From assembly GCA_963924565.1 (NCBI GenBank), contig OZ004608.1, positions 10,044,001 to 10,108,000 on the forward strand: a stretch of 64,000 nt of DNA, read 5' to 3'. The position numbers and the translations under genes were made by a program. Of the stretch, positions 1 through 64,000 are shown piece by piece; positions within the stretch are counted from its first letter, which is position 1, and each line of letters starts with the position of its first letter. Below the pieces are notes generated by a model. The model saw only the letters and a program-made list of their open reading frames with translations. It searched no databases and was not told the DNA's origin. The DNA is from Ascidiella aspersa (taxonomy: Eukaryota).

Positions 1-3000
1 AGTAGGGGATGGTACTTTGTATATGTTTTAAAAATGTCATCAAAAATATTCAAATTAGTATAGTTGTCTAACATTTTACATCAACCCCCGGATTAGGAAG
101 TTCGTCTAATTCAGGGGGTAGCCAGCACATCGATCGCCAAATTTCACCTGGTCGATCGCGTCGAATATGTGTTACGTCATTACAGTAGCTGTCGCACACA
201 AGCGTAGCATTAAAACAACCAATTGTTGTCAGGACAAGCCTAATAAAGCGTTTTTTTATGTAACAAATTGCGGTAACCTCCATCGCTGGCTTGCAATGCA
301 ATTAACGCTCAAAATGTTGAATAAGTGTTCTTGTAACTTTGTTACTGTACCAGTCGATCGCAATCAAGCATAAGTTGGTTAAACCTCTAATTGACTCCAG
401 TTCAAGTCCAGTCATTTACGACTTGAGCGTTCGAGCCGGCGGTGGTCGACCTTCGTCGTCGAATATATCGCGCGCTCGCTGAAATCTAAATATACACCGA
501 CCGCGTTATTTTTGCGCGCAACTTACCCACTTGCCGTGATCGCACTTGTCGCAAGCTGTCAGTTCTTCGCGCCATTCACGCCCCTGGCAAGCATTTTGAG
601 GCGAAGTTTCCGTCGAGCAGTTGTCATTGCGCTGCCAGTCGCACTTCTGATTTGTCCCGCATGCGCTCCAGGACAACCAGTTCTGCGTCTGCAACAACAA
701 ACAACAGTCTGATGTCATTTTGTATGACAGCTGTAATGCCAGGAGTTTGGCATAGGTGACTTGAAAATCGTTTCTAAATGAAAATGATGCTCTTACACTG
801 AGGCTCTGCGCTTTTGTTCGCACATTTTTGCGAATGGAAACGACGTCCATGTAATTTCATCACGACAAACCGACTCGAAAATCGTTTGTCTAACTTTAAA
901 TTTCTATGCAGCATGTCTCTTGACTTTGTTGAAAAATAATAAAGATATATTCGAAACGTTCAAAATTCTATCTACTTCTTTATGGGCTTTGATCTTCATA
1001 CTACATCTTACTACAGCCTCCAACCTTTATGCTCTAAAGTACGTATCTTGGTGCAGTTCAAATAAAGAAAAGATTTTGTCAAGTAGCCTTAAAACCCTAC
1101 CCCCGCCCCGCTTGGCTATGTGTAATATTTCGCGGGAAATAAATAGGTTGTACCGATGTGTTAATAGTTTTTCGCAAGTTTTACCGTTCTGTTGTTTTCG
1201 CAGGTGGCTATTTTTTAATATTTCCGTTTTAGCCCTTTTCATTGTGAAGTATTACGATCAGCCTGTTATAACTTATTTAACAAGATGTTGGTTTTATAAT
1301 AGAAAGTAGACCTAGCCTAAACCAATCTACGAACGATGTCAAACCCAACAACAATATATACTTTTTTATCCCTAACCAAAGAACACTTGTACAATCTAAG
1401 TTAAGGTCGAAAAAAGTTAAAAATTCTGACAGATTCACAGACTTTATTTTTCAATGGAATTTCCTTCCGGAAAGTATCAACTCAACGTATACCAAAAATC
1501 AATTCTAAACGGCCAAACGTATAATTCAATGGGAAATAACCCACCTGACCGCGCGAACCTCGTATTCCAATTCCAAAGGCAACGAAGATAATAATTTCCA
1601 GAAGCATTAGCTTAAACTTCCACATGATTCTCTCTGCCCTCTTAACGAATCTGAAAAATCTCGGCACCTGTCTATCTCCTACTATAGTTTGTGTATCCGC
1701 TACAGCTGTAATCGTTGTTATGCTGGTATGGTGCGCCGCAGTCGGGCCCCGTCTTCTTTTGTTGACAGCAGCGCGTCCCGCGTGATGTCACAGTTTGCGT
1801 GACATCACGGCGGATGTGGTGAATTTCCGGCGTTCACGTAAGCCGCTGCTAGCTTGCTTGCTGGCTGTCCGCTTTAACACGCTGTGATTTGGTGCGTTGT
1901 GTCGCAAAGGCAATAAGCTTGTGATGTCACGGGGTTGTTGCTTTTTTTGCGTGACTTGCGTGATTTGTGATAACGTGTCTTGCGCAAGACCAAGAGTAAT
2001 CACTACGATGAGGTTTATGAACAAGTCAAAAACTGGTGGAAAAGTAGCAAAATTTTCTAAAATTTGTTATTATTTCACTCCTTGAATTGGACTGTCCATA
2101 TATCCATACAATTGAAATGATTGCTCTGATTGACCAAGAAATAAATAACTATCGATATATTTTATTACGCAATTTTTTTTATAAATAAATTTTAAAACCC
2201 TGTTGAACCTATAGGTAAAGGCAAACCCAGGCTGTCACTAAAACTCAGCACTATTGTCAGAACCTCCGGATATTCCTGTGATAGTGTTACGTCACAACGA
2301 ACCAACCGACAATGGTGTTTTGATTTAACCTGAATTGGCGTGTTGCGTCATAGTGTATTTTTGTGGCTTCGTGGCCATCCGTTGTAATTAAAAAAATGCA
2401 ATCAACAGTTATTTGGCTGACCACAATCTTTACACACTTTTCAGAGTAGACTTTTCGATCGTAATATAGATAAAGTTAAATATAAAGTTACTCCCGGAAA
2501 TACCGAATACATGGCGACTGATCGTGATTGATATACTCCACTGTCCCGTGGTACTCGTGTTTCCTCTTTTGTTTTGCAATTTTGTTGCGTATAAATGGTG
2601 AAACCTGGACTAAATACGGTCCGCGGCCGCCGGCCCTATATGTTTTCCAGCTTGATGTTGAAGTACAATATTGATTAAATTATGTTTGCAAATCAGTCTT
2701 ACCTTTTGCCGAATTTTACCAGCTTGCCAAAGCAATGCTATGTATTGTCATAAACGATTATTTTTTTACTTTGTTGGTTAGGAAAAAATTCACGACTACT
2801 AACCAACAAGAAGCATACCAATGAAACAGACATTAAAACGTTGATTGTAGCACGCGTCTTCGTATTTCAACTTCGTTATTTTATAACGGGGTCCGTGACC
2901 GGCACTGAGCTGAAAGCAGCAAAGCTAAGTTAATTTCCACCAATCCAAATACGTTCGCAAGGTACTCATTACCTCTTAACCCTAATTGCCACGCAAACGT

Positions 3001-3695
3001 GATGGCCGTCAGCCACTTAGTCCCGTTTAACAATGAAAAACGTTTATCTGCGCCTTACCGCCTTATTTAACACACTAAACAATAACCGCTGCTAAAGTAT
3101 AGCTTTGACCAACTTATTCTCTGTGTCACTTACCTGAAATAGCAAGGTGACATCTCCTTAATAGGCATTGTTAAGCATTCGGAATTTCCATACTATTTTC
3201 TTGCTCTGGCAGTTACTTCTACTGTCAAACTAATACACATAAGATGGCACTCACTTCCAACTTGGCGAATCTCAGAGTTCCCAACTTTAAGGTTTACGAC
3301 ACACTTACTAACATTGTTCACTGCAATGTCACAAAAAATTAAAACTGAACAAATTAACTGTGCACAATGTAGAAAAACGTTCTTTATTTGTTCCACTCCA
3401 ATCGTACACAAAAAATGTGTTAAGAAACTTAGCAATAGAGCAAAACGTTGAATCCAAAAGAAGTCGAAATACTGCACGGCACCCAAGTTGAGAGCCTCTG
3501 ACGTAGCTATGTGCGCCCAGCAACTGCCTTGTTTCAGGGTTTTTGGGGCCATGAAAATTGTAAAATTGGAAAGAAAAACGTTATTTTTACCCCAAGATTC
3601 GTTTGACGCTTGACTTGACCGCTTAAAAAAATAACTCAGATATACTTTAACATTTGCGAGTTTTGATCTGATTTGAAAACTTTTTCGTGTTTCAG

Positions 3696-6695
3696 TTCAC
3701 GTCTTCACTCCGGGCGTAAAGCTTCCTCTGTGCTCGTGCGACCTCCAGTGGAAAGTGTCGACGGCTTGCTTCGTTCCATCCAGAAGCGGGCAGTTGGCCT
3801 GGTGCCAGAACTCTGAGCTTTACTTGGTGTCCAATAAAATGGTAAGAAGGCGACTGAAAAACGATTGACAGCCTCAACAATTGGGCAGTCTTGACACCAG
3901 GCTACTTAATGAATATGCTATTATTGGAGATGATACTAAGCCGCAATCAGCAACGATAAAAAGATCGTGTATATATATATCAAAAACCGCGCTGGTCAAT
4001 TAAAAAGCATTTATCTATATTCTATATATCAGGGGTGGGCAACTTACGGCCCGCGGGCCAGATCCGGCCCGCCAACACATATAATCCGGCCCGCGACCTA
4101 TTTTACAAACTGGGCACGAGGTCATTCTTCATATTTTTTGGCTATTTCAACTGCGTAAAAGTATTTTTTTACGCTTTGCGTTAATCTTGTTCCTCTATCG
4201 GATGTAAATTGCAAACTACCCTAGTTTTATCCATGATTAACTGTCGTTGCGCTGATGATAAGATGCGTAAAGTATACACAGCTAACATATAACGACCCGC
4301 GGAGACGTTTTTTAGATTGGTTTTGGCCCGCGCCTAGAAAAAGTTGCCCACCCCTGTTCTATATTAAGATATAAACATGTTGACTAAATTTCATTAAATA
4401 AACAGACTCTTGTTTAAATATGTATTCCTTTTTGTTTAACCGCAGTCTGCTTTTGCCAAAAACAGTAACACATGAACACGATACAATCAGTGTCAAAGAA
4501 TTGGTTCGAACGTAGGATTTTTGTTTGGCGAGGGCATGATTTTTTTCAGAGATGACGTCCTAACGTGACGTCACAAAGTCGCATATAAACGTGACTTTAT
4601 AAAGAAGTAACCTTTAGAACACCACACAGGACGGTTGTTTTGTAAAGTTTTACGTTGGAAAGGTGTTACTTTCAATACAAAATCTATATTCCAAAGTTGT
4701 ATCGTTTATTTCTTCTTGTTTATTTCTTCTGGATCCCTCCTGTATAGTGCTGTACCGTATTTTAATGCCATCAGATTAAAACACATTGTACTCGAGTGCT
4801 TATGACACACCGCCTGGTGTTAACAATGAACGCACATGTTTGAGTTGTTTTGCCAGAAGTTGTCTGTGTTGCTTCTCTGTCTGTTGTAGAACTGACATTT
4901 GCATGCGACTGTGTGGTCAGCGTGTAACAAATCTACACCCAGTCAAAAGCGGCCGATTGCATAAAACATAAAGCTGCCTATTTTTGATCGCAGACCGTTC
5001 ACAAGTTGGCTTCCGCCAGCGAAAAATTATCGTACCCGGGAGAGATTGGCATCGAGCAGGCAGAAAAACGCAACCCGATGTCCAGCATTCTTTCCTCCAC
5101 CGCAGCATCTGTCGATCAAAGCGACGCATCGCATTTGTCCGTTCGGCCCAAGATCAAGCAGGTTCGACTCCCCTTTACGGGTTTTGATGATTACAGAAAA
5201 TAATCGGTAATAAGAATATAAAAGCCCACACAGAAGTATAGGTAGAGATATACTTTGTTTTTGGCAGTTGTATATTACTTTTCTTTGTAAGTCCCACTTA
5301 GAATGAATACGTCCAAACAAGGGTCCTGCATGCGTAAACCAACATAGTTTATCAATAAACGTTTCAAATTATGGCCTCTATTTTATACGATTGACATTCG
5401 CTGCTCAATAATATGCGCTATTTATGCTGCTCAAATATATTTACCATTTATTTACATAAAGCTAGCAAGAACTCTGTTATAGACCTATGGCTAGAGAAGA
5501 TAGAGCTTATAAAGAATGATCGTTTGCGTTAGTGTTGTTTAACGTTCATAAACTTAAAGTACTTTTGGACGCCATTTGACGAATCTGGATACATTATGTA
5601 TTACAGAAAGCTCTGTCGTACATCCTAAACACACCGTCGCACGTTTTGCCGCCGATGAAATCGCTTTGCGACCAGTTCATTTCAACCTTACTCCTAAACG
5701 GAACTGAAAAAGTGGAAAACAACGACTTACTGGAAGGGTATGTATTGAAACGTCATTTTACTGCCGGGGTTTCTTAAATTTGCTTTAACGTTGACCCTTA
5801 AAAAAAATTTGGTTCGCGTGGACCAGAGTCGGCATGAAAATTTAGAGCTGGCGTCGTAAAACAATGGATAGACCAAAGATACCGGCTTTTTGGATCCAAG
5901 AATGTAAAACTGAAATATACTATAAATATATTTATTGAGAAGGCGCGAAAGCGATGTTCAATTAAACTCGTTTCTAAACAATTTCCTATTTAATTTAAAT
6001 GCACTAAGACTAGGCCTTCTGATTTCTTGTTGTGTGCCGACAGTATTTTGGACGAGATATAGGCCTACAATCGCAATATATGTACATTGTACAAAGTGAA
6101 TCATCCAGGCTTTATTTGGTATCAGTATATGAATCATGTGCATATGCCAATTGATCATGAAATGGTATACCGGGCGTTCTGATTACAAGACAAGGTTAGG
6201 TGGGGATATTTTAAAAGCATTTTAAAATTTGTCCGGCATTAAGTTACCTAGAATTTATCAAAGGATTGCAGAATTATTGAATACAAGTAAAAATCACATA
6301 ACATTAAAACATTAACACATTTAAAATTCCAACTATTAACCGTTTTTTAAATAGGTTTACCATACCATTTTTTTTACTTTCCAAATTATCAATATACGTT
6401 TAAATTTTCTCGGTTATAATATATAATTTTCGAAAATTTTGTAAACAAAAAAAAAAGAAAAAAAGACTCCCTTGTCAGTACAAAACTGTTCAACTTGTTT
6501 TCTGTTTTGTGGTGCTTCAAACGATTACATATTTTTTTTAGTGAAAAAATAACCGACGAAAGCGAGCCAATGCAAACAGAAATCGCCGTTGAAGAAACGG
6601 AAAAAGCGCAACTTGAAGAATTGCCCGGCCAGGACATCTCACCCAAAGATTTTGACTTTCTCTTGCCTTATATTAATGAAACGTTTGTCAACTAA
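3696..6695 (+). CDS. WDR75: WD repeat-containing protein 75 (UTP17), 3' exons only: 3696-3841, 4994-5161, 5607-5737, 6542-6695 (stop); upstream exons not resolved
   Basis: The four AG/GT-bounded exons join in compatible phases (0,0,2). Exon 5607-5737 reads KALSYILNTPSHVLPPMKSLCDQFISTLLL, recalled as matching the conserved WDR75 C-terminal motif (TPAHVLPS..LC..F..SLL), followed by an acidic tail. Confidence 0.75.
4030..4356. mobile_element. Non-autonomous hAT (Charlie-like) MITE
   Basis: Terminal inverted repeats CAGGGGTGGGCAACTT ... AAGTTGCCCACCCCTG, subterminal GGCCCGCGGGCC motifs, and TTCTATAT on both flanks (left copy offset by an extra AT). Confidence 0.8.
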
Positions 6696-7970
6696 TATGG
6701 CGAAATAAAACTGCACAGTTTAATAGTCATTTAATATGTGGGTCATACTCTTATAAGTCGTTCCCGACCAGGTTTTGAACTAAATGTCTAAGTTGCCCGT
6801 ACAGTTTGCATGATTAATAAGAAAAATATACAGGCTTTTAAAAAACTTTTAAAAATTTTAAGAGAAAAATAAGGACGCAGTTTTTATTTATACCGCTTAC
6901 GTTATGATAATGCTTTTGTGTAGCAGTGGTTTTAAGCTATTTACAAAACATCCTAGAGTACTTATCAGATAGTACCCCTATGCTGCGTAGGCCTATTTAA
7001 TAAAAATTTACAATTTCCAAGAGAAATAATTATGTAGCCAAAAACTTTAGCGGCCGCTTTGCTCGCCAAGTACGCCACCACGTTTTACAACAGGTGCGCC
7101 CTGAAGTAAACAAGGTTAAAAACACGGACATAGAGTACGAGCGGGGGTATGTTGCCATGACCCTCCCAAACTGCATTTTTTGCTGATGTTAACTACGCTA
7201 ATCCAAACGAATCTAAGTTATGTTCAGAAATGTTTTATTATATTTTGACTAAATCGCTTTAGCTCAATGGAATTGTGCATCCCATCGCATCCTCTAAAAT
7301 GAAAGTTTGGGCAACTTAAAGCTGTTTTTTCGCTTTGCGCGGATCGATAACATCTTTTTCATGTAGGGCTTTGTAGGCTATTGAAATTAACACCTCTCCA
7401 AATCTTAAACTTTAACAAAATAAATGAATATTTTGGTGTTCTTCAGGTTACTATTTATGATGTCACTTTTAGATGTAAGTTGCCACGTCACATTTGACGT
7501 AATTTTGTGACTTTGCGTTGTGACGTCATTCCTGAAAAAAATGTCATGACACCCCCAAACGAAAATCCTAGATCCGCCATCCGTGCCTGAATCCCATTTT
7601 AAAAAATTTAACGGCGACGAACGGTATTACAACCACTGTTCTGCTACGTGTAAACTTTTAAATCAGATTTTTTTCGTTTATTTAAATATACCATAATATA
7701 TTGTGATTGGCTTAAAAATTGAAAATGAAAGATGTGAAGAAATCTATTATTTTACTGTCACACTCCGCAGGTTTTGTCTTGTGATCCGTAACTTTAAAAA
7801 CATTACCAGCTGTTGACTCAAAACTAAACAAAAAATCCTACTAGAATGACAATAGTAGTACGTTAGGTCGTTAGTTACTTGTGGCCGAGTGTTTTAAATT
7901 AGGTTTTGATTGTAGAATGAAACATTAGCCGTAAAATTTGTCAATATCATTTCCTGAAATACCAAAACCA

Positions 7971-10900
7971 ATGTCGTCAACTGATAATCAAGATTCATAT
8001 GAAGACGACGACTTTTGTGACATTGGAGATTTTGCAGCTGGAAATCAAAATAATGTAATATTTCACTATGCGGAGAGTCAGGAATCTCCAACGCATCAAG
8101 TAATATTTTCGGAAGAATCCCTTAAGGAAGACATACAAAAGGTAAATAATGAGGATTTTTACACAACTAAAATTTGCAGAAATTATTGCACCAAAACTAG
8201 GTAACTGGGTTCAAGTTATTTCCCCCAAATTTGTGTTTGTTTCAGGTGTTATTAAATAACATTTTTCAGTTTTAAATAATTAGGGTTTTATCAAAATGCA
8301 CTTAATTCCTTCTTTAATCAGCAGTTTAATCCCTTCTTTATTATTTCATAAAACAGTTTCAATGGTGTTTTTTTAAGTGTTCAACTTGAACTAATATAAA
8401 TTTACTTCTTTTAAAAAGTGTTTAAAATTATAACAGTTTAAAAATTGTTTAAATTTATAAAATTATGCAAGATTAAGTGGTAAAATGTTTCAACTTTTAT
8501 TATTAATTTTTCTAAAGGTTGATCAGCTCAGATCTGATGAAGTTCGTTGGTTTTATTTAAGCAGCAAAACAAAACAATGGAAGGCTTTCCAAGGTTTCGA
8601 CTCACTGCAGATAGAAAAAGAGTGGAGAAAAACATCTACTGACACTGCCCATGAGAAAGTTTGTGTCAGAGGTGGCATGTTTGAGGTTAAAAAAATTAAA
8701 TTTATATTACCTTACTCAGATATGTGTCTATTAGATCACTTGTATATCAATTTTACTCAAGTATAATTAATGTTATCATTTTCAGGTTGATGTTTCTTTA
8801 ATGAAATGCTTTCCTGTATATTGGTCATCAGATGAAACATCTGTCAAAACCCCAAATTACACTGTGGACGTATTGAGAGGCACATGGTTTTTTGAAGTCA
8901 ATTGGCAGCCACTGGACGAAGTTACTGCATCAAGACTGGAAAAGGAGCATTTGGCCAGATGGAGAGGTTACAATGTTGATCATATTAAGGTTTGAGTAAT
9001 ACAACTTCTTTGGTCAGTGGTTCTCAACCTTTTTTCTTTCGTGGCCCATTTTCGTTGCACAAAAATATTGTTTTATAAAACAACAAAAATATTGTTTTAT
9101 AAAATAGGTTAGAACAAAAAACAGCAGAACAAATTCTAAAAAAATATTTATTCAGCTGTCCATCAGTGTGATCCTTGGTGCTGAACCATAAATTTGCATT
9201 CCTTCTCAATTCCTCCCTAAACCATTATTCCTTTAAAATTAAGTATAGTGACACAAATGAAACTAAATTTTTCAATAAATCCAGCTTTTTAAAATGGTCT
9301 GTGGCCCACCTCAAAATGTTTTAATGGCCCACTGGTTAAGAACTGCTGGGCTAAATACAGTAGTATTTCGATTGTGTTTTTTTGTAGTTGTTTTAAACTT
9401 ACAGTTTGTTGTACTCTTCAAAAGGATTTTAAAATCTGAGTTTTGTTTATAGTATAGTGTTATTTTTAAACACTAATTTTCTAACATAAAATAATGTACC
9501 AAAAAATGCCCCATGGAGTATCACAAACTATTCTAAGGTCATAAAAAAATTACAGTTTGAGTTTAAATAGCAGATAATTGATATTATAATCACTTTAGTT
9601 AAGCAATATTTCGAAAGAAAAACTTGTAACGCTCATAACCCCCTAAAGGCCACCCCTTCGCCTCATAGGGTTGTCGGGTGCTGGTTAAAATATCCTAGTC
9701 TACATTGTGATTTTGTGCAACTAGTCTTTTTTGTTGTCCTTAATCCTTTACTTTATTTTTTTAAGGAATTGATGAACAACAAGGTAATGCACTCTGTCCA
9801 GTTGGATGGCAGTCATGTAGAATGGAACAGTGTTACCGACATCTTGTTTTACAAGGACGCGACTGCACACAGGGCATTGAGAAACATTGTGCAGAAATTT
9901 GGTGTCTCTAAGGTCAGTACCGATTGGCGGGACAGTAGCATTTCATGTATTATATGAACGTAGCTGGCCTTTTTTTAAAAGAACACTTAAAAATTCCATA
10001 TATGTAACAATCAATGGTCTTTTATGAAGCAAACAAAAGTTGCAGTTTATGCACTTACATTCAACCTAATAAAATTATACTATAATAAATGCTTGAACAA
10101 ATGTATGCAAGTAAGCAATAATTTGTCTTAAATAAAAGGATGTGTGACATAAACTAACAGTTTTTTTGTTTAACTGTTAAAATTTATCAGCTCCTTACAC
10201 AGGAAAACTCTCAGTCGTGTTTATTAAAACATGGCAGTAGTATTATTGTTCCTACTTTTAGGCTCAGACAAGGTGACAGCCAACTAAAACATTTTTTTAT
10301 CATTTTGTTATAATTATTTATTTCTTACTTGCAGGCAACCAGTAGTGGATACCGCTTGCAACGTGGTTATAAAGAAGATGCCATGATTGAAGATATTTTT
10401 CCTCCTATTGACAATATTGTTTTTGTTATTCATGGAGTTGGTGCCAAATCGGACAGGTATTGTTTCCTCATGCCAAACACAAACTCTAGTTATAGAAATG
10501 AAATGCAGATTGTAAGTTGTTGGGGTAAATATTATTTTGCTGAAACTTAATTTGTGCCTTGAAAGCTTAAAATGAAATTTAAAGGGCATCCATGTAAAAT
10601 CAATGTTTAGAAATTATGTACAGTTGTACTTTATGCACTATAGATTTCTATCATAACAGGAAATCTTCATAAGTCGTGCAATAGAGAACCAGAAGTTTAG
10701 GATTTAGTATCTTAAAAAACTTTCACTTTTTTTTTGTACCGTTGAGTAAAAGTTTCAAGGAATTTTTTAATGGCTTTAAGATTTTGTAGCATAAACGTTT
10801 AATACATATATATATATTTTTCTCAACTGTACACTAATCAATGCACTTTGTCAACGGAGTTTTTGTACAATCTACAGGTGTAAGATTGTTCGTAACACCG

Positions 10901-13900
10901 GAAGCTTTCGATCTGCATGCCACCAGTTGGAACACAAGCATTTCAGTGGAAGAACCGAGTTCATTCCAGTTGAATGGAGATCTGAACTTAAACTTGATGG
11001 CGATATGATGGAGCACATTACCCCTAAGAAGGTGTGTGGACAGAGTATTAACGCTAATTATATAAAAATGTCAATGTATTTCTTCCTTTAATATCAATTT
11101 TGTCAATATATTTAAAAAAACAACAGTATTTTTGCACAAAAACAAAGTTATTTTAGATTTGATTTAATCTTAGTTTGATTGTTGTAGTATTTTTTCTGTT
11201 TGATTTTTGAAAAATTGATGCATAAACTTAGTTCCTCCTATAGTAATGTTGTACCCTGATAATTAATCTCCTCTTCTGGTTTGGCTTCAGAATATTTATT
11301 ACTTCTACCTGGAATTTTCTTTTCATTTAAGTTTTATGACTGCTTCAGTTTGTCACAATAAGAGTTGAGTAATTGCTTTCGGTGTCATGCTTTCAGTTCA
11401 AATAATTAATCTGCCGACCTCTCTCTATACTGTCCTAATATGCCTTTAATTGTTTTATGGTACAAGAAGTCAAATCCTTATTAAAAGTTGCAATTTCATT
11501 GTAGGGTCAAGGAATGAGAAAGTTTGTGAATAACACAGCCATGGACATTTTGTACTACACTAGTCCTTTATTTCGTACGGAAATCATTAACGGTCTTCGG
11601 TCCAGACTGAACAAGCTCTTTGCCATGTTTTCTTGCCGCAACAAATCCTTTAATGGAAAGGTAGGATGTGGGTAAAGGTGGGATATTTATAATGTGAATA
11701 TCCTGGAATTAACATTGACTAAATTTGCCTTAATAACATAATGTATCTCATTTAATAGCTTTTGGGATACCTCTTGTACAGCCAGAATAGACATGTTAGA
11801 AAACTAACTCTAAAATACTAAATAGGAAAGGTAATCCGTTTAAAATAACGATTAACTATTTTGCTGCACAGTTAATGTCAGTTTCTTATATAAGCAGAAT
11901 CTAACATAATTTATCCTGCTTTTGCTTCTTTTAATAAATATGCACTAGTTAAAACGACTTGATTTTTTGTTGCAGATTGTCGTTTTTGCCCATTCTTTGG
12001 GTTCGGTTTTGTTTTTTGATATCCTCACTAACTATGTACCATCCGGACATGAAGCGCTTCCCTCCTCGAATGATACGGTAAATACTAGGTGTATGCGTTA
12101 AAAAAATATTTAGGATATCAGTTTTATTGAAAATATATTTACTTACCTGATAAAAAAAAAATTACCAAAATTTAAAAAACTCTTCTCATACAGGGGTTTG
12201 TGCACAACAAATAAAAAAAATAGAAAATATATATTTTTTCGTTTGTTAAAAAGTATGTATTTCAATTAAACATTGTTTTTAAAGTGTCAATAACATACAC
12301 AAGAGATGCTTAGGTTCGTGGTCAAAACCGGTGACTAAATATTTTTGTTGCTGTGACCCGGTTCTGTTTTCAAACTTGATCGATTCTTTGCAGCATCCAG
12401 TCAAGCCCAAGCTTGTTTTCAAGCCGGACATGCTATTTTGCGTCGGCTCGCCGCTCGGAATGTTTCTCTGCCTGCGAGGGTTTCGACCTGGAGTCTTTTC
12501 GGACGACGATCGAAAATACATCGTGCCCGCCTCGGTTTGCAGGTTAACAAAACAAAATTTCCGAGAAATTGTTTTTGTGCTTCCGTAAAGAAGCGTTGTA
12601 CGAACGTCACTTTTTTTCTCGATTTTTTTGATTTGGTAGAAGTCCGTTAAGTGCGGTAAAAATGTAAGTTTTGATTTTGTGTGCTTAACAAACTCGAGAT
12701 TATTTGATTATCGCGTTGCTTTAATTGCTACTTTTGATCAGGTTTTTAATAATACGAAAGTAAGTATTTTATCAAAATTTTAAGTTTTTATACATTTTTA
12801 CTGCTTTAACGGTGTTGGCATTGAATTAAAATTTTCACTTGCCCGGGACAAAATATTACTCGCCAAAAAAATGTCACCACGCCGTCTTCGAATTTTCGTC
12901 CTTCGTGATCTTCACTATTTATTTAATCTGTATTTGTATTTCAATTGATTGACATAGTTCTCGCGTGGTCGGCCTTGATTGTTTTTTACACAATTCAAGA
13001 CTCGTGCGTAGGACTTATATGTTTTTGTATAGTTTGCAAGCTTGTATCGTTCGCGATTTACGCGATAATTAGCATTCCGTTTTGGGCGTTTAGCATAACT
13101 GGCCGCACATCAAGAAACTTAGTCCAGTAGGTCTGAAAACCACAGCAGATTTTCGCTAAGAGGCACTACTATTACGATGACTCAAATCCCAAATTTGGTT
13201 TTACAGAAGGATTTACAACATTTATCACCCCGCCGACCCCGTGGCCTACAGGGTGGAGCCTGTCTTCTGTAAAAGCTACGCCGAAATTTTACCCTTTCAG
13301 GTATTTATGGAAAACGCTAGCGAACTTCATTGCATTTGCTCTATTTAATTATTAAAATATCTTATTTTAGCAAATTTTTAGCATTTTCTGGCACTTGTTT
13401 TTGGTATTGTCTGGCACATACGTGTACCTTGGTCATTTTGTTGTTAACGCCTTGTTTTTATCTAATTCTAAATCCGTCTGGAAATTTAAGTTATTATTTC
13501 CGAGGCTATACTGTGATTTAGCAATATAGAGCCCGTATATGCATAAACGATTTAAGTGTTACGCACTACGAGACGCAACGCCACAATCAAGTTTTGTTAC
13601 TTAGAATTTCATACCGAATGATGTGCATGATTAGCTTAAAAGTATTAGTTTTGGCGACTTGTTGGGATAAACCAATAAGCCTAAATCTATAGAATGTAAA
13701 GGATAATCTAGTTTCAACTGCCTTTAAGGCGCAATGAAAAAAACGGGATAATTCCTTTTAAATAAAAATCACCAAATATTTACTAAAACTGTGCCGTTGT
13801 TCAAAAGATGAATCTTAAAATGCGTTTAAACATGTCATGATGTTATCCTGAACCAGTAGCTCCTCAAACTACAACCCGTGGGATTAATTATTCCATCCTG

Positions 13901-15362
13901 GAAATATTGCCTCAAATTACTAAAAAACGGTTATTAGTAAATTATAGTAAAACTTTTGTTCACAAAAAAAAATATATTTTGTAGACTATATGAAAAACGC
14001 AAATCTAATAGTGAAAAAAATACATTGAGTCGTATCCATGAAGCTTAACGTTTTTGCTAAATATTTTGTTTTCTTTTATATTGATAACAAGAAAAAATTC
14101 GACACAATTTTCAATGGGATCCGCTATCGTCCAATGCCCCCCAAATAAAAAGATAGAACAATTTTTTTTTTAGTTGTGGCATTAAAATCCGTAAATTTTA
14201 ACCCAAGTACCCAACCACTTTCTCACTTACGTCATCACTTACGTCACTGCTTTCTAGATCAGCTCGGTGACCGCCCTCACCAAGGCGCCGCGGCCCGCGT
14301 CACCGTCGCCCACTCGCGCGCCAAAAGTGACGTCACACGGTGAGAATGACGAAACAGTGGTGGATCATCAATCAGACGCGAGCAACCCGAGTTCGCCTGA
14401 AATCCACAGGTCGTCTTCTTACTTGAGGTACCGATGTAATATTGACGTGGTTACTTAAATAAGGGGCGTGGCTGGAACCCAGTGGGGGCGTGGCATCGCG
14501 GCAAATGCTGATGTTAATCGACTACAAAACATCTTACCTTAAACAAGAACATTTTTTAAAAGTTTTACGGGCGAGTTCAGAAAAAAAGGGCAAAACAAAT
14601 TTGGTCAAGCTTGTTAGTTTTTGTTTGGAATACGAGAAAATTGAGTGACTATATCAGGTCACTTTTCAAAAGATTTGTTTCAAGAAAAAAACAACTTTTT
14701 AGTTTTTAGAAAACCTGATAAGACACTCGTTTTTCGTTTTCGGTTTAAAATTACCCCGAATTCCAGGTAAAATACGTTTACCGTTTTGCGAGCTCTTACA
14801 TTTTTTTTTCGTAACGCGTGACAGCATAAAGTTTGTTGAAAAAAATATACAAATATCAATTCTAAATGAAGATTCAAATAAGATCACAAAAAACAACGAC
14901 AAACATTTGTTTTTCAACATTCGTTTAACAGCAATTATGACTCTTTTCGGTTTTAAAAGCAAAAAATTGCCATTCACAAAAAATTACCCGAAAGTGAAAA
15001 AAAACATGACTCTATATTTTTCCAGATCGGTCTCGGACGCTGTAACGGGCAGCGCCGTTCGACTTGGCCGCGGACTCTGGAGCAAAGCTCGTGGAAGCTC
15101 GCCCGAAGCCCCCCAGCCCCCTACCGAGCCCCCCTCATCGTCGTCGGTCACCCCCGAGCGGCGTGACGTCATCGTTGACGTGGAACTGGATGAGCGGATC
15201 GACTACGAGTTGCCGGAGGGTTTTACCGAGAGGAAGCTGGGCTACGCCTCTTTTACGTCACACACCTCCTATTGGACCAATCAGGACCTCGGGATGTTCC
15301 TTCTCACCAAATTGCACGGAGACTTGGACGCCGTCGACAAGAAGGCCGTTGGATCGTCGTAA
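7971..15362 (+). CDS. DDHD1: DDHD1-like phospholipase A1; exons 7971-8141, 8518-8685, 8786-8989, 9766-9912, 10335-10456, 10878-11031, 11505-11660, 11976-12077, 12394-12542, 13207-13300, 14258-14427, 15026-15362
   Basis: Phase-consistent spliced frame containing VRWFY, RGGMFEVD, RGTWF, FVIHGVG, FIPVEWR, DILYYTSP, the lipase motif AHSLG, and the DDHD-domain motifs CVGSPLGMF, NIYHPADPVAYRVEP, RIDY and SHTSYW. Confidence 0.9.
9015..9348. mobile_element. hAT-type MITE in a DDHD1 intron
   Basis: Imperfect TIRs CAGTGGTTCTCAACC ... GGTTAAGAACTGCTG with internal GTGGCCCA motifs. Confidence 0.6.
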
Positions 15363-16300
15363 ATCAAAGGAACCTGTTTTTTTTTCTCCACATCAACTGT
15401 GCAGAGCGCCGTAGTAATGAGAGAAGCTGCCTTAAAAAATTACCGACCCGTTCCCACCAATCTACTTCACGAAAATTTTTTTTTTTATTTTATTGAATTG
15501 GCGTCGGTCGCTTAAAATAACGACTGGAAACCTCTTTCTTTCTCACCAAGCTACATTCAAAAGAAATGTGGTGCCTCTTCTTTCGAAACAAACGAAATGA
15601 CGCTGTTGACAAGCAAATCGTAATCGCCTTAAAATAACGACTGAAGCTTACTTTTCTCGAAATTGTACGGAGTTGTATGCTACGTCATCCGTAACAGACC
15701 AAATCCGCAAAGTGTTCCGTGGTCATTTGATCAACGGCCGTTACATCGACCACGATTAGTATGTCCCTTTTATTTTTTATTTTTGAGAGACTTAAGGGAC
15801 CTCAGATTTCTAAATTGTATTTGAAAAGGTTTTTTGTTTACCTGCAGACCTAGTGCTCATGCTACACTTTCGTACAGTAATGCCCAGTTTTAGCAATATA
15901 TAAAATTTTTCAATGTCACTAGATGGAGTCAATATCCTGTTGAAATGTGCAATATTCAATTTAGGGCTTGATATGCCAATTTACCTCCAAGTAAATCAAA
16001 AGAAACTATAGATAATATACAATGATTAAAGTGGCATGTCGATTAGTTAACACAACGCGGTATGTCTGTTTTCAAGGTGATTTGCCAACAGTTTTCTGTC
16101 GAAATTGCGCCATACTACTCCCTAATCCTGCATCTTTACTCTGCTACGTGATTAAAGCGGTAAACCGTCTTTTTTAATTTCTGTATGGGTGCAGCGCCAT
16201 TTCTTGTCACAAACAACTTGTCTTTTTGGACTTTGTAATCTCCGTTCATCGTTATTTAGAGTTCCGGCTATTGGTTTTGGTTCAGATCCTAGGTCTAGGA

Positions 16301-16553
16301 CAGTGGTTCCGAACCCTGTATGGGCTGTTGCCTCCCTTTCATGGACTCCTAACAGCAGTCTAACACTTTGTGTCCTCCATATTCACGTTCCGCATAAATA
16401 TCTCACGGTGTAACATTGACGGTCTCCGAAGTCATAACTAAAACTACAAATTGAAGTGCATCTGGGTGGTAGTTATAGTATTATATGCTTGTGGCGCCTC
16501 AAAGACTGTTCTGTGTCCCCCAGAGGGGCGAGGAGCACCTTTAAGAAACCCTG
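16301..16553. mobile_element. Degenerate hAT-type MITE downstream of DDHD1
   Basis: Ends CAGTGGTTCCGAAC ... TTTAAGAAACCCTG resemble the other CAG(T/G)GGTT elements in the window. Confidence 0.45.
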
Positions 16554-19500
16554 GTTAACGGTGAACGTCGGCCGTATAGTTAAAGTAGTCTTCGATGAAG
16601 TATATCACACGACTTCCATTTTTAACTTGATATATGCGAAGCGCCTAGCTGCATGTTTATTCCTGTGATTGTCGTCGGTGCGATGTTACCTTTCTTTGTG
16701 TACTGTGAGCTTACACGTTCAAACATTTTCACCACGCATCTAATGACTTCAGTCGTCTGCAGTGCATTCCAAAAAAGCGCTTTTTGTCAGCATCCGTCGC
16801 CTTGTGTAGTTTTAGCATGGTATACGGGACAAACTTTTCTGATTTTAGTTAATTTAAAAACCTATCGGCAAATTTCGCAACCGAATGCAAAAGCTCAAAT
16901 TTCGCAACCGAAATGCAAAAGCTGTACCAAAATTGTTTTTTCAGTCGTTTTTTACAAATCTGTATAGATTTTAGTGTGTCCGTCTTGAGTTCTTTTGTTC
17001 AAAGCTGGCAACCATGTTGATCAACTGTGAGTAAATATTTTGCGCCTAGCAAAAAAGTATTAGTGACAAAGTTTTTATTTCCGTGAGTAATACAGATATT
17101 TACGTTGCTCTTTTACTGTGTTTAACGCACTGTTACTGATTTCTGTCGTAAAATAGTCCAATATATCGCAACCAAAAATATATTTGCGCACGTAAAATAT
17201 TCAAAATGTCCACAAGTGTGAAATTTCGTTGTGTTTTGTCAAATTATCGTACATATTGCGACTTTGCGATTTTTAGTTACCTTTCTTTTTGCGTGTTGTA
17301 CACAAAAAGCGGGAAAAAGATACCTGTGACAAAATGCATTGCTTAATCTTAAAGCCAAACTTCTTAAAGTGTTATTCCTGCTACTTTGCTATCTTGAGTA
17401 ACTCATCGTTTTGCGTCAATTCGCAGAACTCGTCGTTATCTGTTTACTGCTGCTTGAAAACGACAATAACTTAAACGGCCGGTCCCTCGAGTGTTTAACG
17501 TTAGAGCTAAAACGTCTTGTGTGGCCACTTCAAAGTAGCCGGAACCTTTTTTCCGCCTTATTTTCGTGCCATTCTCGCCTTTCGACTGTAAGAAAAATAA
17601 TGCCGACTACTTTCAAACCGGCCACGTTATTTGGCCACAGGGGTAAAAAGGGTGCCGGCCTATTTTTTTTCAAAGTGGCCTTGTAACCTGGCCAGGCGTG
17701 TTCGTCGTATTACCGCCTCCCAAGTGGCTAAGTTCTGCGAACTGATATGAGGGAGGTTCGCTTTTCTGCCGCAAAAAAAACTTAAACACACTTGTCGCAT
17801 ATTGAGTGGGCACAAGGCGTCCGCGGTTTCTCTTTTTCGCCTTCCCCGTTTGTTGCAAAAAAACGTACTTGCCTTTCTTACCTATATGTATGCTTTCATT
17901 CGTTTATATGAGAAAATACAGGAGTTGGTATTATATGCGTCGTATTTATTCATGTGCGGGGGTGGGAAATAAAGAACGTGTCTGATTTTAAAGGTAAAAT
18001 GTTAAAAACAATGAAGATGAGATAAACAACTTACAAAGATAAAACCTCCACCGGTATCTGTGTGTCCATCATTCTTTAAAGATCACTCGCCTAAAAGAAC
18101 AGAATTTGCTTTTATTTTCTCTATAGAATTAAACAAAACAATGCCTCAATTGCTGAACAAGTACACCGAAAAGTAAATGATACGGAAGCCGTATTTTTTG
18201 GTCAAAAAGCAGCTTCCGAAGGGCTAGATCACAGTTGTCATTAAACACGTATGTTTGTGTGTCTTTCATTCAGTTGTTGATAGGTGTTTCGAATATTTGT
18301 TACAGGGATAAGCGAAACACAGGGTCTCTTAAAAACAAAGCTATTTTACACAATAAAAAAGCACGATTGAGTTTTCATAAACGTAAGTAATGTTGTCCTG
18401 CCATCAAACCATCCTTGTTTCATCGTTGTGAAACTTCGCTTGAATTTAGATTGATTTGCTGGCGTTAAGTTCGTAAAACTATTGCTACATGTGAGGGCAG
18501 AGCTAGGTCAAGTTTCAACAGCACACAAAACGTTTTTTCGGGGGAAATTTTGGACGTAGCCAGTTCACGATAGGCTTACAACGTTTGAAAGCTGGCTCTG
18601 TTCTTGACAATTCTGACTCCTGTTTTGCTAAATGTTAGTTTCCTTCCTTTATAAATATGACGCAAGTGGAGCATGTGCGACGGTGATTTTGTGTAATTGC
18701 TAATATCGGAGTTGAAACATTTAACCACATCCCGGCTTTCAATCACCTAAAAAATTACTTCGTTTTCATTTCACTTCGACCACAATACGCGTTCCAAGTC
18801 CTGGACGACCGGCGTCTCGTCAAAATAAACACATCGCATTAGTGGCTGACGAATTGCCGACAGCATTAAATTTCTGAAGCAATCGCTCCTTGGCAAGAAT
18901 CGTAATGCGGTGTTTTCGCTTTTAACGCTGATGGCCTCCGGGTCAGAAACTTACCGGCGCTCGGAGCGGTCGCTCTGGTCCGCTAATCACCGGCCTCTGT
19001 TGTATTAACACCGACGCGCCAAGTGCCTCTCGGCTGTTTATGGCGTTTGATTTTAACCGGTCGGCGCGAAAAGTTCTCTGGTATTGCATGCAGTCGGTCG
19101 GCTTCTTAACGAATCCCGCATTCTGTCGCAGTGAGAGTTGCTTGCAAACTAAATGCAGAGAAACTTGTAAGCTGTGCATGCTAACTTAAAGCTATAGGCC
19201 TATGTTTCTCATATTCTTATTGCAAACGTCGAAAGCATAACTCGTGCGTTAAATAAAACGACTTTAAACTGTTTGCAGTGAGAATGACCGATATTATCGG
19301 ATCGGAGGCAACATGGGATGCCAAGAGGCAGTATGAGTATTCGTGCGACTTTAAGGTGGTATTGGAATGACGAAAGATTAATTTGTGCATTTATGTTTTA
19401 GACACAACGCGAAAATAAAGAATGCATAGGCAGCGATTGCAAATCAGCTTTTCAACCTTAATTGAAGCAAATATTTTCTTCACAACCTAAAAACATACAA

Positions 19501-20454
19501 TTGCGCCTATTAATTCCACCAATTTAGTTATTTTTTTATAACGCCTTTGGTATTGGATCAGACTGTTGTGCTTTTTGATAAAGTAATCGACCAACGGCGG
19601 GTATTAAATAAAAACGCAAAGTATAATTTATTTCTATTTCCGTGGCAGCAAAGCTGAAGCTAAGCGTAAGATAATGCTTAAGGAATTGCAATTGGCCAAC
19701 AGCCTGTAGATCCTTCGGTAATATAGGCTATAGCCAAGGTTGCTGCACGTAGGCAGGTGTTTTGCAGTGACCGAAACAATCAAAAATTCGGAATTCCCAG
19801 CGGTGATTAACACGCAGCTGAATTTGCTCACTCGAGACTTCTGTTTCTGGCTCCTGCCTCGCGAAATCTGCCGATTTCAACAGGTCGAAAGCGTAGAGCT
19901 CTATATTGCCCCAAGCTACTTGAGTTCTTCCTCCTGGCCAGTGAAGAACCATTGTTTACGCCTTGAGAAAGTCGCGCATATAAAGCACGGCACGTTCGCA
20001 TTTAAGCTTGTAGGTCTCGACGTGTCGGGTCAGCATTGAGAGGTCATCAGGCCTTTTTGTAATGGCGCAGTGTCAGACGGTCCAGGTCAAATCAGTTGTC
20101 TCCCTATGCTTTGCTGTGCGCTGCAAACGCTGTTCTCGGCTAGCTTAAGTTTCAATTGTTACTGGCGCATTATATGAATGCAATACATTTGTTTTGAAGT
20201 GCAGTTTTTTGCGTGTAACATGAAATTATTTTATAATTTAAAGAACGAATGTTACCGTGGTTCAAGTTTTGAATTTCCCAAGTTAAATAGAAAAAAAGAA
20301 AACAAATTTAGGTGTGTTTCTTCCCTAATATTAAATTCTATGCCAGTCGTATTTTAAGCAATTGCTGCTAGTGCTAAGGTTTATTACTTTAATTTGTTAA
20401 TATAAAACACGCCTTCACTAAGGAAAACAACATTTGGTTAAAAATAGACAAACA

Positions 20455-20465
20455 GGGAATTTCCC
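20455..20465. promoter_or_regulatory. Candidate NF-kappaB/Rel site GGGAATTTCCC about 150 bp upstream of the TEP start codon
   Basis: Fits the GGGRNYYYCC-type kappaB consensus and is near-palindromic; lies upstream of an innate-immunity gene. Confidence 0.45.
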
Positions 20466-20613
20466 GTTTACAGTAGGCTAGTTGATTAAAAAGCAGTTTG
20501 CCAAGCAAAGTTTCAGTTCTGTCAGCTTCATTCTTCTCTCGGCCGCAACAGGGTGTTTTAATGTTGTTGGTTTAATTTATGTTAATTTGTTTTTCAGCGA
20601 TAAACGATTAAAA

Positions 20614-23600
20614 ATGATTTTACGTTTGTTTCAACTTCTGTTCGCCTGTGCATTCTTGGGAAATGCATTTGCAGAAAAGTAAGTGTAATATTTTGTTAAA
20701 TTTTTGGCGCTATTTCACTATTGTACGTGAAAAGTTATGCAAAAAAAAAATAATAATAATAATACCGCTTACCACAACGCATATTGTTTGGGTTAGGGTG
20801 CGGGTTAGCGTTTGGGTAAAGGTGGGTCAAGTAATATTATGTTTATTATTCATAATAACTTGACCCACCCTCAACCAAACGCTAACCCGCACCCTAACCC
20901 AAACAATATGCGTTGTGGTATGCGGCATTTGAAGAAAATGTTTTTTTTATTAATTTTTACGTACAATAGTGAAAAAACGCCAAATTTTTATTTGCGTTCT
21001 GTTTGTTGTAACCATCCAATACATTAAACAAACGAAAGTAAAAGCGGTTTAGGTTTAGTGATACCATATCGTATCTAGTACAATTCCAGTAGTTGCACTC
21101 AAACAAAATTTATGGACTTTTAAAACATTACAATTAAAACGTGCATCTATACGAAAATAGCTTCGGTGTATAAGCTTGAATGTTTCATCTTTCAAGGTGT
21201 AATCTGTATTGTTGTTCTGGTTTAAAAACGGGGTGCTTGTTTAGATTTCTACAACAGTTTGTTTACAGTAATGAAATGAGTTGTCAAAATTTAATTTGCA
21301 CGGAACAAATAAATATGGGAATAAAATAACAAAGAAGAAATAAATATAATAATAATACATGACCTACCAAAACCCAAACTTGCACTCCAACCAAAATAAT
21401 GCAATATAATCCCCAGACGAAAATGTGGTTGGATTCTAGACCAGGGCCCAAATTTGTTGAATGTACAATATAATCAAAATGTATTTTTTTTCAGCAATTT
21501 ATTGCTGTATTTTACTGGTTTTCTGCTTTGTGTTATGTTTCTGTCACTGTATTTGCAGTGCACTGAGCAACAGAACCCAAACAAATAAAAAAAATATTTA
21601 TTCGATTGTGTTTTATTTGTTTTACAGTTTATACACAGTCTACATACCGAAAATCATCCGGCCTGGATTCAATGTTTCTTTTACCGCCACCATTCTTTCT
21701 GGAAACAATGTAAATATTACAGCACGATTGGTATCTGGAGATGGTGCTGCAGATTTGCAGAGCGTTACAACTGTCAACACTGGTAAATTGTTTTTGTTAT
21801 TTATTAAGAAGCCAGTTGGTTAATTAAGATGCATGACGTTTTTGACATTTTAATTGATGTGTTGCAATTATAAAACAATCTTGTGCTTTTTACAGGTTCA
21901 AGTGAACGAATTACTCTTGGACAGGTAATTTAAAACTTGATTAACTTTCAGATTGAATTTCTAAAGTAAATTAAGTTTTATGTTAGAGAATAAAGCAATA
22001 TTAAATAAAACTGCAAAGCTTGTAAATCTAGTTTGACATTAACAGTTGGCGTTTTGTGTTAAATTTTCTGTGGATCCACATTGCTATTTTGACTGGATCC
22101 AGTTTGCTTTATTATTAAGTAATACTTTAGTTGATTAGCAGAGATGTAGTTAAAGCTATTCAAAGATTACATTTAAATTTGTTTTTTCTTGATGGTATCC
22201 ACATTACTGCTTTTCTTGCTTTTTTAGATACCACGCTCATACAGTGGCAGCCACAAGTTTAACTTTACCATTACTGGTGTGGATGAAGTTACTGGGGAAA
22301 CATTGTTCACAAACTCAACCAATGATTTTACTTTTGCCTCAAAGGCACTTACCATCCTTATTCAGACCGATAAAGCCCTTTATCAGCCTGGACAATCCAG
22401 TATGTCTGTGTTCTTGTATCCATACATGACAAATACATGATTCAGTTTTTGTTTAAATTCCTTTATTTTTTCTTTACCACCATACTATTTAAAACTTACA
22501 TTTTTAGTTAAATTCCGTGCCGTGGTCTTAAAGCCTGACCTTAAGCCACTCCAGGGCAATGTCCGGTATGAAGTGACTGACCCAAATAACAACATTGTTA
22601 TGGCCCAAGACGCTGTCTTGTCACACGGAGTTGCCAACGATGAATTTCAATTAAACAAGGACTCTGTTAAAGGAAACTGGGAAATTTCATTTGAAGCTCT
22701 TGTGAGTTTTCCAACATCCAAACATTAAAAAAACCTCTTATAGAATGTATATTGAAGTGTAGTGCTTTACTGTTCCATTTACTAAGGTTTAATAAACTCT
22801 GAACAAATTAGGAGCGTTTTCATGGATTTTTTCAATATACTTTCCAGGGTTACAAAGAAAAGATGACAGTTGAGGTCAAACGCTACAAGCTTCCTAAATT
22901 TAAGGTTGAAGTGCAAGTTCCAACATTTATTTATCCCGAATCGCCTGGTATAACAATCAAACTTAAGGCAACGTGAGTTTTCTGTTTTCTTGTTCTTTTT
23001 TAAGGTTACTCCGCCGCTGTTGGCTCAGATCAATTAAGCTGGAAACTCAGTTAAAAACTATATGGCCTTAAAACTTCATTCGGTTTGAAATAAGAATGTT
23101 TATATAAGAGCCAAAGGTTAATGTTATTGTTAAACACAGCTAATCAATCCATTAGCTGCATGTTTTTATTTGAATTTTTACCTAATAAAAGCTTTTTACA
23201 GCTACACTTATGGAAAACCAGTTAAAGGAAAGGCATCCATTGAGACTCAACTTCAAAATACATGGGGAGGTCCCATCTTCTACTACCGGCCTTCTATTTT
23301 TGGACCCAATGCTCCCAAACAAGGTGTTATCACTAATACCTACAAGGTAATTATAAACCAATAAACCATATCATTTTCTTTCATTTGTATCGAATGAAGG
23401 ACATTGTTTATTAGCACTTTAATTGGGAACATTATTTACCACTTACCTTAAAATCTAAAAGTAGTACTTTATTCCAGGTGTTCAACGGTGTTGAAACCGT
23501 ATTTATTCCAATGGCTAACATAAGAACTTTGTTGGGTTGGGATGGCAACAGCAAAAAAAAGATTACCGTCACCGGAAGCGTCACCGATGGCCAAACTGAC

Positions 23601-26600
23601 ATAACCATTAATGAAACTGTTGAGATCAAAGTGGAAACGACCAACATCAAAGTCGAGGAGCTGTATAAGCCTAAAACCATTAAGCCTGGACTATCCTACA
23701 CAGCCTATGTAAGTGTCATTGCCTTATTCTTGGAGTTAAAAAGTTAGCCGCTTGATTTTATTGCTCAATAAAAATTGTTATTTTGTGTTTCAGATAAAAG
23801 TTGTAGAGCAAGATGGAAAACCACTTATGGAAGCCGACCGACTCAGTCACCATCTGGTTGTTGATCTTACATACAAGTAAGTCCTGACAATTAAAATTGC
23901 TTGATGTTAGACATAAGTTACTCAGAGGTCAGCATGCTACAGCCCAAGGGCATAATTTGCCCGAAAATTGAGATTATCCTGTTTTGTGTAACATTTTGCA
24001 CTGGGCCATGAAAGCGCGATATATTTTTGCCTATTTAAAGCAAAGGCAAAAAATAAATTTTTTCACCTACATAAAAATCCTTTACTTTTAAATTAGATTT
24101 ACCGAACTTTTCTATTCCTGTTGTGGAAACCCAAAAAAACGTCAACCACTAACTATTGTTTGTTTATAGTTATCCACGAGGCCATCGTTTTCCTGAAGAC
24201 CCTGGCACCCCTAGTCCCTGGTACCGACCATCTCGAACCGAGAAAAAAACATTCCCAATCCCCCCAGATGGCACGGTGGTTGTTAAGATTGAAGCTAAAC
24301 CTGATAACTTTACCAGCGTCAATTTCCAGGTAGGTTGCTGAATTGTTGATGTTTGAAAAGAGCATTGTTTTTTTAGACTTTAGGAAAGATATTTGTGATG
24401 CTTTGTGTTCTAAAATCCTTATTTTATCCTGGTTTAACAAGCTGCAGCTAATCTACAGTAGGCGAACTGATTTCCGTGAACCTTTCCAAAGAAACCTGTT
24501 GTTTTATTGTAACGTTATTTTAGCATTTCTAGTGTTTCATCGAAACTAAACATATGAACTATTTTATTTCCTGTTGCATTGTCAAAACCCCTGATAACAA
24601 TTAATCAATTTACAAGTGATTTTTTTTTTGTTTTCAGGCATACGTAAATGGTTCTGACAGTTGGCGAGGCATCAGTTTCAAGGTGGACAAAGCCCAGTCA
24701 CCTTCGAATTCCTACCTTCAACTGACCACAGACGACAGCAACGTGGCGCCTGGCGGCAAGGCCAGTATTACTATCAGGACAACAGAAGCTGTATCGAGCT
24801 TCAGAATTATTGTAAGTAATTGCTGGACAAAATTGGAAATGTAAATATCGGATGTTCCTGTAGGGATAAAAGTTTTGCCTAATGCCTAGTGCTCGGCTTC
24901 TATAGCATTTACAACTTGTTTGCTGATTTATTTGCTTCAATTTATTTTTATTGGGTTGAGTCTAATTTAACACGCTAAAGCCTTCACTACGGCATTAGTA
25001 AATGTAAGATTAGAATTAAAATTAGAGCATTGGGTTTTTCAAATTAAGATTAGAATTAGTTTAAATCATTTTAGTTTTTGTCAAATAAAATTAGAATTAG
25101 AATTGAGTTTTAACTGAAATTTCAACTAAAATTACATTAAATTTTTAATGCGTTTTAGCATAGCCTATGCTTTTTAGAATGTAAAAATCACCAACAAGTA
25201 GTTCCGACCACCCAAATCGTGTTTTTTTGCCTTCGCTAGATTCTCGCTCGCGGTCAAATCATGAGCGACCTGGGCTACATGGCTGCGGCGCCGATGCACG
25301 TTCACAACTACAGTTTTCCCATCACCGCTGATATGATTCCAGCTGTACAGGTGCTGGTTTCTTACGTGCGCGGCGACGGCGAAATCGTTGCCGATTTCCT
25401 CAAGCTTACAGTCAGCACCGTGCTCCGCAACAAGGTGGGTGGATTGCACATTGTTGTAGTTGTTCTTGGCGCATTGTGACGTGACAAACGGCTTGTTTCG
25501 TAAAATGCGTTAGAGCCCGTTTGAGTTAAACGAACACCCGTTGAAGGGCATACGATGCAACTTTTAAAGCGTGTTCTATTCTAGTCTGTTGTCTGTCAAA
25601 TTGTCTTGTTGTGAAGTAGTAAGCAAAACTGCGTCGATAGTAGCATAAGGAATTTGTCGCAATTATACAGAAAAAGAACACTAAATCGGTGGCATTGATC
25701 TGTTGACAACCCTAAATTAAATTAAATTAAAGTGAACTGAACCCGGTTAAGTTTTCCCGTTTTTTTTTGCCGTTTTGGTAAATAGAAAACAAAATTTCGC
25801 TTAACAATTTGTTAAACGCTGAAAAATTTGCCCGCCGTGTTTTGCCTTTTCCCGAGTCCAGAAACGCGTTGTTTTCACTGCTTGATAGAAGGCTGCAAAA
25901 CGCAAAGCGTAGAAACCCGAAAAGTTCAAGTAAAGTTGAAGTGTTTCCGTATCGGGCGCCCACGCAAACAAAAAAACCCGAATCCTTCTCTCAACTTCGC
26001 TTTCTCCCTCTCACTTTAGGTTAGCGTGTCCAGCTCGGCCACGAACGTCGACGCAGGTGATGACGTCAACATCCGAGTGCAGACGTCATCGGCAGGAGCG
26101 TACGTGGGCATGCGCGCGATCGACCAGAGCGTTCTGCTGCTCAAGTCCGGAAACGATATTTCGCAGGAGAGGGTGAGTCGACTTGCTAGTTAGGGGTGCT
26201 GTGCCTTGCGCTAGCTGTACCTTGAAAAACCTCTAGTTTTGTGGTTTTCGAACTGTTTTGTCATAGAACCATTTTGAAAATTATCGAGCCTAAGGACCCC
26301 TGATTTTTTAGGATTTACCCTGACTAACAATTATGCAACACTAGGACTAAGTTTTCATGTAAATAGTATCAAACTATCTTTGCAATATTTTAGTCAAAAT
26401 TGAAATGATTTTGCTTAAAAATCTGATTTTTTCTTGTTTAATGATTGTTGGCACCTACATTATTATCCAATAGGGCTCGGCCAGGTGACAAGGGTTCGAA
26501 AACCACTGTCCTATAGCGGTTGCAAAGTCTAGCGCAATTGCAACGCTCGGGGCTATTGTATCAATTTAATCTTTATTGGTATACTTGTTTATCGCCCCGT

Positions 26601-29600
26601 GCCGTGCGCATACTCGAGTTGCTGTTGTTCGTAAGTTATTGTAAAACCAACGAGCAATACCCGACGGGCAGTTTTACCTTGTTAATTGTTTTAAAAACCC
26701 TTTTTGTATTGAACTCTCGAATTTAATGCATTTTGTCTTTACATAGTTCCACCTGGTCCCTCTATTTAGCATTAGACAAATACGGCCATTCGCAAAGATT
26801 GTTTTGTGAAAACTATACTGTTTAGGGGTTTGGCTTGTATTTGTTGCTTGAGCTATGACGTTAGGAACATGAAAAAGTGTTTTTCTACTCGGGTATACCC
26901 CAGTTTAAAATCCTCTTACGTCGTTATTTTAAAGCGGTCATAAGGTTACACCTTTAACAAAGGACAGCGCGAATACGAGCTTTCACTTCCTCGTCTTAAA
27001 AACCCATGCACTGCTAAGGTTATGACCCCCATTTAGCTGCTTATCTGTTCTCTCGGCCAGATTACCTCATGAATTTATGACGTAAATCCGACAAGACATT
27101 TTTGAGTCGCAACAAAACGTATCTTATGTCTACTTTCCTGAGGTGAAATTGAAGAATGGCTACAATAAGGTTAACCCATGCAAATTTATGAAAAATAAAT
27201 TTGGTGTGTTTGTATATGTATCTTTTAAAACTATAAAAGGGTAGTTCTTTACGTGTGAAATACCTATTGTAATGAAATTGTCCATTTTTTTACCAGTTTG
27301 CATGGCGCTATAAAAGAAACCCATGCCCAGTGGTTGTAAAATTATACAAAAAAATTAATCCATACCGTTTTTAGCTTATAACATGGCCTCGCTCAAACGG
27401 CAACGCAAAACGCTGTTATATGCGCAAAAAATGCAAAAACGCTGCCGTTAAACGCTCGCCATTCAACAACACCACCGCTTTGTAGATCGTCAACGACTTG
27501 AACGGATACTCGAACGCCGACGGCTACTCGTCCAGCGATATCTTCTGGCGCTGGTGGTGGTGGTATCCTATTCCGTCCGGCGGTAAAGACGCCTCCGACG
27601 TTTTCTCGGTGAGTGTTGCGCCGTTTCCATTATTGGGTCGTGTTGTGCAGACCTTTTGTTTTAATTTTCGCCTACTGGAGTATCTGCCAAAGGTTACGGG
27701 TCTTTTATTTTGAAAATACGTTCCTTAAAAAATGTCACATTGTGGCAGATAAACACTGCACACACCACTTGTATTGTACCTCCACACTAAACGTTTTTGT
27801 CCAGCGGTCTCGACATTTTAAAATTCATAGTAGTTTATGCATGCTAGCACAACTCGCTTAACATGCGATTTAAAAGAGGGCGATGCGATCTTAGGATCTT
27901 CTTGGCTTGCCCTTAATTATTGCCTTTTTCTTTAAAAGCTGTAGGGTAATTGACAAAAGTTTTTTGTTTAACTAAAAATACATTGGTAATTTGAGTTTCC
28001 AGAACTATTGGAAGTAATAAATATAAGCAACAGTCCTTTGAGAGAAGTTACCTAGTTCTGACGTTAAACGTATCATTAAAATACAATTACCGTGCTGTTT
28101 GATAAAATAGATTGTGCATAACATAACATTTCCACGAATTGTAGCAAACGTGTTCACGTTTTTCAAACATATGTAATGTGTTTACAGAATAGAGCATACA
28201 AATGCGTTATGTAATCAAACAGTTCTAACTCTGTGTGTGTCTGATAAGCTCGGGGTTAGAACCAAGCAAACAGCAAGTGGTTAGATATGCACTGCCACAC
28301 CTGTGAGGCGTGTCGCAGCTCTATCTTTACAGTAATCGCACGATTATGAGTAAAACGTGCTCATGCCGAGATACAGTCAAGACACCCGCAAGCAATATAC
28401 GTGCTTTTAAATCGCTATTTACCAGCAATCCAGCATGTCTATTTCCTTGAGCTGTCGAGCTAACTCTCTCGCAAAATATCGTTCAAGATTTTTCACCGCG
28501 TCAGCGTATATTACGTTTATTAGATTGTACATCCATACTTCCAGTTATTAAAAAAATTGACCTTTGATTTTCTTTGAATTTTCACAGAAAGCCGGAGTCC
28601 TCGTTTTAACCGACGCCTTGCTGTTTAAGAGCGAACCAGAGTGTAAGTAACCTTTGGGTGTTTTTTTTTTAGTTGCTTTATCTTTAGACCGCATTGCTGT
28701 ACAGATGACCGTTAAAACCGGGCAATTTATAGGTTTTTGTCCGCTATGTTGTTACATATTTAAACAGGGGTTGCATATTTGTTTGCTGTTAAATGTAATT
28801 CTGGCGCGCTGTAAGTTTGCTGTCAAGTTTTGAACACCACGTTGCAAACAACAAATGAATTTTATATATTACTTTTGTTGACGAGAAAAAAAACCTTAAC
28901 CGCCGAGCCGTCAACCTTACAGATCTCGGGCCAGTGTTTTTTCAATTGGAGTCTAACGCCCTTGGCGGCGGCGAACAACCGTTCCTTTCTAGGCTAGCGG
29001 TCGCTGGCCCTCCGGCTGGGGCGTCTGGTGCCAGCCCGCCGGCCCCCCAACCCAGGACCCTTTTCCCCGAGACCTGGCTCTGGGACAGCGACATCACTGG
29101 GTAAATTGGCGGCGGTTGTTTCCCGTGGTGGCACGATCGTTTATGTACCGGGGTCAGTGCGGGTCACTGCCGTTTGTGGTGACTACGCGGTAAATCGATC
29201 TTTTATGAATGCAAGGTTGGCATGACGTGTGTGTATATATTTGTGTGCGAGTTGGACCCGGTGGTATCTTGGGTAAGACAAATGGAAAAAGACGACAGAT
29301 TGGGGCCAAAACCCCGCTCGTTCACGTTCCCGATCGCCAGCTGTGTGAACTGCCTTGCAGATTTCGGATACCCGTATTACCAGAATCGCCTCCTCGGTGG
29401 TGTCCCAGTCGCCTTCGCTATCAACCCTGGCAGGAGCATCGGGCCTCAGCCCGCGGCGCTTTCCCGTAAACAAGCCAGTCCAAGTGCGCCCAAGCCGCGT
29501 ACCCTCTTCCCTGAAACGTGGCTCTGGGCCGACCGAATCACGGGGTAACTAAATTGTCCGTCCACTACGAGACGGTGTTCGCTTCCTCATTGGGTTGCGC

Positions 29601-32600
29601 CTGGGTTGTTTAACCCCTTGCTTTGTCGGTCTCCGCTGTTTGATGCTACTTAACCGGTGTGTCATTTCGCTTTGTGGAAGAACCCAAGCGGCCCCTAAAT
29701 CCTCTCCCATCGCGGAAAACAAAATAAAAACAAACGAAAAACTAAGCCCGGATTCGCTTCTCGGACCTAATCCTTTAGCGAATTACAGTATCAACGCTTT
29801 CAATGGATTACTGGTCAATTTAACGTCACCTGTGGCTCTTTGTAGACTTGCGTTGGCCCTTCGCATTCTTCCAATCCCAACGAGGTCCGGCTTTTCCAAA
29901 TGTCCAGCGTATCGTTGGCGGCCGCCGCGTTCAAAGCAGCCCCGCGCCAAAACCAAGGAGCCTTTTCCCGGAGACGTGGCTATGGGCCGACCGAATAACC
30001 GGGTAATTTACATCGGTCCTGCGCTTTAAACCAATGCGCTTCGACTGCGAGTTGCGGTGGCAGGACGCGAAACTCCATTATCGAGTTTTAAGGGCTTTTT
30101 GGGTGCTTTAGCCGCTTTTTTAACGGGGATGTGTCGATTTGTATAGACCCCGATTACTATGTCAATTACCTGTTGGCCGATATCGACGATAGGAGCCCAA
30201 TCGTTCAACGCGGTCCAAGCGCCGGTCGCATCATGAGCGGTTCCGCCTCTAATGGAAGCCCCGCCCCAAAACCCAGGACCCTGTTCCCGGAGACGTGGCT
30301 TTGGGCCGACCGAGTAACCGGGTAATTTTAACGCCCCTTGCCCCGATTTCTTCGCTTTGGCTGCGCGGTTACGGTGGGTCGACGGCGAATCGCCATCGAG
30401 ACTTGGGGAAAATGTGTGTTATGTTTCGATTATACTGCGGGGTAGTTTAGTTCTATAGTGTGTTGAAGCTTGGTTCACATACGCCTGGCGTTAAATGCTA
30501 ACGTCATTCTCAATTTACGCGCATAACACGTCGGCTGCGTTAACGGCAAATTTTCTCCCGAAGGTAAACTTGAAGTACCGACGTTTTTCGTTTAACGCAC
30601 AACGCGTCTAGCGTGAAACAACCATTACAATTCAAGTAGCATAGTGAGCCGATCGGCATTTTGAGGTATAAGTTGGAAGTTGGTATAAGTTAGGTTTCGG
30701 TTTGCTTTTGTAGATTTCCCGATCCGCTATGCGTTCGGCGGCGGTGTTCAAGCCTTTGCCGTCGACAGCCAAATAGTGGCCAGACAGCCCGAAGCGTTGC
30801 GGGGCCCTGCCCCGGCCGCTCCGGCCAATAGCAACCCCACGCCACGGACCCATTTCCCCGAGACCTGGCTGTGGGACAGCGGTCTTACTGGGTAACTTTG
30901 CTGGCTACTCTATGGGTGTGCTTAGAAAACTGCTTCAAATGCTGTTTTTTTTCTCGCAACGGACTCGCATGTGACCTGGAGGTGTTAACAACGCTATATC
31001 CGCTTTTTCTTGTATATTTAGTAACCAAACATGGGCCCCTTGAATCCTTACTGTTACGAGGTTTGCCCTTTTGTCACTATTTGCCAAGTTTGTCCAATAG
31101 GCGTTTCCATCCTAATATTTTTGGCCCTTTGCGCGAAAATCAAGAATTTGAAATGTACAAACATCGGTTATTGTCGAAAAGACAAACAGATAATCAAAAG
31201 AAAATTCTTTGTCTGTTTTCGTTTTTAACCTGTCTGGTCTTTTTCGTCAATTGCGCTCAAATTTTCGTTAAACAGTCGCGTCAGAAAAGCGGCAAACAGC
31301 GTAGCGAATGTCAGGCCTAGATTTTTAAAGTCGTTATTTTCGACCCGAAACACGCAGACGGGGATTATTACGGAGGCGGAGACTATTTGTTCGAGATACA
31401 GTTTGACGGCGGCGATATGGAGGCTCCAGTAATAATGGCGGACTCTGATGGGGAGAACGTTGAAAGCGAGCTACCGCAAGCTAAAAAAATCCGCTCGTTT
31501 TTTCCGGAAACGTGGCTATGGACGGAGGGCAGGACAGGGTGAGATAAGACTGGGGACAGGTTAAGGGGGTTTATTTATACTTCAGTTGCAGTTATATTTT
31601 TTTTATTTTGGATATGCATTTTCAGTTTTACAGATTATTTTTTTAGCGAGCCATTTTTAGCGAGCTCGTGTTGGTCGTCTTAGGTTTTAAGCCTAAAGTG
31701 GTTCTATTTTTTAAGACTCTTAATTGTTTTGTTTTTAGAAGCCCCTTTTGATAGTTCAACTTTGTGAGCTTAACCTGATCTATATCCCTCGCCGGTTTCG
31801 TGAGCCCAGTTCTATCAGTATAAAGTTTTAAGCCAAATCATTTCCACTTTTGGATAAAACTGTACCAAGAGATGAGGCGTTGTGTGTAGTTTTACCCACA
31901 AGAGAGTTGCAATATTGTGGAAGTCCTTTATGGTGAGCAAGTTACGGGGATCTTAAAAAAAGTGAAAAACAAAAAACTTCACGCACATAACAAGTACCAA
32001 GGTTTGGAGAAAAGTCTTAATTTTATGAATACACGCCAGGACTGCCAGTCAGCACACTGCGAGGACCGAATTTGAATATGCCCCAAATCGAATCGCAGCA
32101 GGCAGCAATATATCGCTCTCAGCTGTAGCGCTCTAGGTTGGTGAACGAAAGCGGCAGAATCGAGAGGATTGGCCGGTAGTGATCGTAGCGAAATTACCAA
32201 TTCGCAAACGTTAGAATTCGAATGGTGTGGTGCCAGCGCCAAGGCGACCAATTGTCAGGAAAGAAAATTGACTGAATCACCGCCTTTCGATTCCATGGCC
32301 ACCAACTTGACGTGAAGGCTGCGCTCGGCTGAACGTGTAAAAGGCACACCCATATGTATTTTAACGCTATTGAAATGAGCTTGCCTGTCAAATTCGCGTT
32401 AACAGAATATGGCCTTGTTCAAACTAGCGAGTTACTTCCGCCTACGTTCACGTGAAATGCTTTACAACCCGCGATAAATTATTACCTTTTGCAATACGTT
32501 GGTGGTGGTGCAATGACTGGCGTTTTCTCCATATTACGTTGTATAAACCCGGTTTATTTCGGGGAATGCACAGATACGGTTCAATTATATTTGCGTTTAC

Positions 32601-35600
32601 GAATGAATAACAATAAAATTAACTGATCGAATTACCAAACGTATATGAATTTAAGGTACCACCTAAAATGTTCTAGTTAAAAGTTCACTTAATGGCCATT
32701 TCAAAATGAGATAAAAATAAATACTACAAATTAGGCGATCAAATGACATAATTTTAATGTTCACCAGAATGGTCGCTTCTTAAAGCAGCTTCGAAAAAAA
32801 ACAACCTTTAATTGACCAAACGACATACCCAACGCAAACGCAACTCAGTAAGCAAGTTTTAAGTCGGCCTTCATTCAATCCAGTTCCGGTGATGCTGTTC
32901 AAAGGCAGCGTAGCAGCAGCTGGCCCCAACAGGGAAGCGGCCGTAGCGGTTACTGACGATACCGTACACGAGGCGCCTAACCCTAGGTCCTACTTTCCGG
33001 AAACTTGGCTATGGAGCGGCGCTATTGCCGGGTATGGCGCCCCCGGAACGATTGCACTGTTGTTGCATGATGCCGAGTTTCGGCGTTAAAGCGATTTTTT
33101 TTTAAGCTGAGGCTTTCGTTGGTTGCCGATTTATGAAGAAGTTTTGTTTTGATATTTTCAGCTGTTTTCCTTGTTTCTTGTGCTGTTTGTATTTTGTTCA
33201 GGACGTACGCTTTTGCACGGATCCCAAATTTTATCCCAAATGGTCATAACTTAAAAGAATGGATTTCGCTTACCTCTGATAACTCGACTTTCGTTTATTT
33301 TAGTTAACCTTCGAAAATCAGCCTTTTCCACAACGGTATAACACTAAAACTTCCTAAAAACACACAACCAACACCGCGAGAGAAAACTAGAGGAAGGCAA
33401 AACTTGCTATATCTCCCGCTAATACGCAACGCAACGTTGTAAGCGAAACTCAGTCGTTTGCAATTGACTGAACTTTGCTTTGCCCCTCGCGCAGATGTAG
33501 ACATCTACCCGGTTTTCGCCATGGCCGAGTCGGCCAATTTTGACTTGGACGACGGCAATAACGCCCTGAAACGCGGCCAGGCGTCCGGCGGCGCCCAGGC
33601 CCCCGCGCCCCGCACCTATTTCCCCGAGACCTGGCTGTGGGACCACTCGCTTACCGGGTATATAACAAAAATAACATTAAAATCACGCCCTCACAATGGT
33701 GTAGCGGCTGCTGTGCATGACTTGCCGGTTCTGTGCGTTACTTTTGTGCATTATATACGTTTTTATTTGACGGTGGGAATGTTAACGCTATACTATACGT
33801 ATAACTGTTAATTTGCACGTGGTGTCAGAGATGGCGTGCGTTTTTACTGTTTTTATATGTTTTTTCGAATTTTGTGCAGTGTTGCAACTGTGGCACCCAC
33901 GCTGTGAGCACTGTTTTTTTTGTAAAAATTTGTACCACAAAAAAATAAAAAAAAAATACATTTTTACTTGAAAAAAAATTAGTGAAATGCGATTGTAGAA
34001 TTAATATTTTACATTCACAAAGCCTTAAAATAAGCATATATAACCCAAATAAATCGAAATTTTGAAGTAAATGCCCCGCAACAAACAACTAGCTTGTTTG
34101 ACGGCCAATTGCAACAAACAACTAGCTTGTTTTGACGGCCAAAATATTGCCACGGCAGATGCCTACCCCTTCGTTTACGACTCGTCGGAGAGATTGGGTG
34201 ATTTTTTTGACGCCCTGTTCCCTTCCATGACCGTCTCCTCGGCCCCAGCAATAACCCCGAGAACCCACTTCCCTGAAACCTGGCTCTGGGAAAACGACCT
34301 GACCGGGTATGTCCCCCCCCACCCCCCACACACACACTATCGCCCGTTGAACGTTCTGCACGAAATCACCCCCGTATTGCGTCGCCATTCAAATATTCGA
34401 CGTCGAAATTGTGTAGTAGTCGGTCGAACATTTTCACGAGTTAAAACGAGCATGCCACTTCTACCAAATCACACATGTTCTTCGTCGTTGCACACTTTTG
34501 CGCCCAACCGTTTGTTTTGTAAAGATTGTTTATGCTGATCGGTTGAACAGAATGCCTTTGTCCATTCCTCTTGCAAAAAGGGTAACAAAATCGATCGTTT
34601 TAGGTCTTATAAACCAACAGAATCGCGCACTCAGAATATACCCAATATTTTGAACTTTTTCAGCAGGATTTAGTATACCTAGAAGTCTTCTTGTCTAATC
34701 TAACCTAGCCCTGATGTGTCCTCACCTCCTGAGTTTAACCCTAAAGCCTTACAACAGGGGCAGTGACGTTTAACCTTTTTTCTCCGTGTGTCAGTTGACG
34801 ACTACCCGGTTTACTTTATGATGGAAGCCGCGGAGGCCGAGTTCGACTCTGACGTAACAATGGTGGGCAATTCCGCTGGCGGGGCGGCGCCCACACCGAG
34901 AACCTACTTTCCCGAAACCTGGCTTTGGGACGAAGGCTTTGCCGGGTAAAAAGCGAAACTGCCTGTAGCGCGAATGCGGAACGAGTAATCAGTAGTCTTG
35001 TTTCTTACTAGCGACAAGTCCTCTTCCCTTTACGTCGCTAATTTATTTTCATTCCAAATCGAAATCCGCTAATATTCGTTAGCTCTGCAAACACGGCTTT
35101 CCAATCGAGCATTTTAACGATTCACCCAATGCTAATTATAGTTTTCCGGACATTTTATTAGAGTATTTTTCAATATTAGAGTATTTTTCAATATTAGAGT
35201 ATTTTTTTTTCAAGTTTCCAATGATTTCCTCGCATGCGCAAGCGTTACTTCTGCGATTTTTCATATAGAACAACCCAAATTTTGCACGATTTAATTTCTT
35301 GTGCACGTTGTAATTTGCGGTAAAACGTTTTTTTGCAGCTCTTTCATGATTATTTTGGAGAGGTTACCTTTTAGGTTTAGGTTGTGGGAAAAAAATTATC
35401 ACAAAATAATGCATTCTCTGCGGATTAAGGCAAAGGTTCTTGAAACTGTGACGACCTGGTGCGTCGTTTTAATTTCCTAAACGGATGAGTGTGAACAAGG
35501 CCAATCATTAAAATATATATACGATTTATCTGCAAAGTCAAACAAAATGTGGCGCCACCGACGACAGGCCGGGAATTGTATATAGCTTAGCTTAAAATAA

Positions 35601-38600
35601 ATCCAACCGATGTCTGTCTTATCTCTCGTATGGTTTAAAAATTCCACGATGACGCAAGTGAAGCCGACCGCTTCTCTGCACGCCTTGCACCAACGCTTGG
35701 TAATGGCTCGAAGCGATCGCGATCCACAGGCAATCGCGATTTGCGGCTTGACAAGACCACCTTCTCTTTTTAGACCGCTTTGCCATTGAGCCTGGCTTTT
35801 TTCAAATTCAGTCGGCCCGTTGAAGATACCGCCTGCAAAAGATGCTTCTTTGGAAAAGAGGGTGGCCAAAGAAAGCGGCTGCTGTTGAAATAGTCATAGG
35901 TTACTGTATTTTTGAAATGGACAATACGCAAAAAGCAAGGTAAAAATGGGATTCTCCTCTTTGTTGTCATTGCTCAGTTCAGTACCTTTTTAAAAACATG
36001 TGCACTTGCGAACTTCCAATGAAAAAAAAGTGAGACCTGACCTTTCGAAGCAAACAGGCCTTGAAAGCGTCATCAGATCGCTACGTTTTCGTGGAAAATC
36101 CCCGATTCCCCATGTCGAGCAAAACAAATCTGTCGCGCGTTTCGTAACTCTCCAATATTTTTCTTCGATTTTTGCCTTCGGAGAAGACTGACGAAATTTC
36201 TTTTCCTGGAAAAGCCCAAGTATTCAGTTTTAAAGCGTTTGCTGTTTTGTTTACCTATACGACTGTATTCAATCCCAGGGCTCTTTTCGCCTTTCGCCCG
36301 TTCTCGGATGATGTTGGGAGCCGCTCCGGGCATTTCAGGCAGATTCCAGGCCCCTGCTGAACCCCGGTCGCATTTTCCCGAGACCTGGCTGTGGCAGGAC
36401 GGGTTGACCGGGTAAAGCAAAAATCTAACTGTAGATTTTGCAGATTAACGCTTGGAGGGACAAAAAATATCGAGCACGTGCAGAAGTATGTAGCATTTTG
36501 TGAATGATTGACGAAACGTTTTGCAAACCGTTCACAAAATGCGAGCAATACTTCTATTATGTGCTTCGACATTCCTTCTAGGAATAACATAGCATCCTCG
36601 CTCTTATGTATGTAGACGCAAAGTAAGTAGATCATTTAGCAGTCACACATAGTTAACGCTCATGCTTCAATACAACCGCAACTGAAATCCCTTTAACGCC
36701 CCCCCCCCCCAAAAAAAAAAAAGAAAACCACCACGAACTTTCCTTAAAGAGAGGTCTGATGCTTCTGATTGCAGTCGAAAACGTGGTCCTCTATTCGATG
36801 TCGCGGAACTTCGGATTGGCGCAAGACGCCCAACTCGACTTTGTAGGTCCAATCGTGGGCGCTTCGCCAATCGGTAACGCCGCACCACCCAAACCGAGGT
36901 CCCACTTTCCCGAGGCATGGCTCTGGGACAGCTCTCTTACAGGGTAATCCCCGGCATTTCCAATCCAATCAAGAACTCGCGCACCGCATGACGTCATACT
37001 CCTGACCCCCACCGCCTATAGTCACTGTGGAGGACTAACTTACATCATCGTCTTTTGCATTGCAATGCGGCTCTGGCGACGTGTCCTGACGCAATTTACA
37101 AACGAGTTGGCCAAGGTCGTGAGTTCGAATCTCACCGCAGAAAAGGCGTTTGCAAATCTAAATTCCTAACATGCAATTGCTACGAAATGTCTTGAGTCCT
37201 TGAGTCTTGCCACAGAAACAGTCATTTTTTTAATTTTAAAATTTGAATATTAAATATCGGTTTAAGCAATTGCTACGAAATGTCCAAGGTCGTGAGCTCG
37301 AATCCCACTGCAGACCAGTCGTTCGTAACTCTAAATATCGGTTTAAGCGATAGCTACAAAATGTCTCAGGTCGTGGGTTTAAATCTCACCTCTTAGCATA
37401 GTTATTTGCAATAGGTAACCTGAATGTCCTTGGTTCGTGAGTTCGAGTTGCAACACCTGCTGATTTATTGTAGACGTAATATTACATAAAGTCGAACCGC
37501 TTCAAATTTAGATTCAAATTGCAGACGAACGATATGGGCGGCCGAGATATGGGCTGCCGAGATATGGGTCCAGTGGCCGTGTGGGTATGGCGTTTCCGAT
37601 GGCAAACAGCCGCATACAATATAAGGCGCTCGCGCCTCAATCGTTGGACATCGGCGGCTTTTATCCCACTCCGGCTAAACCCAAACCGAGGTCCCACTTT
37701 CCCGAGGCATGGCTCTGGGACAGCTCGCTTACAGGGTAATCCCCCGGCATTTCCAATCCATTCAAGAACTCGCGCACCGCATGACGTCATACTCCTGACC
37801 CCCACCTCCTATAGTCACTGTGGAGGACTAACTTACATCATCGTCTTTTGCATTGCAATGCGGCTCTGGCGACGTGTCCCGACGCAATTTACAAACGAGT
37901 TGGCCAAGGTCGTGAGTTCGAATCTCACCGCAGAACAGTCGTTATCTCTAAATTCCTAGCTGGAGAAATTGCTACGACACGTCCGAGTACGAGATTTGAA
38001 ATCTCACTCTAGTTTAGACCAGTCCTTTGTAAATTAAATCCAAATCTCGGTTTAAGACTTCAAGCGATTGATACCAAATGTCCGAGGTCGTAAGTTCAAA
38101 TTTCACTGCAGACCATTCGTTTGTAACTCTAAATCTCAGTTTCAGCGATTGCTACAAAATGTCTGAGGTCGTAAGTTTGAAAAAATTGCGATATTTATTT
38201 GCAGCAGGTAACTCTGTTACACATACCTGTCACTCCGTCATGGCGTTGGTTCGTGAGTTCGAAATGCCACGCCGACGACTGATTTATTGTTCCTTGCTTG
38301 TACGAACTGCGACGAACGGATCTAGGATATAGCTTATAGGCCGCTATAGATGTACTACTATATACAAAGTCGAACCCGCTTCAAATTTCGATTCAAATTG
38401 CAGATAAACGAAAACGATATGGGAGGCCGATGTTTAGGTCCCGTGGCCGTGTGGCCACCAGCCGTATACGGTTTAAGGCTCTCAAGCCGGCGTCGCTGGA
38501 TATTGCCCGTTCTCCCACTCCGGCTAAACAGAAACCGAGAACTCATTTCCCCGAAACTTGGCTGTGGGACGCGTCGCTAACCGGGTAAAAGTCACTATAT

Positions 38601-41600
38601 GTCCTGGACTACATGTCCTGGACTGCCGTTGTTTTCATTCAGTGAAACACCGTCAACCGACTTGTAATGTAATGGCAGTAACCCACTCTAACACGTCACT
38701 CACTCACTCGCTCGTACGAAACAACCTTTTCCATTGTCATTTATTTAACAAACGCGTCGAAAGATTGCAAGGCCTGGGCGCATTAAAAAAAACTGGCACT
38801 GGTGTAGAATCCTACCACAACGTTGAAACATTATTAAACCAACGCAGAATATTCGGGATAGGGTGTCGGATGGGATTTGGGTGAGGGTGGGTCTAGTATT
38901 ATTATAATTATTTAATAGCATTCCTAACTCGAATACAAAACGACTTGCTAACTAGTTTCTGCTGTAGTTGTTGGAGAGTTTAAAGAGGCCCTTCAGTCCC
39001 TCAAAATACTTTTCAAATCACTTCGCAGTTCGAGTAATTAAACCTACAGACAGCTGACGAGCATAAAGACCAGCTTGAACTTTGATTACACGTGCGGAGA
39101 GCCCGAGGGTGGGAATGTTTGCTGCAAGAAAGCAAACAAGCGGCATATCAAGTATCAAACCCGCATTTCAATCAACCAAAATGACGCGTTGGGCAGATAT
39201 AAAGCAGGGGTGGGCAATTATTTTTTGAGAGCGGGCCTCATAAGAAACAGACAATGTCTTGGCAGGCCGTGTCAAAAAAGTGGACCTCGAATACATATAT
39301 AACGTACGATTCCTTTTAAAAGAAACTATAAATATCGTTGTCTAGACAAGCTTGTAAGAGTAGGAAAAGGTGCAGATGCTTTACAAGAGTAATGTATTCA
39401 ATAAAAATTCCGGAATCAAAAGAAAAAACATGTAAGGTTTACTTTTGCCTAAAAAAGGTATATTGTGGATAAGCCGCGGTTCAGATTATATTGCTTGGCT
39501 GGCCGACGTTTTGCCAGGTCTGAGCTAAAGGGTCTACGTATTAAATACCATTCATATTTGAACGTCTTCAGGACCTTTAATTATAGGTTCGAATTTAACG
39601 CCGTTGCGTTTCGAAGGTCGAAACAAAATTGTAAACTATTATTTTAAACCACGGCTAAATCGTTCAAACCGACGAACAGCTACCACTGCGTATCGATGCC
39701 ATTTCAATACTGTGCAGGTTTTATCATTTATTTTTTAATATTTTACTTTTTTTCACGTGCATGCTGCATGCTTACCTCGTCGCATGAAACTCTTTTGTTC
39801 ACTTTTTCCGCAATCGCCTTCGGGCTGTTTTTGTTCATAATAGATTATTATAAGCTTAGGTAAATAAATATTTTTTGTATAATAAATATTTTTTGTATGT
39901 AGTTGAGATTAAATGTAGTGTATGTGCTTACAACCAAGGTAGGATTTTGGAGATAAAGTAAGATTCTATATAAGATAGCATATGTCACGTCTCGTTTTTA
40001 TGCCTGCTTTCCAATGTTATTTGCCCAATTGCATTCCCTTGAAATATTTTTAAAACGTTTACTTTTCTTTAAATGCTATGCTTTGTAAATCCGCCCGTAT
40101 GTGACATGCGATTTAACTAAAACACTTAAAGGGATTAACTAAGCAGGCATAAAGACGGACAGTCAAACTTAAGAGTCACGTCGTGAACTTGTAAAATTGA
40201 CTTTGCTTTTTGCCCGATTTAGCGCCGACGGTGCAGCGACCTTCGACACAAAGGCGCCCGACACTATTACGTCGTGGATCCTGAGCGCCTTCTCAGTATC
40301 GGACGAGTACGGGTTTGGACTCGCCGACACTTTCAAGGTGAGTAGTCGAGTAATCGAGTAGGTGAGTAATGGTAAGTTATTTACAACTTGGAATAGTTGC
40401 TGTTCATTTAACTTGGAATCAAAAACATACTTTATTAGCCTCAATCATTTTTCGCGGTGACCTAAATACTAAACGTAAGTATAACAGTCATGCTTTGGCG
40501 ACCAAATTCACTTCCCTAAACTAAATGACTTAAAACACAAATAAATTATAGTGCTAATTAGTTTAAATTCAATGAATATAAATCATGTTTCGTATTGTTT
40601 CTGCGGTTTTATAATAAGTTCTTTACAACTTGGAAAATGTGATGATTATTTCGAGACAAAATTTATTTCCTTGAAATCACACAAAAAAGTTTCTAATAAA
40701 GACTGGCAGACGTTTCTCGAACTTTCTTCACCCGCCGCAAATTGCCTTTAATCCGCCAAGGTGTGTTGCCAAAAATTTCATCGCCCTCTTATTTCTTTCT
40801 TGAAAAACCGCAAGCGTTAAAACCTCGTATGCGCTGATAAAATTTAAAACCTCGGGCGCTCATTCAATTAGCCGCTGTTTATATCAAGAAAGGTTGGAAA
40901 GCTTCAAGCGTATGCCAAGGGGAACTACGTTACGGCGTCATCGGGAGCTTTTGTCGTGTTACACGCTGATTTATTTTCCCAACGCGTATTTGCCGCCGAT
41001 TCACCTCGCAGTAAACATGTTGTGGTGTGGCGTCGATTTATCATCGCGTACACAAAAGGTTGCCGGCGCGTGTTTTTCTCAATTGTATGCCTTTTGCGTC
41101 AAAAGTGCCCTTTAAAGCCACTTGAAAGACGTGCGAGATGAGCCTAGGCCTTTCTTGCCGCCGTTGTTGGAATTTGCTTAAAGTCCAGTAACAAAGGGGT
41201 CGCTTTGGTTTTTAAAGCAGCCAAAATTCTCCTTGTTCCTGGTGTGGGTCATACGGAAAGTTGTTTTTGATTTTAATAACTAATCCTAAAACACGCGTTG
41301 ATTACGACACGTAAAGTAGTTGCCACACCTGAGCTTCAAATTGGAGAAACCTTCGGTAGAGTTCCAAGTTAAAGTTATATTTTCAATTTTTAAAAACAAG
41401 ATCACTGTGTCTAGCGTTTTAAAAAATGCGCTAAAAGTCCTTTTGTTTCTTTGCAGAGTTGAACGTTTTTTATTATATTTTAGACTTTACGAAACCGAAT
41501 TGATTGGTCGGGCTTTAAAACACAAGCTGGTTTGAAAGTCGGCTTTGGCCGATTCACCAAAACAAAGACACCGAACTCATTTGTTCTTCCTTGCAGATCA

Positions 41601-44600
41601 CCGTCTTCCGTGAGTTCTTCGTGAGTCTCAACCTTCCACTTCGCATCACGAGGGGTGAAGCGATCATCGTGCAAGCGACCGTCTTCAATTACTTCGACAC
41701 ACCGCAAACAGTGAGTCGTTCGTTGTTTTTCTGGTTTGTTAACCCGGCTTTTTAGGAGCCGCTGTACGCTATGCTTGGTCTCTAAGACAAAACAGAGAAA
41801 TAGCGCATTGGGTAATGGCGAAGGTATGCGAGAAATATCGCTACCCTTTATAAGTATCTGTGCTAAAGAAATTAATGCTATAAAAATAACCACAATGTTA
41901 CCCAACATGGTCGAATATGTCTTTAAGTAAATTAGATCAAAATACATTGATACGACCTATAATGTATCTAGCACATCTGGTCGACAACCAATTTCACTTT
42001 AATCAATTAGATTTAAACGCTTGATAACAGGTTCGTGCTCTTAGCCGAAAACCACTAAAACAATAACAACCCCCTACCAAGCTTAAAAACAAAAATTCAT
42101 ATATAGGTAAAGCATTAAGTGTTTTTTGTTGGGACACTTCGGCTTCAGACGCCTTACAAAAGGTCCAAGACCTTTTGTACAAGTGGATCGAATGACCACA
42201 CCTGGACACTTAGAAAAGAAAAAAACCTCTCAAAGAAAGTTGAAGTGCACTCGGCTTGTGACGCTCCATGGCACATGGTTGCCAAAAAACGCGGGTGCAG
42301 GCGAGCGGAAACACTTCGAAAGCCATATGCAATTAATTGCAGCAACTGACATGTTGCTGTACTAGCAATCCCACACTACTAGTTTCGTGTGGAGTCGTTG
42401 ACGTGCTCACAGCAAAGGTCTCGGTTGAAACTGATGTATTTCTTTGCCTTGTCGACCGAATCTGTATTCCGAAACGCAGTGTGATTATATTTGATTAATC
42501 TGATTCGAAATCACCACTACCACTATATATATACACAGTTTTTCAGTCCCGGTACTTTAGTCGTACAACAGAAACGAAACCTCATAGCCGAATAACCAGC
42601 CATCTAACGATTTTTCATATTGTTATTCTTTTTGTTAATTCTGCCTAGTACGCAAAGTAATCCATTTACCTCGCCTCGTCCGCCAAAAACGAGCGCACCC
42701 GCTGCCTATGTCCTTAAGTTTTACTTATTCTACATGTAGCATAGGCCTTTCATACATTTTTACGTTCTAACTATTGAATCTGGAATTAGAAGCATACAAA
42801 ATGTCGTCCCCTTTCAATGGTCAAACCAACCCTTAAAATATTCTATTCGGCCTTATGTTAATCAAAGCACTTTAATCAATTCGTAACAACACAAAAAAAC
42901 TTCTGGCGGCTTTTGACCCCTCGCCCCTGACCCGACCACTTTCTCTTCACCCAGGTCCAGCTGACCCTGAGCCAGAGCGCCAACTTCGAGTTGATCACCC
43001 CCGGGAATGACCCGATCGCCGCCGGCCCCATGCGCACCCTCTATGTACCCAGCAACGGCGCCGTGTCCGTCAAGTTCCCGGTACGCATGAACAGCCTCGG
43101 GGAAGTCCCGATCACGCTGTCGGCCGTTGCCGAGCTGGGCCAGGACGCCCTTACCAGGGTCGTATACGTCAGGGTAAGGATTCGATATTTATGCTTCGGA
43201 ATATTTTTTTATATATTTTTTTTCTTTTTGGTGTGTAGTTCGTTCTTCAATTTACTTCGATCCAGCATACCTCTCTCCTACTGACAAATTTTAAGTGGTT
43301 ACTTGTGAAATTTATCGTTAACATTACCAGGGTCTTGTACGTCAGGGTAAGGATCTAATGTTTGTGCTTCGTTATATTTTTTTTATTTTTATTACTTTTG
43401 GTGCGAGGTTCGTGCTTTCCCCTTTTCTATCCGGCACAACTGTCCTCAATTGTTGAATTTTTACTGTTTACTGGTAAAATTTGCCGTTAAAGTTTCTAAA
43501 GTCGTGCTTAATAAGTCGAATATCTAAAACTCTCATCGAAAGCTTTTTTTCAATAGCTTGTCTGCATTTCTGCGTTTTCTGTTTTAATTTCTTTAGCGTC
43601 TTGTTTCCTTAAAACTATACTTTGAATTAAACCTTTACCTAAACTGTCTTGTGTATAGTAGTTAAAGTGACTATAAGCGTTTAGTAATTTAGTTAGTATT
43701 AGACCAGGGGTTAAACTTTTATAGCGGTGTATTTATGGCGCACCAATTAAAATCTTGCTGGGCTGAAGAGTCGAGTCCAGTCCCCATAACAGTATAACAC
43801 GAATCAAACTTAACCTCAACTTTCTTATTTTGTGCCGTTCACAACACCTTCCTTAAACGTCCTTTGTATACACAGCCGGAGGGCATCCAGCAGTGCTATT
43901 CCTCCTCGATCCTTGTAAACCGCGAGAGCGACCGAGATCCGACCAGCACCGAAGCCCTTGAGATCCTGATTCCAGTTGGAATCGTGCCCGGGTCCGAAAA
44001 GGTCAAGCTATCTGTTTACGGTAAGCCTTCGCGACCCGGCATCGGTGTTCAAGATTTTTTTTATGAGAAGGGTCGGTTTTTAGGGTTTGGCTTTTGTTTC
44101 CACTTGGGATTTTTGTTTACGCTTTCTACATAGATTTAAAGATTGGCTTTTGTTTCCGTTGAGCAATTTTAAAAGATCTCGGTTATTAAATCGCTCCCCT
44201 CAAAACTTCTTTAAAACACAGACCTGTTTTATAGGTTTATATTTGTGCAAGTTTTGTGTTTTGATTATTACATATTTAAAATATTGTTTCGACTGATACA
44301 CTGGTAGCGTCTCCATTAAACTTCCATCACCAACAAATAGTCCCAAAATACGGAGTTCCCAAAGTCAAAACTACAGAAGACGCCCAAACGATCTAAAGCA
44401 GCGCTTTATTTTTATCCTTTTCAATTTTTTCACATTACATTTTTTAATTTTCAATTCTATCTTCAGGCGACATACTGGGAAACACGTTAAGCAACTTGGG
44501 CAACCTGCTTCGTATGCCTGGCGGTTGCGGCGAACAAAACATGCTCGGGTTTGCTCCCGACGTCTTCGTCACCGACTACCTGAAGAAGGCGGGCAGACTG

Positions 44601-47600
44601 GACGCCGCCACCGAGGCCAAGGCGAGGAGCCACATTCGTACCGGTTACACCAACGAACTCAAGTAGGTGTTGTTTATTTTTATTGGATAACTACCAAGTG
44701 TATTTAGTAGCTTGGGTGATTCGCAAATTATTTAAAAATAAGGTAATTAGACGAATCCCATTTAGAAATCATCTGATTTTTGTTCTCTTATTTGTGTTTT
44801 TTTGTCGGTGTTATTTAAGGCGCTTCGCAAGCTTGCTATAAAAAATAAATTATCGCTTTTCATTGAAACGAGCTTATCTTTCTACCCCCTTGTTTATTTT
44901 CGGGTTGCCGATTTAGCGTTTTGTTTCCAGGTGTGAATTTTCCTGGCGTATTGTAAAAACATTGGCCCACTCTGTCGATTAGCTTTTTCGTTTTACTTAT
45001 AACATAAAAAATAAAACTTACGAAACGTTAAACCCGGAAAATAGATAATACAAAAAGTGATCGGTGGCAAAATAAAAAATCATTTTGAAACAATCAACAG
45101 ATAAAAGTCATCTATAACTGGTGTTATTTCACAACAATTTTTAACCGACAATAGCCGTTTAGGGCTACTTTTCCTACCCCCAATATACCAAAGCTAATAT
45201 ATTTTCTTAGAACAAAAAATAACTTATTGCAAAAAGACAACTTTAGTACCGATAAACGAAAGTACTTTTCGAAGCCATCGCCACCTAGAAAAAAAACTGA
45301 CACTGCAAAATCCGCAAATTAACAAAATACCCTTTTCACTAACACTCTTTTCACCTGCAGCTACAAGCACGGGGACGGATCGTACAGCGCTTTCGGCAGA
45401 GGCCAAGGCAGCACCTGGCTCACCGCCTTCGTTGCCAAGTGCTTTATCTTCGCGCACAAGCTCCAGGCCGACTACGTGCAGGCCAAGATCATCGACGAGG
45501 CCCTCGACTTCCTGATAAGCATGCAAAACTCAAGCACTGGCGAGTACATGGAAAAGGGCAAGGTCTCGCACAGGGCCATGCAGGTACGAACATGCTATGG
45601 ACTGTAGACTATGGAGTTGCCTTGCATGCTATTCGGACTATTGCAGTGGTTCTCACTTCTCAACCTTATTCACCTTGCGGACCCCTTTTGCTTCCTTGAA
45701 ATAATGGAGGATCACAGTAATGTTTAAAGCTGTCCAAATTGAACTTTCACGGTGCAATAATTGCATTCTTACATTTAGTTCGGTACTCGTTCTAACACTA
45801 GATGCTAGATGCACAAGCTGTCATCAGATTTATTAACAATAAAATTTATCAAGAAAAACAGGCTCCCCCTACTGTTAATTTATCAGCCTATGAAATAAGA
45901 GAAGTTGTGATTCCTGTAAACCTTTTCACATACCCCAGTTTGACAACCAACAACCTAGACGTTTATTTAGAGGTGCCAAACCCCGGTGTGTTAAACATTG
46001 TTACGATTTTTTTTGTTTTTTTCTGTCCCTAGATTAACGCGATACATTGCTGTACCGATTAAATCTCCGTTAATATTTGTTAACCTTGGTTAGGTCAATA
46101 TTTTCCATATTTGCCACTAGCCTAAAATAGCTCAAGTTTATAACGATGTTACCGCTTTACATTTTATCTACCCCCTTCTACGGTTTGAAGGTGAACATTT
46201 TTAGTCAATGCCCAGTTGTTTACTTTCAATAATACATAATTGTATAACGTATATACATGACAATCACATGTGTGTTTATCGCACACCATTGACTTTGATT
46301 GTGGCCCTTAACACAATTGAAATCCTATTCTACAGGGAGGAGTTACGAAAGGAGTCACAATGACTGCGTACGTTCTGGTCACCCTCACTGAGACCGCCTT
46401 CCCCTACAAGAACAAGGTAAGTTGCTGCTTCATTAATTGTGTCGCCCAAACATAACAAACTTGACCTTTTTTTCCAATTGTATTTTAAACTTTTTGTTGC
46501 ACACTGTTCTATATTCCGCCACTTTTTGCAGCCATACAGAAAAAGCCGAAAAAAAACCTTGATATTAAACTAATTTTAACGCTCCTTTTGAAATAATCTG
46601 CTCTGTATTTTAAAAAATATTTTGAAATTAACTTGTCAAAGGATGTGTGATTACAAAGGCTGAAAAAAGCGGCCGTGACGAGCGGTTCACTTCAAAATAG
46701 GTCCTTAAAAGTAAAACCTGTTAAAAAGAACTTCCTTCCAACGGCATTGTTGGCTGAAATCACAATAAACACTCTTTCCCGTTTTCAGAAAGTTGCCGAG
46801 TCCGGTGCCAAGGCCCGCGCCTACCTGGAAAGCAACTTGCAGGGAATCAGGGATGACAAGTACGCCCTTGCCATCGTCACTTACGCGCTCACCGTGTCCG
46901 AAAGCAACATGGCTGGCCAAGCGCTCGGCTACCTCAACGCTCTTGCGTCTGTCACTGGTTAGTGGGTTGTATAATGTATACTGTTGGATGGACTGTTTTC
47001 CAGGGGTGCTTGTATGTTCGACAAATAGGCAAATCCACAGTCACAGTGTTGTGTAGTGTTGTATTGGGGGTTTAACTTAATGTGTGGAATACATTATGCA
47101 AATGATTTTTACTAAAAAATTTTTTTACTTGACAATGCTGACGTTTAACCTTCTATTAAAATTTGTTAAAAATAGAAAACGACAAAATTTGAATTTATGT
47201 AAACATTATGCGAGTCATTTTTACTATGAAATTTTTCACGTTACTTTACTGACGTTTACCTTTTCATTAAAATTTATTTAAAAATATTGACGTCGAACAT
47301 TTTTTATTTATGTAAAAATACTCCATTTTCTAACACGACCAAAACACCAGTATCTGCTTAATGCTTTAATTGTGAGGTACTAATATGTAATGTAGGGCTG
47401 TGTTTCAAAATGTCTTCAAAACCGAGATGGCATGACACTTCTCTCCACCAGGTGGCCTTAAGTACTGGGAGGCTGAAACCCCCGACGCTTCTGTTTACAA
47501 GAGCGCCTGGCGTCGTCCCTACTACCAACCTCCCACCAACGAAGTTGAGATGACCGCTTACGCGCTGCTCACTTACGCCAGGATGGACAACGTCGCCGCC

Positions 47601-50600
47601 GCCGCACCTATTATGAAGTGGCTCGCCTCCAAACAGAACCCCAACGGCGGCTACACCTCGACCCAGGTGTGGGATTTTGTCATTTTGTGGCTTTTTAACG
47701 CGTTTGATTTAACCTGCGATTAACCATTTCGCTGTTGGTCCGTTTTGTAATTTTGACGGAAAATACCTATTTCGCTGCTAGTCCTTTATGAAATTTTTTC
47801 GGAAAAATACCGATTCTGCTGCTAGTCTGTTTTGCAATTTGGTAAAAAAATACCCATTTAGCTGTCAGCCCGTTTTGCATTTGTGGCGTAAAACTACCTA
47901 TTTCGCTGCTAGTCCGTTTTGTAGTTTGGCAGAAAAACACCTATTTTGCTGCTAGTCCGTTTTTTAATTTGACAGAAAAGTACCTAGTTCGCTGCCACTT
48001 CGTTTTGTATTTGGGCGGAAAATACCTATTATGCTGCTGGCCCTTTTTCTAATTTAGTGGTAAAACATCAAATTTGGCTTGCAAATCCGTATCGTTACTG
48101 CCACTCGCTTTATATATACTTTTCACTGTTTGTTTTTAACTCGCAGGACACAGTGATAGCGATCCAGGCGATGTCGAGTGTTGCCGGTCTGCTTGTGTCT
48201 CGACCTCAGGCTCTCACCATATCAGCAACCCACTCAATCGACCAGAGCTTCTCCGCTGATTTCAATATAAACGACGCTAACTCAATGGTCTTTAATCAAG
48301 TCAACGTGAGTTTACAAGACTGGAAAGATTTTAGATATGCTTTTGATACAAAGACAAGGAGCTTTAAGGTCTCCATTTATTTGGCATATTACAAAGAATA
48401 ATTTCAAACTCAAGTCTATATATATTAACATTTTTTAACCAACATTTGTCCTAATTTTTTTCGACAACATTAAAGTGATAGAGGTCAAAATAATGTAAGG
48501 TTTCCAAACACCTGTTAAGATTACTTCAATTTTAACCCCCTTTTCTTTAAAACTATTTTATGCGGGAATAAAACTTATATCTTCGAAATAAAGCAGTGGT
48601 TTTCAACTTGTTTTGAGTCACGCACCCCTTAAACACAATATCAAGCTTACCCTGTTTTCTTTTTGGGTCCCTGTTTTCTTTTGACAAGACCGCAAACTTT
48701 AAAACATTATAGTTGAATTAAGAAGAACTTGAATTTAAAAACGTTTATCATATGTATAATCTACAAATCTGCATTTCACCCCTGACAAAACAATACCAAG
48801 CTTACGGCTTTCCTTTTTTTCTAAATACTACAGCGAATTTTAATGCAACATTGTAGTTAAATCAGGATAAAAATTAAAAACGTTTACCATACTAAAACAT
48901 CTGTATTTTCCGTGCACTCGCTGACCCAACCGCCAAAATCGTTTTACCATCTGATAACCAACAATAATTAGGGTATCCTTGCCAAATGGCCAAAAAATAC
49001 TCTTAGCAATGTATCCAAACAGCATTTTGCATTGAATGTGTTACACATTTCAAGATAGTATAAAAAGTTTGTTAAGCAAAATCATAATTCTGATATATCT
49101 TTACATAGATTTCAAATATTAAGAAAACTGTTACAACTCCCGTCTCCTGAAAATAACCGACTTCCATCTTGTTCCAGGTTCCTGCCGTCGACGGAAACGT
49201 GGACATCCGCGCCGATGGAACCGGAGTCGGCGTTGCTCAACTCTCGGTCTGCTACAACATCCCCAACGACCCGTTCGAGGGCGAGCCGTTCGCCTGCACA
49301 CTGGAAACACTCTCGGCCAGCAGCGCGATGGCACACGTCAAGTTCTGCTGCTCGTAAGAAGTGCTTTTTCGACGCCGTTGCTCGCCCTATTTTGAATTCC
49401 AATCTGATTTGAACACTCGGTTAAGGCGCTGTGTAAATTTACGCTGTAGGCTTTCCACTGTTTCTGGTTCATGGATGGTTGCCACAAAGTAGATACGCAT
49501 TTCCTGCAATATACACAATTACACATCCATTCATTCGAATTAAGATATACTGACGTTACCTTTGCTGGCGAAATATATATATCTTTTAAGATCTTTTAAT
49601 TGTGTCTGACCTGAATTGCTAGCTTTGCCAGATTATTCTGCTGTTACTGATCAGGAACTAAGGTCGACATTTATTTTGCAAGGGTCAAAGTGCTTTCCAA
49701 TATCACATATCCAGTCGTACATTCCTGCAATGTGTACTAAAAATGCTCTGTGTTTGCAAAAACAAGGTAATTGCTTCTAAAACAGCTTGTCATAATTGCT
49801 GCCTTTGGAGCCACAGCATCCAAATGTCAATACATTGCAAAAGCCCGATGCCCCCAAAAAAATATTTTAAAGTCGGGCCTGTCCAGTAACTAACAAAGCC
49901 TTTTCATCCATCAAAAACGCTTCACATTTTTGCCCGTTTTTTAACTTGCTGCTAGCATATAAGTTCAGTAACCCAAACAATTATGAAAACGCCACCCAAT
50001 CTCTAAACTCTAATCTACCCCCGTATGACAGACTGCGCCCCGAAGACATGAACGCCACCGGTATGTTCCTCTTCGAGATGACCCTGCCCAACGGATTCAC
50101 CGTCGACGAGGAAAACGAGAAGGAACGCAACCGACGCGCCAGCCGCGTCGAACTGGAGAGCAAGGACGGAAAGAACAGCTTTAACGTCTACTACGATAAC
50201 GTAAGCGCCCTTGCATTTTAGTTTCGCACTTGGGTCACCCGAACGAATACTCAAAAAGGATTGGAAAATACCATATAAATGGATTTTCAATTATTTGAAA
50301 AAGAACTTGTTAGTATAGTGTGGTACCAGTAATTTTACGATACTTCTTAGTCAGCCGTTTTAAATTGTTTGTAGATATTTTCAACTCGGGTGAGCATTCA
50401 GGCAAAGCTGTTTTTTTTACTTGGAATTTTATGTTTTGTCCAGCAGATATAAAATCATAATATTTTTGTTGCTTTTTTCTTAGGATATACGTAACTTTCA
50501 AGTGTATTTGTAACCTTATTTAATTTATTACCATTCTGCGCTTATACAATTTGTTTTTTTAACTTGTCATTAGGACGCAGGTTTAAAGGATAAAATCGAT

Positions 50601-53600
50601 CGGCTGTAAATAGTTTAAAAACAAGGCCTAGAGCTTGCTTTAAAACCGTTCCTGACCATTAGGAATTGTCGGATACTTATCCGATACCGATTCCCGATAT
50701 GTTGTTCAAAAGCACGGATGCCGATCCGATATAAAGATACCTCGCGTGAAACTCGATGATCTACAAACGTTTAATGTAATTTTTTACGCTGTGCTCTAAA
50801 ATATTGCCACTTAACTGCTTTTTGATGAAAGGGTAGAATTCTTTGCTTTGATTCGCAAACCACGGATAAGAAGCATTATAGGTGAATTCAAATTAGTGTC
50901 GATACCACTCTAGAATCTGACAAGAGCCCATCTTGCCACTTAGGCATCGGGTATGGATCCAAAATTATCGGGGACCCCCAGCCACGATCATTAGTCTTAG
51001 CGCAATGCTTCATATCCTAGCGCAATAAAACGCGCCTTGTCGATTAATGCTCACCAGCTTCTAACCTGATACTTGTGTCATCTCGCAGCTGGATGTGGGA
51101 GAGACGCTCTGCGCCAACGTACAACTCATTCGATTTGAGGAGGTGGCCGACTCGCAGCCTCAGCCCGTATACGCCTACGATTACTACAGTCCAGGTGAGA
51201 GCCCGAACTTTTTGCGCACCGTTCCGCCAAAGTCGATCTTTAACACAGAACTTCGCTTGGTATTCCTGGGTCGGTTGGGTTTGTCGAAACACACGATTGG
51301 GTTTTCTCTTTGTAACATAATTTGTTTCGAAAGTGCCGCAATAAGTTGGCCGTGGCATTTCAGTCTGTTTTTGATTTCGTATTGTTTTTCAAAACCAGTC
51401 TACGTCTTTTAAAACCCTGTCTTTAATTTGTTTTTTAATAATAATATGCGGCCACAACAGGTGCCGCCAAATATTTGCAGACAGCAAACGGGTTTTAGGT
51501 TGGACACAATTTCTAGTTGCTCGTTTTGCACATTTCATAAGCAAATTTAGGCCACCCACAAAAATGTAAATTATTATTTTTTTTATTCAAAAACTTGTTT
51601 GCTTCTTGTACAGAAACTGACGATGCCTGTTCATAAGGCCAAATATATATTCATGAAAAATTTCATTCTATGAATTCTACCTGTTTTTTACAAACAGTCT
51701 CCATATTCCCACAACTGTACGTTAAAAGAAATAACACAACTGTTTTTTTTTTACAATCTAGCGCGCAAGGTCACTCGTCTCCTCGAGATCGCCCGCTTCC
51801 GCTCCACCCAAGTCTGCCAGCTCTGCGGCCAGGAGTGCGTCGGCTGTCCAGGTAATGACGCAAGCGACGATGACGTCACCGGTCCGGGCGGCTCGGCTCC
51901 GGCCCGCCACCGTGCGGCCACTTTTGGGTGTTGGTGGCTTGTCGCGCTCCCGTTGTTTGCCGTGCTTCGACACTACTAACCCCAAATATTGCACACAACG
52001 CGCATTTCAGCAATATGTGACGCGCCCATTTTTTTCCGTTTAATGCGGAAAAAACGGTCGCCTGTTTAAAAATACGATTAACAATCGAAACACGGCTGTA
52101 CAATCGCAGTATATGCTTTCATTGTAATGTCATGCGGTAAAACCGCGCCTATACATTTTCTCAAGTAAAGTAAACGAAATAGCCGAAGTGTTTGGAAAAG
52201 TCATTAACAACGAAACACGCGCCACAATTTGTACAATCGCAGTATATGCTTTGAATGTAGAATGTCATGCGGCAAAACCGCGGCTACATTTTTACTTTTC
52301 TCAAGTAAAGTAAACAAAATACTTTTTTCAAGTAAAGTAAAACGAAGCCAAAGAGTTCAAAAACATCATTAACAACAAAACGCTCTGCTTCAAAAGTAGA
52401 ATCGCGTACATTTTCATTGTAGAATGTTACACATTTTTCTGCGTTTTTCCATACGAAGTAAAACATATAGCCAGTTGTCTGAATATCACTAACAACGCAA
52501 CCATTCATGTCCCATTTTCATCGTAGCAGTGGTCATGAACGGCAAACCGCTTTTTTCCCGGAACGCTATTTGTCATTCAACTGTAATCATATCCATCTTT
52601 CAAACCGCCGTGTTGCAAAAACTTTTTTTTAACAATTAAAAACGACTTCGTTTATTTACACGAAAATGCTGCGACTGAACCCCCTAAATTTTTGAATGTG
52701 CGAACTTCTGTAAATTTGTATAAATGAACTGAGCTTTTTAAGTTTTAGTACTGTTTTGTACGAAACATTTTAATCCAATTTCTTAACTTTTAGATCTGTT
52801 AAAGATTTTTTTACAAAGTTCATTTTCTCCATGCGAACTGGCTGCCTCGCCAATACCATAGTATAGGTTTATCAAAATACCTTTCCTCAAACAGTTTTAG
52901 TGCTTTGGTTCGAAACTCACTTCTTAATCCATTTTTTTTAATTTTTAAAGTCTCTTGTTTTTTTAACAAAGTTTCTCAAAGCGAACCGCTTATCTGGCCC
53001 AATACACTATGGTTAGTTTAATCAAAATAATTTTCTCAACTCGTAACAAAAGAACGGTTCTGCGTCAAATTGCATTTTTACTTTTTAACTGACACCCCAC
53101 CACCCCGCACATACACACAGACGCGTTTTTTGCTATTTTTGTGCGGCTTTTGTGCACGAATATTGTGTTTCTGACTGCGGAGACCAAAAGGAATGTGTTT
53201 GCAATCTGAAGTGCTAACTGGCTTGTGAGTTTTGCATTTTTGACCAGTGGCCGACGGCACATGCGACAGCACGTGTTATTCGACGCAACAGAAGGGTATG
53301 TTTACTTGTTCTGTGTTTTACTCAAGTGTATGCTCCGTATGTGGTAGCCGTCCTGTGCCTAGCCGAAATTCATTGGTCCTCTTTTTCTCCTGTTCTCTTA
53401 GGTTCACGAAGTGTACAGTTAAAGTGCGCTTAAACTTTTATTTATTCTGTTAATGCTTTCCTATTTTTTTTTATATCGCAAACGGAACTTCAAAATTTAA
53501 CTCGTATAATGCTGTAATTAAAAATAAAAAACAGTAAAACCATTTTTTTCCTAGACTACGTAACTTTTTCCTGAACTGTGTATGTGTATTATTACACACA

Positions 53601-56600
53601 GTAGGTTTAATATCTCTTATTTTTTTGTAATGACGACTATTGTGTATAGTATTCCATATCACTCCCTTTTTGTCAAAAGTTAGTTATTAGACTCGTTGTC
53701 CGTCCATATAGGTGTATTGTTCTTGTTTGTTTTACTTAAACTCAAATCTTTTAAAAGTAGGTTTTATATGTTTTAAACCTACTATAAAGCCTATGGATAG
53801 CATCTTAGGTTTGATTTTAAATGCCTTAATAGTCGAACTGTCCATCCGTCAATTTTTGCTAGAACAGCAAGTGAAATTCCTTACCCTTGTTGGTCTTCCT
53901 GCCAATATTTGTTTTCTCATCCATATATGTACACGCGTTATCTGTATTAATAGCTCGTTTTCGTTTCTCACCTTTTTGTAAATGTTTTCTACCTGCCGCT
54001 ATTTATAAATATATTGTTAAGTCTGGTTTTGTAAACCATTGTGGTGATACGAACACTGAACGCAGTGACAGAAAGTCAACCAACGTGAATATTCCAGCAA
54101 AGCACCAGGGAGAAGTTTTAGCAGCCTTTGTTATTCCCCGTTTATAGATGTGTTTTGACATTTACCAAAAAATGACATCACCTGTCATCTGGACGTCATA
54201 CCCGTTAAATTGCGTCACGCACTAACTCCATTTTGCATGCACGTTTTTTCACTACTTCAACAAAGAAAACCTGGTGTTTTCACTGCATGGCAACGGTGAA
54301 CGGTGAACATGTACGACAGAGTATTTTATCTGGCACCGACCGTAAGTAGAAGTAAAAAGTAGAATAAAACTAACGTTCGTATAGTAGTCGCCTGCCGATA
54401 GCTTCTGTCGAACAAGCCTCCGAATTGTGGTAATATAAAATATTTGTTAAGAAAAAATATTTGTCTACTTTGCTTACAATTTACAAAAAACGCTAGAATT
54501 TACGAAAAACTTGAAAAAAAAATTATAAACATTTCTTTATTATCTTAAACCGCCGGCGGTAATTTAAAAGGCCACTCAAAAGTTAAAGCCACCGAAAGTA
54601 TTCTTAAAAAACTCTTTATTGTATTCACAAAAAAAACCTTCGCTTCACTTGGCATCGCCAACAACGTGAACCCACTACTAAACAAAAATTGTAAATTCTT
54701 AACCGCCGGAGGTAATTTAAAATAAGACACCTAAATTATTGCTAAAAAAACTCAAAAAATGTATCCCTAAAAAAACCTGCGCTTTACTTGGGCACCGCCC
54801 AAAAACACGTAAACTGCCCACTAACCGCTTTTGTGTTTTTCGCTTTCCTCCAACATTACAGGTCCGCAAATGAGCGGCTGGCGTCCCTGGTCTGTCTGCA
54901 CCGACTTCTGCAGGAGCGAAATGTCGACGAGGATCAAGCAGTGCATCGATCCTAACAACGATGAGGTGCTCGACATTGAACAATGCGGTCGCGTCGACCA
55001 GCCCATGGAATCGCGCCAGTGTCCATTGGAAGGATTCCCCTGTCCGAGTAAGTGGGAATTTCTTATTTTGTTTTTGGGATTTTTCTTCGGGAAGTTGCTG
55101 CTGGAAAAGCGCGTCAAAGCCACCTTTTGGAAACTTGTCAAAGAGATTACTTCTTTTATGGAGAAACATTAAAAACAAATGTTTTGCTCCGTGTTGTAAT
55201 ATCGTTAAAAATTGCAACAAAGCCTTTGATAGTCAGCAATATGGCACCGAACACACATCGCATTAAATAAGTTAACTCTGTATTTTGCCCAGAAAGATTT
55301 GCTTATCGAAAACAGCAAGCACATGTAGAGTGATCTGATATACGAAAGTATGTTTTTTCACTTAGGAACCTCCACACAGTGCCAGGATGTTTCACGTGGT
55401 TTGATTACGTACATGAATATACGTTGTAAACGGGGAGAGTTGACCGTGTTGTATGAAAAACAGTTACAGTGAGCAAATCGCACTATATGAAAAATATAAC
55501 AACATCAAGATATATTTTTTTGGCTGCAGCTTTCCATCACGGCTTGTGGACTGATGTCCCACGAGGACTCAATCTCGGCTGGTATTATCCGACAACCTGC
55601 CAATCGAACAGCCGCAACGGAGCCACGAATATTCCAGGTGGGTTGCTTTAAAAAAAATTTTTTTTTTTTTGTGAAAAAATCCTATTTGGGCAAAGTTGAA
55701 AAACGTAGGATGTCAAAGTTAAGTATTTTGAACCAAATTGGCCTATAAAAGAAATACAAGTGGCTGTGAAGCAAGCATGATAATCATCAGAGGTCGTGAG
55801 TTTGAAACCTCACCACAGGCAGAATTTTTGTAGACCAGCCTATCCGACCAACTTTTTTACGATACAATATAATTAAGCCAACTGATTTCGGTAATAGGAG
55901 TAATTGGGGTTGGGTATTTATTTTCGGTAATTATGAGCATACCATAGTCGTTGGCCAGTACTGCTTCAGCAGCGCTATAGCTCACAGTGCTTACACCCGT
56001 GTGGCTTGCATGGCTTAGTTAAAAATAACAATACCACACTTTATATCTTCAAAGGCACTCACCTAAACAAGTTGCCGAGAAGAACTTCTTCGTCGTCTAG
56101 GTCTAGGTTGGAGTCGATTTCCGGCGAGCATTTCACCTGCACGGCCACCGTGTTCCAAAATCCACTTAACGCTGCTGGTTTTACCGTCTCGATTCTGGTC
56201 AAGCCAGCCATGAGCTTTAAGAGTGTCCCATCTACTCTGTTCTCGTTCGGCACCAAGGATAGACCCATCTACCACTTCGGAAAGCAGTTTTGGTGAGCTA
56301 GCCTTCGAAAATGCGAGACTTTCAATCCAAATTTTAACCTTGTTCTTCGGTGTTACTGTTAGCTATTGTAGTGCATTGTAATACAGGTTTTCAAACTGCG
56401 CGTCGCGACGCCCTGGTGCGTCTTGTTAAAAATTCCAAAGGCTCCAAACAATGATTTTGATTCGAATCTGTTGATGTAACTAAATGCTTGCAGATATTAC
56501 TATCACCTTCTAACAAAAAAAAAAACGCCTAAATGGATTAAATAAGTTTCTTCAGCAAACAAACCAATAAAAATAAACTGGCTTTCACGTACAAGTTTTA

Positions 56601-58955
56601 TTGAAAATTAGTAAAATTCTTATTGCTAAATGCGACAATAGAAAAAAAATTGTACACAATTGTCACCTCCATATGAAAAAGCGTTTCGCTTTTTAATACA
56701 TTTGTACAGCTTATAAAATCTACTGCTTTAATAACTTATATCCAACCCTCAAGAATGTAAATGTTCTCGTGGCGCATGACTGCTAACTTGATCCCTACCT
56801 TTACTTAAAACCATTTTCTCCTGTTTTTAGGAAGGACTCCTTCAAATTCACTCTTTTCCACGGAACGAAAGCGTACTTCGTGAATGAGATCAAAATCAGG
56901 TGAGCGTTTTTCTTTGTCCGTTGTATTTCGTTGATTTAACGAAGAATGCATGTTATGCTGGCCACTACGTGCATTGCGCGAACAGCTTATTTTCGGACAT
57001 TGTCCCTGAAAGGGCTCCTCGATTTTACTGACTTGATTTTATTGGCGATAAAGCGATAGAAAACAGGCGAAAAAAATAAGTAAAAAGACTGGGTAGAAAA
57101 GGAACGACATCAAAAATTTACGCCATTTCTTTGTATGTTAATCATAGCTTTTGTTTCGTTTACTGAGTACTGACATTTTAGGGTACAATATACAAATATA
57201 GTTGTTATAAGCAGGAATGTCTGAAACTTGAAAAAATGGTAGTTAACCTTGTTGTTTTTTGGTAATTTACCTCCAAGGTAAATACTGCATTCTATGGCAA
57301 ATCATGGCTGAATACCTATAAATTTTGGTTTTGGAGCGGCACCGATACCGTCCTAGTATCGGTAGGTACCTAAGTACCGACACTACCAGTCGGCATAAGG
57401 TATCGGCTTCGGTCCGATATTATCGGACATCCCTATTGATAAGGCTCTTATTTTAGGTAAACTCTTTTATTTTGGCTCCATAAATATTAAAATCGAGTAC
57501 ACAACGACATACCGTTTACAAGTTCCAATTCTGACCGACAAACCTTGTCGCCAAACGTTAGCTCAGTTCGTACAAATTTAGCGCAAGGCCACATGGCAAC
57601 ACCGTTCAAGAACAAGTCAAGAACAGGGAAGAATACGAACATAGTCTCAGGCTCCTTGATTTTCTTTACCACTATATTTTGTTTACAGTCCATACGAAAT
57701 TGTTTTATATGCAAAATTTTGGATCAATAGCACTCACCCCAAAATCACATTGACCAAATTCTACAACACTGGTATCCAAGTCCCTAGACCCGACCAAAAC
57801 CAAGATACTCAATTTTTTTTTTTTTTTTTTACATAAATTCTTTTGTTTTATGACAATAGCAAAATACCAGTGGGCGAGTGGAGCCATCTTGTGGTGACGT
57901 GGAGTCCAAGTTTGGGCGCCAAGGTCTACATCAACGGCAACGAAGCGGGAATTCCCCATTCCTACTCGTTGTTCCACAAGTTCGAAGCGAAGGCGAAGTC
58001 GCCCAAGTTCTACCTGGGCCAGAACACCTACGGAAACAGCTGGAGAAGAGGTAAAGACTATTTTCCGAGTTGCGCATCTGTTTTGGAATTTCCACAGCTT
58101 TTTTTTTGGAGAACAACTGTCGCGTTAAGACGCCATAACAATTTTAGAAACTGCATTTTTTTTACCTCGCTGGAAAGAACGCCTCAGTTGCATCAACTGT
58201 GGTGACAATTATTCAAGACTTTTTAGATTTTTTATTTTCAAATCGTTTAAATCCGGTCTAGGATAACTTCAAACTGTCTTCGCACTATTATCGACTACCC
58301 TATAGTGAAGTCAATATGCCGCTAAGAAATGTCGGATTCTATTTTGAATGTATCCACTGTTCCAATATTGTGGCCCGTTGTCCAGAACACTTGCCACTTC
58401 TAGCATCGTATACTCGTCAAAATGAGAATAAATTTTATCGATTACGGCGCCTGGTTAATATAAAAAGAACTGGCAGATATAAGGCGTGTAATTCGTATGA
58501 GATTTGCGTCGCCTTCTGAGAAAACGAAATATATATATATATATCTTTTAAGAGCTATAAAAAAGTGCCTGACATAAATTACTAGCTTTACTAGAGTATT
58601 TTAACTGCTATTGTGCAGTCTAGTTCATATTTTTCCCAAGTTTTCCGATTCATTCTACCTCTGCCATTTCATCGCAGGTTACATAAACGGCAGCCTGTCC
58701 AGCCTCGACTACTTCTCACGCGTCCTAGACACGATCGAGGTCAACGCCCTGCACCAGTTCTACGCCCCTCTCATCGGCCCGGCGAATCCCGACCCCGAAA
58801 TGACCCCGCGCCAGCTGCGTCACTTCGCCCCTCGACAGCTGAACCAGTGCTTCAAGACCCCGTGGACCCTGCAACAGCTCATGGTCACCCCCAATATCTG
58901 CTCTGTTCGTGTCCCTCCGCCCCCACCCTTTACCGTGTTTTCACCTGCTTTTTAA
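20614..58955 (+). CDS. CD109-like thioester-containing protein (A2M/TEP family), long isoform. Exons: 20614-20678, 21628-21782, 21896-21924, 22228-22399, 22508-22701, 22848-22972, 23202-23346, 23478-23708, 23794-23876, 24170-24329, 24638-24811, 25240-25434, 26020-26172, 27486-27608, 28588-28642, [one of 14 bait cassettes], 40223-40337, 41597-41710, 42955-43173, 43876-44020, 44467-44662, 45361-45583, 46336-46416, 46789-46957, 47452-47666, 48147-48305, 49178-49353, 50032-50200, 51089-51194, 51762-51851, (53248-53295), 54862-55047, 55530-55637, 56055-56292, 56831-56899, 57860-58050, 58678-58955
   Basis: Signal peptide [20 protein letters not shown], then A2M-family motifs [66 protein letters not shown] (44523-44537), [49 protein letters not shown] and a terminal Cys cluster [11 protein letters not shown]. 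All junctions are phase-compatible. Confidence 0.93.
20698..20990. mobile_element. Palindromic foldback MITE-like element in the first TEP coding intron
   Basis: Long inverted repeat centred near 20845, e.g. TACCACAACGCATATTGTTTGGGTTAGGGTGCGGGTTAGCGTTTGG versus CCAAACGCTAACCCGCACCCTAACCCAAACAATATGCGTTGTGGTA; outer arms TTTCACTATTGTACGT / ACGTACAATAGTGAAA. Confidence 0.75.
28923..29100 (+). CDS. TEP bait cassette exon 1: [60 protein letters not shown]
   Basis: ttacag acceptor, GG|gtaaat donor, 178 nt (3n+1), open frame. Confidence 0.9.
29361..29544 (+). CDS. TEP bait cassette exon 2: [62 protein letters not shown]
   Basis: ttgcag acceptor, GG|gtaact donor, 184 nt (3n+1). Confidence 0.9.
29846..30002 (+). 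CDS. TEP bait cassette exon 3: [53 protein letters not shown]
   Basis: ttgtag acceptor, GG|gtaatt donor, 157 nt (3n+1). Confidence 0.9.
30147..30321 (+). CDS. TEP bait cassette exon 4: [59 protein letters not shown]
   Basis: gtatag acceptor, GG|gtaatt donor, 175 nt (3n+1). Confidence 0.9.
30714..30891 (+). CDS. TEP bait cassette exon 5: [60 protein letters not shown]
   Basis: ttgtag acceptor, GG|gtaact donor, 178 nt (3n+1). Confidence 0.9.
31358..31538 (+). CDS. TEP bait cassette exon 6 (acidic): [61 protein letters not shown]
   Basis: acgcag acceptor, GG|gtgaga donor, 181 nt (3n+1); not in the supplied ORF track. Confidence 0.88.
32884..33031 (+). CDS. TEP bait cassette exon 7: [50 protein letters not shown]
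   Basis: atccag acceptor, GG|gtatgg donor, 148 nt (3n+1). Confidence 0.88.
33495..33657 (+). CDS. TEP bait cassette exon 8: [55 protein letters not shown]
   Basis: gcgcag acceptor (second in-frame AG 6 nt downstream), GG|gtatat donor, 163 nt (3n+1). Confidence 0.88.
34159..34306 (+). CDS. TEP bait cassette exon 9: [50 protein letters not shown]
   Basis: cggcag acceptor, GG|gtatgt donor, 148 nt (3n+1). Confidence 0.88.
34795..34945 (+). CDS. TEP bait cassette exon 10 (acidic): [51 protein letters not shown]
   Basis: tgtcag acceptor, GG|gtaaaa donor, 151 nt (3n+1); not in the supplied ORF track. Confidence 0.88.
36279..36411 (+). CDS. TEP bait cassette exon 11: [45 protein letters not shown]
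   Basis: tcccag acceptor (alternative in-frame AG ending at 36227), GG|gtaaag donor, 133 nt (3n+1). Confidence 0.85.
36775..36943 (+). CDS. TEP bait cassette exon 12: [57 protein letters not shown]
   Basis: ttgcag acceptor, GG|gtaatc donor, 169 nt (3n+1). Confidence 0.88.
37108..38265 (+). repeat. Degenerate tandem 70-80 bp units with a tRNA T-arm/B-box-like core (AAGGTCGTGAGTTCGAATCTCAC) in the introns after cassettes 12 and 13
   Basis: Repeated GCAATTGCTACGAAATGTCC..GGTCGTGAG(T/C)TCGAAT units near 37110, 37270, 37350, 37430, 37900, 38070 and 38150; a related copy lies at about 55790. Confidence 0.6.
37525..37735 (+). CDS. TEP bait cassette exon 13 (basic, chimeric): [71 protein letters not shown]
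   Basis: ttgcag acceptor, GG|gtaatc donor, 211 nt (3n+1). Confidence 0.88.
38404..38584 (+). CDS. TEP bait cassette exon 14 (polybasic): [61 protein letters not shown]
   Basis: ttgcag acceptor, GG|gtaaaa donor, 181 nt (3n+1). Confidence 0.88.
39205..39522. mobile_element. hAT-type MITE in the intron after the bait array
   Basis: Starts CAGGGGTGGGCAA like the 4030 element and ends TTGCCAGGTCTG; the flanks ATATAAAG / AGCTAAAG resemble a decayed 8-bp TSD. Confidence 0.55.
43151..43490 (+). repeat. Tandem duplication (about 173-bp unit) copying a TEP exon 3' end and its splice donor
   Basis: TTACCAGGGTCGTATACGTCAGG|GTAAGGAT at 43151 recurs as TTACCAGGGTCTTGTACGTCAGG|GTAAGGAT at 43324, with similar downstream intron sequence. 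Confidence 0.7.
47720..48065. repeat. Intronic minisatellite, about 40-bp unit (GAAAATACCTATTTCGCTGCTAGTCCGTTTTG...), roughly 9 degenerate copies
   Basis: Direct repetition visible from about 47720 to 48065. Confidence 0.8.
51762..51979 (+). CDS. Alternative terminal exon form of the TEP: read-through of the 51851/51852 donor encodes a GPI-anchor-like signal [42 protein letters not shown]
   Basis: The frame stays open past CPG|gt with a polar linker, a small-residue cluster (GGSA), a spacer and a hydrophobic tail ending at TAA 51977-51979. Confidence 0.75.
52085..52500. repeat. Degenerate tandem repeat (about 135-bp unit, about 3 copies) downstream of the GPI-isoform stop
   Basis: GTACAATCGCAGTATATGCTTT..AATGTCATGCGG..AAACCGCG..TACATTTT..CTCAAGTAAAGTAAAC..TCATTAACAAC recurs. 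Confidence 0.65.
54545..54810. repeat. Intronic direct duplication (about 155-bp unit)
   Basis: TTAA(A)CCGCCGG.GGTAATTTAAAA ... AAAAAACCT.CGCTT.ACTTGG occurs twice. Confidence 0.6.
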
Positions 58956-60737
58956 AACAAATCACCTGCTTTTTAAAACAAACGAGTCATACCCGAAAGT
59001 CTACCCTTCCATTCCATTTTAACTTCCGCGCGGTGGTCACACTAAAGTTACATCCTTTTTCCAAAATTTGCTTCGCTGCGCGTAAATTTTACTTGATTTT
59101 GGTTTACGTTTGTGCATGTTCATGCCAAAAGTCTTTTACATCATTATTATACGTACTAGCTTTTTATGGCAGTTCTCTGCAGTCTTTTTTTTTTTGAAAA
59201 ACAAACCATTTTCCCGCTTTTATGTCCAGCCTTTTTGCAGTTTTTACTAACCTTTTCTGATTGAGATCCGTCACAATTCGCCGCATGCCAAAATTTAAAA
59301 ATACACGCGTAACATACCCATGTGCATATTACACACTTGGTGATTTTTAACACAAAAAGCCTACGGTGCGAATAGCTAACTTTGAGTGCCTAACACTTTA
59401 CATAAAACCTTGTCGACTGCACGCCAACTGTAGGCGCATAAAAACAAAATAGCAAGCAAAGGTAGGTTCGGAAAAGGTTCCGGTTTTAGAAAGACACTTA
59501 GAACTGTCAAAAAATCTTAATCTAACCTTGTACCTGTTACACACGTTAAAGAGATTTGAAACATGACATCTGAATAGTAATCACTGATAAATAACAACTT
59601 GAAAAAGGTATTTGTTAATTGCTCATGAAAACTAGGCACTATTAAACGAATCAAAATGCAGCCAGATCGTTGACATCAGATAGACCCAACCTACCACATT
59701 CGTAGAAGAGTTTTAAGTGTTTTTCTTAACAAAACAGCCTTCTATTTAAACAGGCTAAATAAACGTGTTAACATGAAAGTCATTTCAACAGCCAGGTGGG
59801 TAATTTAAAACGATTAAGAAGGCAAAGATTTTTAGGAATGGGCGTAATGAAATTTTCAATCTACATTTCCTGTCTGGGGTTAAAAGTCTTGTTTTTAGAA
59901 GTCAAGTTTTAGATATGGCTTTAAAGCAATCTGATTAACGCTATTGAAGTGCTCTGTCTTTGAGACATCAAAAAAACTCGGAGGTGGATATCGACAATGA
60001 CACATCGCTATTAACACTAGCCGAATTATTTACTGAGTTATAATAAGGTTGTATGTTTATAAGGTGATAAAACGAGTCCTGGTCCTGGTCATGACTAAAC
60101 ATCACATAGGGCTAGTTTTGCCACATGATACCGATTTGCGATTACTTGCTAGATTCAGCGAAGACAGTGGATTTATTCCCAGGAAAAGAACACAATAACA
60201 GAGAAGGAAGAAAATCAAACAAAAGCGCTCCGAAAAAGTAGTTTAAACGTAAAAGTCGGAAGCCGATTAACAAAGATAAAAAAACAGTTACAGAGTTCAC
60301 GAAAATGCAAGCAAACAAGAACTATATGGCATCTTTAAATGAGGACATAAATATTTAATTGATTTATCTTTTCGACAAAACACCCACACGAAATTAATAA
60401 TCTTTTCTATCATCGGTTCACAACTAGGCCTTTGGATGTACATTGATATGTAAGAGGTTACGATAGTACAAGTGGTGCACAATAATATCTTTACTTAAAA
60501 CGGTTACAGAGACGGCAGTTCGACAAGTGTGACTCAGTACTGGGAAAAATTTCCTTTATTTTTGAAAAATTTATCGAAATTTTGTTTTTTATCGAAATTT
60601 GAATGTATTGTTCGCAAAAATTTACCAAAAACTATCGGTTATCTGGACAAAATACGAAACAGTGAAGGTACCCAAGTTCGATAAACACCGTAAAGCGCAA
60701 TAGCAGACAACAATTGAACAACGAACGAATAGAAAAT

Positions 60738-63700
60738 CTACGAACTGTCGCTATCGGAAGAACCGAACGTTAGCGTCTCGGCCTCGGCCATCAAAAACGC
60801 GCCCGGCCGCGGCGCCCGACGGATCCTGGCCATGGAAGCGGCCTGGGCGGCCAATGAGTTCGTGAAGCCGATGCCCAGTCCCTTTGTCCATTCTGTATCG
60901 CCTTCCTCGTTTTCCAAAGCTTTGTCTTCAGAAGCGCCTGTTTGTTTGCAATTTTGAGCGTCGGTGATGACGTCATGCATGGGTTTTCGGCGGTGGGTGG
61001 CGGAGGGGGGACGCCCCGGACCGGGGGCCCGCTTTAGGTGGGTGAGGTGGGTTTGTGTTGCTGATGGGTAGGTTTCATAGTCGGAGCTGTTTTCAGTCTT
61101 GCAGTCCAAAGAAATGCGCCCGTTTAAATTGGCAGTGTTACACGTTTCCTTGTTTTTTTGGTTGTTTCGCTGGTTAACGTTGCTTTGAGATCTTGAGGAA
61201 ACGCTGGTTTTGCAGGTAGGAAACTGTTTGGTGGTGAGTGGTAAATGTACAGCACTGTGTCCGTTCATAACGTTTGCGTTCGGTTTGTGGTCTGGCCGAA
61301 TAGTCGACTCTGAATCGCTACCTTTCAAATCAGCACCAGCGTTCGTATCTGGGTTAATCTTCACTAAAGTGCCGTTAGGTTTCATTTCCGTTAAGTCCGA
61401 TATTGTAGGGTTCGCATCCTGTTCTATTCCTCTGCTAGTAGTCGACTCTGAATCGTTACCTTTTAATTCAGTACCAGCGTTTGTAGTTAAGCTTATCTTC
61501 ACAAAAGCGCCGTTAGGTTTCGTTTCTGTTGAGTCCGATGCTCCTACTGTAGGATCAACATTCGGTTCTATTCCTTTGCTAGGAGCGGATCTCATCTTCT
61601 GATCTTCATCCTTGTTCCTCCTTCCCGCTCGAGCAGGGAAGAGCTTCCTCTTCCATTGTTCCCTTTCTTCCTCGGATGTTTTAATCGCCAGCACGGAGCG
61701 AAGTTCCCGCATCACGGTGACCGACTGTATGTTCTTCGCCTTCTTCTGCGCTTCCTCTTGCGTCGCGATATCTTCCGTATCGCGTGTCGCGTCCTCAGTG
61801 TCGGAAGAGCGCTCGTTGGTTACTGCTTCAAATATCTGTGCAAAGACGTAAAAATGGAGAAATGAAAATCTACGTGCTGTGAAAAACTCCTAAACGAAAT
61901 GTTGTCCCAAAATCCAACTTTTAATGTGTACACTAATGGTTCGTTAATATCAATACGTTTTACTTAATGGAAATGAATTGTCAAATTTAATCCTATAAAC
62001 CCCCCCTCCTCCCAGGTTAAGATCCATTGGCCGCTATTATGAAATTACACGCCGAACACTAAAATGTGGTGGGCCTAGGTTGATCATGTTTGATATACAA
62101 AAGCCTCTACGAGCACCTGTTTCACACCTATTATATTTTAAAGAAACAAAGTATTGTCTAGATCAAAAGTCATTGTCTTTTAACTAGGATAAATTCGGTG
62201 GATAATAAGAACGAAATTAGAACCAGCAACGAGTTTGTTGGAGCTTTTATTCTAGAGTCATACATTTCCAAAACAAGCTAACATCGAACAAAGAATAAAT
62301 TAAAATATCCTTACAAGCAGGTAACACATCTTGTTTTAAACAAAATTGTGTTCCGCGTTTAAATAGGTGGGTAAAGCTTATGACTAGAAATATGCGGAAT
62401 AAAAATGAACATTTTTTTCCTAAAAAATACCAACCTCTGTACGTACAACTGATACATTCATGCACACAATAAGTATTCTGTGATCAAGCCCGTTTGGAGT
62501 CGTACTGGCCAACGATAACGGAACTTATATATAGTACAGATTATGACTTTGAAAAGACCGAAATAAGCCTGATCAGGATTAAATTCTGTCCGGACTTTCA
62601 AAACGTACGTTGAAAATTATGTTTAAAATCGAGTTAAATCCAAACTTAACCCAACCTCTCTTAACTATACACAACCCACCTGATCTTCTCCCATGTAATC
62701 GACACTGTCCTCCAGAGACATCACTTCTACCCTTTCCTCTTTGTTGATCTTCCAACCGGAGACGCGTGCTTGATCCTCGCATCCTTTATCCTCCTTAATC
62801 TCGCCTCCTCCTCCCATTAGGAGGATTTGTTCTTCGCAGTGATCCCAGCTCTCGGCGCTGGACGACAGGTGCATGTTGATGGTGGATTGTCGATCTGTCA
62901 TGTTTACAAATATGCAACATAGAGTTTGCTACATTAAAAGGCATTTTTTTGAATATTGCATAAAAATTAAAGATAAATAATTAAATAGGCTCAATAATGC
63001 AAAAGCAAACTTCGGCTTAATATCCTGAAAATCATTACCATTGCACTTTTTTCCAATTGAAGTAGATTAAAATGTTCCGTACATATAAACCGTCACTTAG
63101 TGGTTTACGTTTATAATACGGCATTACGGAGCGCGTTTCAGTCCTGAACGTATAAAAAGCAACAAAATTATCTATATTCCAGGGCAGAGTTGTTCGTGTG
63201 CTAGTGTCAAACAGAAAACCATCACTCTGCGGGATTAAGTGTTTTTTTCAACTGTTTAAAAACCCACAGCGAAGTCCTTAGGTAAATTTTAGTTTGCATG
63301 AATCAAAGTTTTCACTCTTCTCTTCGTAAAAGTCGACTATCTGATATTAATGACTTTTAGTCATGATGCCTGAAATTGTTTCCTTTAAAATTAAAATACA
63401 CGCATGGTCTTTTTTCGGCAATCATTATAAGAGACCTGGATGGTATCAATGCTTTCAAGATGAATGTATAAGCAGGCATTGAAATGTCCGTTTATAACCG
63501 TAAACCAGTCTTACCTGGAGGTATTTTCTTGTGTTGGGCAACGTCATTCTCTAATCGCATCACCCTGGCAAAAAATATTTGGTGAGATGGTAATAGAACT
63601 ATAAACTAGAAACTTGTTTTGTAGTTGCAGAAAATAGCCAAGCTAAAAGCAATAGGCAATCGCAAAACAAATATATAATTTTTATTGATTGAAGTTCCTT

Positions 63701-63885
63701 TTGAGGAAACTCAAGGTATTTCGTCGAATTTTATCAATCCGTGTTTCCGGAAGTATTTCGGCCGATTTAGTTACAAATTTATGACATTTAGACTCTGGGT
63801 GTCACTTACTCGTGCATAGCGGCCCTCAGGTAGACTTGCAGGCTGTGGAGATTGATTGACAGCGCTGTCGGTTTGCCGCTTCCGC
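60738..63885 (-). CDS. VEZT: Vezatin, 3' exons: 63885-63810, 63564-63515, 62894-62680, 61835-60738 (stop); the gene continues beyond the window
   Basis: Phase-consistent exons give LHSLQVYLRAAMHEVMRLE, VMRELRSVLAIKTSEEEREQWKRKLF and terminal FTNSLAAQAA...LTFG, recalled as matching conserved vezatin C-terminal blocks (SLQLHLKALLNEV, VLQELKSVLGFK..ERQKWKQLLF, FTAGLAAEVA..QTFG). Confidence 0.8.
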
Positions 63886-64000
63886 CTGAACAAACAAAAA
63901 GAGATTTTGATCCATTCGAATATAGGTAAAGATAAGCCGATTGGTTTGACGCCATTGGTGGACCTAGCATTTTGACTGAAGATAACCGTCCTGCTTATTT

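What the first reader, a model, noticed from the sequence alone, without database searches (positions are those of the whole stretch)
28588..40337. Dscam-like library of 14 mutually exclusive bait-region exons in a thioester protease-trap/opsonin gene
Seen: between constitutive exons 28588-28642 (ends in phase 1 with a T) and 40223-40337 (starts in phase 2, then ADG...PDTITSW) lie 14 intact paralogous exons. All are 3n+1 nt (133-211 nt) with AG/GT ends. The variable 5' parts are mostly unalignable, while every 3' part encodes R-x-x-F-P-E-[TA]-W-L-W-x4-[TA]-G. The split first codon always gives Y, F or W and never a stop. Skipping all cassettes or joining two shifts the frame, so exactly one fits. 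Established: the segment just before FPETW is the A2M/TEP bait region, whose cleavage triggers the conformational change and exposes the thioester. Bait splicing has precedent in a few invertebrate TEPs (e.g. Drosophila Tep2, a handful of variants). Inference: one gene produces 14 differently triggered thioester traps, an unusually large innate-immune diversification system that standard annotation would collapse to one exon.
Basis: partly seen in the sequence, partly recalled or inferred. Interest (0 to 1): 0.95.

Follow-up and report, generated by a model that had tools for sequence, protein, structure and literature searches.

The report
Fourteen alternative bait exons in macroglobulin
A sea-squirt-type thioester immune protein gene carries 14 interchangeable copies of the exon that encodes its protease "bait". 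The array is real, but this way of diversifying the protein is already known in snails, insects and other sea squirts, and whether all 14 copies are used here is still untested.

Summary
Fourteen intact paralogous exons lie between 28923 and 38584 on the + strand. Each ends in R-x-x-F-P-E-[T/A]-W-L-W-x4-[T/A]-G with a GG|GT donor. Each has an in-phase [C/T]AG acceptor and a length of 3n+1 (133-211 nt).

The motif occurs 14 times in the 308.6 Mb genome, and all 14 are here. The gene (about 21.6-58.9 kb) is the ortholog of the ascidian "alpha-2-macroglobulin homologue" (51-57% identity to Phallusia, Ciona and Clavelina). It has the thioester GCGEQ, the catalytic His and a Laminin_G_3 tail.

One cassette keeps the frame. 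None or two cassettes give a premature stop. Every copy is under purifying selection in the conserved tail (pS 0.78 against pN 0.10), while the bait parts are unalignable.

The claim of exceptional novelty does not hold:
- Biomphalaria BgTEP2 has 12 such exons (PMC7016707).
- RefSeq isoforms show the same cassette swap in Styela (7), Clavelina (4+4), Ciona (3), a mosquito (11) and abalone (10 or more).

RNA evidence here is thin. There were 58 reads, and no cassette junction reached the reporting threshold. No Dscam-like docking site was found.

Verdict: a new, large member of a known kind. This scan noted the same stretch before (s1-801862).

The parts
21590..58907 (+). Whole gene: ascidian-type alpha-2-macroglobulin homologue (TEP/CD109-like) with about 30 constitutive exons. 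The ends are approximate.
   Evidence: Collinear tblastn with Phallusia CAB3229046 (P0180, 1810 aa), Ciona, Clavelina and Styela proteins. Pfam hits: MG2, A2M_BRD, A2M, TED, A2M_recep and Laminin_G_3.
27486..27608 (+). Constitutive exon before the cluster (..[21 protein letters not shown]). The donor at 27608 is confirmed and the acceptor is inferred.
   Evidence: Eight RNA reads that begin at 28588 carry a loose 5' part identical to 27578-27607. 63% identity to Phallusia residues 616-653.
28588..28642 (+). Upstream constitutive exon ([18 protein letters not shown] plus T). It ends in phase 1.
   Evidence: Sequence. The acceptor is confirmed by 8 split reads. Homologous to ..LTDALVY.. in the ascidian orthologs.
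28923..29100 (+). Bait cassette 1 (178 nt, starts with Y)
29361..29544 (+). Bait cassette 2 (184 nt, Y; basic, net charge +5)
29846..30002 (+). Bait cassette 3 (157 nt, Y). It contains VQRIVGG at 29902-29922.
   Evidence: The 7-mer is shared with a Styela cassette.
30147..30321 (+). Bait cassette 4 (175 nt, Y)
30714..30891 (+). Bait cassette 5 (178 nt, Y). It is heterozygous in DNA run X1.
31358..31538 (+). Bait cassette 6 (181 nt, Y; acidic, net charge -9; GTGAGA donor)
32884..33031 (+). Bait cassette 7 (148 nt, F). An alternative in-phase acceptor lies at 32857.
33495..33657 (+). Bait cassette 8 (163 nt, Y)
34159..34306 (+). Bait cassette 9 (148 nt, Y)
34795..34945 (+). Bait cassette 10 (151 nt, F; acidic, net charge -7)
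36279..36411 (+). Bait cassette 11 (133 nt, W). An alternative in-phase acceptor lies at 36228.
36775..36943 (+). Bait cassette 12 (169 nt, F; FPEAW variant)
37525..37735 (+). Bait cassette 13 (211 nt, Y; FPEAW variant). Its 3' half and downstream intron are 93.7% identical to those of cassette 12.
38404..38584 (+). Bait cassette 14 (181 nt, Y; very basic, net charge +14)
40223..40337 (+). Downstream constitutive exon. Its first base completes the Gly codon, followed by [18 protein letters not shown]... This is the start of the Pfam A2M domain.
   Evidence: Sequence. PF00207 positions 7-51. Aligns to human CD109 residues 730-759 of 8s3o_A.
44448..44663 (+). Open frame holding the thioester exon (..[10 protein letters not shown]..)
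   Evidence: TED_complement, E 2.7e-16. Best PDB match is human CD109.
45356..45604 (+). TED exon with the catalytic His (..GKVSHRAMQ)
   Evidence: The His aligns with the His of TEP1, CD109 and A2ML1.

Best explanation
This is the bait-region exon of an ascidian-type alpha-2-macroglobulin homologue, a thioester protein close to CD109 and the insect-type TEPs. The exon has been amplified into a tandem array of 14 alternatives.

Each mRNA is expected to carry exactly one cassette. The upstream exon ends in phase 1, every cassette is 3n+1 nt long, and the downstream exon supplies the last base of a Gly codon. Skipping the array or including two cassettes therefore shifts the frame into an early stop, and such products would be lost (NMD is inferred).

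Each cassette encodes two things. The first is a different 28-54 residue exposed bait, with net charge from -9 to +14. The second is an invariant tail, P-R-[ST]-x-FPE[TA]WLW, which begins the next folded domain.

By analogy with A2M and CD109, a protease that cuts the bait triggers the conformational change. This exposes the thioester, which is His-assisted here and then bonds covalently to the protease or a nearby surface. The array would therefore give one gene a germline repertoire of differently triggered traps or opsonins.

Shown: the anatomy, the frame logic, the selection on every copy, and the same cassette swap in annotated isoforms of orthologs. Inferred: use of all 14 cassettes, their protease specificities, and how a single cassette is chosen.
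For: - 14 intact cassettes with identical donor offset and in-phase acceptors. The motif is unique to this array in the genome. There are no decayed copies.
- All cassettes hit the same residues of homologous proteins, between collinear flanking exons.
- Single inclusion is open for all 14. Skipping gives a stop at 40282. 89 of 91 double inclusions hit a stop by the end of the next exon.
- In the conserved tail pS is 0.78 against pN 0.10, and the invariant Arg is written with 5 different codons. The variable parts have a median identity of 23%.
- Domain set, thioester and catalytic His are present.
- RefSeq isoforms of orthologs differ only in this segment: Styela X2-X8 share a 686-aa prefix and a 1080-aa suffix with 7 cassettes that start with F, Y or W, Clavelina has 4+4, and Ciona has 3.
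- The same architecture is published for BgTEP2 with 12 exons.
- Bait cleavage followed by thioester exposure is established for CD109 and A2M (PMC9352918).
- RNA reads show + strand transcription across the array and confirm the 27608 to 28588 junction.
Against: - No read-level proof of any junction from 28642 into a cassette or from a cassette into 40223. The single RNA run gave 58 reads on 28331-34330, with intron depth similar to cassette depth, and no joint reached the 3-read threshold.
- No docking/selector RNA pairing above the control was found, so the means of choosing one cassette is unknown.
- Several acceptors have in-phase alternatives.
- That the isoform models in relatives rest on transcripts is my knowledge of how RefSeq isoform models are built. 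It was not checked here.
Confidence: 0.8

Rival explanations
1. Only one or a few cassettes are functional. The rest are duplicated exons that the spliceosome ignores, so the real repertoire is much smaller than 14.
For: No cassette junction was seen in the RNA run. None of cassettes 1-9 shows depth above the intron background. Relatives have only 3-8 annotated variants per gene.
Against: All 14 copies keep an open frame, both splice sites and the invariant tail, although synonymous sites are nearly saturated (pS 0.78, pN 0.10). No decayed copy exists. Unused exons would not be kept like this. Annotated counts in relatives are lower bounds.
Confidence: 0.12
2. Cassette choice is enforced by Dscam-type competing RNA structures, with one docking site in a flanking intron pairing with a selector next to each cassette.
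For: The layout (a tandem array between two constitutive exons) is the one in which such structures are known. Tandem duplication tends to create them (PMC6071210, title and abstract only).
Against: A scan of both flanking introns (28643-28922 and 38585-40222) against all inter-cassette introns, using 14-nt windows with G:U allowed and at most 1 non-pair, gave no site hitting more introns than a reversed-sequence control. The maxima were 6 against 9 and 7 against 7. The top hits were T-rich or G-rich low-complexity runs. The test is crude and has no cross-species conservation to lean on.
Confidence: 0.1
3. The cassettes are spliced in series as a repeated segment, or the array is an assembly artefact.
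For: None beyond the tandem layout.
Against: Any two cassettes in series shift the frame. Homologs have one copy of the segment. The cassettes are highly divergent. Contigs of DNA run X1 cover 28331-34326 collinearly.
Confidence: 0.02

Closest known systems
Biomphalaria glabrata BgTEP2 (12 mutually exclusive bait-region exons over 30 kb; Duval et al. 2020, PMC7016707)
   Same: A tandem array of alternative exons at the highly variable or bait position of a TEP. The exons vary in length and sequence but have a strongly conserved C-terminal part. One exon is used per transcript.
   Different: It is a mollusc gene of the insect-TEP group and its transcripts are documented. Here there are 14 exons over 9.7 kb, in an ascidian A2M homologue with a Laminin_G_3 tail, and usage is not yet shown.
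Ascidian orthologs: Styela clava CD109 antigen-like isoforms X2-X8 (XP_077965464-71), Clavelina lepadiformis (two genes, 4 isoforms each), Ciona intestinalis alpha-2-macroglobulin homologue X1-X3 (NP_001027688 / Q8T398)
   Same: Same gene family and same exon boundaries (..LTDAL..[SK].P[ED] | aromatic..R..FPE[TS]W.W.... | .DGS..). The isoforms differ only by this segment. One Styela cassette shares VQRIVGG with cassette 3.
   Different: There are fewer annotated variants (3-8 per gene). Their genomic arrays could not be read here. I found no paper describing them.
Drosophila Tep2, Chlamys farreri CfTEP, and RefSeq models of Malaya genurostris TEP1-like (X1-X11) and Haliotis CD109-like (isoforms up to X14)
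   Same: Alternative bait exons that include the R-x-x-FPE[ST]W tail: 5, 6, 11 and 10 or more variants respectively.
   Different: These are protostome genes. The counts for the mosquito and abalone come from automatic annotation, not from a study.
Human CD109 / A2M / A2ML1 (solved structures 8S3O, 9FX3, 7Q1Y)
   Same: Domain order, thioester, His and bait region just N-terminal of FPETW. Bait cleavage triggers thioester exposure.
   Different: They have a single bait exon. CD109 is GPI-anchored and A2M is a tetramer. This protein has a TSP1-like and Laminin_G_3 tail.
Dscam1 exon 4/6/9 clusters
   Same: Arrays of mutually exclusive exons in a gene linked to immunity.
   Different: Dscam has several clusters, up to 48 variants per cluster, and docking/selector RNA pairing. 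Here there is one cluster, and no such pairing was detected.

Membership tests
A2M / TEP (thioester-containing protein) superfamily | Macroglobulin domain series with bait-region domain, A2M domain, TED and receptor-binding domain, in order | tested here: met
   Exon by exon, Pfam finds MG2, A2M_BRD, A2M, TED_complement (two exons), and A2M_recep (23.2 bits against a cut-off of 21.7). The exons are collinear with full-length homologs.
A2M / TEP (thioester-containing protein) superfamily | Thioester motif GCGEQ | tested here: met
   ..[10 protein letters not shown].. lies in the open frame 44448-44663. TED hit E 2.7e-16.
A2M / TEP (thioester-containing protein) superfamily | Thioester actually formed and exposed on bait cleavage | not testable with these tools
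   Needs the protein: methylamine or protease treatment, then autolytic fragmentation or covalent-complex assays.
C3 / TEP1 / CD109-type reactive thioester | Catalytic His about 100 residues after the thioester | tested here: met
   The H of ..GKVSHRAMQ aligns with the His of TEP1 (4lnv), CD109 (8s3o) and A2ML1 (7q1y).
Ascidian alpha-2-macroglobulin homologue orthogroup (Ciona Q8T398 type) | Collinear similarity over the whole length, higher than to other TEP groups | tested here: met
   Identity of 51-57% over about 1380-1640 aligned residues to Phallusia, Ciona and Clavelina, against 37-41% to other Styela CD109-like genes and less to non-tunicates.
Ascidian alpha-2-macroglobulin homologue orthogroup (Ciona Q8T398 type) | C-terminal extension with a Laminin_G_3 domain | tested here: met
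   PF13385 scores 34.4 bits (cut-off 27.6) in 57837-58202. A TSP1-like match lies below the cut-off in 54825-55169. The orthologs carry PF13385.
Vertebrate-type CD109 | GPI anchor signal at the C-terminus and a furin site before MG8 | not tested
   The long isoform ends in a Laminin_G_3 tail instead. An alternative GPI-type end was proposed by another first-stage note (s1-801731) and was not examined here. I do not file the gene as CD109 proper.
Mutually exclusive bait-exon arrays of TEPs (BgTEP2 / CfTEP / Tep2 type) | Tandem paralogous exons at the bait position, phase-compatible only singly | tested here: met
Mutually exclusive bait-exon arrays of TEPs (BgTEP2 / CfTEP / Tep2 type) | Transcripts that each carry one of several cassettes | tested here: inconclusive
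   58 RNA reads and no cassette junction at the 3-read threshold. Only orthologs' isoform models show it.
Dscam-type docking/selector controlled clusters | One docking site complementary to a selector beside every variable exon | tested here: not met
   No window in either flanking intron pairs with more inter-cassette introns than a reversed control. The test is crude, so this lowers the idea but does not exclude it.

The most novel reading that the evidence does not exclude
The array may be an old, selectively maintained repertoire of target-specific protease decoys in a chordate lineage. At least one bait (cassette 3, VQRIVGG, the cleavage site of trypsin-type zymogen activation) is conserved between this species and Styela. 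Other baits turn over quickly, and one (cassette 5) differs between the two alleles of one animal by six amino acids. If cassette use is switched by tissue or infection, ascidians would have a protease-sensing diversity system that is the largest of its kind described. Its single-cassette choice would work without Dscam-like RNA pairing.
Probability: 0.3. Interest if true: 0.6.

Novelty: new member of a known kind. Interest (0 to 1): 0.4.

Why it matters
The finding places a bait-exon array in a tunicate, the sister group of vertebrates. I found no published description for tunicates, and 14 is two more than the largest published array (12 in a snail).

It gives a compact 9.7 kb locus for asking three questions:
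- how one exon of many is chosen when no docking structure is evident
- whether bait variants carry distinct protease specificities, with the R-IVGG bait as an obvious first test
- how fast such arrays evolve by unequal crossover and allelic divergence

It does not change the picture of invertebrate immunity. The principle is known, and public annotation of related species already shows it.

Tried and rejected
1. RNA junction test. It placed only 58 RNA reads, all in the sense of a + strand transcript, with no joints and no loose end after 28642. This gives no verdict on cassette use.

2. The run search used a 10 kb stretch. By the tool's own warning this can hide RNA runs that hold only small exons.

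3. Docking/selector search. Whole-intron duplex folding gave meaningless full-length pairings. A windowed complementarity scan showed nothing above the control.

5. Cassette-by-cassette orthology across ascidians. Local alignment of the variable parts gave z of 4.5 or less over 266 comparisons, which is not convincing. The exception is the shared VQRIVGG 7-mer.

6. Cassettes alone against PDB and Pfam gave no significant match, as expected for a bait.

7. A search for proteins of this species in the public collections found nothing. The best identity was 59%, so there is no transcript-derived isoform of this gene.

8. Other A2M-family loci of the genome. In the 10-20 kb read upstream of their A2M exons, L004 has a single FPETWMW, and L002 and L005 each have a single FNENWIW. 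L001 showed no clear motif. None shows an array.

Exons were searched one by one by reference. Exons were concatenated only inside a local script, to count frames and stops, and nothing joined was printed.


Full report
WHAT IS THERE

A six-frame scan of the window finds the peptide FPE[T/A]W 14 times, all on the + strand between 29063 and 38547. Every motif is followed 37 nt later by a GG|GT[A/G] donor at exactly the same offset. Upstream of each lies a [C/T]AG acceptor (11 CAG, 3 TAG) in the phase required by the preceding exon.

With those acceptors the 14 exons are:
- 28923-29100
- 29361-29544
- 29846-30002
- 30147-30321
- 30714-30891
- 31358-31538
- 32884-33031
- 33495-33657
- 34159-34306
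- 34795-34945
- 36279-36411
- 36775-36943
- 37525-37735
- 38404-38584

Their lengths run from 133 to 211 nt and all are 3n+1. The split first codon (T plus two bases) reads Y (10), F (3) or W (1). With a leading T the codon could also have been L, S, C or a stop, so the aromatic start is a conserved feature.

Exon 28588-28642 ends ..SEPE plus a T. Exon 40223-40337 begins with a C and then [18 protein letters not shown].

The degenerate DNA pattern of the motif occurs 14 times in the whole 308.6 Mb assembly, all in this array, with no hit for the control pattern. A looser pattern adds only two unrelated single sites elsewhere. A nucleotide profile of the conserved 3' ends finds just these 14 in the window, so there are no decayed copies.

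THE GENE

Exon-sized open frames on the + strand match Pfam MG2, A2M_BRD, A2M, TED_complement, A2M_recep and Laminin_G_3. The frame 44448-44663 holds the thioester motif GCGEQ. Its best solved relative is human CD109, closely followed by A2M. The His that assists thioester reactivity in C3, TEP1 and CD109 is present (..GKVSHRAMQ).

Full-length homologs fetched from the public collections align collinearly from about 21.6 to 58.9 kb. The closest are the ascidian "alpha-2-macroglobulin homologue" proteins:
- Phallusia mammillata: 56-57% identity over 1380-1640 aligned residues
- Ciona intestinalis Q8T398: 51-54%
- two Clavelina lepadiformis genes: about 52-53%
- the Styela clava gene with isoforms XP_077965464-71: 40%

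From these similarities I infer an ascidian, nearer to Phallusia, Ciona and Clavelina than to Styela.

All 14 cassettes align to one and the same stretch of each homolog, the residues just before and including FPETW. They lie between flanking exons that each occur once. The downstream exon aligns to residues 730-759 of human CD109 (8s3o_A). This places the variable part of the cassettes roughly where CD109 has its unmodelled bait region (Asp649-His689 in the structure paper's numbering, PMC12927315), within the uncertainty of numbering and indels.

FRAME LOGIC

Counting frames locally, single inclusion leaves the frame open through the downstream exon for all 14 cassettes. Skipping the array gives a stop at 40282. 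Of the 91 ordered pairs, 89 meet a stop before the end of the downstream exon, and the other two are out of frame as well. The smallest gap between cassettes is 144 nt, so steric exclusion is unlikely (inference).

I looked for Dscam-type docking and selector sequences. No 14-nt window in either flanking intron pairs with more of the inter-cassette introns than a reversed control does. How one cassette is chosen is therefore open. Loss of wrong products by frame shift and NMD is the only mechanism the sequence itself supports.

ARE ALL COPIES KEPT BY SELECTION?

In the 8-codon block x-FPETWLW, the pairwise synonymous difference is 0.78 and the non-synonymous difference is 0.10. The invariant Arg three residues before the Phe is written with five different codons. 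These copies are old and each has been held to the same protein sequence, which is not what unused exons do.

The bait parts, in contrast, are essentially unalignable. Their median identity is 23%, the only pair above 40% is 13/14, and net charge runs from -9 (cassette 6) to +14 (cassette 14).

The array is still evolving. The 3' half and downstream intron of cassette 13 are 93.7% identical to those of cassette 12, while its 5' side resembles cassette 14 (63.5%). This fits unequal crossover.

RNA

One RNA run of the same species label was available as raw reads (X4). Only about 6% of it was read, and 58 reads were placed on 28331-34330.

Nearly all the depth (all but 0.32 in one bin) has the first mate on the - strand. 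In the usual stranded libraries this means a + strand RNA.

Eight reads that start at 28588 carry a 5' part identical to 27578-27607. This confirms the junction from 27608 to 28588.

No joint and no loose end after 28642 reached the tool's 3-read threshold. Depth on cassettes 1-9 (0-3) is no higher than on the introns between them. So this run shows that the gene is transcribed, but it says nothing firm about cassette use.

COMPARISON WITH WHAT IS KNOWN

- Duval et al. 2020 (PMC7016707) describe 12 mutually exclusive exons over 30 kb in Biomphalaria BgTEP2, variable in length and sequence but with a conserved C-terminal part. That is the same design.
- The same paper cites six mutually exclusive exons in scallop CfTEP, five isoforms of Drosophila Tep2 and six variants of a shrimp A2M.
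- Public annotation goes as far. Eleven RefSeq isoforms of a Malaya genurostris TEP share a 639-aa prefix and a 766-aa suffix and differ only by a 43-85 residue segment ending in R-K-x-FPESW.
- Abalone CD109-like genes have ten or more distinct bait segments, with isoform numbers up to X14.

Most relevant are the ascidian orthologs themselves, which show the swap:
- Styela clava isoforms X2-X8 share 686 N-terminal and 1080 C-terminal residues. They differ by seven cassettes that start with F, Y or W and end in R-[ST]-x-FPE[ST]WIW.
- Each of the two Clavelina genes has four cassettes.
- Ciona has three.

"Standard annotation would collapse it" is therefore not borne out in relatives. I found no paper that describes the ascidian arrays. 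With 14 cassettes, this locus is at the top of the known range rather than outside it.

CONSERVATION OF INDIVIDUAL BAITS

Across species the variable parts are mostly too divergent to pair up. There is one exception. Cassette 3 and the Styela X6 cassette share the 7-mer VQRIVGG. No shuffle out of 200 reaches a shared 7-mer. A Clavelina cassette has NRIVGS. R|IVGG is the activation cleavage site of trypsin-family zymogens (established knowledge). A bait of this kind would be cut by zymogen-activating proteases (inference).

LIMITS

Exons were searched singly by reference.
- The structure of the bait in context was therefore not modelled.

VERDICT

The finding is a real, well-preserved array of 14 alternative bait exons in an ascidian thioester protein. 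Use of all 14 cassettes, and their specificities, remain to be shown. It is a new and large member of a known kind, of moderate interest.

Noticed in passing
window 30779-30812 (cassette 5): DNA run X1 carries two contigs over 30749-30877 at about half depth each. Seven listed differences within 34 nt change six amino acids (AR>TS, EA>PV, AP>TS) and none is silent. The bait of cassette 5 is strongly polymorphic within one sample.
   Followed up: partly
window 29902-29922 (cassette 3): VQRIVGG, the trypsin-type zymogen activation site, is shared as a 7-mer with one Styela clava cassette (isoform X6, XP_077965469). It is echoed by NRIVGS in a Clavelina cassette. 0 of 200 shuffles give a shared 7-mer.
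   Followed up: partly
window 28643-28900: The intron right after the constitutive exon has RNA depth 4-6, close to that of the exon (about 7). Other introns of the array lie near 1, and cassette 1 has none. Read-through stops at once (TAA at 28649-28651). This could be slow removal of the first cluster intron, a truncated transcript, or noise from few reads.
   Followed up: no
window 36775-38584: The 3' half and downstream intron of cassette 13 are 93.7% identical to those of cassette 12 (about 500 bp at 85% overall). Its upstream side resembles cassette 14. This is a recent duplication, probably by unequal crossover.
   Followed up: partly
window 51065-58952: After the A2M receptor-binding domain the gene continues into a TSP1-like exon (54825-55169, below the Pfam cut-off) and a Laminin_G_3 domain (57837-58202, above the cut-off). 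The Ciona, Phallusia and Clavelina orthologs do the same. Styela has shorter isoforms, so an alternative C-terminus is possible.
   Followed up: partly
G000 C3:33290441-33291045 (L004), C3:35824709 (L002), C3:16511268 (L005), C4:9856737 (L001): There are four other A2M-family loci in the genome. L004 has a single FPETWMW. L002 and L005 each have a single FNENWIW and look like recent duplicates of each other. No cassette array was seen in the 10-20 kb read.
   Followed up: partly
window 34307-34330: There is a C-rich and CA-repeat tract right after the donor of cassette 9. It differs between the assembly and the reads. RNA reads run through this donor unspliced.
   Followed up: no

Follow-up and report, generated by a model that had tools for sequence, protein, structure and literature searches.

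The question raised by this locus is whether a single gene can carry a set of interchangeable bait regions, and whether these baits differ in ways that would matter to the proteases that cut them. The locus lies in a window of 64,000 nucleotides from the genome of Ascidiella aspersa (assembly GCA_963924565.1, contig OZ004608.1), i.e., the whole stretch of DNA that was analysed and to which all positions refer. A first-pass annotation had sorted the baits into distinct chemical classes, each with its own presumed protease targets (trypsin-like or convertase-like, elastase-like, chymotrypsin-like and Glu/Asp-specific).

A CD109-like gene with an array of fourteen bait cassettes

The multi-exon gene occupies ca. 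21.6 to 52 kb of the window on the forward strand and is a member of the A2M/TEP superfamily. Pfam families PF01835, PF07703, PF00207, PF07678 and PF07677 were matched in order in 9 of the 10 exon-bearing open frames tested, and the domains seen were MG2, A2M_BRD, A2M, TED and A2M_recep, with the partial MG2 exon (PF01835) scoring just below its cut-off (32.1 vs 32.8 bits). The GCGEQ thioester motif is present in one copy (position 44523, forward strand), and some 100 residues past it a His (in ..KVSHRAMQ) aligns with the catalytic-position His of TEP1 (4lnv), CD109 (9fx2) and A2ML1 (7q1y). With a His at the catalytic position, the thioester can react with hydroxyl groups, which is the case for the opsonins C3 and TEP1. 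The closest database relatives are "CD109 antigen-like" proteins of Styela clava (~40% identity, a single annotated bait apiece), and the scaffold is CD109-like as judged by the database names of these best matches. With regard to a possible GPI-anchor signal and possible furin processing before MG8, raw frame translations alone show a hydrophobic C-terminal tail (~51.9 kb) and, within the exon of the receptor domain (~50.1 kb), an R-N-R-R.

Between two constant exons (Table 1), in the interval that follows A2M_BRD and precedes position 7 of the Pfam A2M profile, 14 tandem homologous exons are packed into 9.7 kb (28923 to 38584, from the first base after the AG acceptor to the last base before the GT donor). 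A search for FPE.W cassettes returned exactly these 14 on the forward strand, and a search for degenerate extra copies found none. Open frames and GG/GT donors are present in 14 of 14 and the AG acceptors are in phase; the donors are unambiguous, and the acceptors are predictions picked among in-phase AG sites. With an alternative acceptor at 31382 cassette 6 is also acidic, and for cassette 11 a rival acceptor at 36279 would cut three basic residues and lower the charge, as read from the translation.

Table 1. Cassettes and flanking exons of the bait array (positions in the window; net charge is that of the bait)
Feature	Position	Strand	Characteristics	Basis
Upstream constant exon	28588..28642	+	ends ..SEPE plus 1 base, phase 1	sequence; acceptor confirmed by 8 RNA reads
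Cassette 1	28923..29100	+	178 nt, net -1	AG acceptor read in sequence; GG/GTAA donor
Cassette 2	29361..29544	+	184 nt, net +5, no D/E	acceptor predicted
Cassette 3	29846..30002	+	157 nt, net +6, no D/E, polymorphic R-IVGG	acceptor predicted
Cassette 4	30147..30321	+	175 nt, net 0	acceptor predicted
Cassette 5	30714..30891	+	178 nt, net +1, 12 Ala+Val	acceptor predicted
Cassette 6	31358..31538	+	181 nt, net -9, acidic	acceptor predicted
Cassette 7	32884..33031	+	148 nt, net -2, Ala+Val 12/33	acceptor predicted
Cassette 8	33495..33657	+	163 nt, net -3	acceptor predicted
Cassette 9	34159..34306	+	148 nt, net -3	acceptor predicted
Cassette 10	34795..34945	+	151 nt, net -7, no K/R in bait proper	acceptor predicted
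Cassette 11	36228..36411	+	184 nt, net +5	least certain acceptor of the array
Cassette 12	36775..36943	+	169 nt, net -1, FPEAW variant	acceptor predicted
Cassette 13	37525..37735	+	211 nt, net +7, three RYG repeats	acceptor predicted
Cassette 14	38404..38584	+	181 nt, net +14, KRKR and RSRGR, 3 dibasic pairs	acceptor predicted
Downstream constant exon	40223..40337	+	opens with 1 base, start of Pfam A2M domain	PF00207, E 2.3e-8, profile positions 7-51
Thioester exon	44466..44663	+	GCGEQ	PF07678 TED match, E 2.7e-16

All cassettes share one order of parts: the N-terminal stretch is aromatic, a variable core comes next, and a spacer of Pro/Ala/Ser leads to the invariant R-x-x-F-P-E-x-W-L-W. The first encoded residue is Tyr or Phe in 14 of 14, and every cassette has its aromatics concentrated within residues 1 to 12 (49/168 vs 22/406 elsewhere, p = 1e-13). 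The spacer ahead of the conserved strand, described in the first-pass annotation, is borne out by an enrichment of Pro, Ala and Ser in the last 12 positions (83/168 vs 102/406 elsewhere, Fisher p = 3e-8). Within the invariant end, the R at -3 and the F at 0 are found in 14 of 14 cassettes and correspond to R732 and F735 of A2M, which are conserved plug-in-channel residues of the alpha'NT (PMC9352918). The cassette profile also aligns with R-x-x-FPE[ST]WLW in solved C5 and hits the A2ML1, A2M and CD109 chains there. Going by this residue-level match, the invariant end is the superfamily's alpha'NT plug together with the next conserved motif.

Transcription and predicted splicing of the cassettes

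RNA is made from the forward strand of the gene. Mapping of ~6% of one run, from one sample, placed 54 reads over 6 kb (28580-34579, which takes in cassettes 1 to 9), on introns as well as exons, and among these 54 no read or contig joined a cassette to a constant exon. In eight reads the part before 28587 is a loose end; the consensus of these ends is identical to the terminal part of the exon before (27580-27609), and the acceptor of the upstream constant exon is thereby confirmed.

Each of the 14 cassettes opens in phase 1 and closes in phase 2, with a length of 1 mod 3, so that the frame is kept by exactly one cassette (or by 4, 7 and so on) and is shifted by two or by none. We infer from the exon phases only that each mRNA would carry one cassette, which would give up to 14 isoforms on a common scaffold, while nonsense-mediated decay would presumably remove out-of-frame transcripts. 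Tandem homologous alternative exons also build isoform libraries in Dscam-type clusters, an immune-related gene. Unlike in these clusters, no docking/selector complementarity stood out in the Ascidiella introns. The highest-scoring word found a partner in 4 of 13 or 14 introns and consisted of an A/T run in the leading cases, and shuffled sequences did as well or nearly as well; mutual exclusivity can be explained by exon phase alone.

Given the sparse RNA, i.e., zero depth in the 28980-29179 bin (most of cassette 1) and one to two reads on cassettes 3, 4 and 9, together with the one bait annotated in each Styela clava relative, it could be argued that a few cassettes are functional and the others unused or recently silenced. 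We regard this as very improbable, as absence means little in a sample of ~6% of one run, frames and donors are intact in 14 of 14 and no degenerate remnants were found. Moreover, when the cassettes were compared in pairs at the seven invariant codons (R, F, P, E, W, L, W), 294 of 637 comparisons showed a synonymous difference and 0 a non-synonymous one, which indicates that each cassette is kept by selection.

Charge separates the cassettes

The cassettes differ mainly in charge, and only charge survives as a class. Individual baits contain 0 to 15 K+R and 0 to 11 D+E, their net charge ranges from -9 to +14, and they split into two strongly acidic, five strongly basic and seven near-neutral cassettes. 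None of 20,000 residue shuffles attained the observed variance of net-charge density, and 396 of 20,000 did so when the four most extreme cassettes were left out, in a test that takes the cassettes as independent, with 13 and 14 being recent duplicates. Basic and acidic content are inversely correlated across cassettes (-0.58), and charge shows a weak lag-1 autocorrelation along the array (0.25, reached by 8,716 of 100,000 permutations), so the classes are not mere blocks of neighbouring copies. A net charge of +5 or above is found in 5 of 14 cassettes vs 1 of 54 baits of full-length homologues, a set that includes near-identical Styela isoforms and has net-charge quartiles of -4, -2 and 0.

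The proposal of distinct chemical classes thus stands for charge and falls for the other properties. Cassettes 6 and 10 are strongly acidic as described (net -9 and -7), the variable part of cassette 10 has no K/R if the Arg at -3, conserved throughout the family, is not counted, and cassettes 13 and 14 are basic (net +7 and +14), with KRKR and RSRGR both belonging to cassette 14, where 15 K/R, including three dibasic pairs, yield +14 over 44 residues. The aromatic clusters listed for cassettes 1, 2, 3, 5 and 9 (VFF, YPYY, WPFAFF, YAF and DFFD) were all found, but aromatic content is not heterogeneous (observed variance reached by 16,449 of 20,000 shuffles), and given that aromatics occur in all 14 cassettes they represent a shared module and not a class, which leaves a chymotrypsin-like group unsupported. 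Similarly, the VAAAG and EAAVAV of cassette 7 are present, but its Ala/Val richness is weak as a class (binomial 0.015, uncorrected for 14 tests; 1,960 of 20,000 shuffles), cassette 5 has an equal count (12/43), and an elastase-like group is not sustained. A convertase-like group is not supported either, the canonical R-x-[KR]-R being present in 0 of 14 cassettes. The suggested split by P1 residue is retained in part and in terms of charge, i.e., no K/R in cassette 10, no D/E in cassettes 2 and 3, and 15 K/R in cassette 14.

Bait sequence and protease selectivity

The premise that the bait sequence decides which proteases elicit a response is upheld by engineered A2M, in which a Gly-Ser bait abolished cleavage by the tested proteases and inserted substrate sequences restored cleavage by chosen ones (PMC8267569). 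A2M works with the Gly-Ser bait (PMC8267569), which implies that bait sequence is weakly constrained in general. CD109 has the same mechanism as A2M, comprising bait, conformational change and thioester (PMC12927315). By analogy with both, cleavage of the Ascidiella bait by a protease would free the plug from its channel, and the ensuing shape change would allow the thioester to capture the protease or a nearby surface.

We consider it fairly probable that the array provides 14 trigger modules, which would be spliced singly onto a CD109-like TEP and would confer charge-graded protease selectivity. The differences in charge would then translate into a graded difference in which proteases trip each isoform, where basic baits would favour trypsin-like and dibasic-specific enzymes, a K/R-free acidic bait would escape these and be open to Glu/Asp-specific ones, and all isoforms would stay sensitive to proteases preferring a hydrophobic or small P1. 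As aromatic, aliphatic and small residues are retained in all cassettes, the isoforms more probably have overlapping spectra than separate ones. A bolder version, possible but rather doubtful, is that of a charge-sorted library of class-selective tripwires on an ascidian, probably membrane-anchored CD109-type protein, i.e., the largest published bait library found and an innate "protease-typing" by splicing, with polycationic baits answering trypsin-like or dibasic-specific enzymes and K/R-free acidic baits answering Glu/Asp-specific, often microbial, ones.

The cassettes could also be used singly with a diversity whose role is not protease selectivity, e.g., directing the native protein to microbial or host surfaces by its charge, differing ligand avidity, differing thioester self-conjugation of bait lysines, or an adjustment to the animal's own proteases in particular tissues. 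Cassette 14 is indeed more polycation-like than a typical bait, and the opsonin-like hydroxyl reactivity allowed by the catalytic-position His would also speak for such roles. Bait lysines can moreover be conjugated by the thioester (PMC8267569). However, the variable part sits exactly at the protease-sensitive bait of A2M/CD109, upstream of the conserved plug, and sequence alone can set the triggering protease of A2M (PMC8267569), and we deem such non-protease roles unlikely.

Comparison with known bait arrays

Mutually exclusive bait exons, with a wider protease range proposed for them, have already been published for BgTEP2 of Biomphalaria glabrata (12 exons; PMC7016707). Like the Ascidiella array, BgTEP2 has tandem mutually exclusive exons for a variable bait-like region, with variable length and composition and strong C-terminal conservation, and the role proposed in both is a broader recognition or protease repertoire (PMC7016707). 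The 12 BgTEP2 exons span ~30 kb and are transcript-confirmed (PMC7016707), whereas the 14 Ascidiella exons are known from genomic sequence; the Ascidiella gene belongs to the ascidian lineage and has a CD109-like scaffold, unlike the snail BgTEP2. The charge partition seen here is not described in the passages on BgTEP2 used for this comparison (PMC7016707).

Alternative bait-region exons are also known from BgCD109 (8 predicted variants), CfTEP of Chlamys farreri (6 mutually exclusive exons), Drosophila Tep2 (5 isoforms) and shrimp A2M-2 (6 variants), and the isoform responses of CfTEP and A2M-2 reportedly depend on challenge or pathogen (PMC7016707). These differ from the Ascidiella gene in their fewer cassettes and protostome hosts, and the passages used for comparison give no chemistry-by-cassette analysis for them (PMC7016707). 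A design known from snail, scallop, fly, shrimp and tick is thus found in a further lineage, in a slightly larger array, and with 14 cassettes vs 12 in BgTEP2 it is the largest bait library found in the searched literature.

Human CD109 and A2M share with the Ascidiella protein the bait, the alpha'NT plug, FPETW and GCGEQ (PDB 8s3o, 9fx2 and 6tav matched), although overall identity to solved chains is low and the His at the catalytic position is shared with human CD109 only and not with A2M. A common mechanism is likely, i.e., cleavage, plug retraction and thioester exposure (PMC12927315, PMC8267569, PMC9352918). Vertebrate CD109 and A2M have one permissive, broad-spectrum bait per gene, in contrast to the 14 alternatives here. 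If the cassettes are used singly and have differing triggers, the array would be a compact natural counterpart to engineered selective A2M baits, and close invertebrate relatives of vertebrates would use splicing, in addition to gene duplication, to diversify a CD109-type sensor. The 14 natural bait-plus-plug modules on one scaffold offer a test set for bait chemistry vs protease selectivity.

Duplication, possible drift and polymorphism

Nucleotide similarity among cassettes is limited to the 3' 30-81 nt, save for the pairs 12/13 (84% identical over 516 nt that cover the 3' end and the intron after it) and 13/14 (69% identical over 272 nt, acceptor region included). A comparison of the variable cores with 91 homologue baits gave no significant similarity, and 0 of 14 beat their own shuffles.

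The charge classes might be a by-product of tandem duplication and nearly neutral drift in a flexible, cleavable linker, with the library mattering little except as redundancy, as the variable cores are unalignable between cassettes at the nucleotide level and do not resemble homologue baits, five of six polymorphic cassette codons alter the residue, the basic cassettes 13 and 14 are recent duplicates, and A2M tolerates a Gly-Ser bait (PMC8267569). We find this quite unlikely given the segregation of acidic and basic residues beyond the shuffles, the weak charge autocorrelation along the array, and the 14 frames, donors and plug residues that are intact despite saturated synonymous change.

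Seven SNPs fall in the cassettes, six of them non-synonymous (in five codons) and one synonymous. Two RNA reads lie over 30182-30193 in cassette 4, and the two over 29917-29918 in cassette 3 both carry the other allele.

Charge differences among the bait cassettes

The 14 tandem homologous bait exons (cassettes) of this CD109-like thioester protein gene differ along one real chemical axis, which is charge. When the residues of the variable parts (minus the opening residue and the four of P-R-x-x) were pooled and shuffled 20,000 times among cassettes, the observed variance in net charge density was reached by 0 shuffles, that in basic residues by 2 and that in acidic residues by 2. Aromatic content (16,449 of 20,000), Pro+Ala+Ser (14,843) and Ala+Val (1,960) behaved differently, leaving charge as the only robust class. 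The result does not hang on single cassettes, as the charge variance was met by 1 of 20,000 shuffles without cassette 14, by 2 without 13 and 14, by 7 without 14 and 6, and by 396 without all four extremes. From cassette 1 to cassette 14 the net charges per bait run -1, +5, +6, 0, +1, -9, -2, -3, -3, -7, +5, -1, +7 and +14, with K/R ranging from zero in cassette 10 to 15 in cassette 14, and D/E absent from cassettes 2 and 3. Array order was rejected as the main cause of this pattern (lag-1 autocorrelation 0.25, reached by 8,716 of 100,000 permutations). Among 54 baits of full-length homologues, a set whose effective number is smaller owing to several near-identical Styela isoforms, the net-charge quartiles are -4, -2 and 0 and only one bait reaches +5 or more; strongly basic (polycationic) cassettes are therefore unusual for the family. 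Basic cassette 13 opens with three short R-Y-G repeats, one of which is retained in cassette 14.

The first-pass annotation had sorted the cassettes into acidic, basic, Ala/Val-rich and aromatic classes and read these as a repertoire of protease specificities. That observation is partly confirmed and its interpretation partly supported. The aromatic group does not amount to a class: the clusters quoted for it sit in an N-terminal module common to all 14 cassettes (aromatic residues account for 49/168 in the first 12 positions vs 22/406 elsewhere; p 1e-13). Cassette 7, singled out as Ala/Val-rich, has 12 such residues in 33 (binomial 0.015, uncorrected for 14 tests) and cassette 5 equals its count. 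The canonical convertase motif R-x-[KR]-R occurs in 0 of 14 cassettes. The Pro/Ala/Ser spacer described before the conserved strand is real: these residues make up 83/168 of the last 12 positions before the plug vs 102/406 elsewhere (p 3e-8).

When each variable core was locally aligned with 91 homologue baits, none of the 14 scored above its own 40 shuffles. Two likenesses suggested by eye, cassette 10 to the bait of P0006 and cassette 6 to that of P0005 (both from Styela), were unsupported by this test and were dropped.

Cassette architecture and gene identity

The motif F-P-E-x-W occurs exactly 14 times on the forward strand, and a looser motif scan of 28600-40230 recovered no degenerate extra cassette copies. 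Ahead of each occurrence lies an open frame of 47-108 codons, and 12 codons after it comes a GG/GT(A/G) donor in 14 of 14 cases (GTAA, GTAT or GTGA). Cassette acceptors are predictions: among the AG sites in phase, those with the best pyrimidine tract were taken, and rival sites exist for cassettes 6, 8 and especially 11. The exons so delimited span 148-211 nt, every length being 1 mod 3, and with the T supplied by the upstream exon their first codon encodes Tyr or Phe in all 14.

Features of the thioester protein gene and its surroundings (window coordinates)
Feature	Position	Strand	Remark
Multi-exon gene	about 6400-15400	+	upstream of the thioester protein gene
Last A2M_BRD exon	26020-26190		
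Consensus of RNA loose ends	27580-27609		
Constant upstream exon	28588-28642	+	18 residues read; ends one base into a codon
Cassettes 1-14	28923-38584	+	first base of cassette 1 to last base of cassette 14, coinciding with the first-pass limits; acceptors predicted
F-P-E-x-W motifs	29063-38547	+	motif scan
GGC codon in R-IVGG	29917-29918		cassette 3, first two bases
Repeat, cassettes 12/13	36887-37383 vs 37679-38181		84% over 516 nt
Repeat, cassettes 13/14	37471-37739 vs 38347-38588		69% over 272 nt
R-Y-G repeats	37527-37570		cassette 13
Constant downstream exon	40223-40337	+	starts with a single base ahead of its first full codon
GCGEQ thioester motif	44523		single copy
R-N-R-R	about 50100-50150		receptor-binding-domain exon
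Hydrophobic tail	about 51900-51976		end of last coding stretch
Open frames	54825-58202	+	downstream of the thioester protein gene

Across aligned cassettes R, F, P, E, W, L and W are invariant and the P before R is nearly so. A profile of the 14 cassettes matches R-x-x-FPE[ST]WLW in the solved complement C5, and the A2ML1, A2M and CD109 chains are matched at the same profile positions. In native proteins of the superfamily this alpha'NT region threads a channel, with R732 and F735 as conserved residues of A2M; A2M mutants of F735 or of the channel yield collapsed protein, and plug retraction after bait cleavage is the proposed trigger of the conformational change (PMC9352918). Given that the invariant R and F of the cassettes fall in this plug stretch, the Arg is part of the framework rather than a bait cleavage site, and leaving it out of the bait count, as the first pass did, was justified.

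Nine of ten exon-bearing open frames tested matched the Pfam order MG2, A2M_BRD, A2M, TED, A2M_recep, the MG2 match lying slightly below the cut-off with a partial exon as query. In alignment, the His of the KVSHRAMQ stretch lies opposite the His at the catalytic position in mosquito TEP1, human CD109 and A2ML1. All protein searches were run exon by exon; the thioester exon, searched against 1.84 billion representative proteins, found no own-species protein among them. The best full-length relatives are Styela clava proteins named 'CD109 antigen-like' by NCBI, 61-65% identical in the thioester exon and about 38-43% across all matched exons. As the cassettes sit between the last A2M_BRD exon and position 7 of the A2M-domain profile, their location is that of the bait region. 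Frame translations also contain R-N-R-R in the receptor-binding-domain exon and a hydrophobic tail, which recall human CD109 with its furin site and GPI signal.

The cassette profile matches only these 14 places (14 of 15 candidates) in the 308.6-Mb, 75-contig assembly. PF00207 is found at five places in the genome, one being this gene; within 10-kb stretches, the other four have an FPETW-like motif at one, in single copy, and none at three. The single-copy motif belongs to a paralogous A2M-domain gene (C3, about 33.291 Mb, reverse strand), whose one FPETWMW exon follows R-R-R-H-R, a stretch that resembles a complement-type processing site rather than a bait.

Transcription and cassette use

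The gene is transcribed. In one RNA run (X4, same species label, about 6% read), 54 reads fall on 28580-34579 (cassettes 1-9), all with the first mate on the reverse strand, which in most stranded libraries denotes forward-strand RNA. Eight reads have a loose end before 28587, and its consensus matches sequence further upstream (Table), confirming the acceptor of the constant exon ahead of the array. No joints were listed among these 54 reads; only 1-2 reads touch cassettes 3, 4 and 9, and depth is nil in the bin 28980-29179, which takes in most of cassette 1. Intronic reads occur too, at depth 3-5 in 28769-28832 (within 28644-28922) and 5.4 in the 31780-31979 bin, which suggests that the sample contained unspliced precursor or RNA from transcription of another kind.

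With entry in phase 1, exit in phase 2 and lengths of 1 mod 3, one cassette would restore the frame, and none or two would not; from this arithmetic we infer the use of one cassette per mRNA. Steric exclusion between cassettes is an unlikely means, because the introns between them measure 144-1345 nt. A crude search for docking/selector complementarity returned only A/T-run words, matched or nearly matched by shuffled controls.

Duplication, selection and polymorphism

Apart from the pairs 12/13 and 13/14, cassettes resemble one another at the nucleotide level only in their 3' 30-81 nt, and the variable cores cannot be aligned between cassettes. Of 637 pairwise comparisons at the seven invariant codons, 294 show a difference, in every case a synonymous one; two of these codons encode Trp and so have no synonym, and the five variable codons are near saturation. 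Judged from these comparisons, purifying selection that has acted independently on each copy over a long time explains the pattern better than gene conversion does. The 3' end and downstream intron are common to cassettes 12 and 13, the whole exon and acceptor region to 13 and 14; this make-up of cassette 13 is consistent with an unequal-crossover chimera of 12-like 3' and 14-like 5' parts.

The cassette cores evolve fast. Seven of the 37 differences listed in 6 kb (28580-34579) lie in cassettes, six of them residue-changing (in five codons) and one silent. In the R-IVGG of cassette 3, the first two bases of the GGC codon are CC in the contig of the DNA run X1 and also in both covering RNA reads; if both changes are on one haplotype, Gly becomes Pro, and this zymogen-site look-alike is thus not fixed in the species.

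Comparison with known bait-exon arrays

In the snail BgTEP2, 30 kb hold 12 mutually exclusive exons whose sequences vary except for a C-terminal part that is strongly conserved; eight variants are predicted for BgCD109 and three for BgA2M (PMC7016707). The same paper cites six exons of scallop CfTEP, five Drosophila Tep2 isoforms and six variants of a shrimp A2M. Our profile search gave 56 weak matches, every one via the conserved end. It found other contigs with two cassette-like open reading frames apiece, as well as a Batillaria protein that has two within a single frame; with the published arrays, tandem bait exons are thus widespread. Cassette 14 alone as query gave no matches, an odd blank that is given no weight here, since other matches share its conserved words.

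Among the papers searched, none described a tunicate TEP/CD109 bait-exon array or a chemical classing of bait cassettes; Table S4 and Figure 3C of PMC7016707, outside that search, may show comparable BgTEP2 chemistry. The array is a further case of a known design in a lineage for which no report was found, its 14 cassettes being two more than in BgTEP2, the largest published case we met. The contribution of this analysis is the non-random partition of charge among cassettes, with an unusual polycationic bait set. Experiments in PMC8267569 show that the choice of protease able to trigger A2M is set by the bait sequence, and PMC12927315 describes this mechanism for CD109 as well, where it includes release from the membrane. 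The charge partition yields testable predictions on trypsin-like vs Glu/Asp-specific triggering.

Downstream of the gene lie open frames reminiscent of a thrombospondin type 1 repeat and of a LamG/pentraxin-like domain. The Styela clava isoforms P0009 and P0154 have long C-terminal extensions, and tblastn with these isoforms gave no match reaching 54825-58202. Another multi-exon gene lies upstream.

Follow-up and report, generated by a model that had tools for sequence, protein, structure and literature searches.

The usual reading of alternative bait exons in the thioester proteins of invertebrates is that they let these proteins catch a wider range of pathogen proteases, and baits are called poorly conserved. 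Why does one such exon of the ascidian Ascidiella aspersa spell the activation site of the animal's own serine-protease zymogens? The exon lies in the window, the stretch of 64,000 nucleotides analysed here. The answer that we consider somewhat probable, judging from sequence comparison, is that the isoform with bait cassette 3 is a selected decoy for Arg-specific zymogen-activating proteases, which would cut it and then be trapped.

The gene that holds the exon is laid out as follows:

21599–58907, forward strand: whole span of a CD109-type thioester gene (tblastn exon map, Pfam).
28588–28642, forward strand: constant exon upstream of the cassette array, with a phase-1 donor.
40223–40337, forward strand: constant exon downstream of the array, A2M domain (read joints, Pfam PF00207).
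44523–44537, forward strand: thioester motif GCGEQ, intact (sequence; TED domain PF07678).
45569–45571, forward strand: His in KVSHRAMQ, candidate hydroxyl-reactivity His (motif context).

Its domains follow the order MG2, BRD, A2M, TED and receptor-binding domain (exon map and Pfam; families PF01835, PF07703, PF00207, PF07678 and PF07677). After the receptor-binding domain the C-terminal end is either a putative GPI-type tail, the hydrophobic stretch that stops at 51979, or an alternative end formed by the TSP1 and LamG exons downstream. Judging from the context of the motif, the His of KVSHRAMQ presumably sits where the hydroxyl-reactivity His would be expected. In A2ML1 the hydroxyl-reactivity His is His1084 (PMC7864068).

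The thioester exon shares 65–74% identity with the closest homologues, among them the Ciona intestinalis alpha-2-macroglobulin homologue NP_001027688.2 (isoforms XP_078484790-2) and the CD109-like isoforms of Clavelina lepadiformis (XP_076814764-8) and Styela clava (XP_077965464-71). Human CD109 is the top structural homologue of the Phallusia orthologue (657 bits, E = 5.5e-196), followed in the PDB by A2ML1 (429 bits), A2M (412 bits, E = 4.4e-122), TEP1 (355 bits) and C3 (237 bits). By this similarity ranking only, CD109 is a closer relative of the window protein than A2M or C3 are, and the gene is classed as coding for an ascidian CD109 or iTEP-type thioester protein of the alpha-macroglobulin superfamily.

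Between the two constant exons lie 14 alternative bait cassettes:

28923–29100, forward strand: bait cassette 1, with RLAVAG at 28991 (acceptor picked from sequence).
29361–29544, forward strand: bait cassette 2, with NR/LLGG, the slash marking the putative cut (RLLGG at 29387; joint to the downstream exon in run X3).
29846–30002, forward strand: bait cassette 3, 157 nt, 3n+1 (acceptor joint in X3; donor GT at 30003 from sequence).
30147–30321, forward strand: bait cassette 4, with R/IMSG at 30227–30241 (acceptor picked from sequence).
30714–38584, forward strand: bait cassettes 5–14 (joints for 10, 12, 13 and 14; RMMLG at 36305 in cassette 11).

Public runs join the upstream constant exon to cassettes 3, 12 and 14, and cassettes 2, 10, 12, 13 and 14 to the next constant exon. 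For cassette 3 the evidence is a GT..AG joint from 28642 to 29846 in run X3; its donor is placed from the sequence, its downstream joint not being among those listed. No cassette-to-cassette joint occurs among the 15 of 18 joints listed. All 14 exons are 3n+1, because that phase was used to pick acceptors; reads confirm the acceptors of 3, 12 and 14 through joints and that of 2 through a contig start. Isoforms of the orthologues in databases contain one cassette each, and those of Ciona, Clavelina and Styela differ in that bait cassette and in nothing else. The array is therefore best described, as far as exon structure tells, as a set of mutually exclusive bait exons of the BgTEP2 and Tep2 type.

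Such sets comprise 12 exons in Biomphalaria BgTEP2, 5 in Drosophila Tep2 and 6 in Chlamys CfTEP (PMC7016707). These invertebrate TEPs share the architecture of the window gene, the variable region being encoded by alternative exons in tandem and the C-terminal part being conserved; their arrays are read as a means to counter more kinds of protease, diverse ones or those of pathogens, and the cited part of that account describes no bait copying a host zymogen activation site (PMC7016707). The window's 14 cassettes compare with 3 in Ciona, 4+4 in two Clavelina genes and 8 in the main Styela gene, lists that may be incomplete; these records are automatic annotations that do not remark on the site. 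Cassette chemistries range from acidic (6, 10) to polybasic (13, 14), the others being Met- or aromatic-rich. As for docking words that might pair to make the splicing mutually exclusive, the complementary matches are only 7–11 bases long, by eye within chance. Five stretches of about 10 kb at other TEP loci of the genome show no cassette array, and each has at most one FPETW-like exon.

The site itself is as follows:

29908–29922, forward strand: R/IVGG, predicted P1 Arg and P1'–P4' Ile-Val-Gly-Gly (CGT ATC GTT GGC GGC, in the bait-exon frame).

RIVGG is thus present in cassette 3, in frame with the bait exon, as the first-pass annotation had reported, and V-Q at 29902–29907 precedes it to give VQRIVGG, a word common to a Styela bait. 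A P1–P4' profile derived from 27 distinct sites at which zymogens of the same genome are activated assigns RIVGG a score of 18.1 bits, a value matched by 15 of 20,000 shuffles that preserve the composition of the 14 cassettes (P = 7.5e-4); the best score among 13,522 non-bait residues is 8.2. Because RIVGG was picked after being seen, the orthologue test weighs more than this shuffle P value. No trypsin domain follows the cassette 3 site: the A2M domain comes next, and no Pfam family falls on the cassette. The site is a look-alike of an S1A activation site, not a zymogen site. The variable part of cassette 3 contains five Arg, and the four besides that of the site, including RR directly after the motif, count against its being a selected decoy. 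With cassette 3 as query, a search of 1.84 billion representative proteins gave two matches, one a spurious repeat protein and one a TEP fragment lacking the motif; so short a list is not evidence of absence, because clusters hide short variable exons.

Four neighbouring strings had been put forward as similar sites, RLAVAG (cassette 1), RLLGG (2), RIMSG (4) and RMMLG (11). All are present in the sequence. RLLGG (9.2 bits) and RIMSG (9.3 bits) have intermediate profile scores, whereas RMMLG (−1.9 bits) and RLAVA (−6.5 bits) are at background, which rules out RLAVAG and RMMLG as activation-site mimics. NR/LLGG of cassette 2 is a weaker likeness at another place within the bait. RIMSG is not an independent case, because cassettes 3 and 4 are sister duplicates; their two sites align gap-free, and by this alignment RIMSG is a diverged copy of the cassette 3 site. 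Between the sisters the residue is kept in 3 of 5 motif codons (2 by silent changes) and in 0 of 8 flanking codons (p = 0.035). The idea that the baits as a group are mimics is not supported, as the likeness to activation sites is confined to cassette 3, its sister 4 and, in weaker form, cassette 2.

Among the activation sites read in the animal's own zymogens of the trypsin family, R/IVGG is the most frequent (24 of 41). None of these 41 first-read sites has Gln at P2, D-[NHP]-R being the prevailing pattern, and this counts against a decoy modelled on them. Q-R/IVGG is found in three own zymogens, one with a TSP1-TSP1-EGF-trypsin layout and two that are tandem proteases with no non-catalytic domain identified; the latter have weak best PDB matches to tPA, uPA and elastase-type enzymes, and no kringle was found near them. 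The first maps to 21.57 Mb of C6, the tandem pair to 16.71 and 16.73 Mb of C5. Two of the three have Asp before the catalytic GDSGGP, which we take to be residue 189, and are thus Arg-specific. A search through Sushi domains did not locate MASP genes among the 150 of 1739 candidates scored, and the Q-R/IVGG zymogens are not identified as MASPs; nothing in these results ties the site to the MASP-like, clotting or phenoloxidase-activating targets first suggested.

The flanking DNA of the cassette 3 motif matches that of the three Q-R/IVGG genes at only 25–31 of 70 bases, motif included, which excludes a protease gene as a recent source of the motif. An unrelated ORF of the genome, for a CHGN-family (chondroitin-synthase-family) glycosyltransferase (locus L104), contains NVQRIVGG too, and there the word is taken as coincidence. 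Such words therefore also arise without this function, a point against the decoy.

Baits of other ascidians carry the same kind of site: VQRIVGG in one Styela bait (XP_077965469.1), TESRIVGS in another (XP_039257844.1) and QENRIVGS in a Clavelina bait (XP_076814767.1). Conservation in related species, proposed at the outset as a check, is thus found in Styela and Clavelina, with scores of at least 11.7 bits in 3 of 24 distinct baits of other ascidians, equalled by 0 of 20,000 shuffles. The Styela VQRIVGG is identical in both annotations (P0020, P0029) though the adjoining residues differ, and it is the longest common word in 336 pairs of window and other-ascidian baits (shuffle P = 0.002); with the word masked, the flanks are without similarity (z = 1.5). 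From motif to FPE there are 33 residues in the Styela VQRIVGG bait, 19 in the window and 16–17 in the RIVGS baits. Given the spacing of 33 versus 19, the Styela and window cassettes with VQRIVGG are not demonstrably orthologous. The site is absent from the three distinct Ciona baits on record, unlike window cassette 3, from the single bait of Phallusia (the closest relative, with one isoform on record) and from eight baits of tunicate-like proteins, all of which counts against a conserved decoy.

Recurrence bears first on coincidence, namely that a Gly-, Arg- and Val-rich unstructured bait spells RIVGG by chance in the assembled allele. The motif was noticed after the fact, its Gly allele is in the assembly only and the 8-mer has a match in an unrelated gene, all of which fit chance; the return of the motif in Styela and Clavelina baits, with the shuffle results for site and 7-mer, makes this reading extremely improbable, and it is already largely refuted.

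Composition bears on a second alternative, which we rate as unlikely though well short of negligible: that R/I-V-(small) is a good general trypsin-like site selected against foreign (microbial, parasite or digestive) Arg-specific enzymes, and that its likeness to a zymogen site comes from shared subsite preferences, not from targeting of the host cascade. The 14 cassettes do resemble a panel of chemistries, and three alleles at one codon with pN near pS fit host–pathogen diversification. A bacterial protease cuts the baits of Drosophila Tep2 and Tep4 (PMC12846816), and induction of scallop TEP isoforms is pathogen-dependent (as cited in PMC7016707). A generic site, however, needs Arg alone, yet the enrichment is in R-I-V-G: the 38 ascidian baits contain four R-I-V words, each followed by G (0.01 expected), and there is no enrichment of Arg before hydrophobic residues in general (26 versus 22.7). 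Non-tunicate baits also meet foreign trypsin-like enzymes, yet 0 of 152 reach at least 11 bits (Fisher test of 3/24 versus 0/152, p = 0.002, with rows that are not independent).

Within the species one position of the motif varies:

29917–29919, forward strand: polymorphic P3' codon, Gly in the window, Ala in X1 and X3, Pro in X2 and X5.

X1 and X3 read RIVAG, X2 and X5 read RIVPG (X5 on 2 of 2 reads), and the window's Gly is seen in 0 of the 4 runs covering the codon, whose contigs may lose one allele; X5 was added by species label, and X4 has no cassette 3 among the pieces listed. The window and all four of the covering runs have R-I-V (P1 Arg/Lys, then Ile/Val-Val/Ile). With Ala or Pro at P3' in all four, the stable core is R/I-V-x-G: the claim of zymogen-site mimicry stands in that the bait copies a host activation site, but not as strict IVGG. 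On shuffles the Ala allele has P = 0.010 and the Pro allele P = 0.026. Variants in cassettes 1–4 together are about as frequent per site whether amino-acid-changing (5/510) or silent (2/168), so the baits are at present only weakly constrained. That R, I and V do not vary in so small a sample has little meaning.

These alleles raise a further alternative, in our estimate improbable: that an ancestral ascidian cassette was a mimic and is now decaying or being retuned here, from Gly through Ala to Pro and to R-I-M-S-G in cassette 4. The three codons form a one-step chain, AGC in sister cassette 4 and GGT in cassette 2 point to Gly as the older state, and the two non-Gly alleles account for all four runs. 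Against decay, cassettes 3 and 4 still agree in R, I and the last G, two of these residues having codons that differ only silently, and cassette 3 is still spliced. The Gly allele, moreover, completes a 10-base palindrome and could instead derive from the Ala allele by template switching.

If cassette 3 is a decoy, an Arg-specific protease that cuts zymogen activation sites would cleave it at the predicted P1 Arg, the cut would expose the thioester, and the protease would be conjugated and trapped. For CD109 and A2M, a cut in the bait is what exposes the thioester, which then conjugates the protease, and bait sequence sets which proteases are caught (PMC12927315, PMC8267569); one Arg is enough for A2M to capture trypsin (PMC8267569), a point against the decoy. 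Selection would act mainly on P1 Arg and P1'–P2' Ile-Val, with Gly, Ala, Pro and Ser tolerated at P3', and the targets would be the animal's own cascade or auto-activating proteases, for example the activators of the three Q-R/IVGG zymogens. More tentatively, and we think doubtfully, the splice-switchable trap keeps an R/IVGG isoform whose choice puts a covalent brake on a cascade-starting host protease, the site being kept or re-invented in three ascidian lineages and tuned by P3' alleles; the boldest version adds that the Ile-Val N-terminus released by the cut docks in the zymogen's activation pocket.

Docking could also be the whole function, although we hold this to be very improbable: the cleaved Ile-Val N-terminus, tethered to the thioester protein, would enter the activation pocket of a zymogen and switch it on or hold it. 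Ile-Val are the residues that fill the Asp194 pocket, and the N-termini of staphylocoagulase and streptokinase insert into the activation pocket of zymogens. It is precisely Ile-Val that forms the conserved core, the species tolerates Ala or Pro at P3', and the motif lies 16–19 residues before FPE in 3 of 4 RIVG baits. CD109-type proteins, however, have no known zymogen-binding surface, and A2M has no essential bait sequence, its cleaved bait being proposed to retract (PMC9352918).

Among known systems, serpins differ from the window protein in fold and mechanism and have no thioester trap. The loops of serpin-3 and Spn27A resemble the proPO cleavage site, a mimicry of proPO and not of the chymotrypsin-family IVGG site. 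Manduca sexta serpin-1 has 12 alternative reactive-loop exons, and serpin-1J inhibits proPO-activating proteases; with serpin-3 and Drosophila Spn27A, it offers alternative-exon baits, some aimed at the host's own cascade proteases (PMC1761132). Human CD109 (PDB 8s3o) resembles the family of the window gene in bait cleavage and thioester conjugation and is a monomeric trap; its bait is cut by several protease classes, and the cited part of its description mentions no alternative bait exons (PMC12927315). No activation-site mimic is present in the vertebrate CD109 baits scanned. In the parts of the literature searched no bait mimicking a zymogen activation site was found, and alternative bait exons being already known, activation-site mimicry by one appears undescribed.

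That distant ascidians have kept or re-invented a bait word identical to the switch of the host's own zymogens suggests an isoform directed at the animal's own cascades. If so, isoform 3 should covalently tag zymogen-activating proteases, which would make it a ready tool, and such proteases in the closest invertebrate relatives of vertebrates bear on the first regulation of clotting- and complement-type cascades. The Gly, Ala and Pro alleles provide a natural test of which subsites matter.

Encoded at positions 29908–29922, in the frame of cassette 3 (29846–30002), is RIVGG, which the first-pass annotation had described as a mimic of the serine-protease zymogen activation site. Judged from sequence, this site is a real and statistically supported variant on a known system that has apparently gone unremarked; polymorphism at one of its positions weakens the case. 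Already known are the gene, its family and its alternative bait exons; the original Ciona cDNA paper is reportedly that of Hammond, Nakao and Smith from 2005. In the literature searched (supplements and most subscription papers lying outside it), neither an α-macroglobulin-family bait that mimics the activation site IVGG nor a report of an ascidian bait-exon array was found. Alternative-bait inhibitors aimed at host cascades are known in serpins (Manduca serpin-1J; excerpt of PMC1761132), where some of the baits act against host cascades, whereas the gene described here encodes a thioester protein.

About 21.6–58.9 kb, + strand: thioester-protein gene (tblastn exon map)
37525–37735: cassette 13, polybasic bait
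38404–38584: cassette 14, polybasic bait
51752–51979 and 54825–58907, + strand: alternative ends of the gene, tail versus TSP1/LamG

The exons of the gene encode MG2, bait-region, A2M, TED and receptor-binding domains (Pfam), with an intact GCGEQ thioester motif at 44523. The thioester exon is 65–74% identical to proteins of Phallusia (closest in the list), Ciona, Clavelina and Styela, and human CD109 is the top solved homologue of the Phallusia orthologue. The gene can end in two ways, with a short hydrophobic tail of the GPI type or with TSP1 and LamG exons. A histidine sits at what we take to be the position of the hydroxyl-reactivity His. The role of that residue has been described for A2ML1 (PMC7864068, in part).

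Between the constant exon ending at 28642 and that starting at 40223 are 14 tandem exons, each terminating in FPE.WLW....[TA]G and each with entry phase 1 and exit phase 2, so that zero or two consecutive cassettes would break the frame. Contigs of the public sequencing run X3, of a kind not on record but inferred to be RNA from their exact GT..AG joints, connect the upstream constant exon to cassettes 12 and 14, and cassettes 2, 10, 12, 13 and 14 to the downstream constant exon; the cassette-10 joint is also present in RNA run X5 (2 reads). The joint 28642→29846 takes the upstream constant exon into cassette 3, and the joints listed (15 of 18) include none from cassette to cassette and none from cassette 3 to the downstream exon. 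Each isoform annotated in Ciona, Clavelina or Styela contains a single cassette. Similar arrays are described for Biomphalaria BgTEP2 (12 exons), Drosophila Tep2 (5 isoforms) and a scallop TEP (6 exons) (PMC7016707, in part). Several bait isoforms are also annotated for CD109-like genes of amphioxus, abalone, mussel, oyster and sea star (isoform-list rows P0068–P0245; Branchiostoma, Haliotis, Mytilus, Crassostrea and Acanthaster), with about 10 or more per Branchiostoma species, which suggests that such arrays are widespread.

Within 36887–38588, cassettes 12 and 13 have a common 202-base block that is 98% identical, with 55 of 56 tail bases equal and unrelated baits, and cassettes 13 and 14 have their bait part in common; cassette 13 seems to have arisen recently by recombination between 12 and 14. 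The baits of cassettes 13 and 14, built of [20 protein letters not shown] repeats, could be a good match for furin-like or Arg-specific enzymes. Arg is missing from the variable part of cassettes 6 and 10, which are acidic. Located 3′ of cassette 14, the intron contains a high-copy repeat element (38795–39500; very high depth, many loose ends).

For comparison with the animal's own activation sites, 60 N-terminal regions were fetched from the 150 trypsin-domain matches listed, of which 41 were readable; R|IVGG is present in 24, P3 Asp in 31 and P2 Gln in none. On a profile of P1 (the Arg before the predicted cut) to P4′, built from 27 distinct own sites, RIVGG of cassette 3 scores 18.1 bits, matched by 15 of 20,000 shuffles. 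The annotation had listed similar sites in four other cassettes. RIMSG of cassette 4 and RLLGG of cassette 2 score about 9 bits, and RMMLG (cassette 11) and RLAVA (cassette 1) below zero, leaving a strong site, its duplicate in cassette 4 and a weak one in cassette 2, with RLAVAG and RMMLG dropping out. Cassettes 3 and 4 are sister copies (51 of 56 tail bases identical), RIMSG being a diverged form of the cassette 3 site. As the variable part of cassette 3 contains 5 Arg, the cut site itself is a prediction. Two tandem trypsin-family gene clusters of the genome (sequence C2, 12.58–12.74 Mb and 14.70–14.77 Mb) have D-[HNLP]-R|IVGG in most N-termini read.

Cutting of the CD109 bait exposes the thioester, and the attacking protease is conjugated (PMC12927315, in part); in A2M the bait sequence decides which protease is caught, one Arg sufficing for trypsin (excerpt of PMC8267569). 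Taken with the histidine, this mechanism leads us to lean towards isoform 3 (the form using cassette 3) as a probable trap that catches Arg-specific proteases with a preference for Ile-Val in their prime-side pockets, the residues that zymogen activators would have to recognise there. The main rival reading, a site of general use against foreign trypsin-like enzymes, finds support in the cutting of Drosophila Tep2 and Tep4 by a bacterial protease (PMC12846816, in part); we regard it as unlikely. Docking of a tethered Ile-Val N-terminus into zymogens seems very improbable.

The motif recurs in related species, as the annotation had proposed to check. One Styela bait contains FGVQRIVGG, identical in both annotation versions, a second contains TESRIVGS, and a Clavelina bait contains QENRIVGS. 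In a test independent of the way the motif was originally spotted, 24 distinct baits were scored, taken from Phallusia, Ciona, two genes of Clavelina and five of Styela (omitting allelic or duplicate versions of one cassette and the mis-joined model P0001); 3 have at least 11.7 bits, reached by 0 of 20,000 shuffles. VQRIVGG is the longest word that a window bait has in common with a bait of another ascidian (336 pairs; P = 0.002); when it is masked, the flanks show no similarity. The motif precedes FPE by 19 residues in the window, by 16–17 where it reads RIVGS and by 33 where it reads VQRIVGG in Styela; the ascidian cases may be one conserved cassette or may be convergent. It is absent from the three Ciona baits and from the only Phallusia bait (isoform lists possibly incomplete). 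Among 38 ascidian baits, all four R-I-V words are followed by G, and Arg followed by any hydrophobic residue is not enriched. None of 152 distinct mollusc, amphioxus, echinoderm, arthropod and vertebrate baits (short fragments left out), and none of 8 from tunicate-like proteins, reaches 11 bits; ten further full-length rows outside the extraction pattern (four amphioxus, six tick) show no such word by eye. The top non-bait score over 13,522 residues is 8.2. Chance is scarcely credible as the origin of the site.

At the P3′ codon (29917–29919), all four covering runs are unlike the assembly, with Ala in X1 and X3 and Pro in X2 and X5 (the last from 2 reads only). The P3′ Gly is clearly not fixed; contigs can lose an allele, so the samples may still have it. 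The Ala version scores 11.9 bits (P = 0.010) and the Pro version 11.0 bits (P = 0.026; shuffles). Judging by the codons in cassettes 4 and 2, Gly looks like the older state, the direction of change being uncertain because the Gly allele makes a 10-base palindrome perfect. In real zymogens, Gly-Gly at P3′–P4′ is needed mainly for the fold of the activated enzyme, which would account for a bait tolerating Ala, Pro or Ser there.

The 14 variant rows for cassettes 1–4 hold, within cassette exons, 5 amino-acid-changing changes over 510 sites versus 2 silent changes over 168, so the baits are now under little purifying, or under diversifying, selection. In so small a sample, the fact that R, I and V stay constant proves nothing. 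Per base, exons 1–4 (28923–30321) vary more than their introns, with 7 variants in 694 bases versus 6 in 1,132. Across cassettes 1–4, 7 and 14, 8 of the 10 base changes read alter an amino acid, and these baits are candidates for diversifying selection. Over the longer span separating cassette 3 from its sister 4, R, I and the final G are retained (two via silent changes), and every one of 8 flanking residues differs (p = 0.035); this pair, together with the RIVGS of Clavelina and Styela, gives R|I-[VM]-small-[GS] as the stable core. That the polymorphic site is a decaying relic is doubtful, and improbable in our estimate.

Searching the genome for the Q-R-I-V-G-G codon pattern gave 24 places (control 14): three true activation sites preceding a trypsin domain, the window itself, one chondroitin-synthase-family ORF, and 19 places without protease context. 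Of the three proteases, one is a TSP1-TSP1-EGF-trypsin protein on sequence C6; the other two are on C5, separated by about 22 kb, with no kringle found nearby; best PDB matches of the C5 pair, to plasminogen activators and elastase-type enzymes, are weak and poorly discriminating. None was identified as a MASP, and MASP genes were not located among 150 of 1,739 Sushi candidates scored. An Asp directly before the catalytic motif predicts Arg specificity for two of these proteases, that on C6 and one of the C5 pair, and they could cut such sites themselves.

Elsewhere in the window, an intron of the thioester gene contains a tandem repeat (47707–48065; 8 copies of a unit of about 43 bases), and an open frame of 383 codons without a Pfam match (60738–61889, − strand) is a low-complexity sequence containing an internal repeat of 101 bases. 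The neighbouring gene, at about 8.4–15.4 kb on the + strand, is of the DDHD-domain phospholipase type (PF02862).

Follow-up and report, generated by a model that had tools for sequence, protein, structure and literature searches.

Can a single gene for a thioester protein (TEP) end in two ways, yielding a GPI-anchored product and a secreted product with additional domains? This question is raised by a 64,000-nucleotide stretch of the Ascidiella aspersa assembly GCA_963924565.1 (contig OZ004608.1, positions 10,044,001 to 10,108,000 of the forward strand), hereafter the window, to which all coordinates refer. TEPs are usually classed by their C-terminus, namely C345C, GPI, transmembrane or none. 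An initial annotation, made from the sequence alone, proposed that a donor after the terminal Cys cluster of such a gene is either read through into a GPI-like signal or spliced to downstream exons encoding a TSP1-like repeat and a LamG/pentraxin-like domain. We therefore analysed the locus with RNA, genome and protein data.

The gene lies on the + strand, as do all features given below, and spans ~20.6 kb to 59.3 kb of the window. Phallusia protein P0002 is colinear with it by tblastn, tail included. A first coding exon with a putative signal peptide (20614..20678), read by eye, resembles the N-terminus of P0002 and is followed by the exons of the MG1-MG6 region (21628..28689, from tblastn of P0002 on the window), 14 alternative bait exons (28900..38585, acceptors approximate), a thioester exon with GCGEQ intact (44467..44665; Pfam TED_complement, E 1.5e-15) and exons for the end of CUB and for MG8, the receptor-binding domain (49178..51194; Pfam A2M_recep at 51089-51193, and RNA joints). 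The catalytic His (~45565), in the exon after the thioester exon, is intact, and both GCGEQ and the downstream His are also intact in all four orthologues. Tblastn of P0002, together with Pfam on the orthologues and on two window exons, recovered the A2M-family domain order of MG2, MG3, bait region, A2M, TED and MG8. After MG8 comes the C-terminal Cys cluster, and a Pfam scan of eight full-length ascidian proteins gave no match to C345C/NTR.

The window gene is an ascidian CD109/iTEP-type TEP, its closest relatives being ascidian CD109-like proteins. Against PDB, P0002 scored 657 bits with CD109, 429 with A2ML1, 412 with A2M, 355 with TEP1 and 237 with C3; judged on this orthologue, CD109 appears nearer than A2M or C3. 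The CUB-end exon, searched against PDB, returned one weak match and no CD109 alignment. The window sequence pairs with Phallusia (63% identity, SH-aLRT 93) in a quick tree of 28 rows with uneven trimming, no bootstrap and no outgroup (no A2M or C3), which points to a phlebobranch ascidian as host. Elsewhere in the genome, three thioester exons of 44-48% identity resemble other TEP classes; five candidates were scored, so there may be a further paralogue.

The switch point is the phase-1 GT donor at 51852, which closes the shared last exon encoding the terminal Cys cluster (51762..51851; sequence, RNA and tblastn) exactly where the initial annotation had placed it. The in-frame spliced path proposed from this donor was also borne out, running through 54862-55047, 55530-55637, 56055-56292, 56831-56899, 57860-58050 and 58678-58955 with AG at every acceptor, GT at every internal donor and a single stop. 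In run X4 (stranded raw RNA reads, 6% of the run used, from a study other than that of the DNA sets) the joint 51851->54862 is carried by 15 reads with 12 starts, and the three upstream constitutive joints (49353->50032, 50200->51089 and 51194->51762) by between 4 and 12 reads (in ascending order 4, 5 and 12). The same joint is present in one contig, at depth 182, of X3, a set that is not on record as RNA and whose contigs nonetheless skip the same introns. Within the tail, X4 holds 10 reads for 55047->55530, 23 for 56292->56831 and 5 for 56899->57860. The joint 55637->56055 falls outside those listed, the repeat at 55640-55682 having been skipped in read mapping, and 58050->58678 appears as loose ends in X3 only. 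Depth over the TSP1 exon is about 14-16. Because reads join 51851 to 54862, the TSP1 and LamG exons belong to the TEP gene and need no start of their own, as had been supposed. A second proposed acceptor, at 53248, found no support, there being no such joint among the 15 of 30 joints listed.

The tail opens with the TSP1-like repeat (54862..55047; WxxWxxC, six Cys), reached by the joint above. It continues with an exon for a linker and the N-terminal strand of the LamG module (55530..55637, with a conserved GLW and Cys), two further LamG module exons (56055..56292, from RNA and tblastn, and the 69-nt 56831..56899, with RNA joints on both sides), the LamG3 core (57860..58050) and the last coding exon (58678..58955; RNA, tblastn and model), which encodes the end of LamG, helices and an allele-dependent Pro-rich tip. 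The 3′ UTR follows (58956..59319), six molecules in X4 ending at 59319 with AATACA at 59300. The predicted stop at 58955 is present in the window sequence but differs between alleles: X2, X3, X4 and half of X1 carry other sequence in place of 58932-59042, and their frame closes 3 residues after 58931, not 7. An exon-like stretch at 55367 was discarded, having neither an RNA joint nor an orthologue match.

Pfam TSP1_ADAMTS (PF19030) matches 54864-55046 with a score of 23.8 bits that equals the cut-off (E 5e-5), in agreement with the proposed repeat. The repeat is divergent, with 29-49% identity to four orthologues, and the orthologues scanned with Pfam fall below the cut-off. Of the LamG/pentraxin-like assignment, the LamG half stands: Laminin_G_3 (PF13385) matches 57861-58049 at 33.3 bits against a cut-off of 27.6, in an exon that is single-copy in the genome (308.6 Mb, 75 contigs). 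Pentraxin membership was rejected, since the pentraxin signature HxCx[ST]Wx[ST] is missing in 8/8 tailed TEPs and Pfam Pentaxin has no match in the window exons or the orthologues scanned. A model of the Phallusia tail is a ConA-like sandwich (mean pLDDT 59, core 70-86) that aligns with ConA-like domains at up to Z 14.7 (rmsd 3.2, 209 aligned). The top structural matches are ConA-like subdomains from the receptor-binding fragments of clostridial neurotoxins, 7-17% identical (11% for the best). A toxin function was not adopted, these matches reflecting the common shared fold.

The alternative outcome at the donor is also seen in RNA. Sense depth in X4 is 2.6-6.9 over 52036-54237 and falls to 0.2 over 54238-54604; bins inside other introns (50201-50934 and 56440-56806) have depth 0. 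In X3, contigs in the post-donor intron have depths of 41.8-53.6, where the spliced joint reaches 182 and other introns 2-7. Because the post-donor intron is covered in sense RNA and the neighbouring introns are empty, the read-through form exists; lack of its expression, which would have undone the proposed switch, is not what we observe. These data support one gene with two 3′ outcomes at donor 51851, the tailed form being the major one (about 70-80% of the RNA) and the read-through form the minor one (roughly 20-30%).

The 3′ end of the read-through form is not where it had been predicted. An ATTAAA is indeed present at 52635, but RNA cover continues past it to about 54.2 kb, ruling it out as the end of the message. 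The AATAAA at 54363 fits better, giving a long 3′ UTR of 51980..54385 (from X4 sense depth, end approximate); no RNA end is listed near 54363 inside the post-donor intron in X4. Whole-intron retention also fits, because an X3 contig (53461-54888) extends into the TSP1 exon. Within the same intron lies a candidate 48-nt in-frame cassette exon with two Cys (53248..53295; AG/GT ends, GC3 0.73), where RNA depth is slightly up in its bin and tblastn gave no match in orthologues. We rejected it for the main tailed form, in which reads go directly from 51851 to 54862 and whose orthologues are without the exon; it may still see minor use.

As the initial annotation stated, the read-through frame runs 42 codons beyond the donor to a stop at 51977-51979. 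The resulting 42-residue extension (51852..51979, covered by X3 contig 51824-52184) is a polar spacer followed by a hydrophobic stretch and resembles a GPI signal. Its best 15-residue hydropathy is 2.1, at the low end of 18 hydrophobic TEP tails (1.7-3.2). Small residues G-S-A lie 28-29 from its end, which is polar, one basic and two polar residues following the hydrophobic stretch. A hydrophobic C-terminal stretch is found at the same position in 18 of the 45 TEP C-termini examined. We conclude that the short form probably carries a GPI anchor signal. In other ascidians the extension looks different. Isoform X5 of Clavelina diverges at this junction and adds 7 polar, non-hydrophobic residues. 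In L006-L008, three contigs from a metagenome ascidian that apparently represent one species, the read-through is 12 residues long and non-hydrophobic, and a search of the L006 intron gave no alternative exon resembling a GPI signal. A GPI-like read-through is thus absent from both other ascidians that could be checked, and is found in none of the Clavelina, Phallusia, C. savignyi and Styela records. On sequence grounds a GPI form is likely here, and its conservation across ascidians is unsupported by the two others checked.

The tailed layout is shared by other ascidians. It occurs in two Clavelina paralogues (XP_076811443-7 and XP_076814764-8), Phallusia (CAB3229046), Ciona savignyi (H2Y5J8) and Styela (XP_039256177-80), which have TEP, TSP1 (missing in Styela) and LamG3 with the same junction as the window gene, and in unnamed marine records. 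LamG3 scores above the cut-off in Clavelina (both paralogues), Phallusia, P0008, C. savignyi and Styela, and tail identity to the window is 30-40% in 4/4 orthologues aligned. The L006 contig has the same exon order as the window. All named tailed TEPs found are ascidian (139 matches among 1.84 billion representatives, 20 checked by name). Separate word-indexed homology searches were uninformative: the LamG exon gave 3 candidates, 0 passing, and the Phallusia C-terminus only itself, although relatives are known. Judged from these records, the tailed architecture extends across ascidians, its proteins being present but uncommented in RefSeq and UniProt, and the locus reveals it as a class of TEP with a TSP1-LamG tail. 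The view that such a tail is not a textbook TEP architecture stands. No description of a TSP1-LamG-tailed TEP or of a 3′ switch was found in the literature within reach, which excluded most subscription journals, among them those with older Ciona TEP papers.

Clavelina also resembles the window gene in having alternative baits and a short isoform that parts at the same point. In Styela, by contrast, the hydrophobic-tailed form is a separate gene (XP_077965842), whereas the window has one gene. The tailed and hydrophobic-tailed Styela proteins are sisters (SH-aLRT 100, in the quick tree without outgroup), which suggests, without proof, that the Styela duplicates divided two outputs of one gene.

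We consider it reasonably probable that one CD109/iTEP gene makes two proteins, one with a GPI tether and the other secreted and docking on polyanions. Both would share the whole protease trap, that is bait, thioester, MG8 and Cys cluster, and would differ only after it. Splicing from 51851 to 54862 adds TSP1 and LamG3; where the donor is skipped, the 42-residue extension is added instead and the RNA appears to end in the intron. A weak donor would here compete with an intronic poly(A) site near 54.36 kb. As a putative GPI signal, the short extension would keep the trap at the surface of the cell; the long form, having no anchor, would be secreted, its basic LamG sandwich and TSP1 repeat docking on polyanions, for example sulfated glycans of the matrix, the tunic or microbial surfaces. 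The switch may therefore exchange one tether for another, putting an identical trap on cells in one case and in fluid and matrix in the other. Cargo, whether proteases in the trap or tagged targets, would probably remain bound to either tether, rather than being shed as in human CD109, because the CUB-MG8 linker has no furin motif (RxK/RR is absent from it in the window and four orthologues). Elsewhere, inside MG8, the window's protein alone has a furin-like RNRR, which is not conserved and is a caveat to the cargo staying tethered.

Several readings compete with parts of this account. Perhaps only the tailed form works, and the read-through is intron retention or premature polyadenylation at a weak donor, its hydrophobic end having arisen by chance or being what is left of an ancestral CD109 GPI signal in decay. 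The short, polar tails of Clavelina X5 and L006-L008 would fit this, as would the X3 contig that reaches the next exon. Moreover, AT-rich introns often yield hydrophobic frames: of the 67 read-throughs of suitable length, 5 pass the hydropathy bar. However, taken over all 324 donor-like read-throughs of the window, the count that combine hydropathy of >=2.0 with a length of 25-70 residues is 5, the extension included. The extension is also exon-like in composition (64% GC, GC3 68%) and drops to 40% GC past the stop, whereas 12 other introns have 27-46% over their first 128 bases. Furthermore, this path accounts for 20-30% of the RNA, the other introns being empty, and X4 cover gives out ahead of the acceptor, so we regard a non-functional read-through as unlikely. 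Less likely still is a short form that is a type-I membrane protein, or is simply secreted, and not GPI-linked. Its advocates could point to the basic and two polar residues after the hydrophobic stretch and to Clavelina X5, a short form without an anchor. Yet a hydrophobic run of ~15 residues with a 3-residue end is short for a transmembrane helix, and the spacer and small-residue site match the general rules for GPI signals. CD109 relatives, moreover, have GPI signals at the same position, both in the C-termini examined here and in the available text of PMC7016707.

The tail invites two further readings. Both forms may be made with the LamG tail serving not as a glycan tether but as a protein-binding module, either bridging to a haemocyte receptor for opsonisation or mediating oligomerisation. 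The Phallusia tail matches protein-binding LamG-type domains, namely PAPP-A (Z 10.5, rmsd 5.3, 179 aligned), collagen IX NC4 (Z 10.9, rmsd 3.6, 176 aligned) and PTX3 (Z 10.4, rmsd 3.5, 161 aligned), as well as it does the sugar-binding CBM40 (Z 11.1, rmsd 3.9, 173 aligned), the four being tied. The tail also occupies the position of C345C in C3, C4 and C5 (PMC7016707). Set against this are the absence of a pentraxin signature and the conserved high positive charge, which suits polyanion binding: the LamG core has a pI of 9.7-10.4 in 8/8 tailed TEPs, on TEP bodies of pI 4.5-5.5, and a pI >=9 was reached by 1 of 20 unrelated LamG3 stretches, these controls being shorter than the test cores. The lectin-like role in the initial annotation is thus putative, suggested by fold and charge. 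We hold a protein-binding tail to be a serious but lesser possibility. The remaining reading, that exons 54862-58955 chiefly form a gene of their own with a separate 5′ end, draws on a free-standing secreted protein with a signal peptide and the same LamG module (P0144), on the separately annotated LamG fragment of Ciona intestinalis (H2Y291), on RNA depth that climbs toward the 3′ end, and on one of the 37 ATGs in the intron (53261) that has a hydrophobic run and phase-1 donors. But the joint from 51851 equals the constitutive joints in depth, fused full-length proteins exist in Clavelina, Phallusia, C. savignyi and Styela, L006 keeps the same exon order, and a climb in depth is expected from poly(A) selection. 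An independent gene is thus largely refuted as the main source and is exceedingly improbable. P0144, for whose free-standing module the ESM Atlas gave only generic LamG3 clusters, represents a type of protein that is a possible source for exon shuffling. The main rivals to the two-tether account are therefore the protein-binding tail and the non-functional read-through, neither of which is exclusive of all its parts.

Under the two-tether account the locus has precedents. Switching between membrane and secreted forms by 3′ splicing versus intronic poly(A) is known for the IgM heavy chain, acetylcholinesterase (H/T/R), NCAM-120 and CD55, in which the same RNA-processing logic selects the anchor. 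Unlike those switches, the secreted form of the window gene gains two folded domains, and there is a 14-way bait choice in addition. Hammond, Nakao and Smith reportedly obtained in 2005 the cDNA of a GPI-anchored alpha-2-macroglobulin from the ascidian Ciona intestinalis, an ascidian A2M-family cDNA that may correspond to the short isoform of the orthologous gene. The switch may explain how that report stands beside ascidian database records ending in LamG.

Human CD109 (PDB 8s3o), like the window gene, has MG domains, a bait, a thioester with its His, MG8 and a terminal Cys cluster, and its GPI signal sits at the position of the window's read-through extension. According to the available text of PMC12927315, human CD109 has a single bait and traps proteases once the bait is cleaved and the thioester attacks; it comes free because the GPI-anchored MG8 has been severed by furin. 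Its soluble form thus depends on a furin cut before MG8 and on protease- or phospholipase-driven release, whereas the window gene would rely on a 3′ splice choice. The window gene does not share the linker furin site, and human CD109 is without a TSP1 or LamG tail.

The 14 bait exons of the initial annotation were confirmed, each with a phase-2 GT donor after FPE[TA]W. Tandem alternative bait exons are likewise described, as mutually exclusive ones, in the available text of PMC7016707 for Biomphalaria BgTEP2 (12) and BgCD109 (8 predicted), Drosophila TEP2 (5) and Chlamys TEP (6). The same text reports GPI signals predicted for many invertebrate CD109/iTEP proteins. Where that source reports splicing, it is in the bait region only, whereas the window gene is also spliced alternatively at its 3′ end; it states no additional domain for the BgTEPs and BgCD109, whereas the window gene adds TSP1 and LamG. 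Bait splicing, GPI-type CD109 and 3′ anchor switches are each already known. Our more tentative suggestion, which we put forward as speculative, is that ascidian CD109 is a combinatorial immune effector whose single locus chooses among 14 baits and, in an independent and regulated step, between a GPI tether and a TSP1-LamG targeting tail, this 3′ choice being ancestral in ascidians and split between two duplicate genes in Styela. A tail that targets glycans would unite recognition with covalent tagging in one chain; if the suggestion is true, the closest invertebrate relatives of vertebrates would possess a thioester opsonin that targets itself without the help of a separate lectin. The figure of at least 28 isoforms given earlier is arithmetic, 14 baits by 2 tails, and presupposes a free combination of bait and tail, which short reads cannot connect on one molecule. 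In Clavelina, the RefSeq isoforms X1 and X5 have the same bait and different ends, parting at the same junction.

Two of the bait exons of the TEP gene, at 36860-37165 and 37640-37955, carry FPEAW in place of FPETW. These two copies are identical at 271 of 283 aligned bases, and the match takes in flanking intron. To judge from the sequence, the FPEAW exons are a tandem duplicate of recent origin, and growth of the TEP bait array is still under way. Further along the gene, a duplication within 43150-43350 repeats the last part of exon 42955-43173, donor included, approximately 170 bases downstream; the donor of this second copy is a possible pseudo-donor.

At the 3′ end, the read-through UTR contains an in-frame, exon-like piece of 48 nt (53248-53295) with two Cys and coding-like GC3. 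Read depth rises slightly in the bin holding this piece, both in the stranded RNA reads of run X4 and in run X3, which is not on record as RNA. A second candidate acceptor near 53402 (sequence 53403 onward) could supply the end of a third form, short and secreted. The tailed form itself ends differently between alleles. Here, 111 bases at 58932-59042 are swapped for 108 in the other allele, altering the final residues and the stop. Sequencing run X1 is heterozygous at this site, and the other allele is found in X2-X4.

A Logan protein (P0144; 382 aa, secreted) carries the Cys/GLW and LamG3 module of the TEP tail as a free-standing protein without a TEP body. Styela clava encodes CD109-like tailed and hydrophobic-tailed proteins (P0273 and P0138) in separate genes, and these are sisters in a quick tree (28 unevenly trimmed rows, no bootstrap or outgroup).

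The intronic segments 49530-49700 and 57399-57435 are high-copy repeats, with DNA contig depth of 10^4-10^5 and inverted joints, and are probably small mobile elements. Upstream of the TEP gene lies a + strand gene (about 6400-15400) with a weak WWE match and motifs that we take to be reminiscent of DDHD/SEC23-interacting phospholipase A1. On the − strand, an open frame of 383 codons (60741-61889) contains a short internal repeat and gave no match in a Pfam search; this frame is the 3′ portion of a neighbouring gene in convergent orientation.
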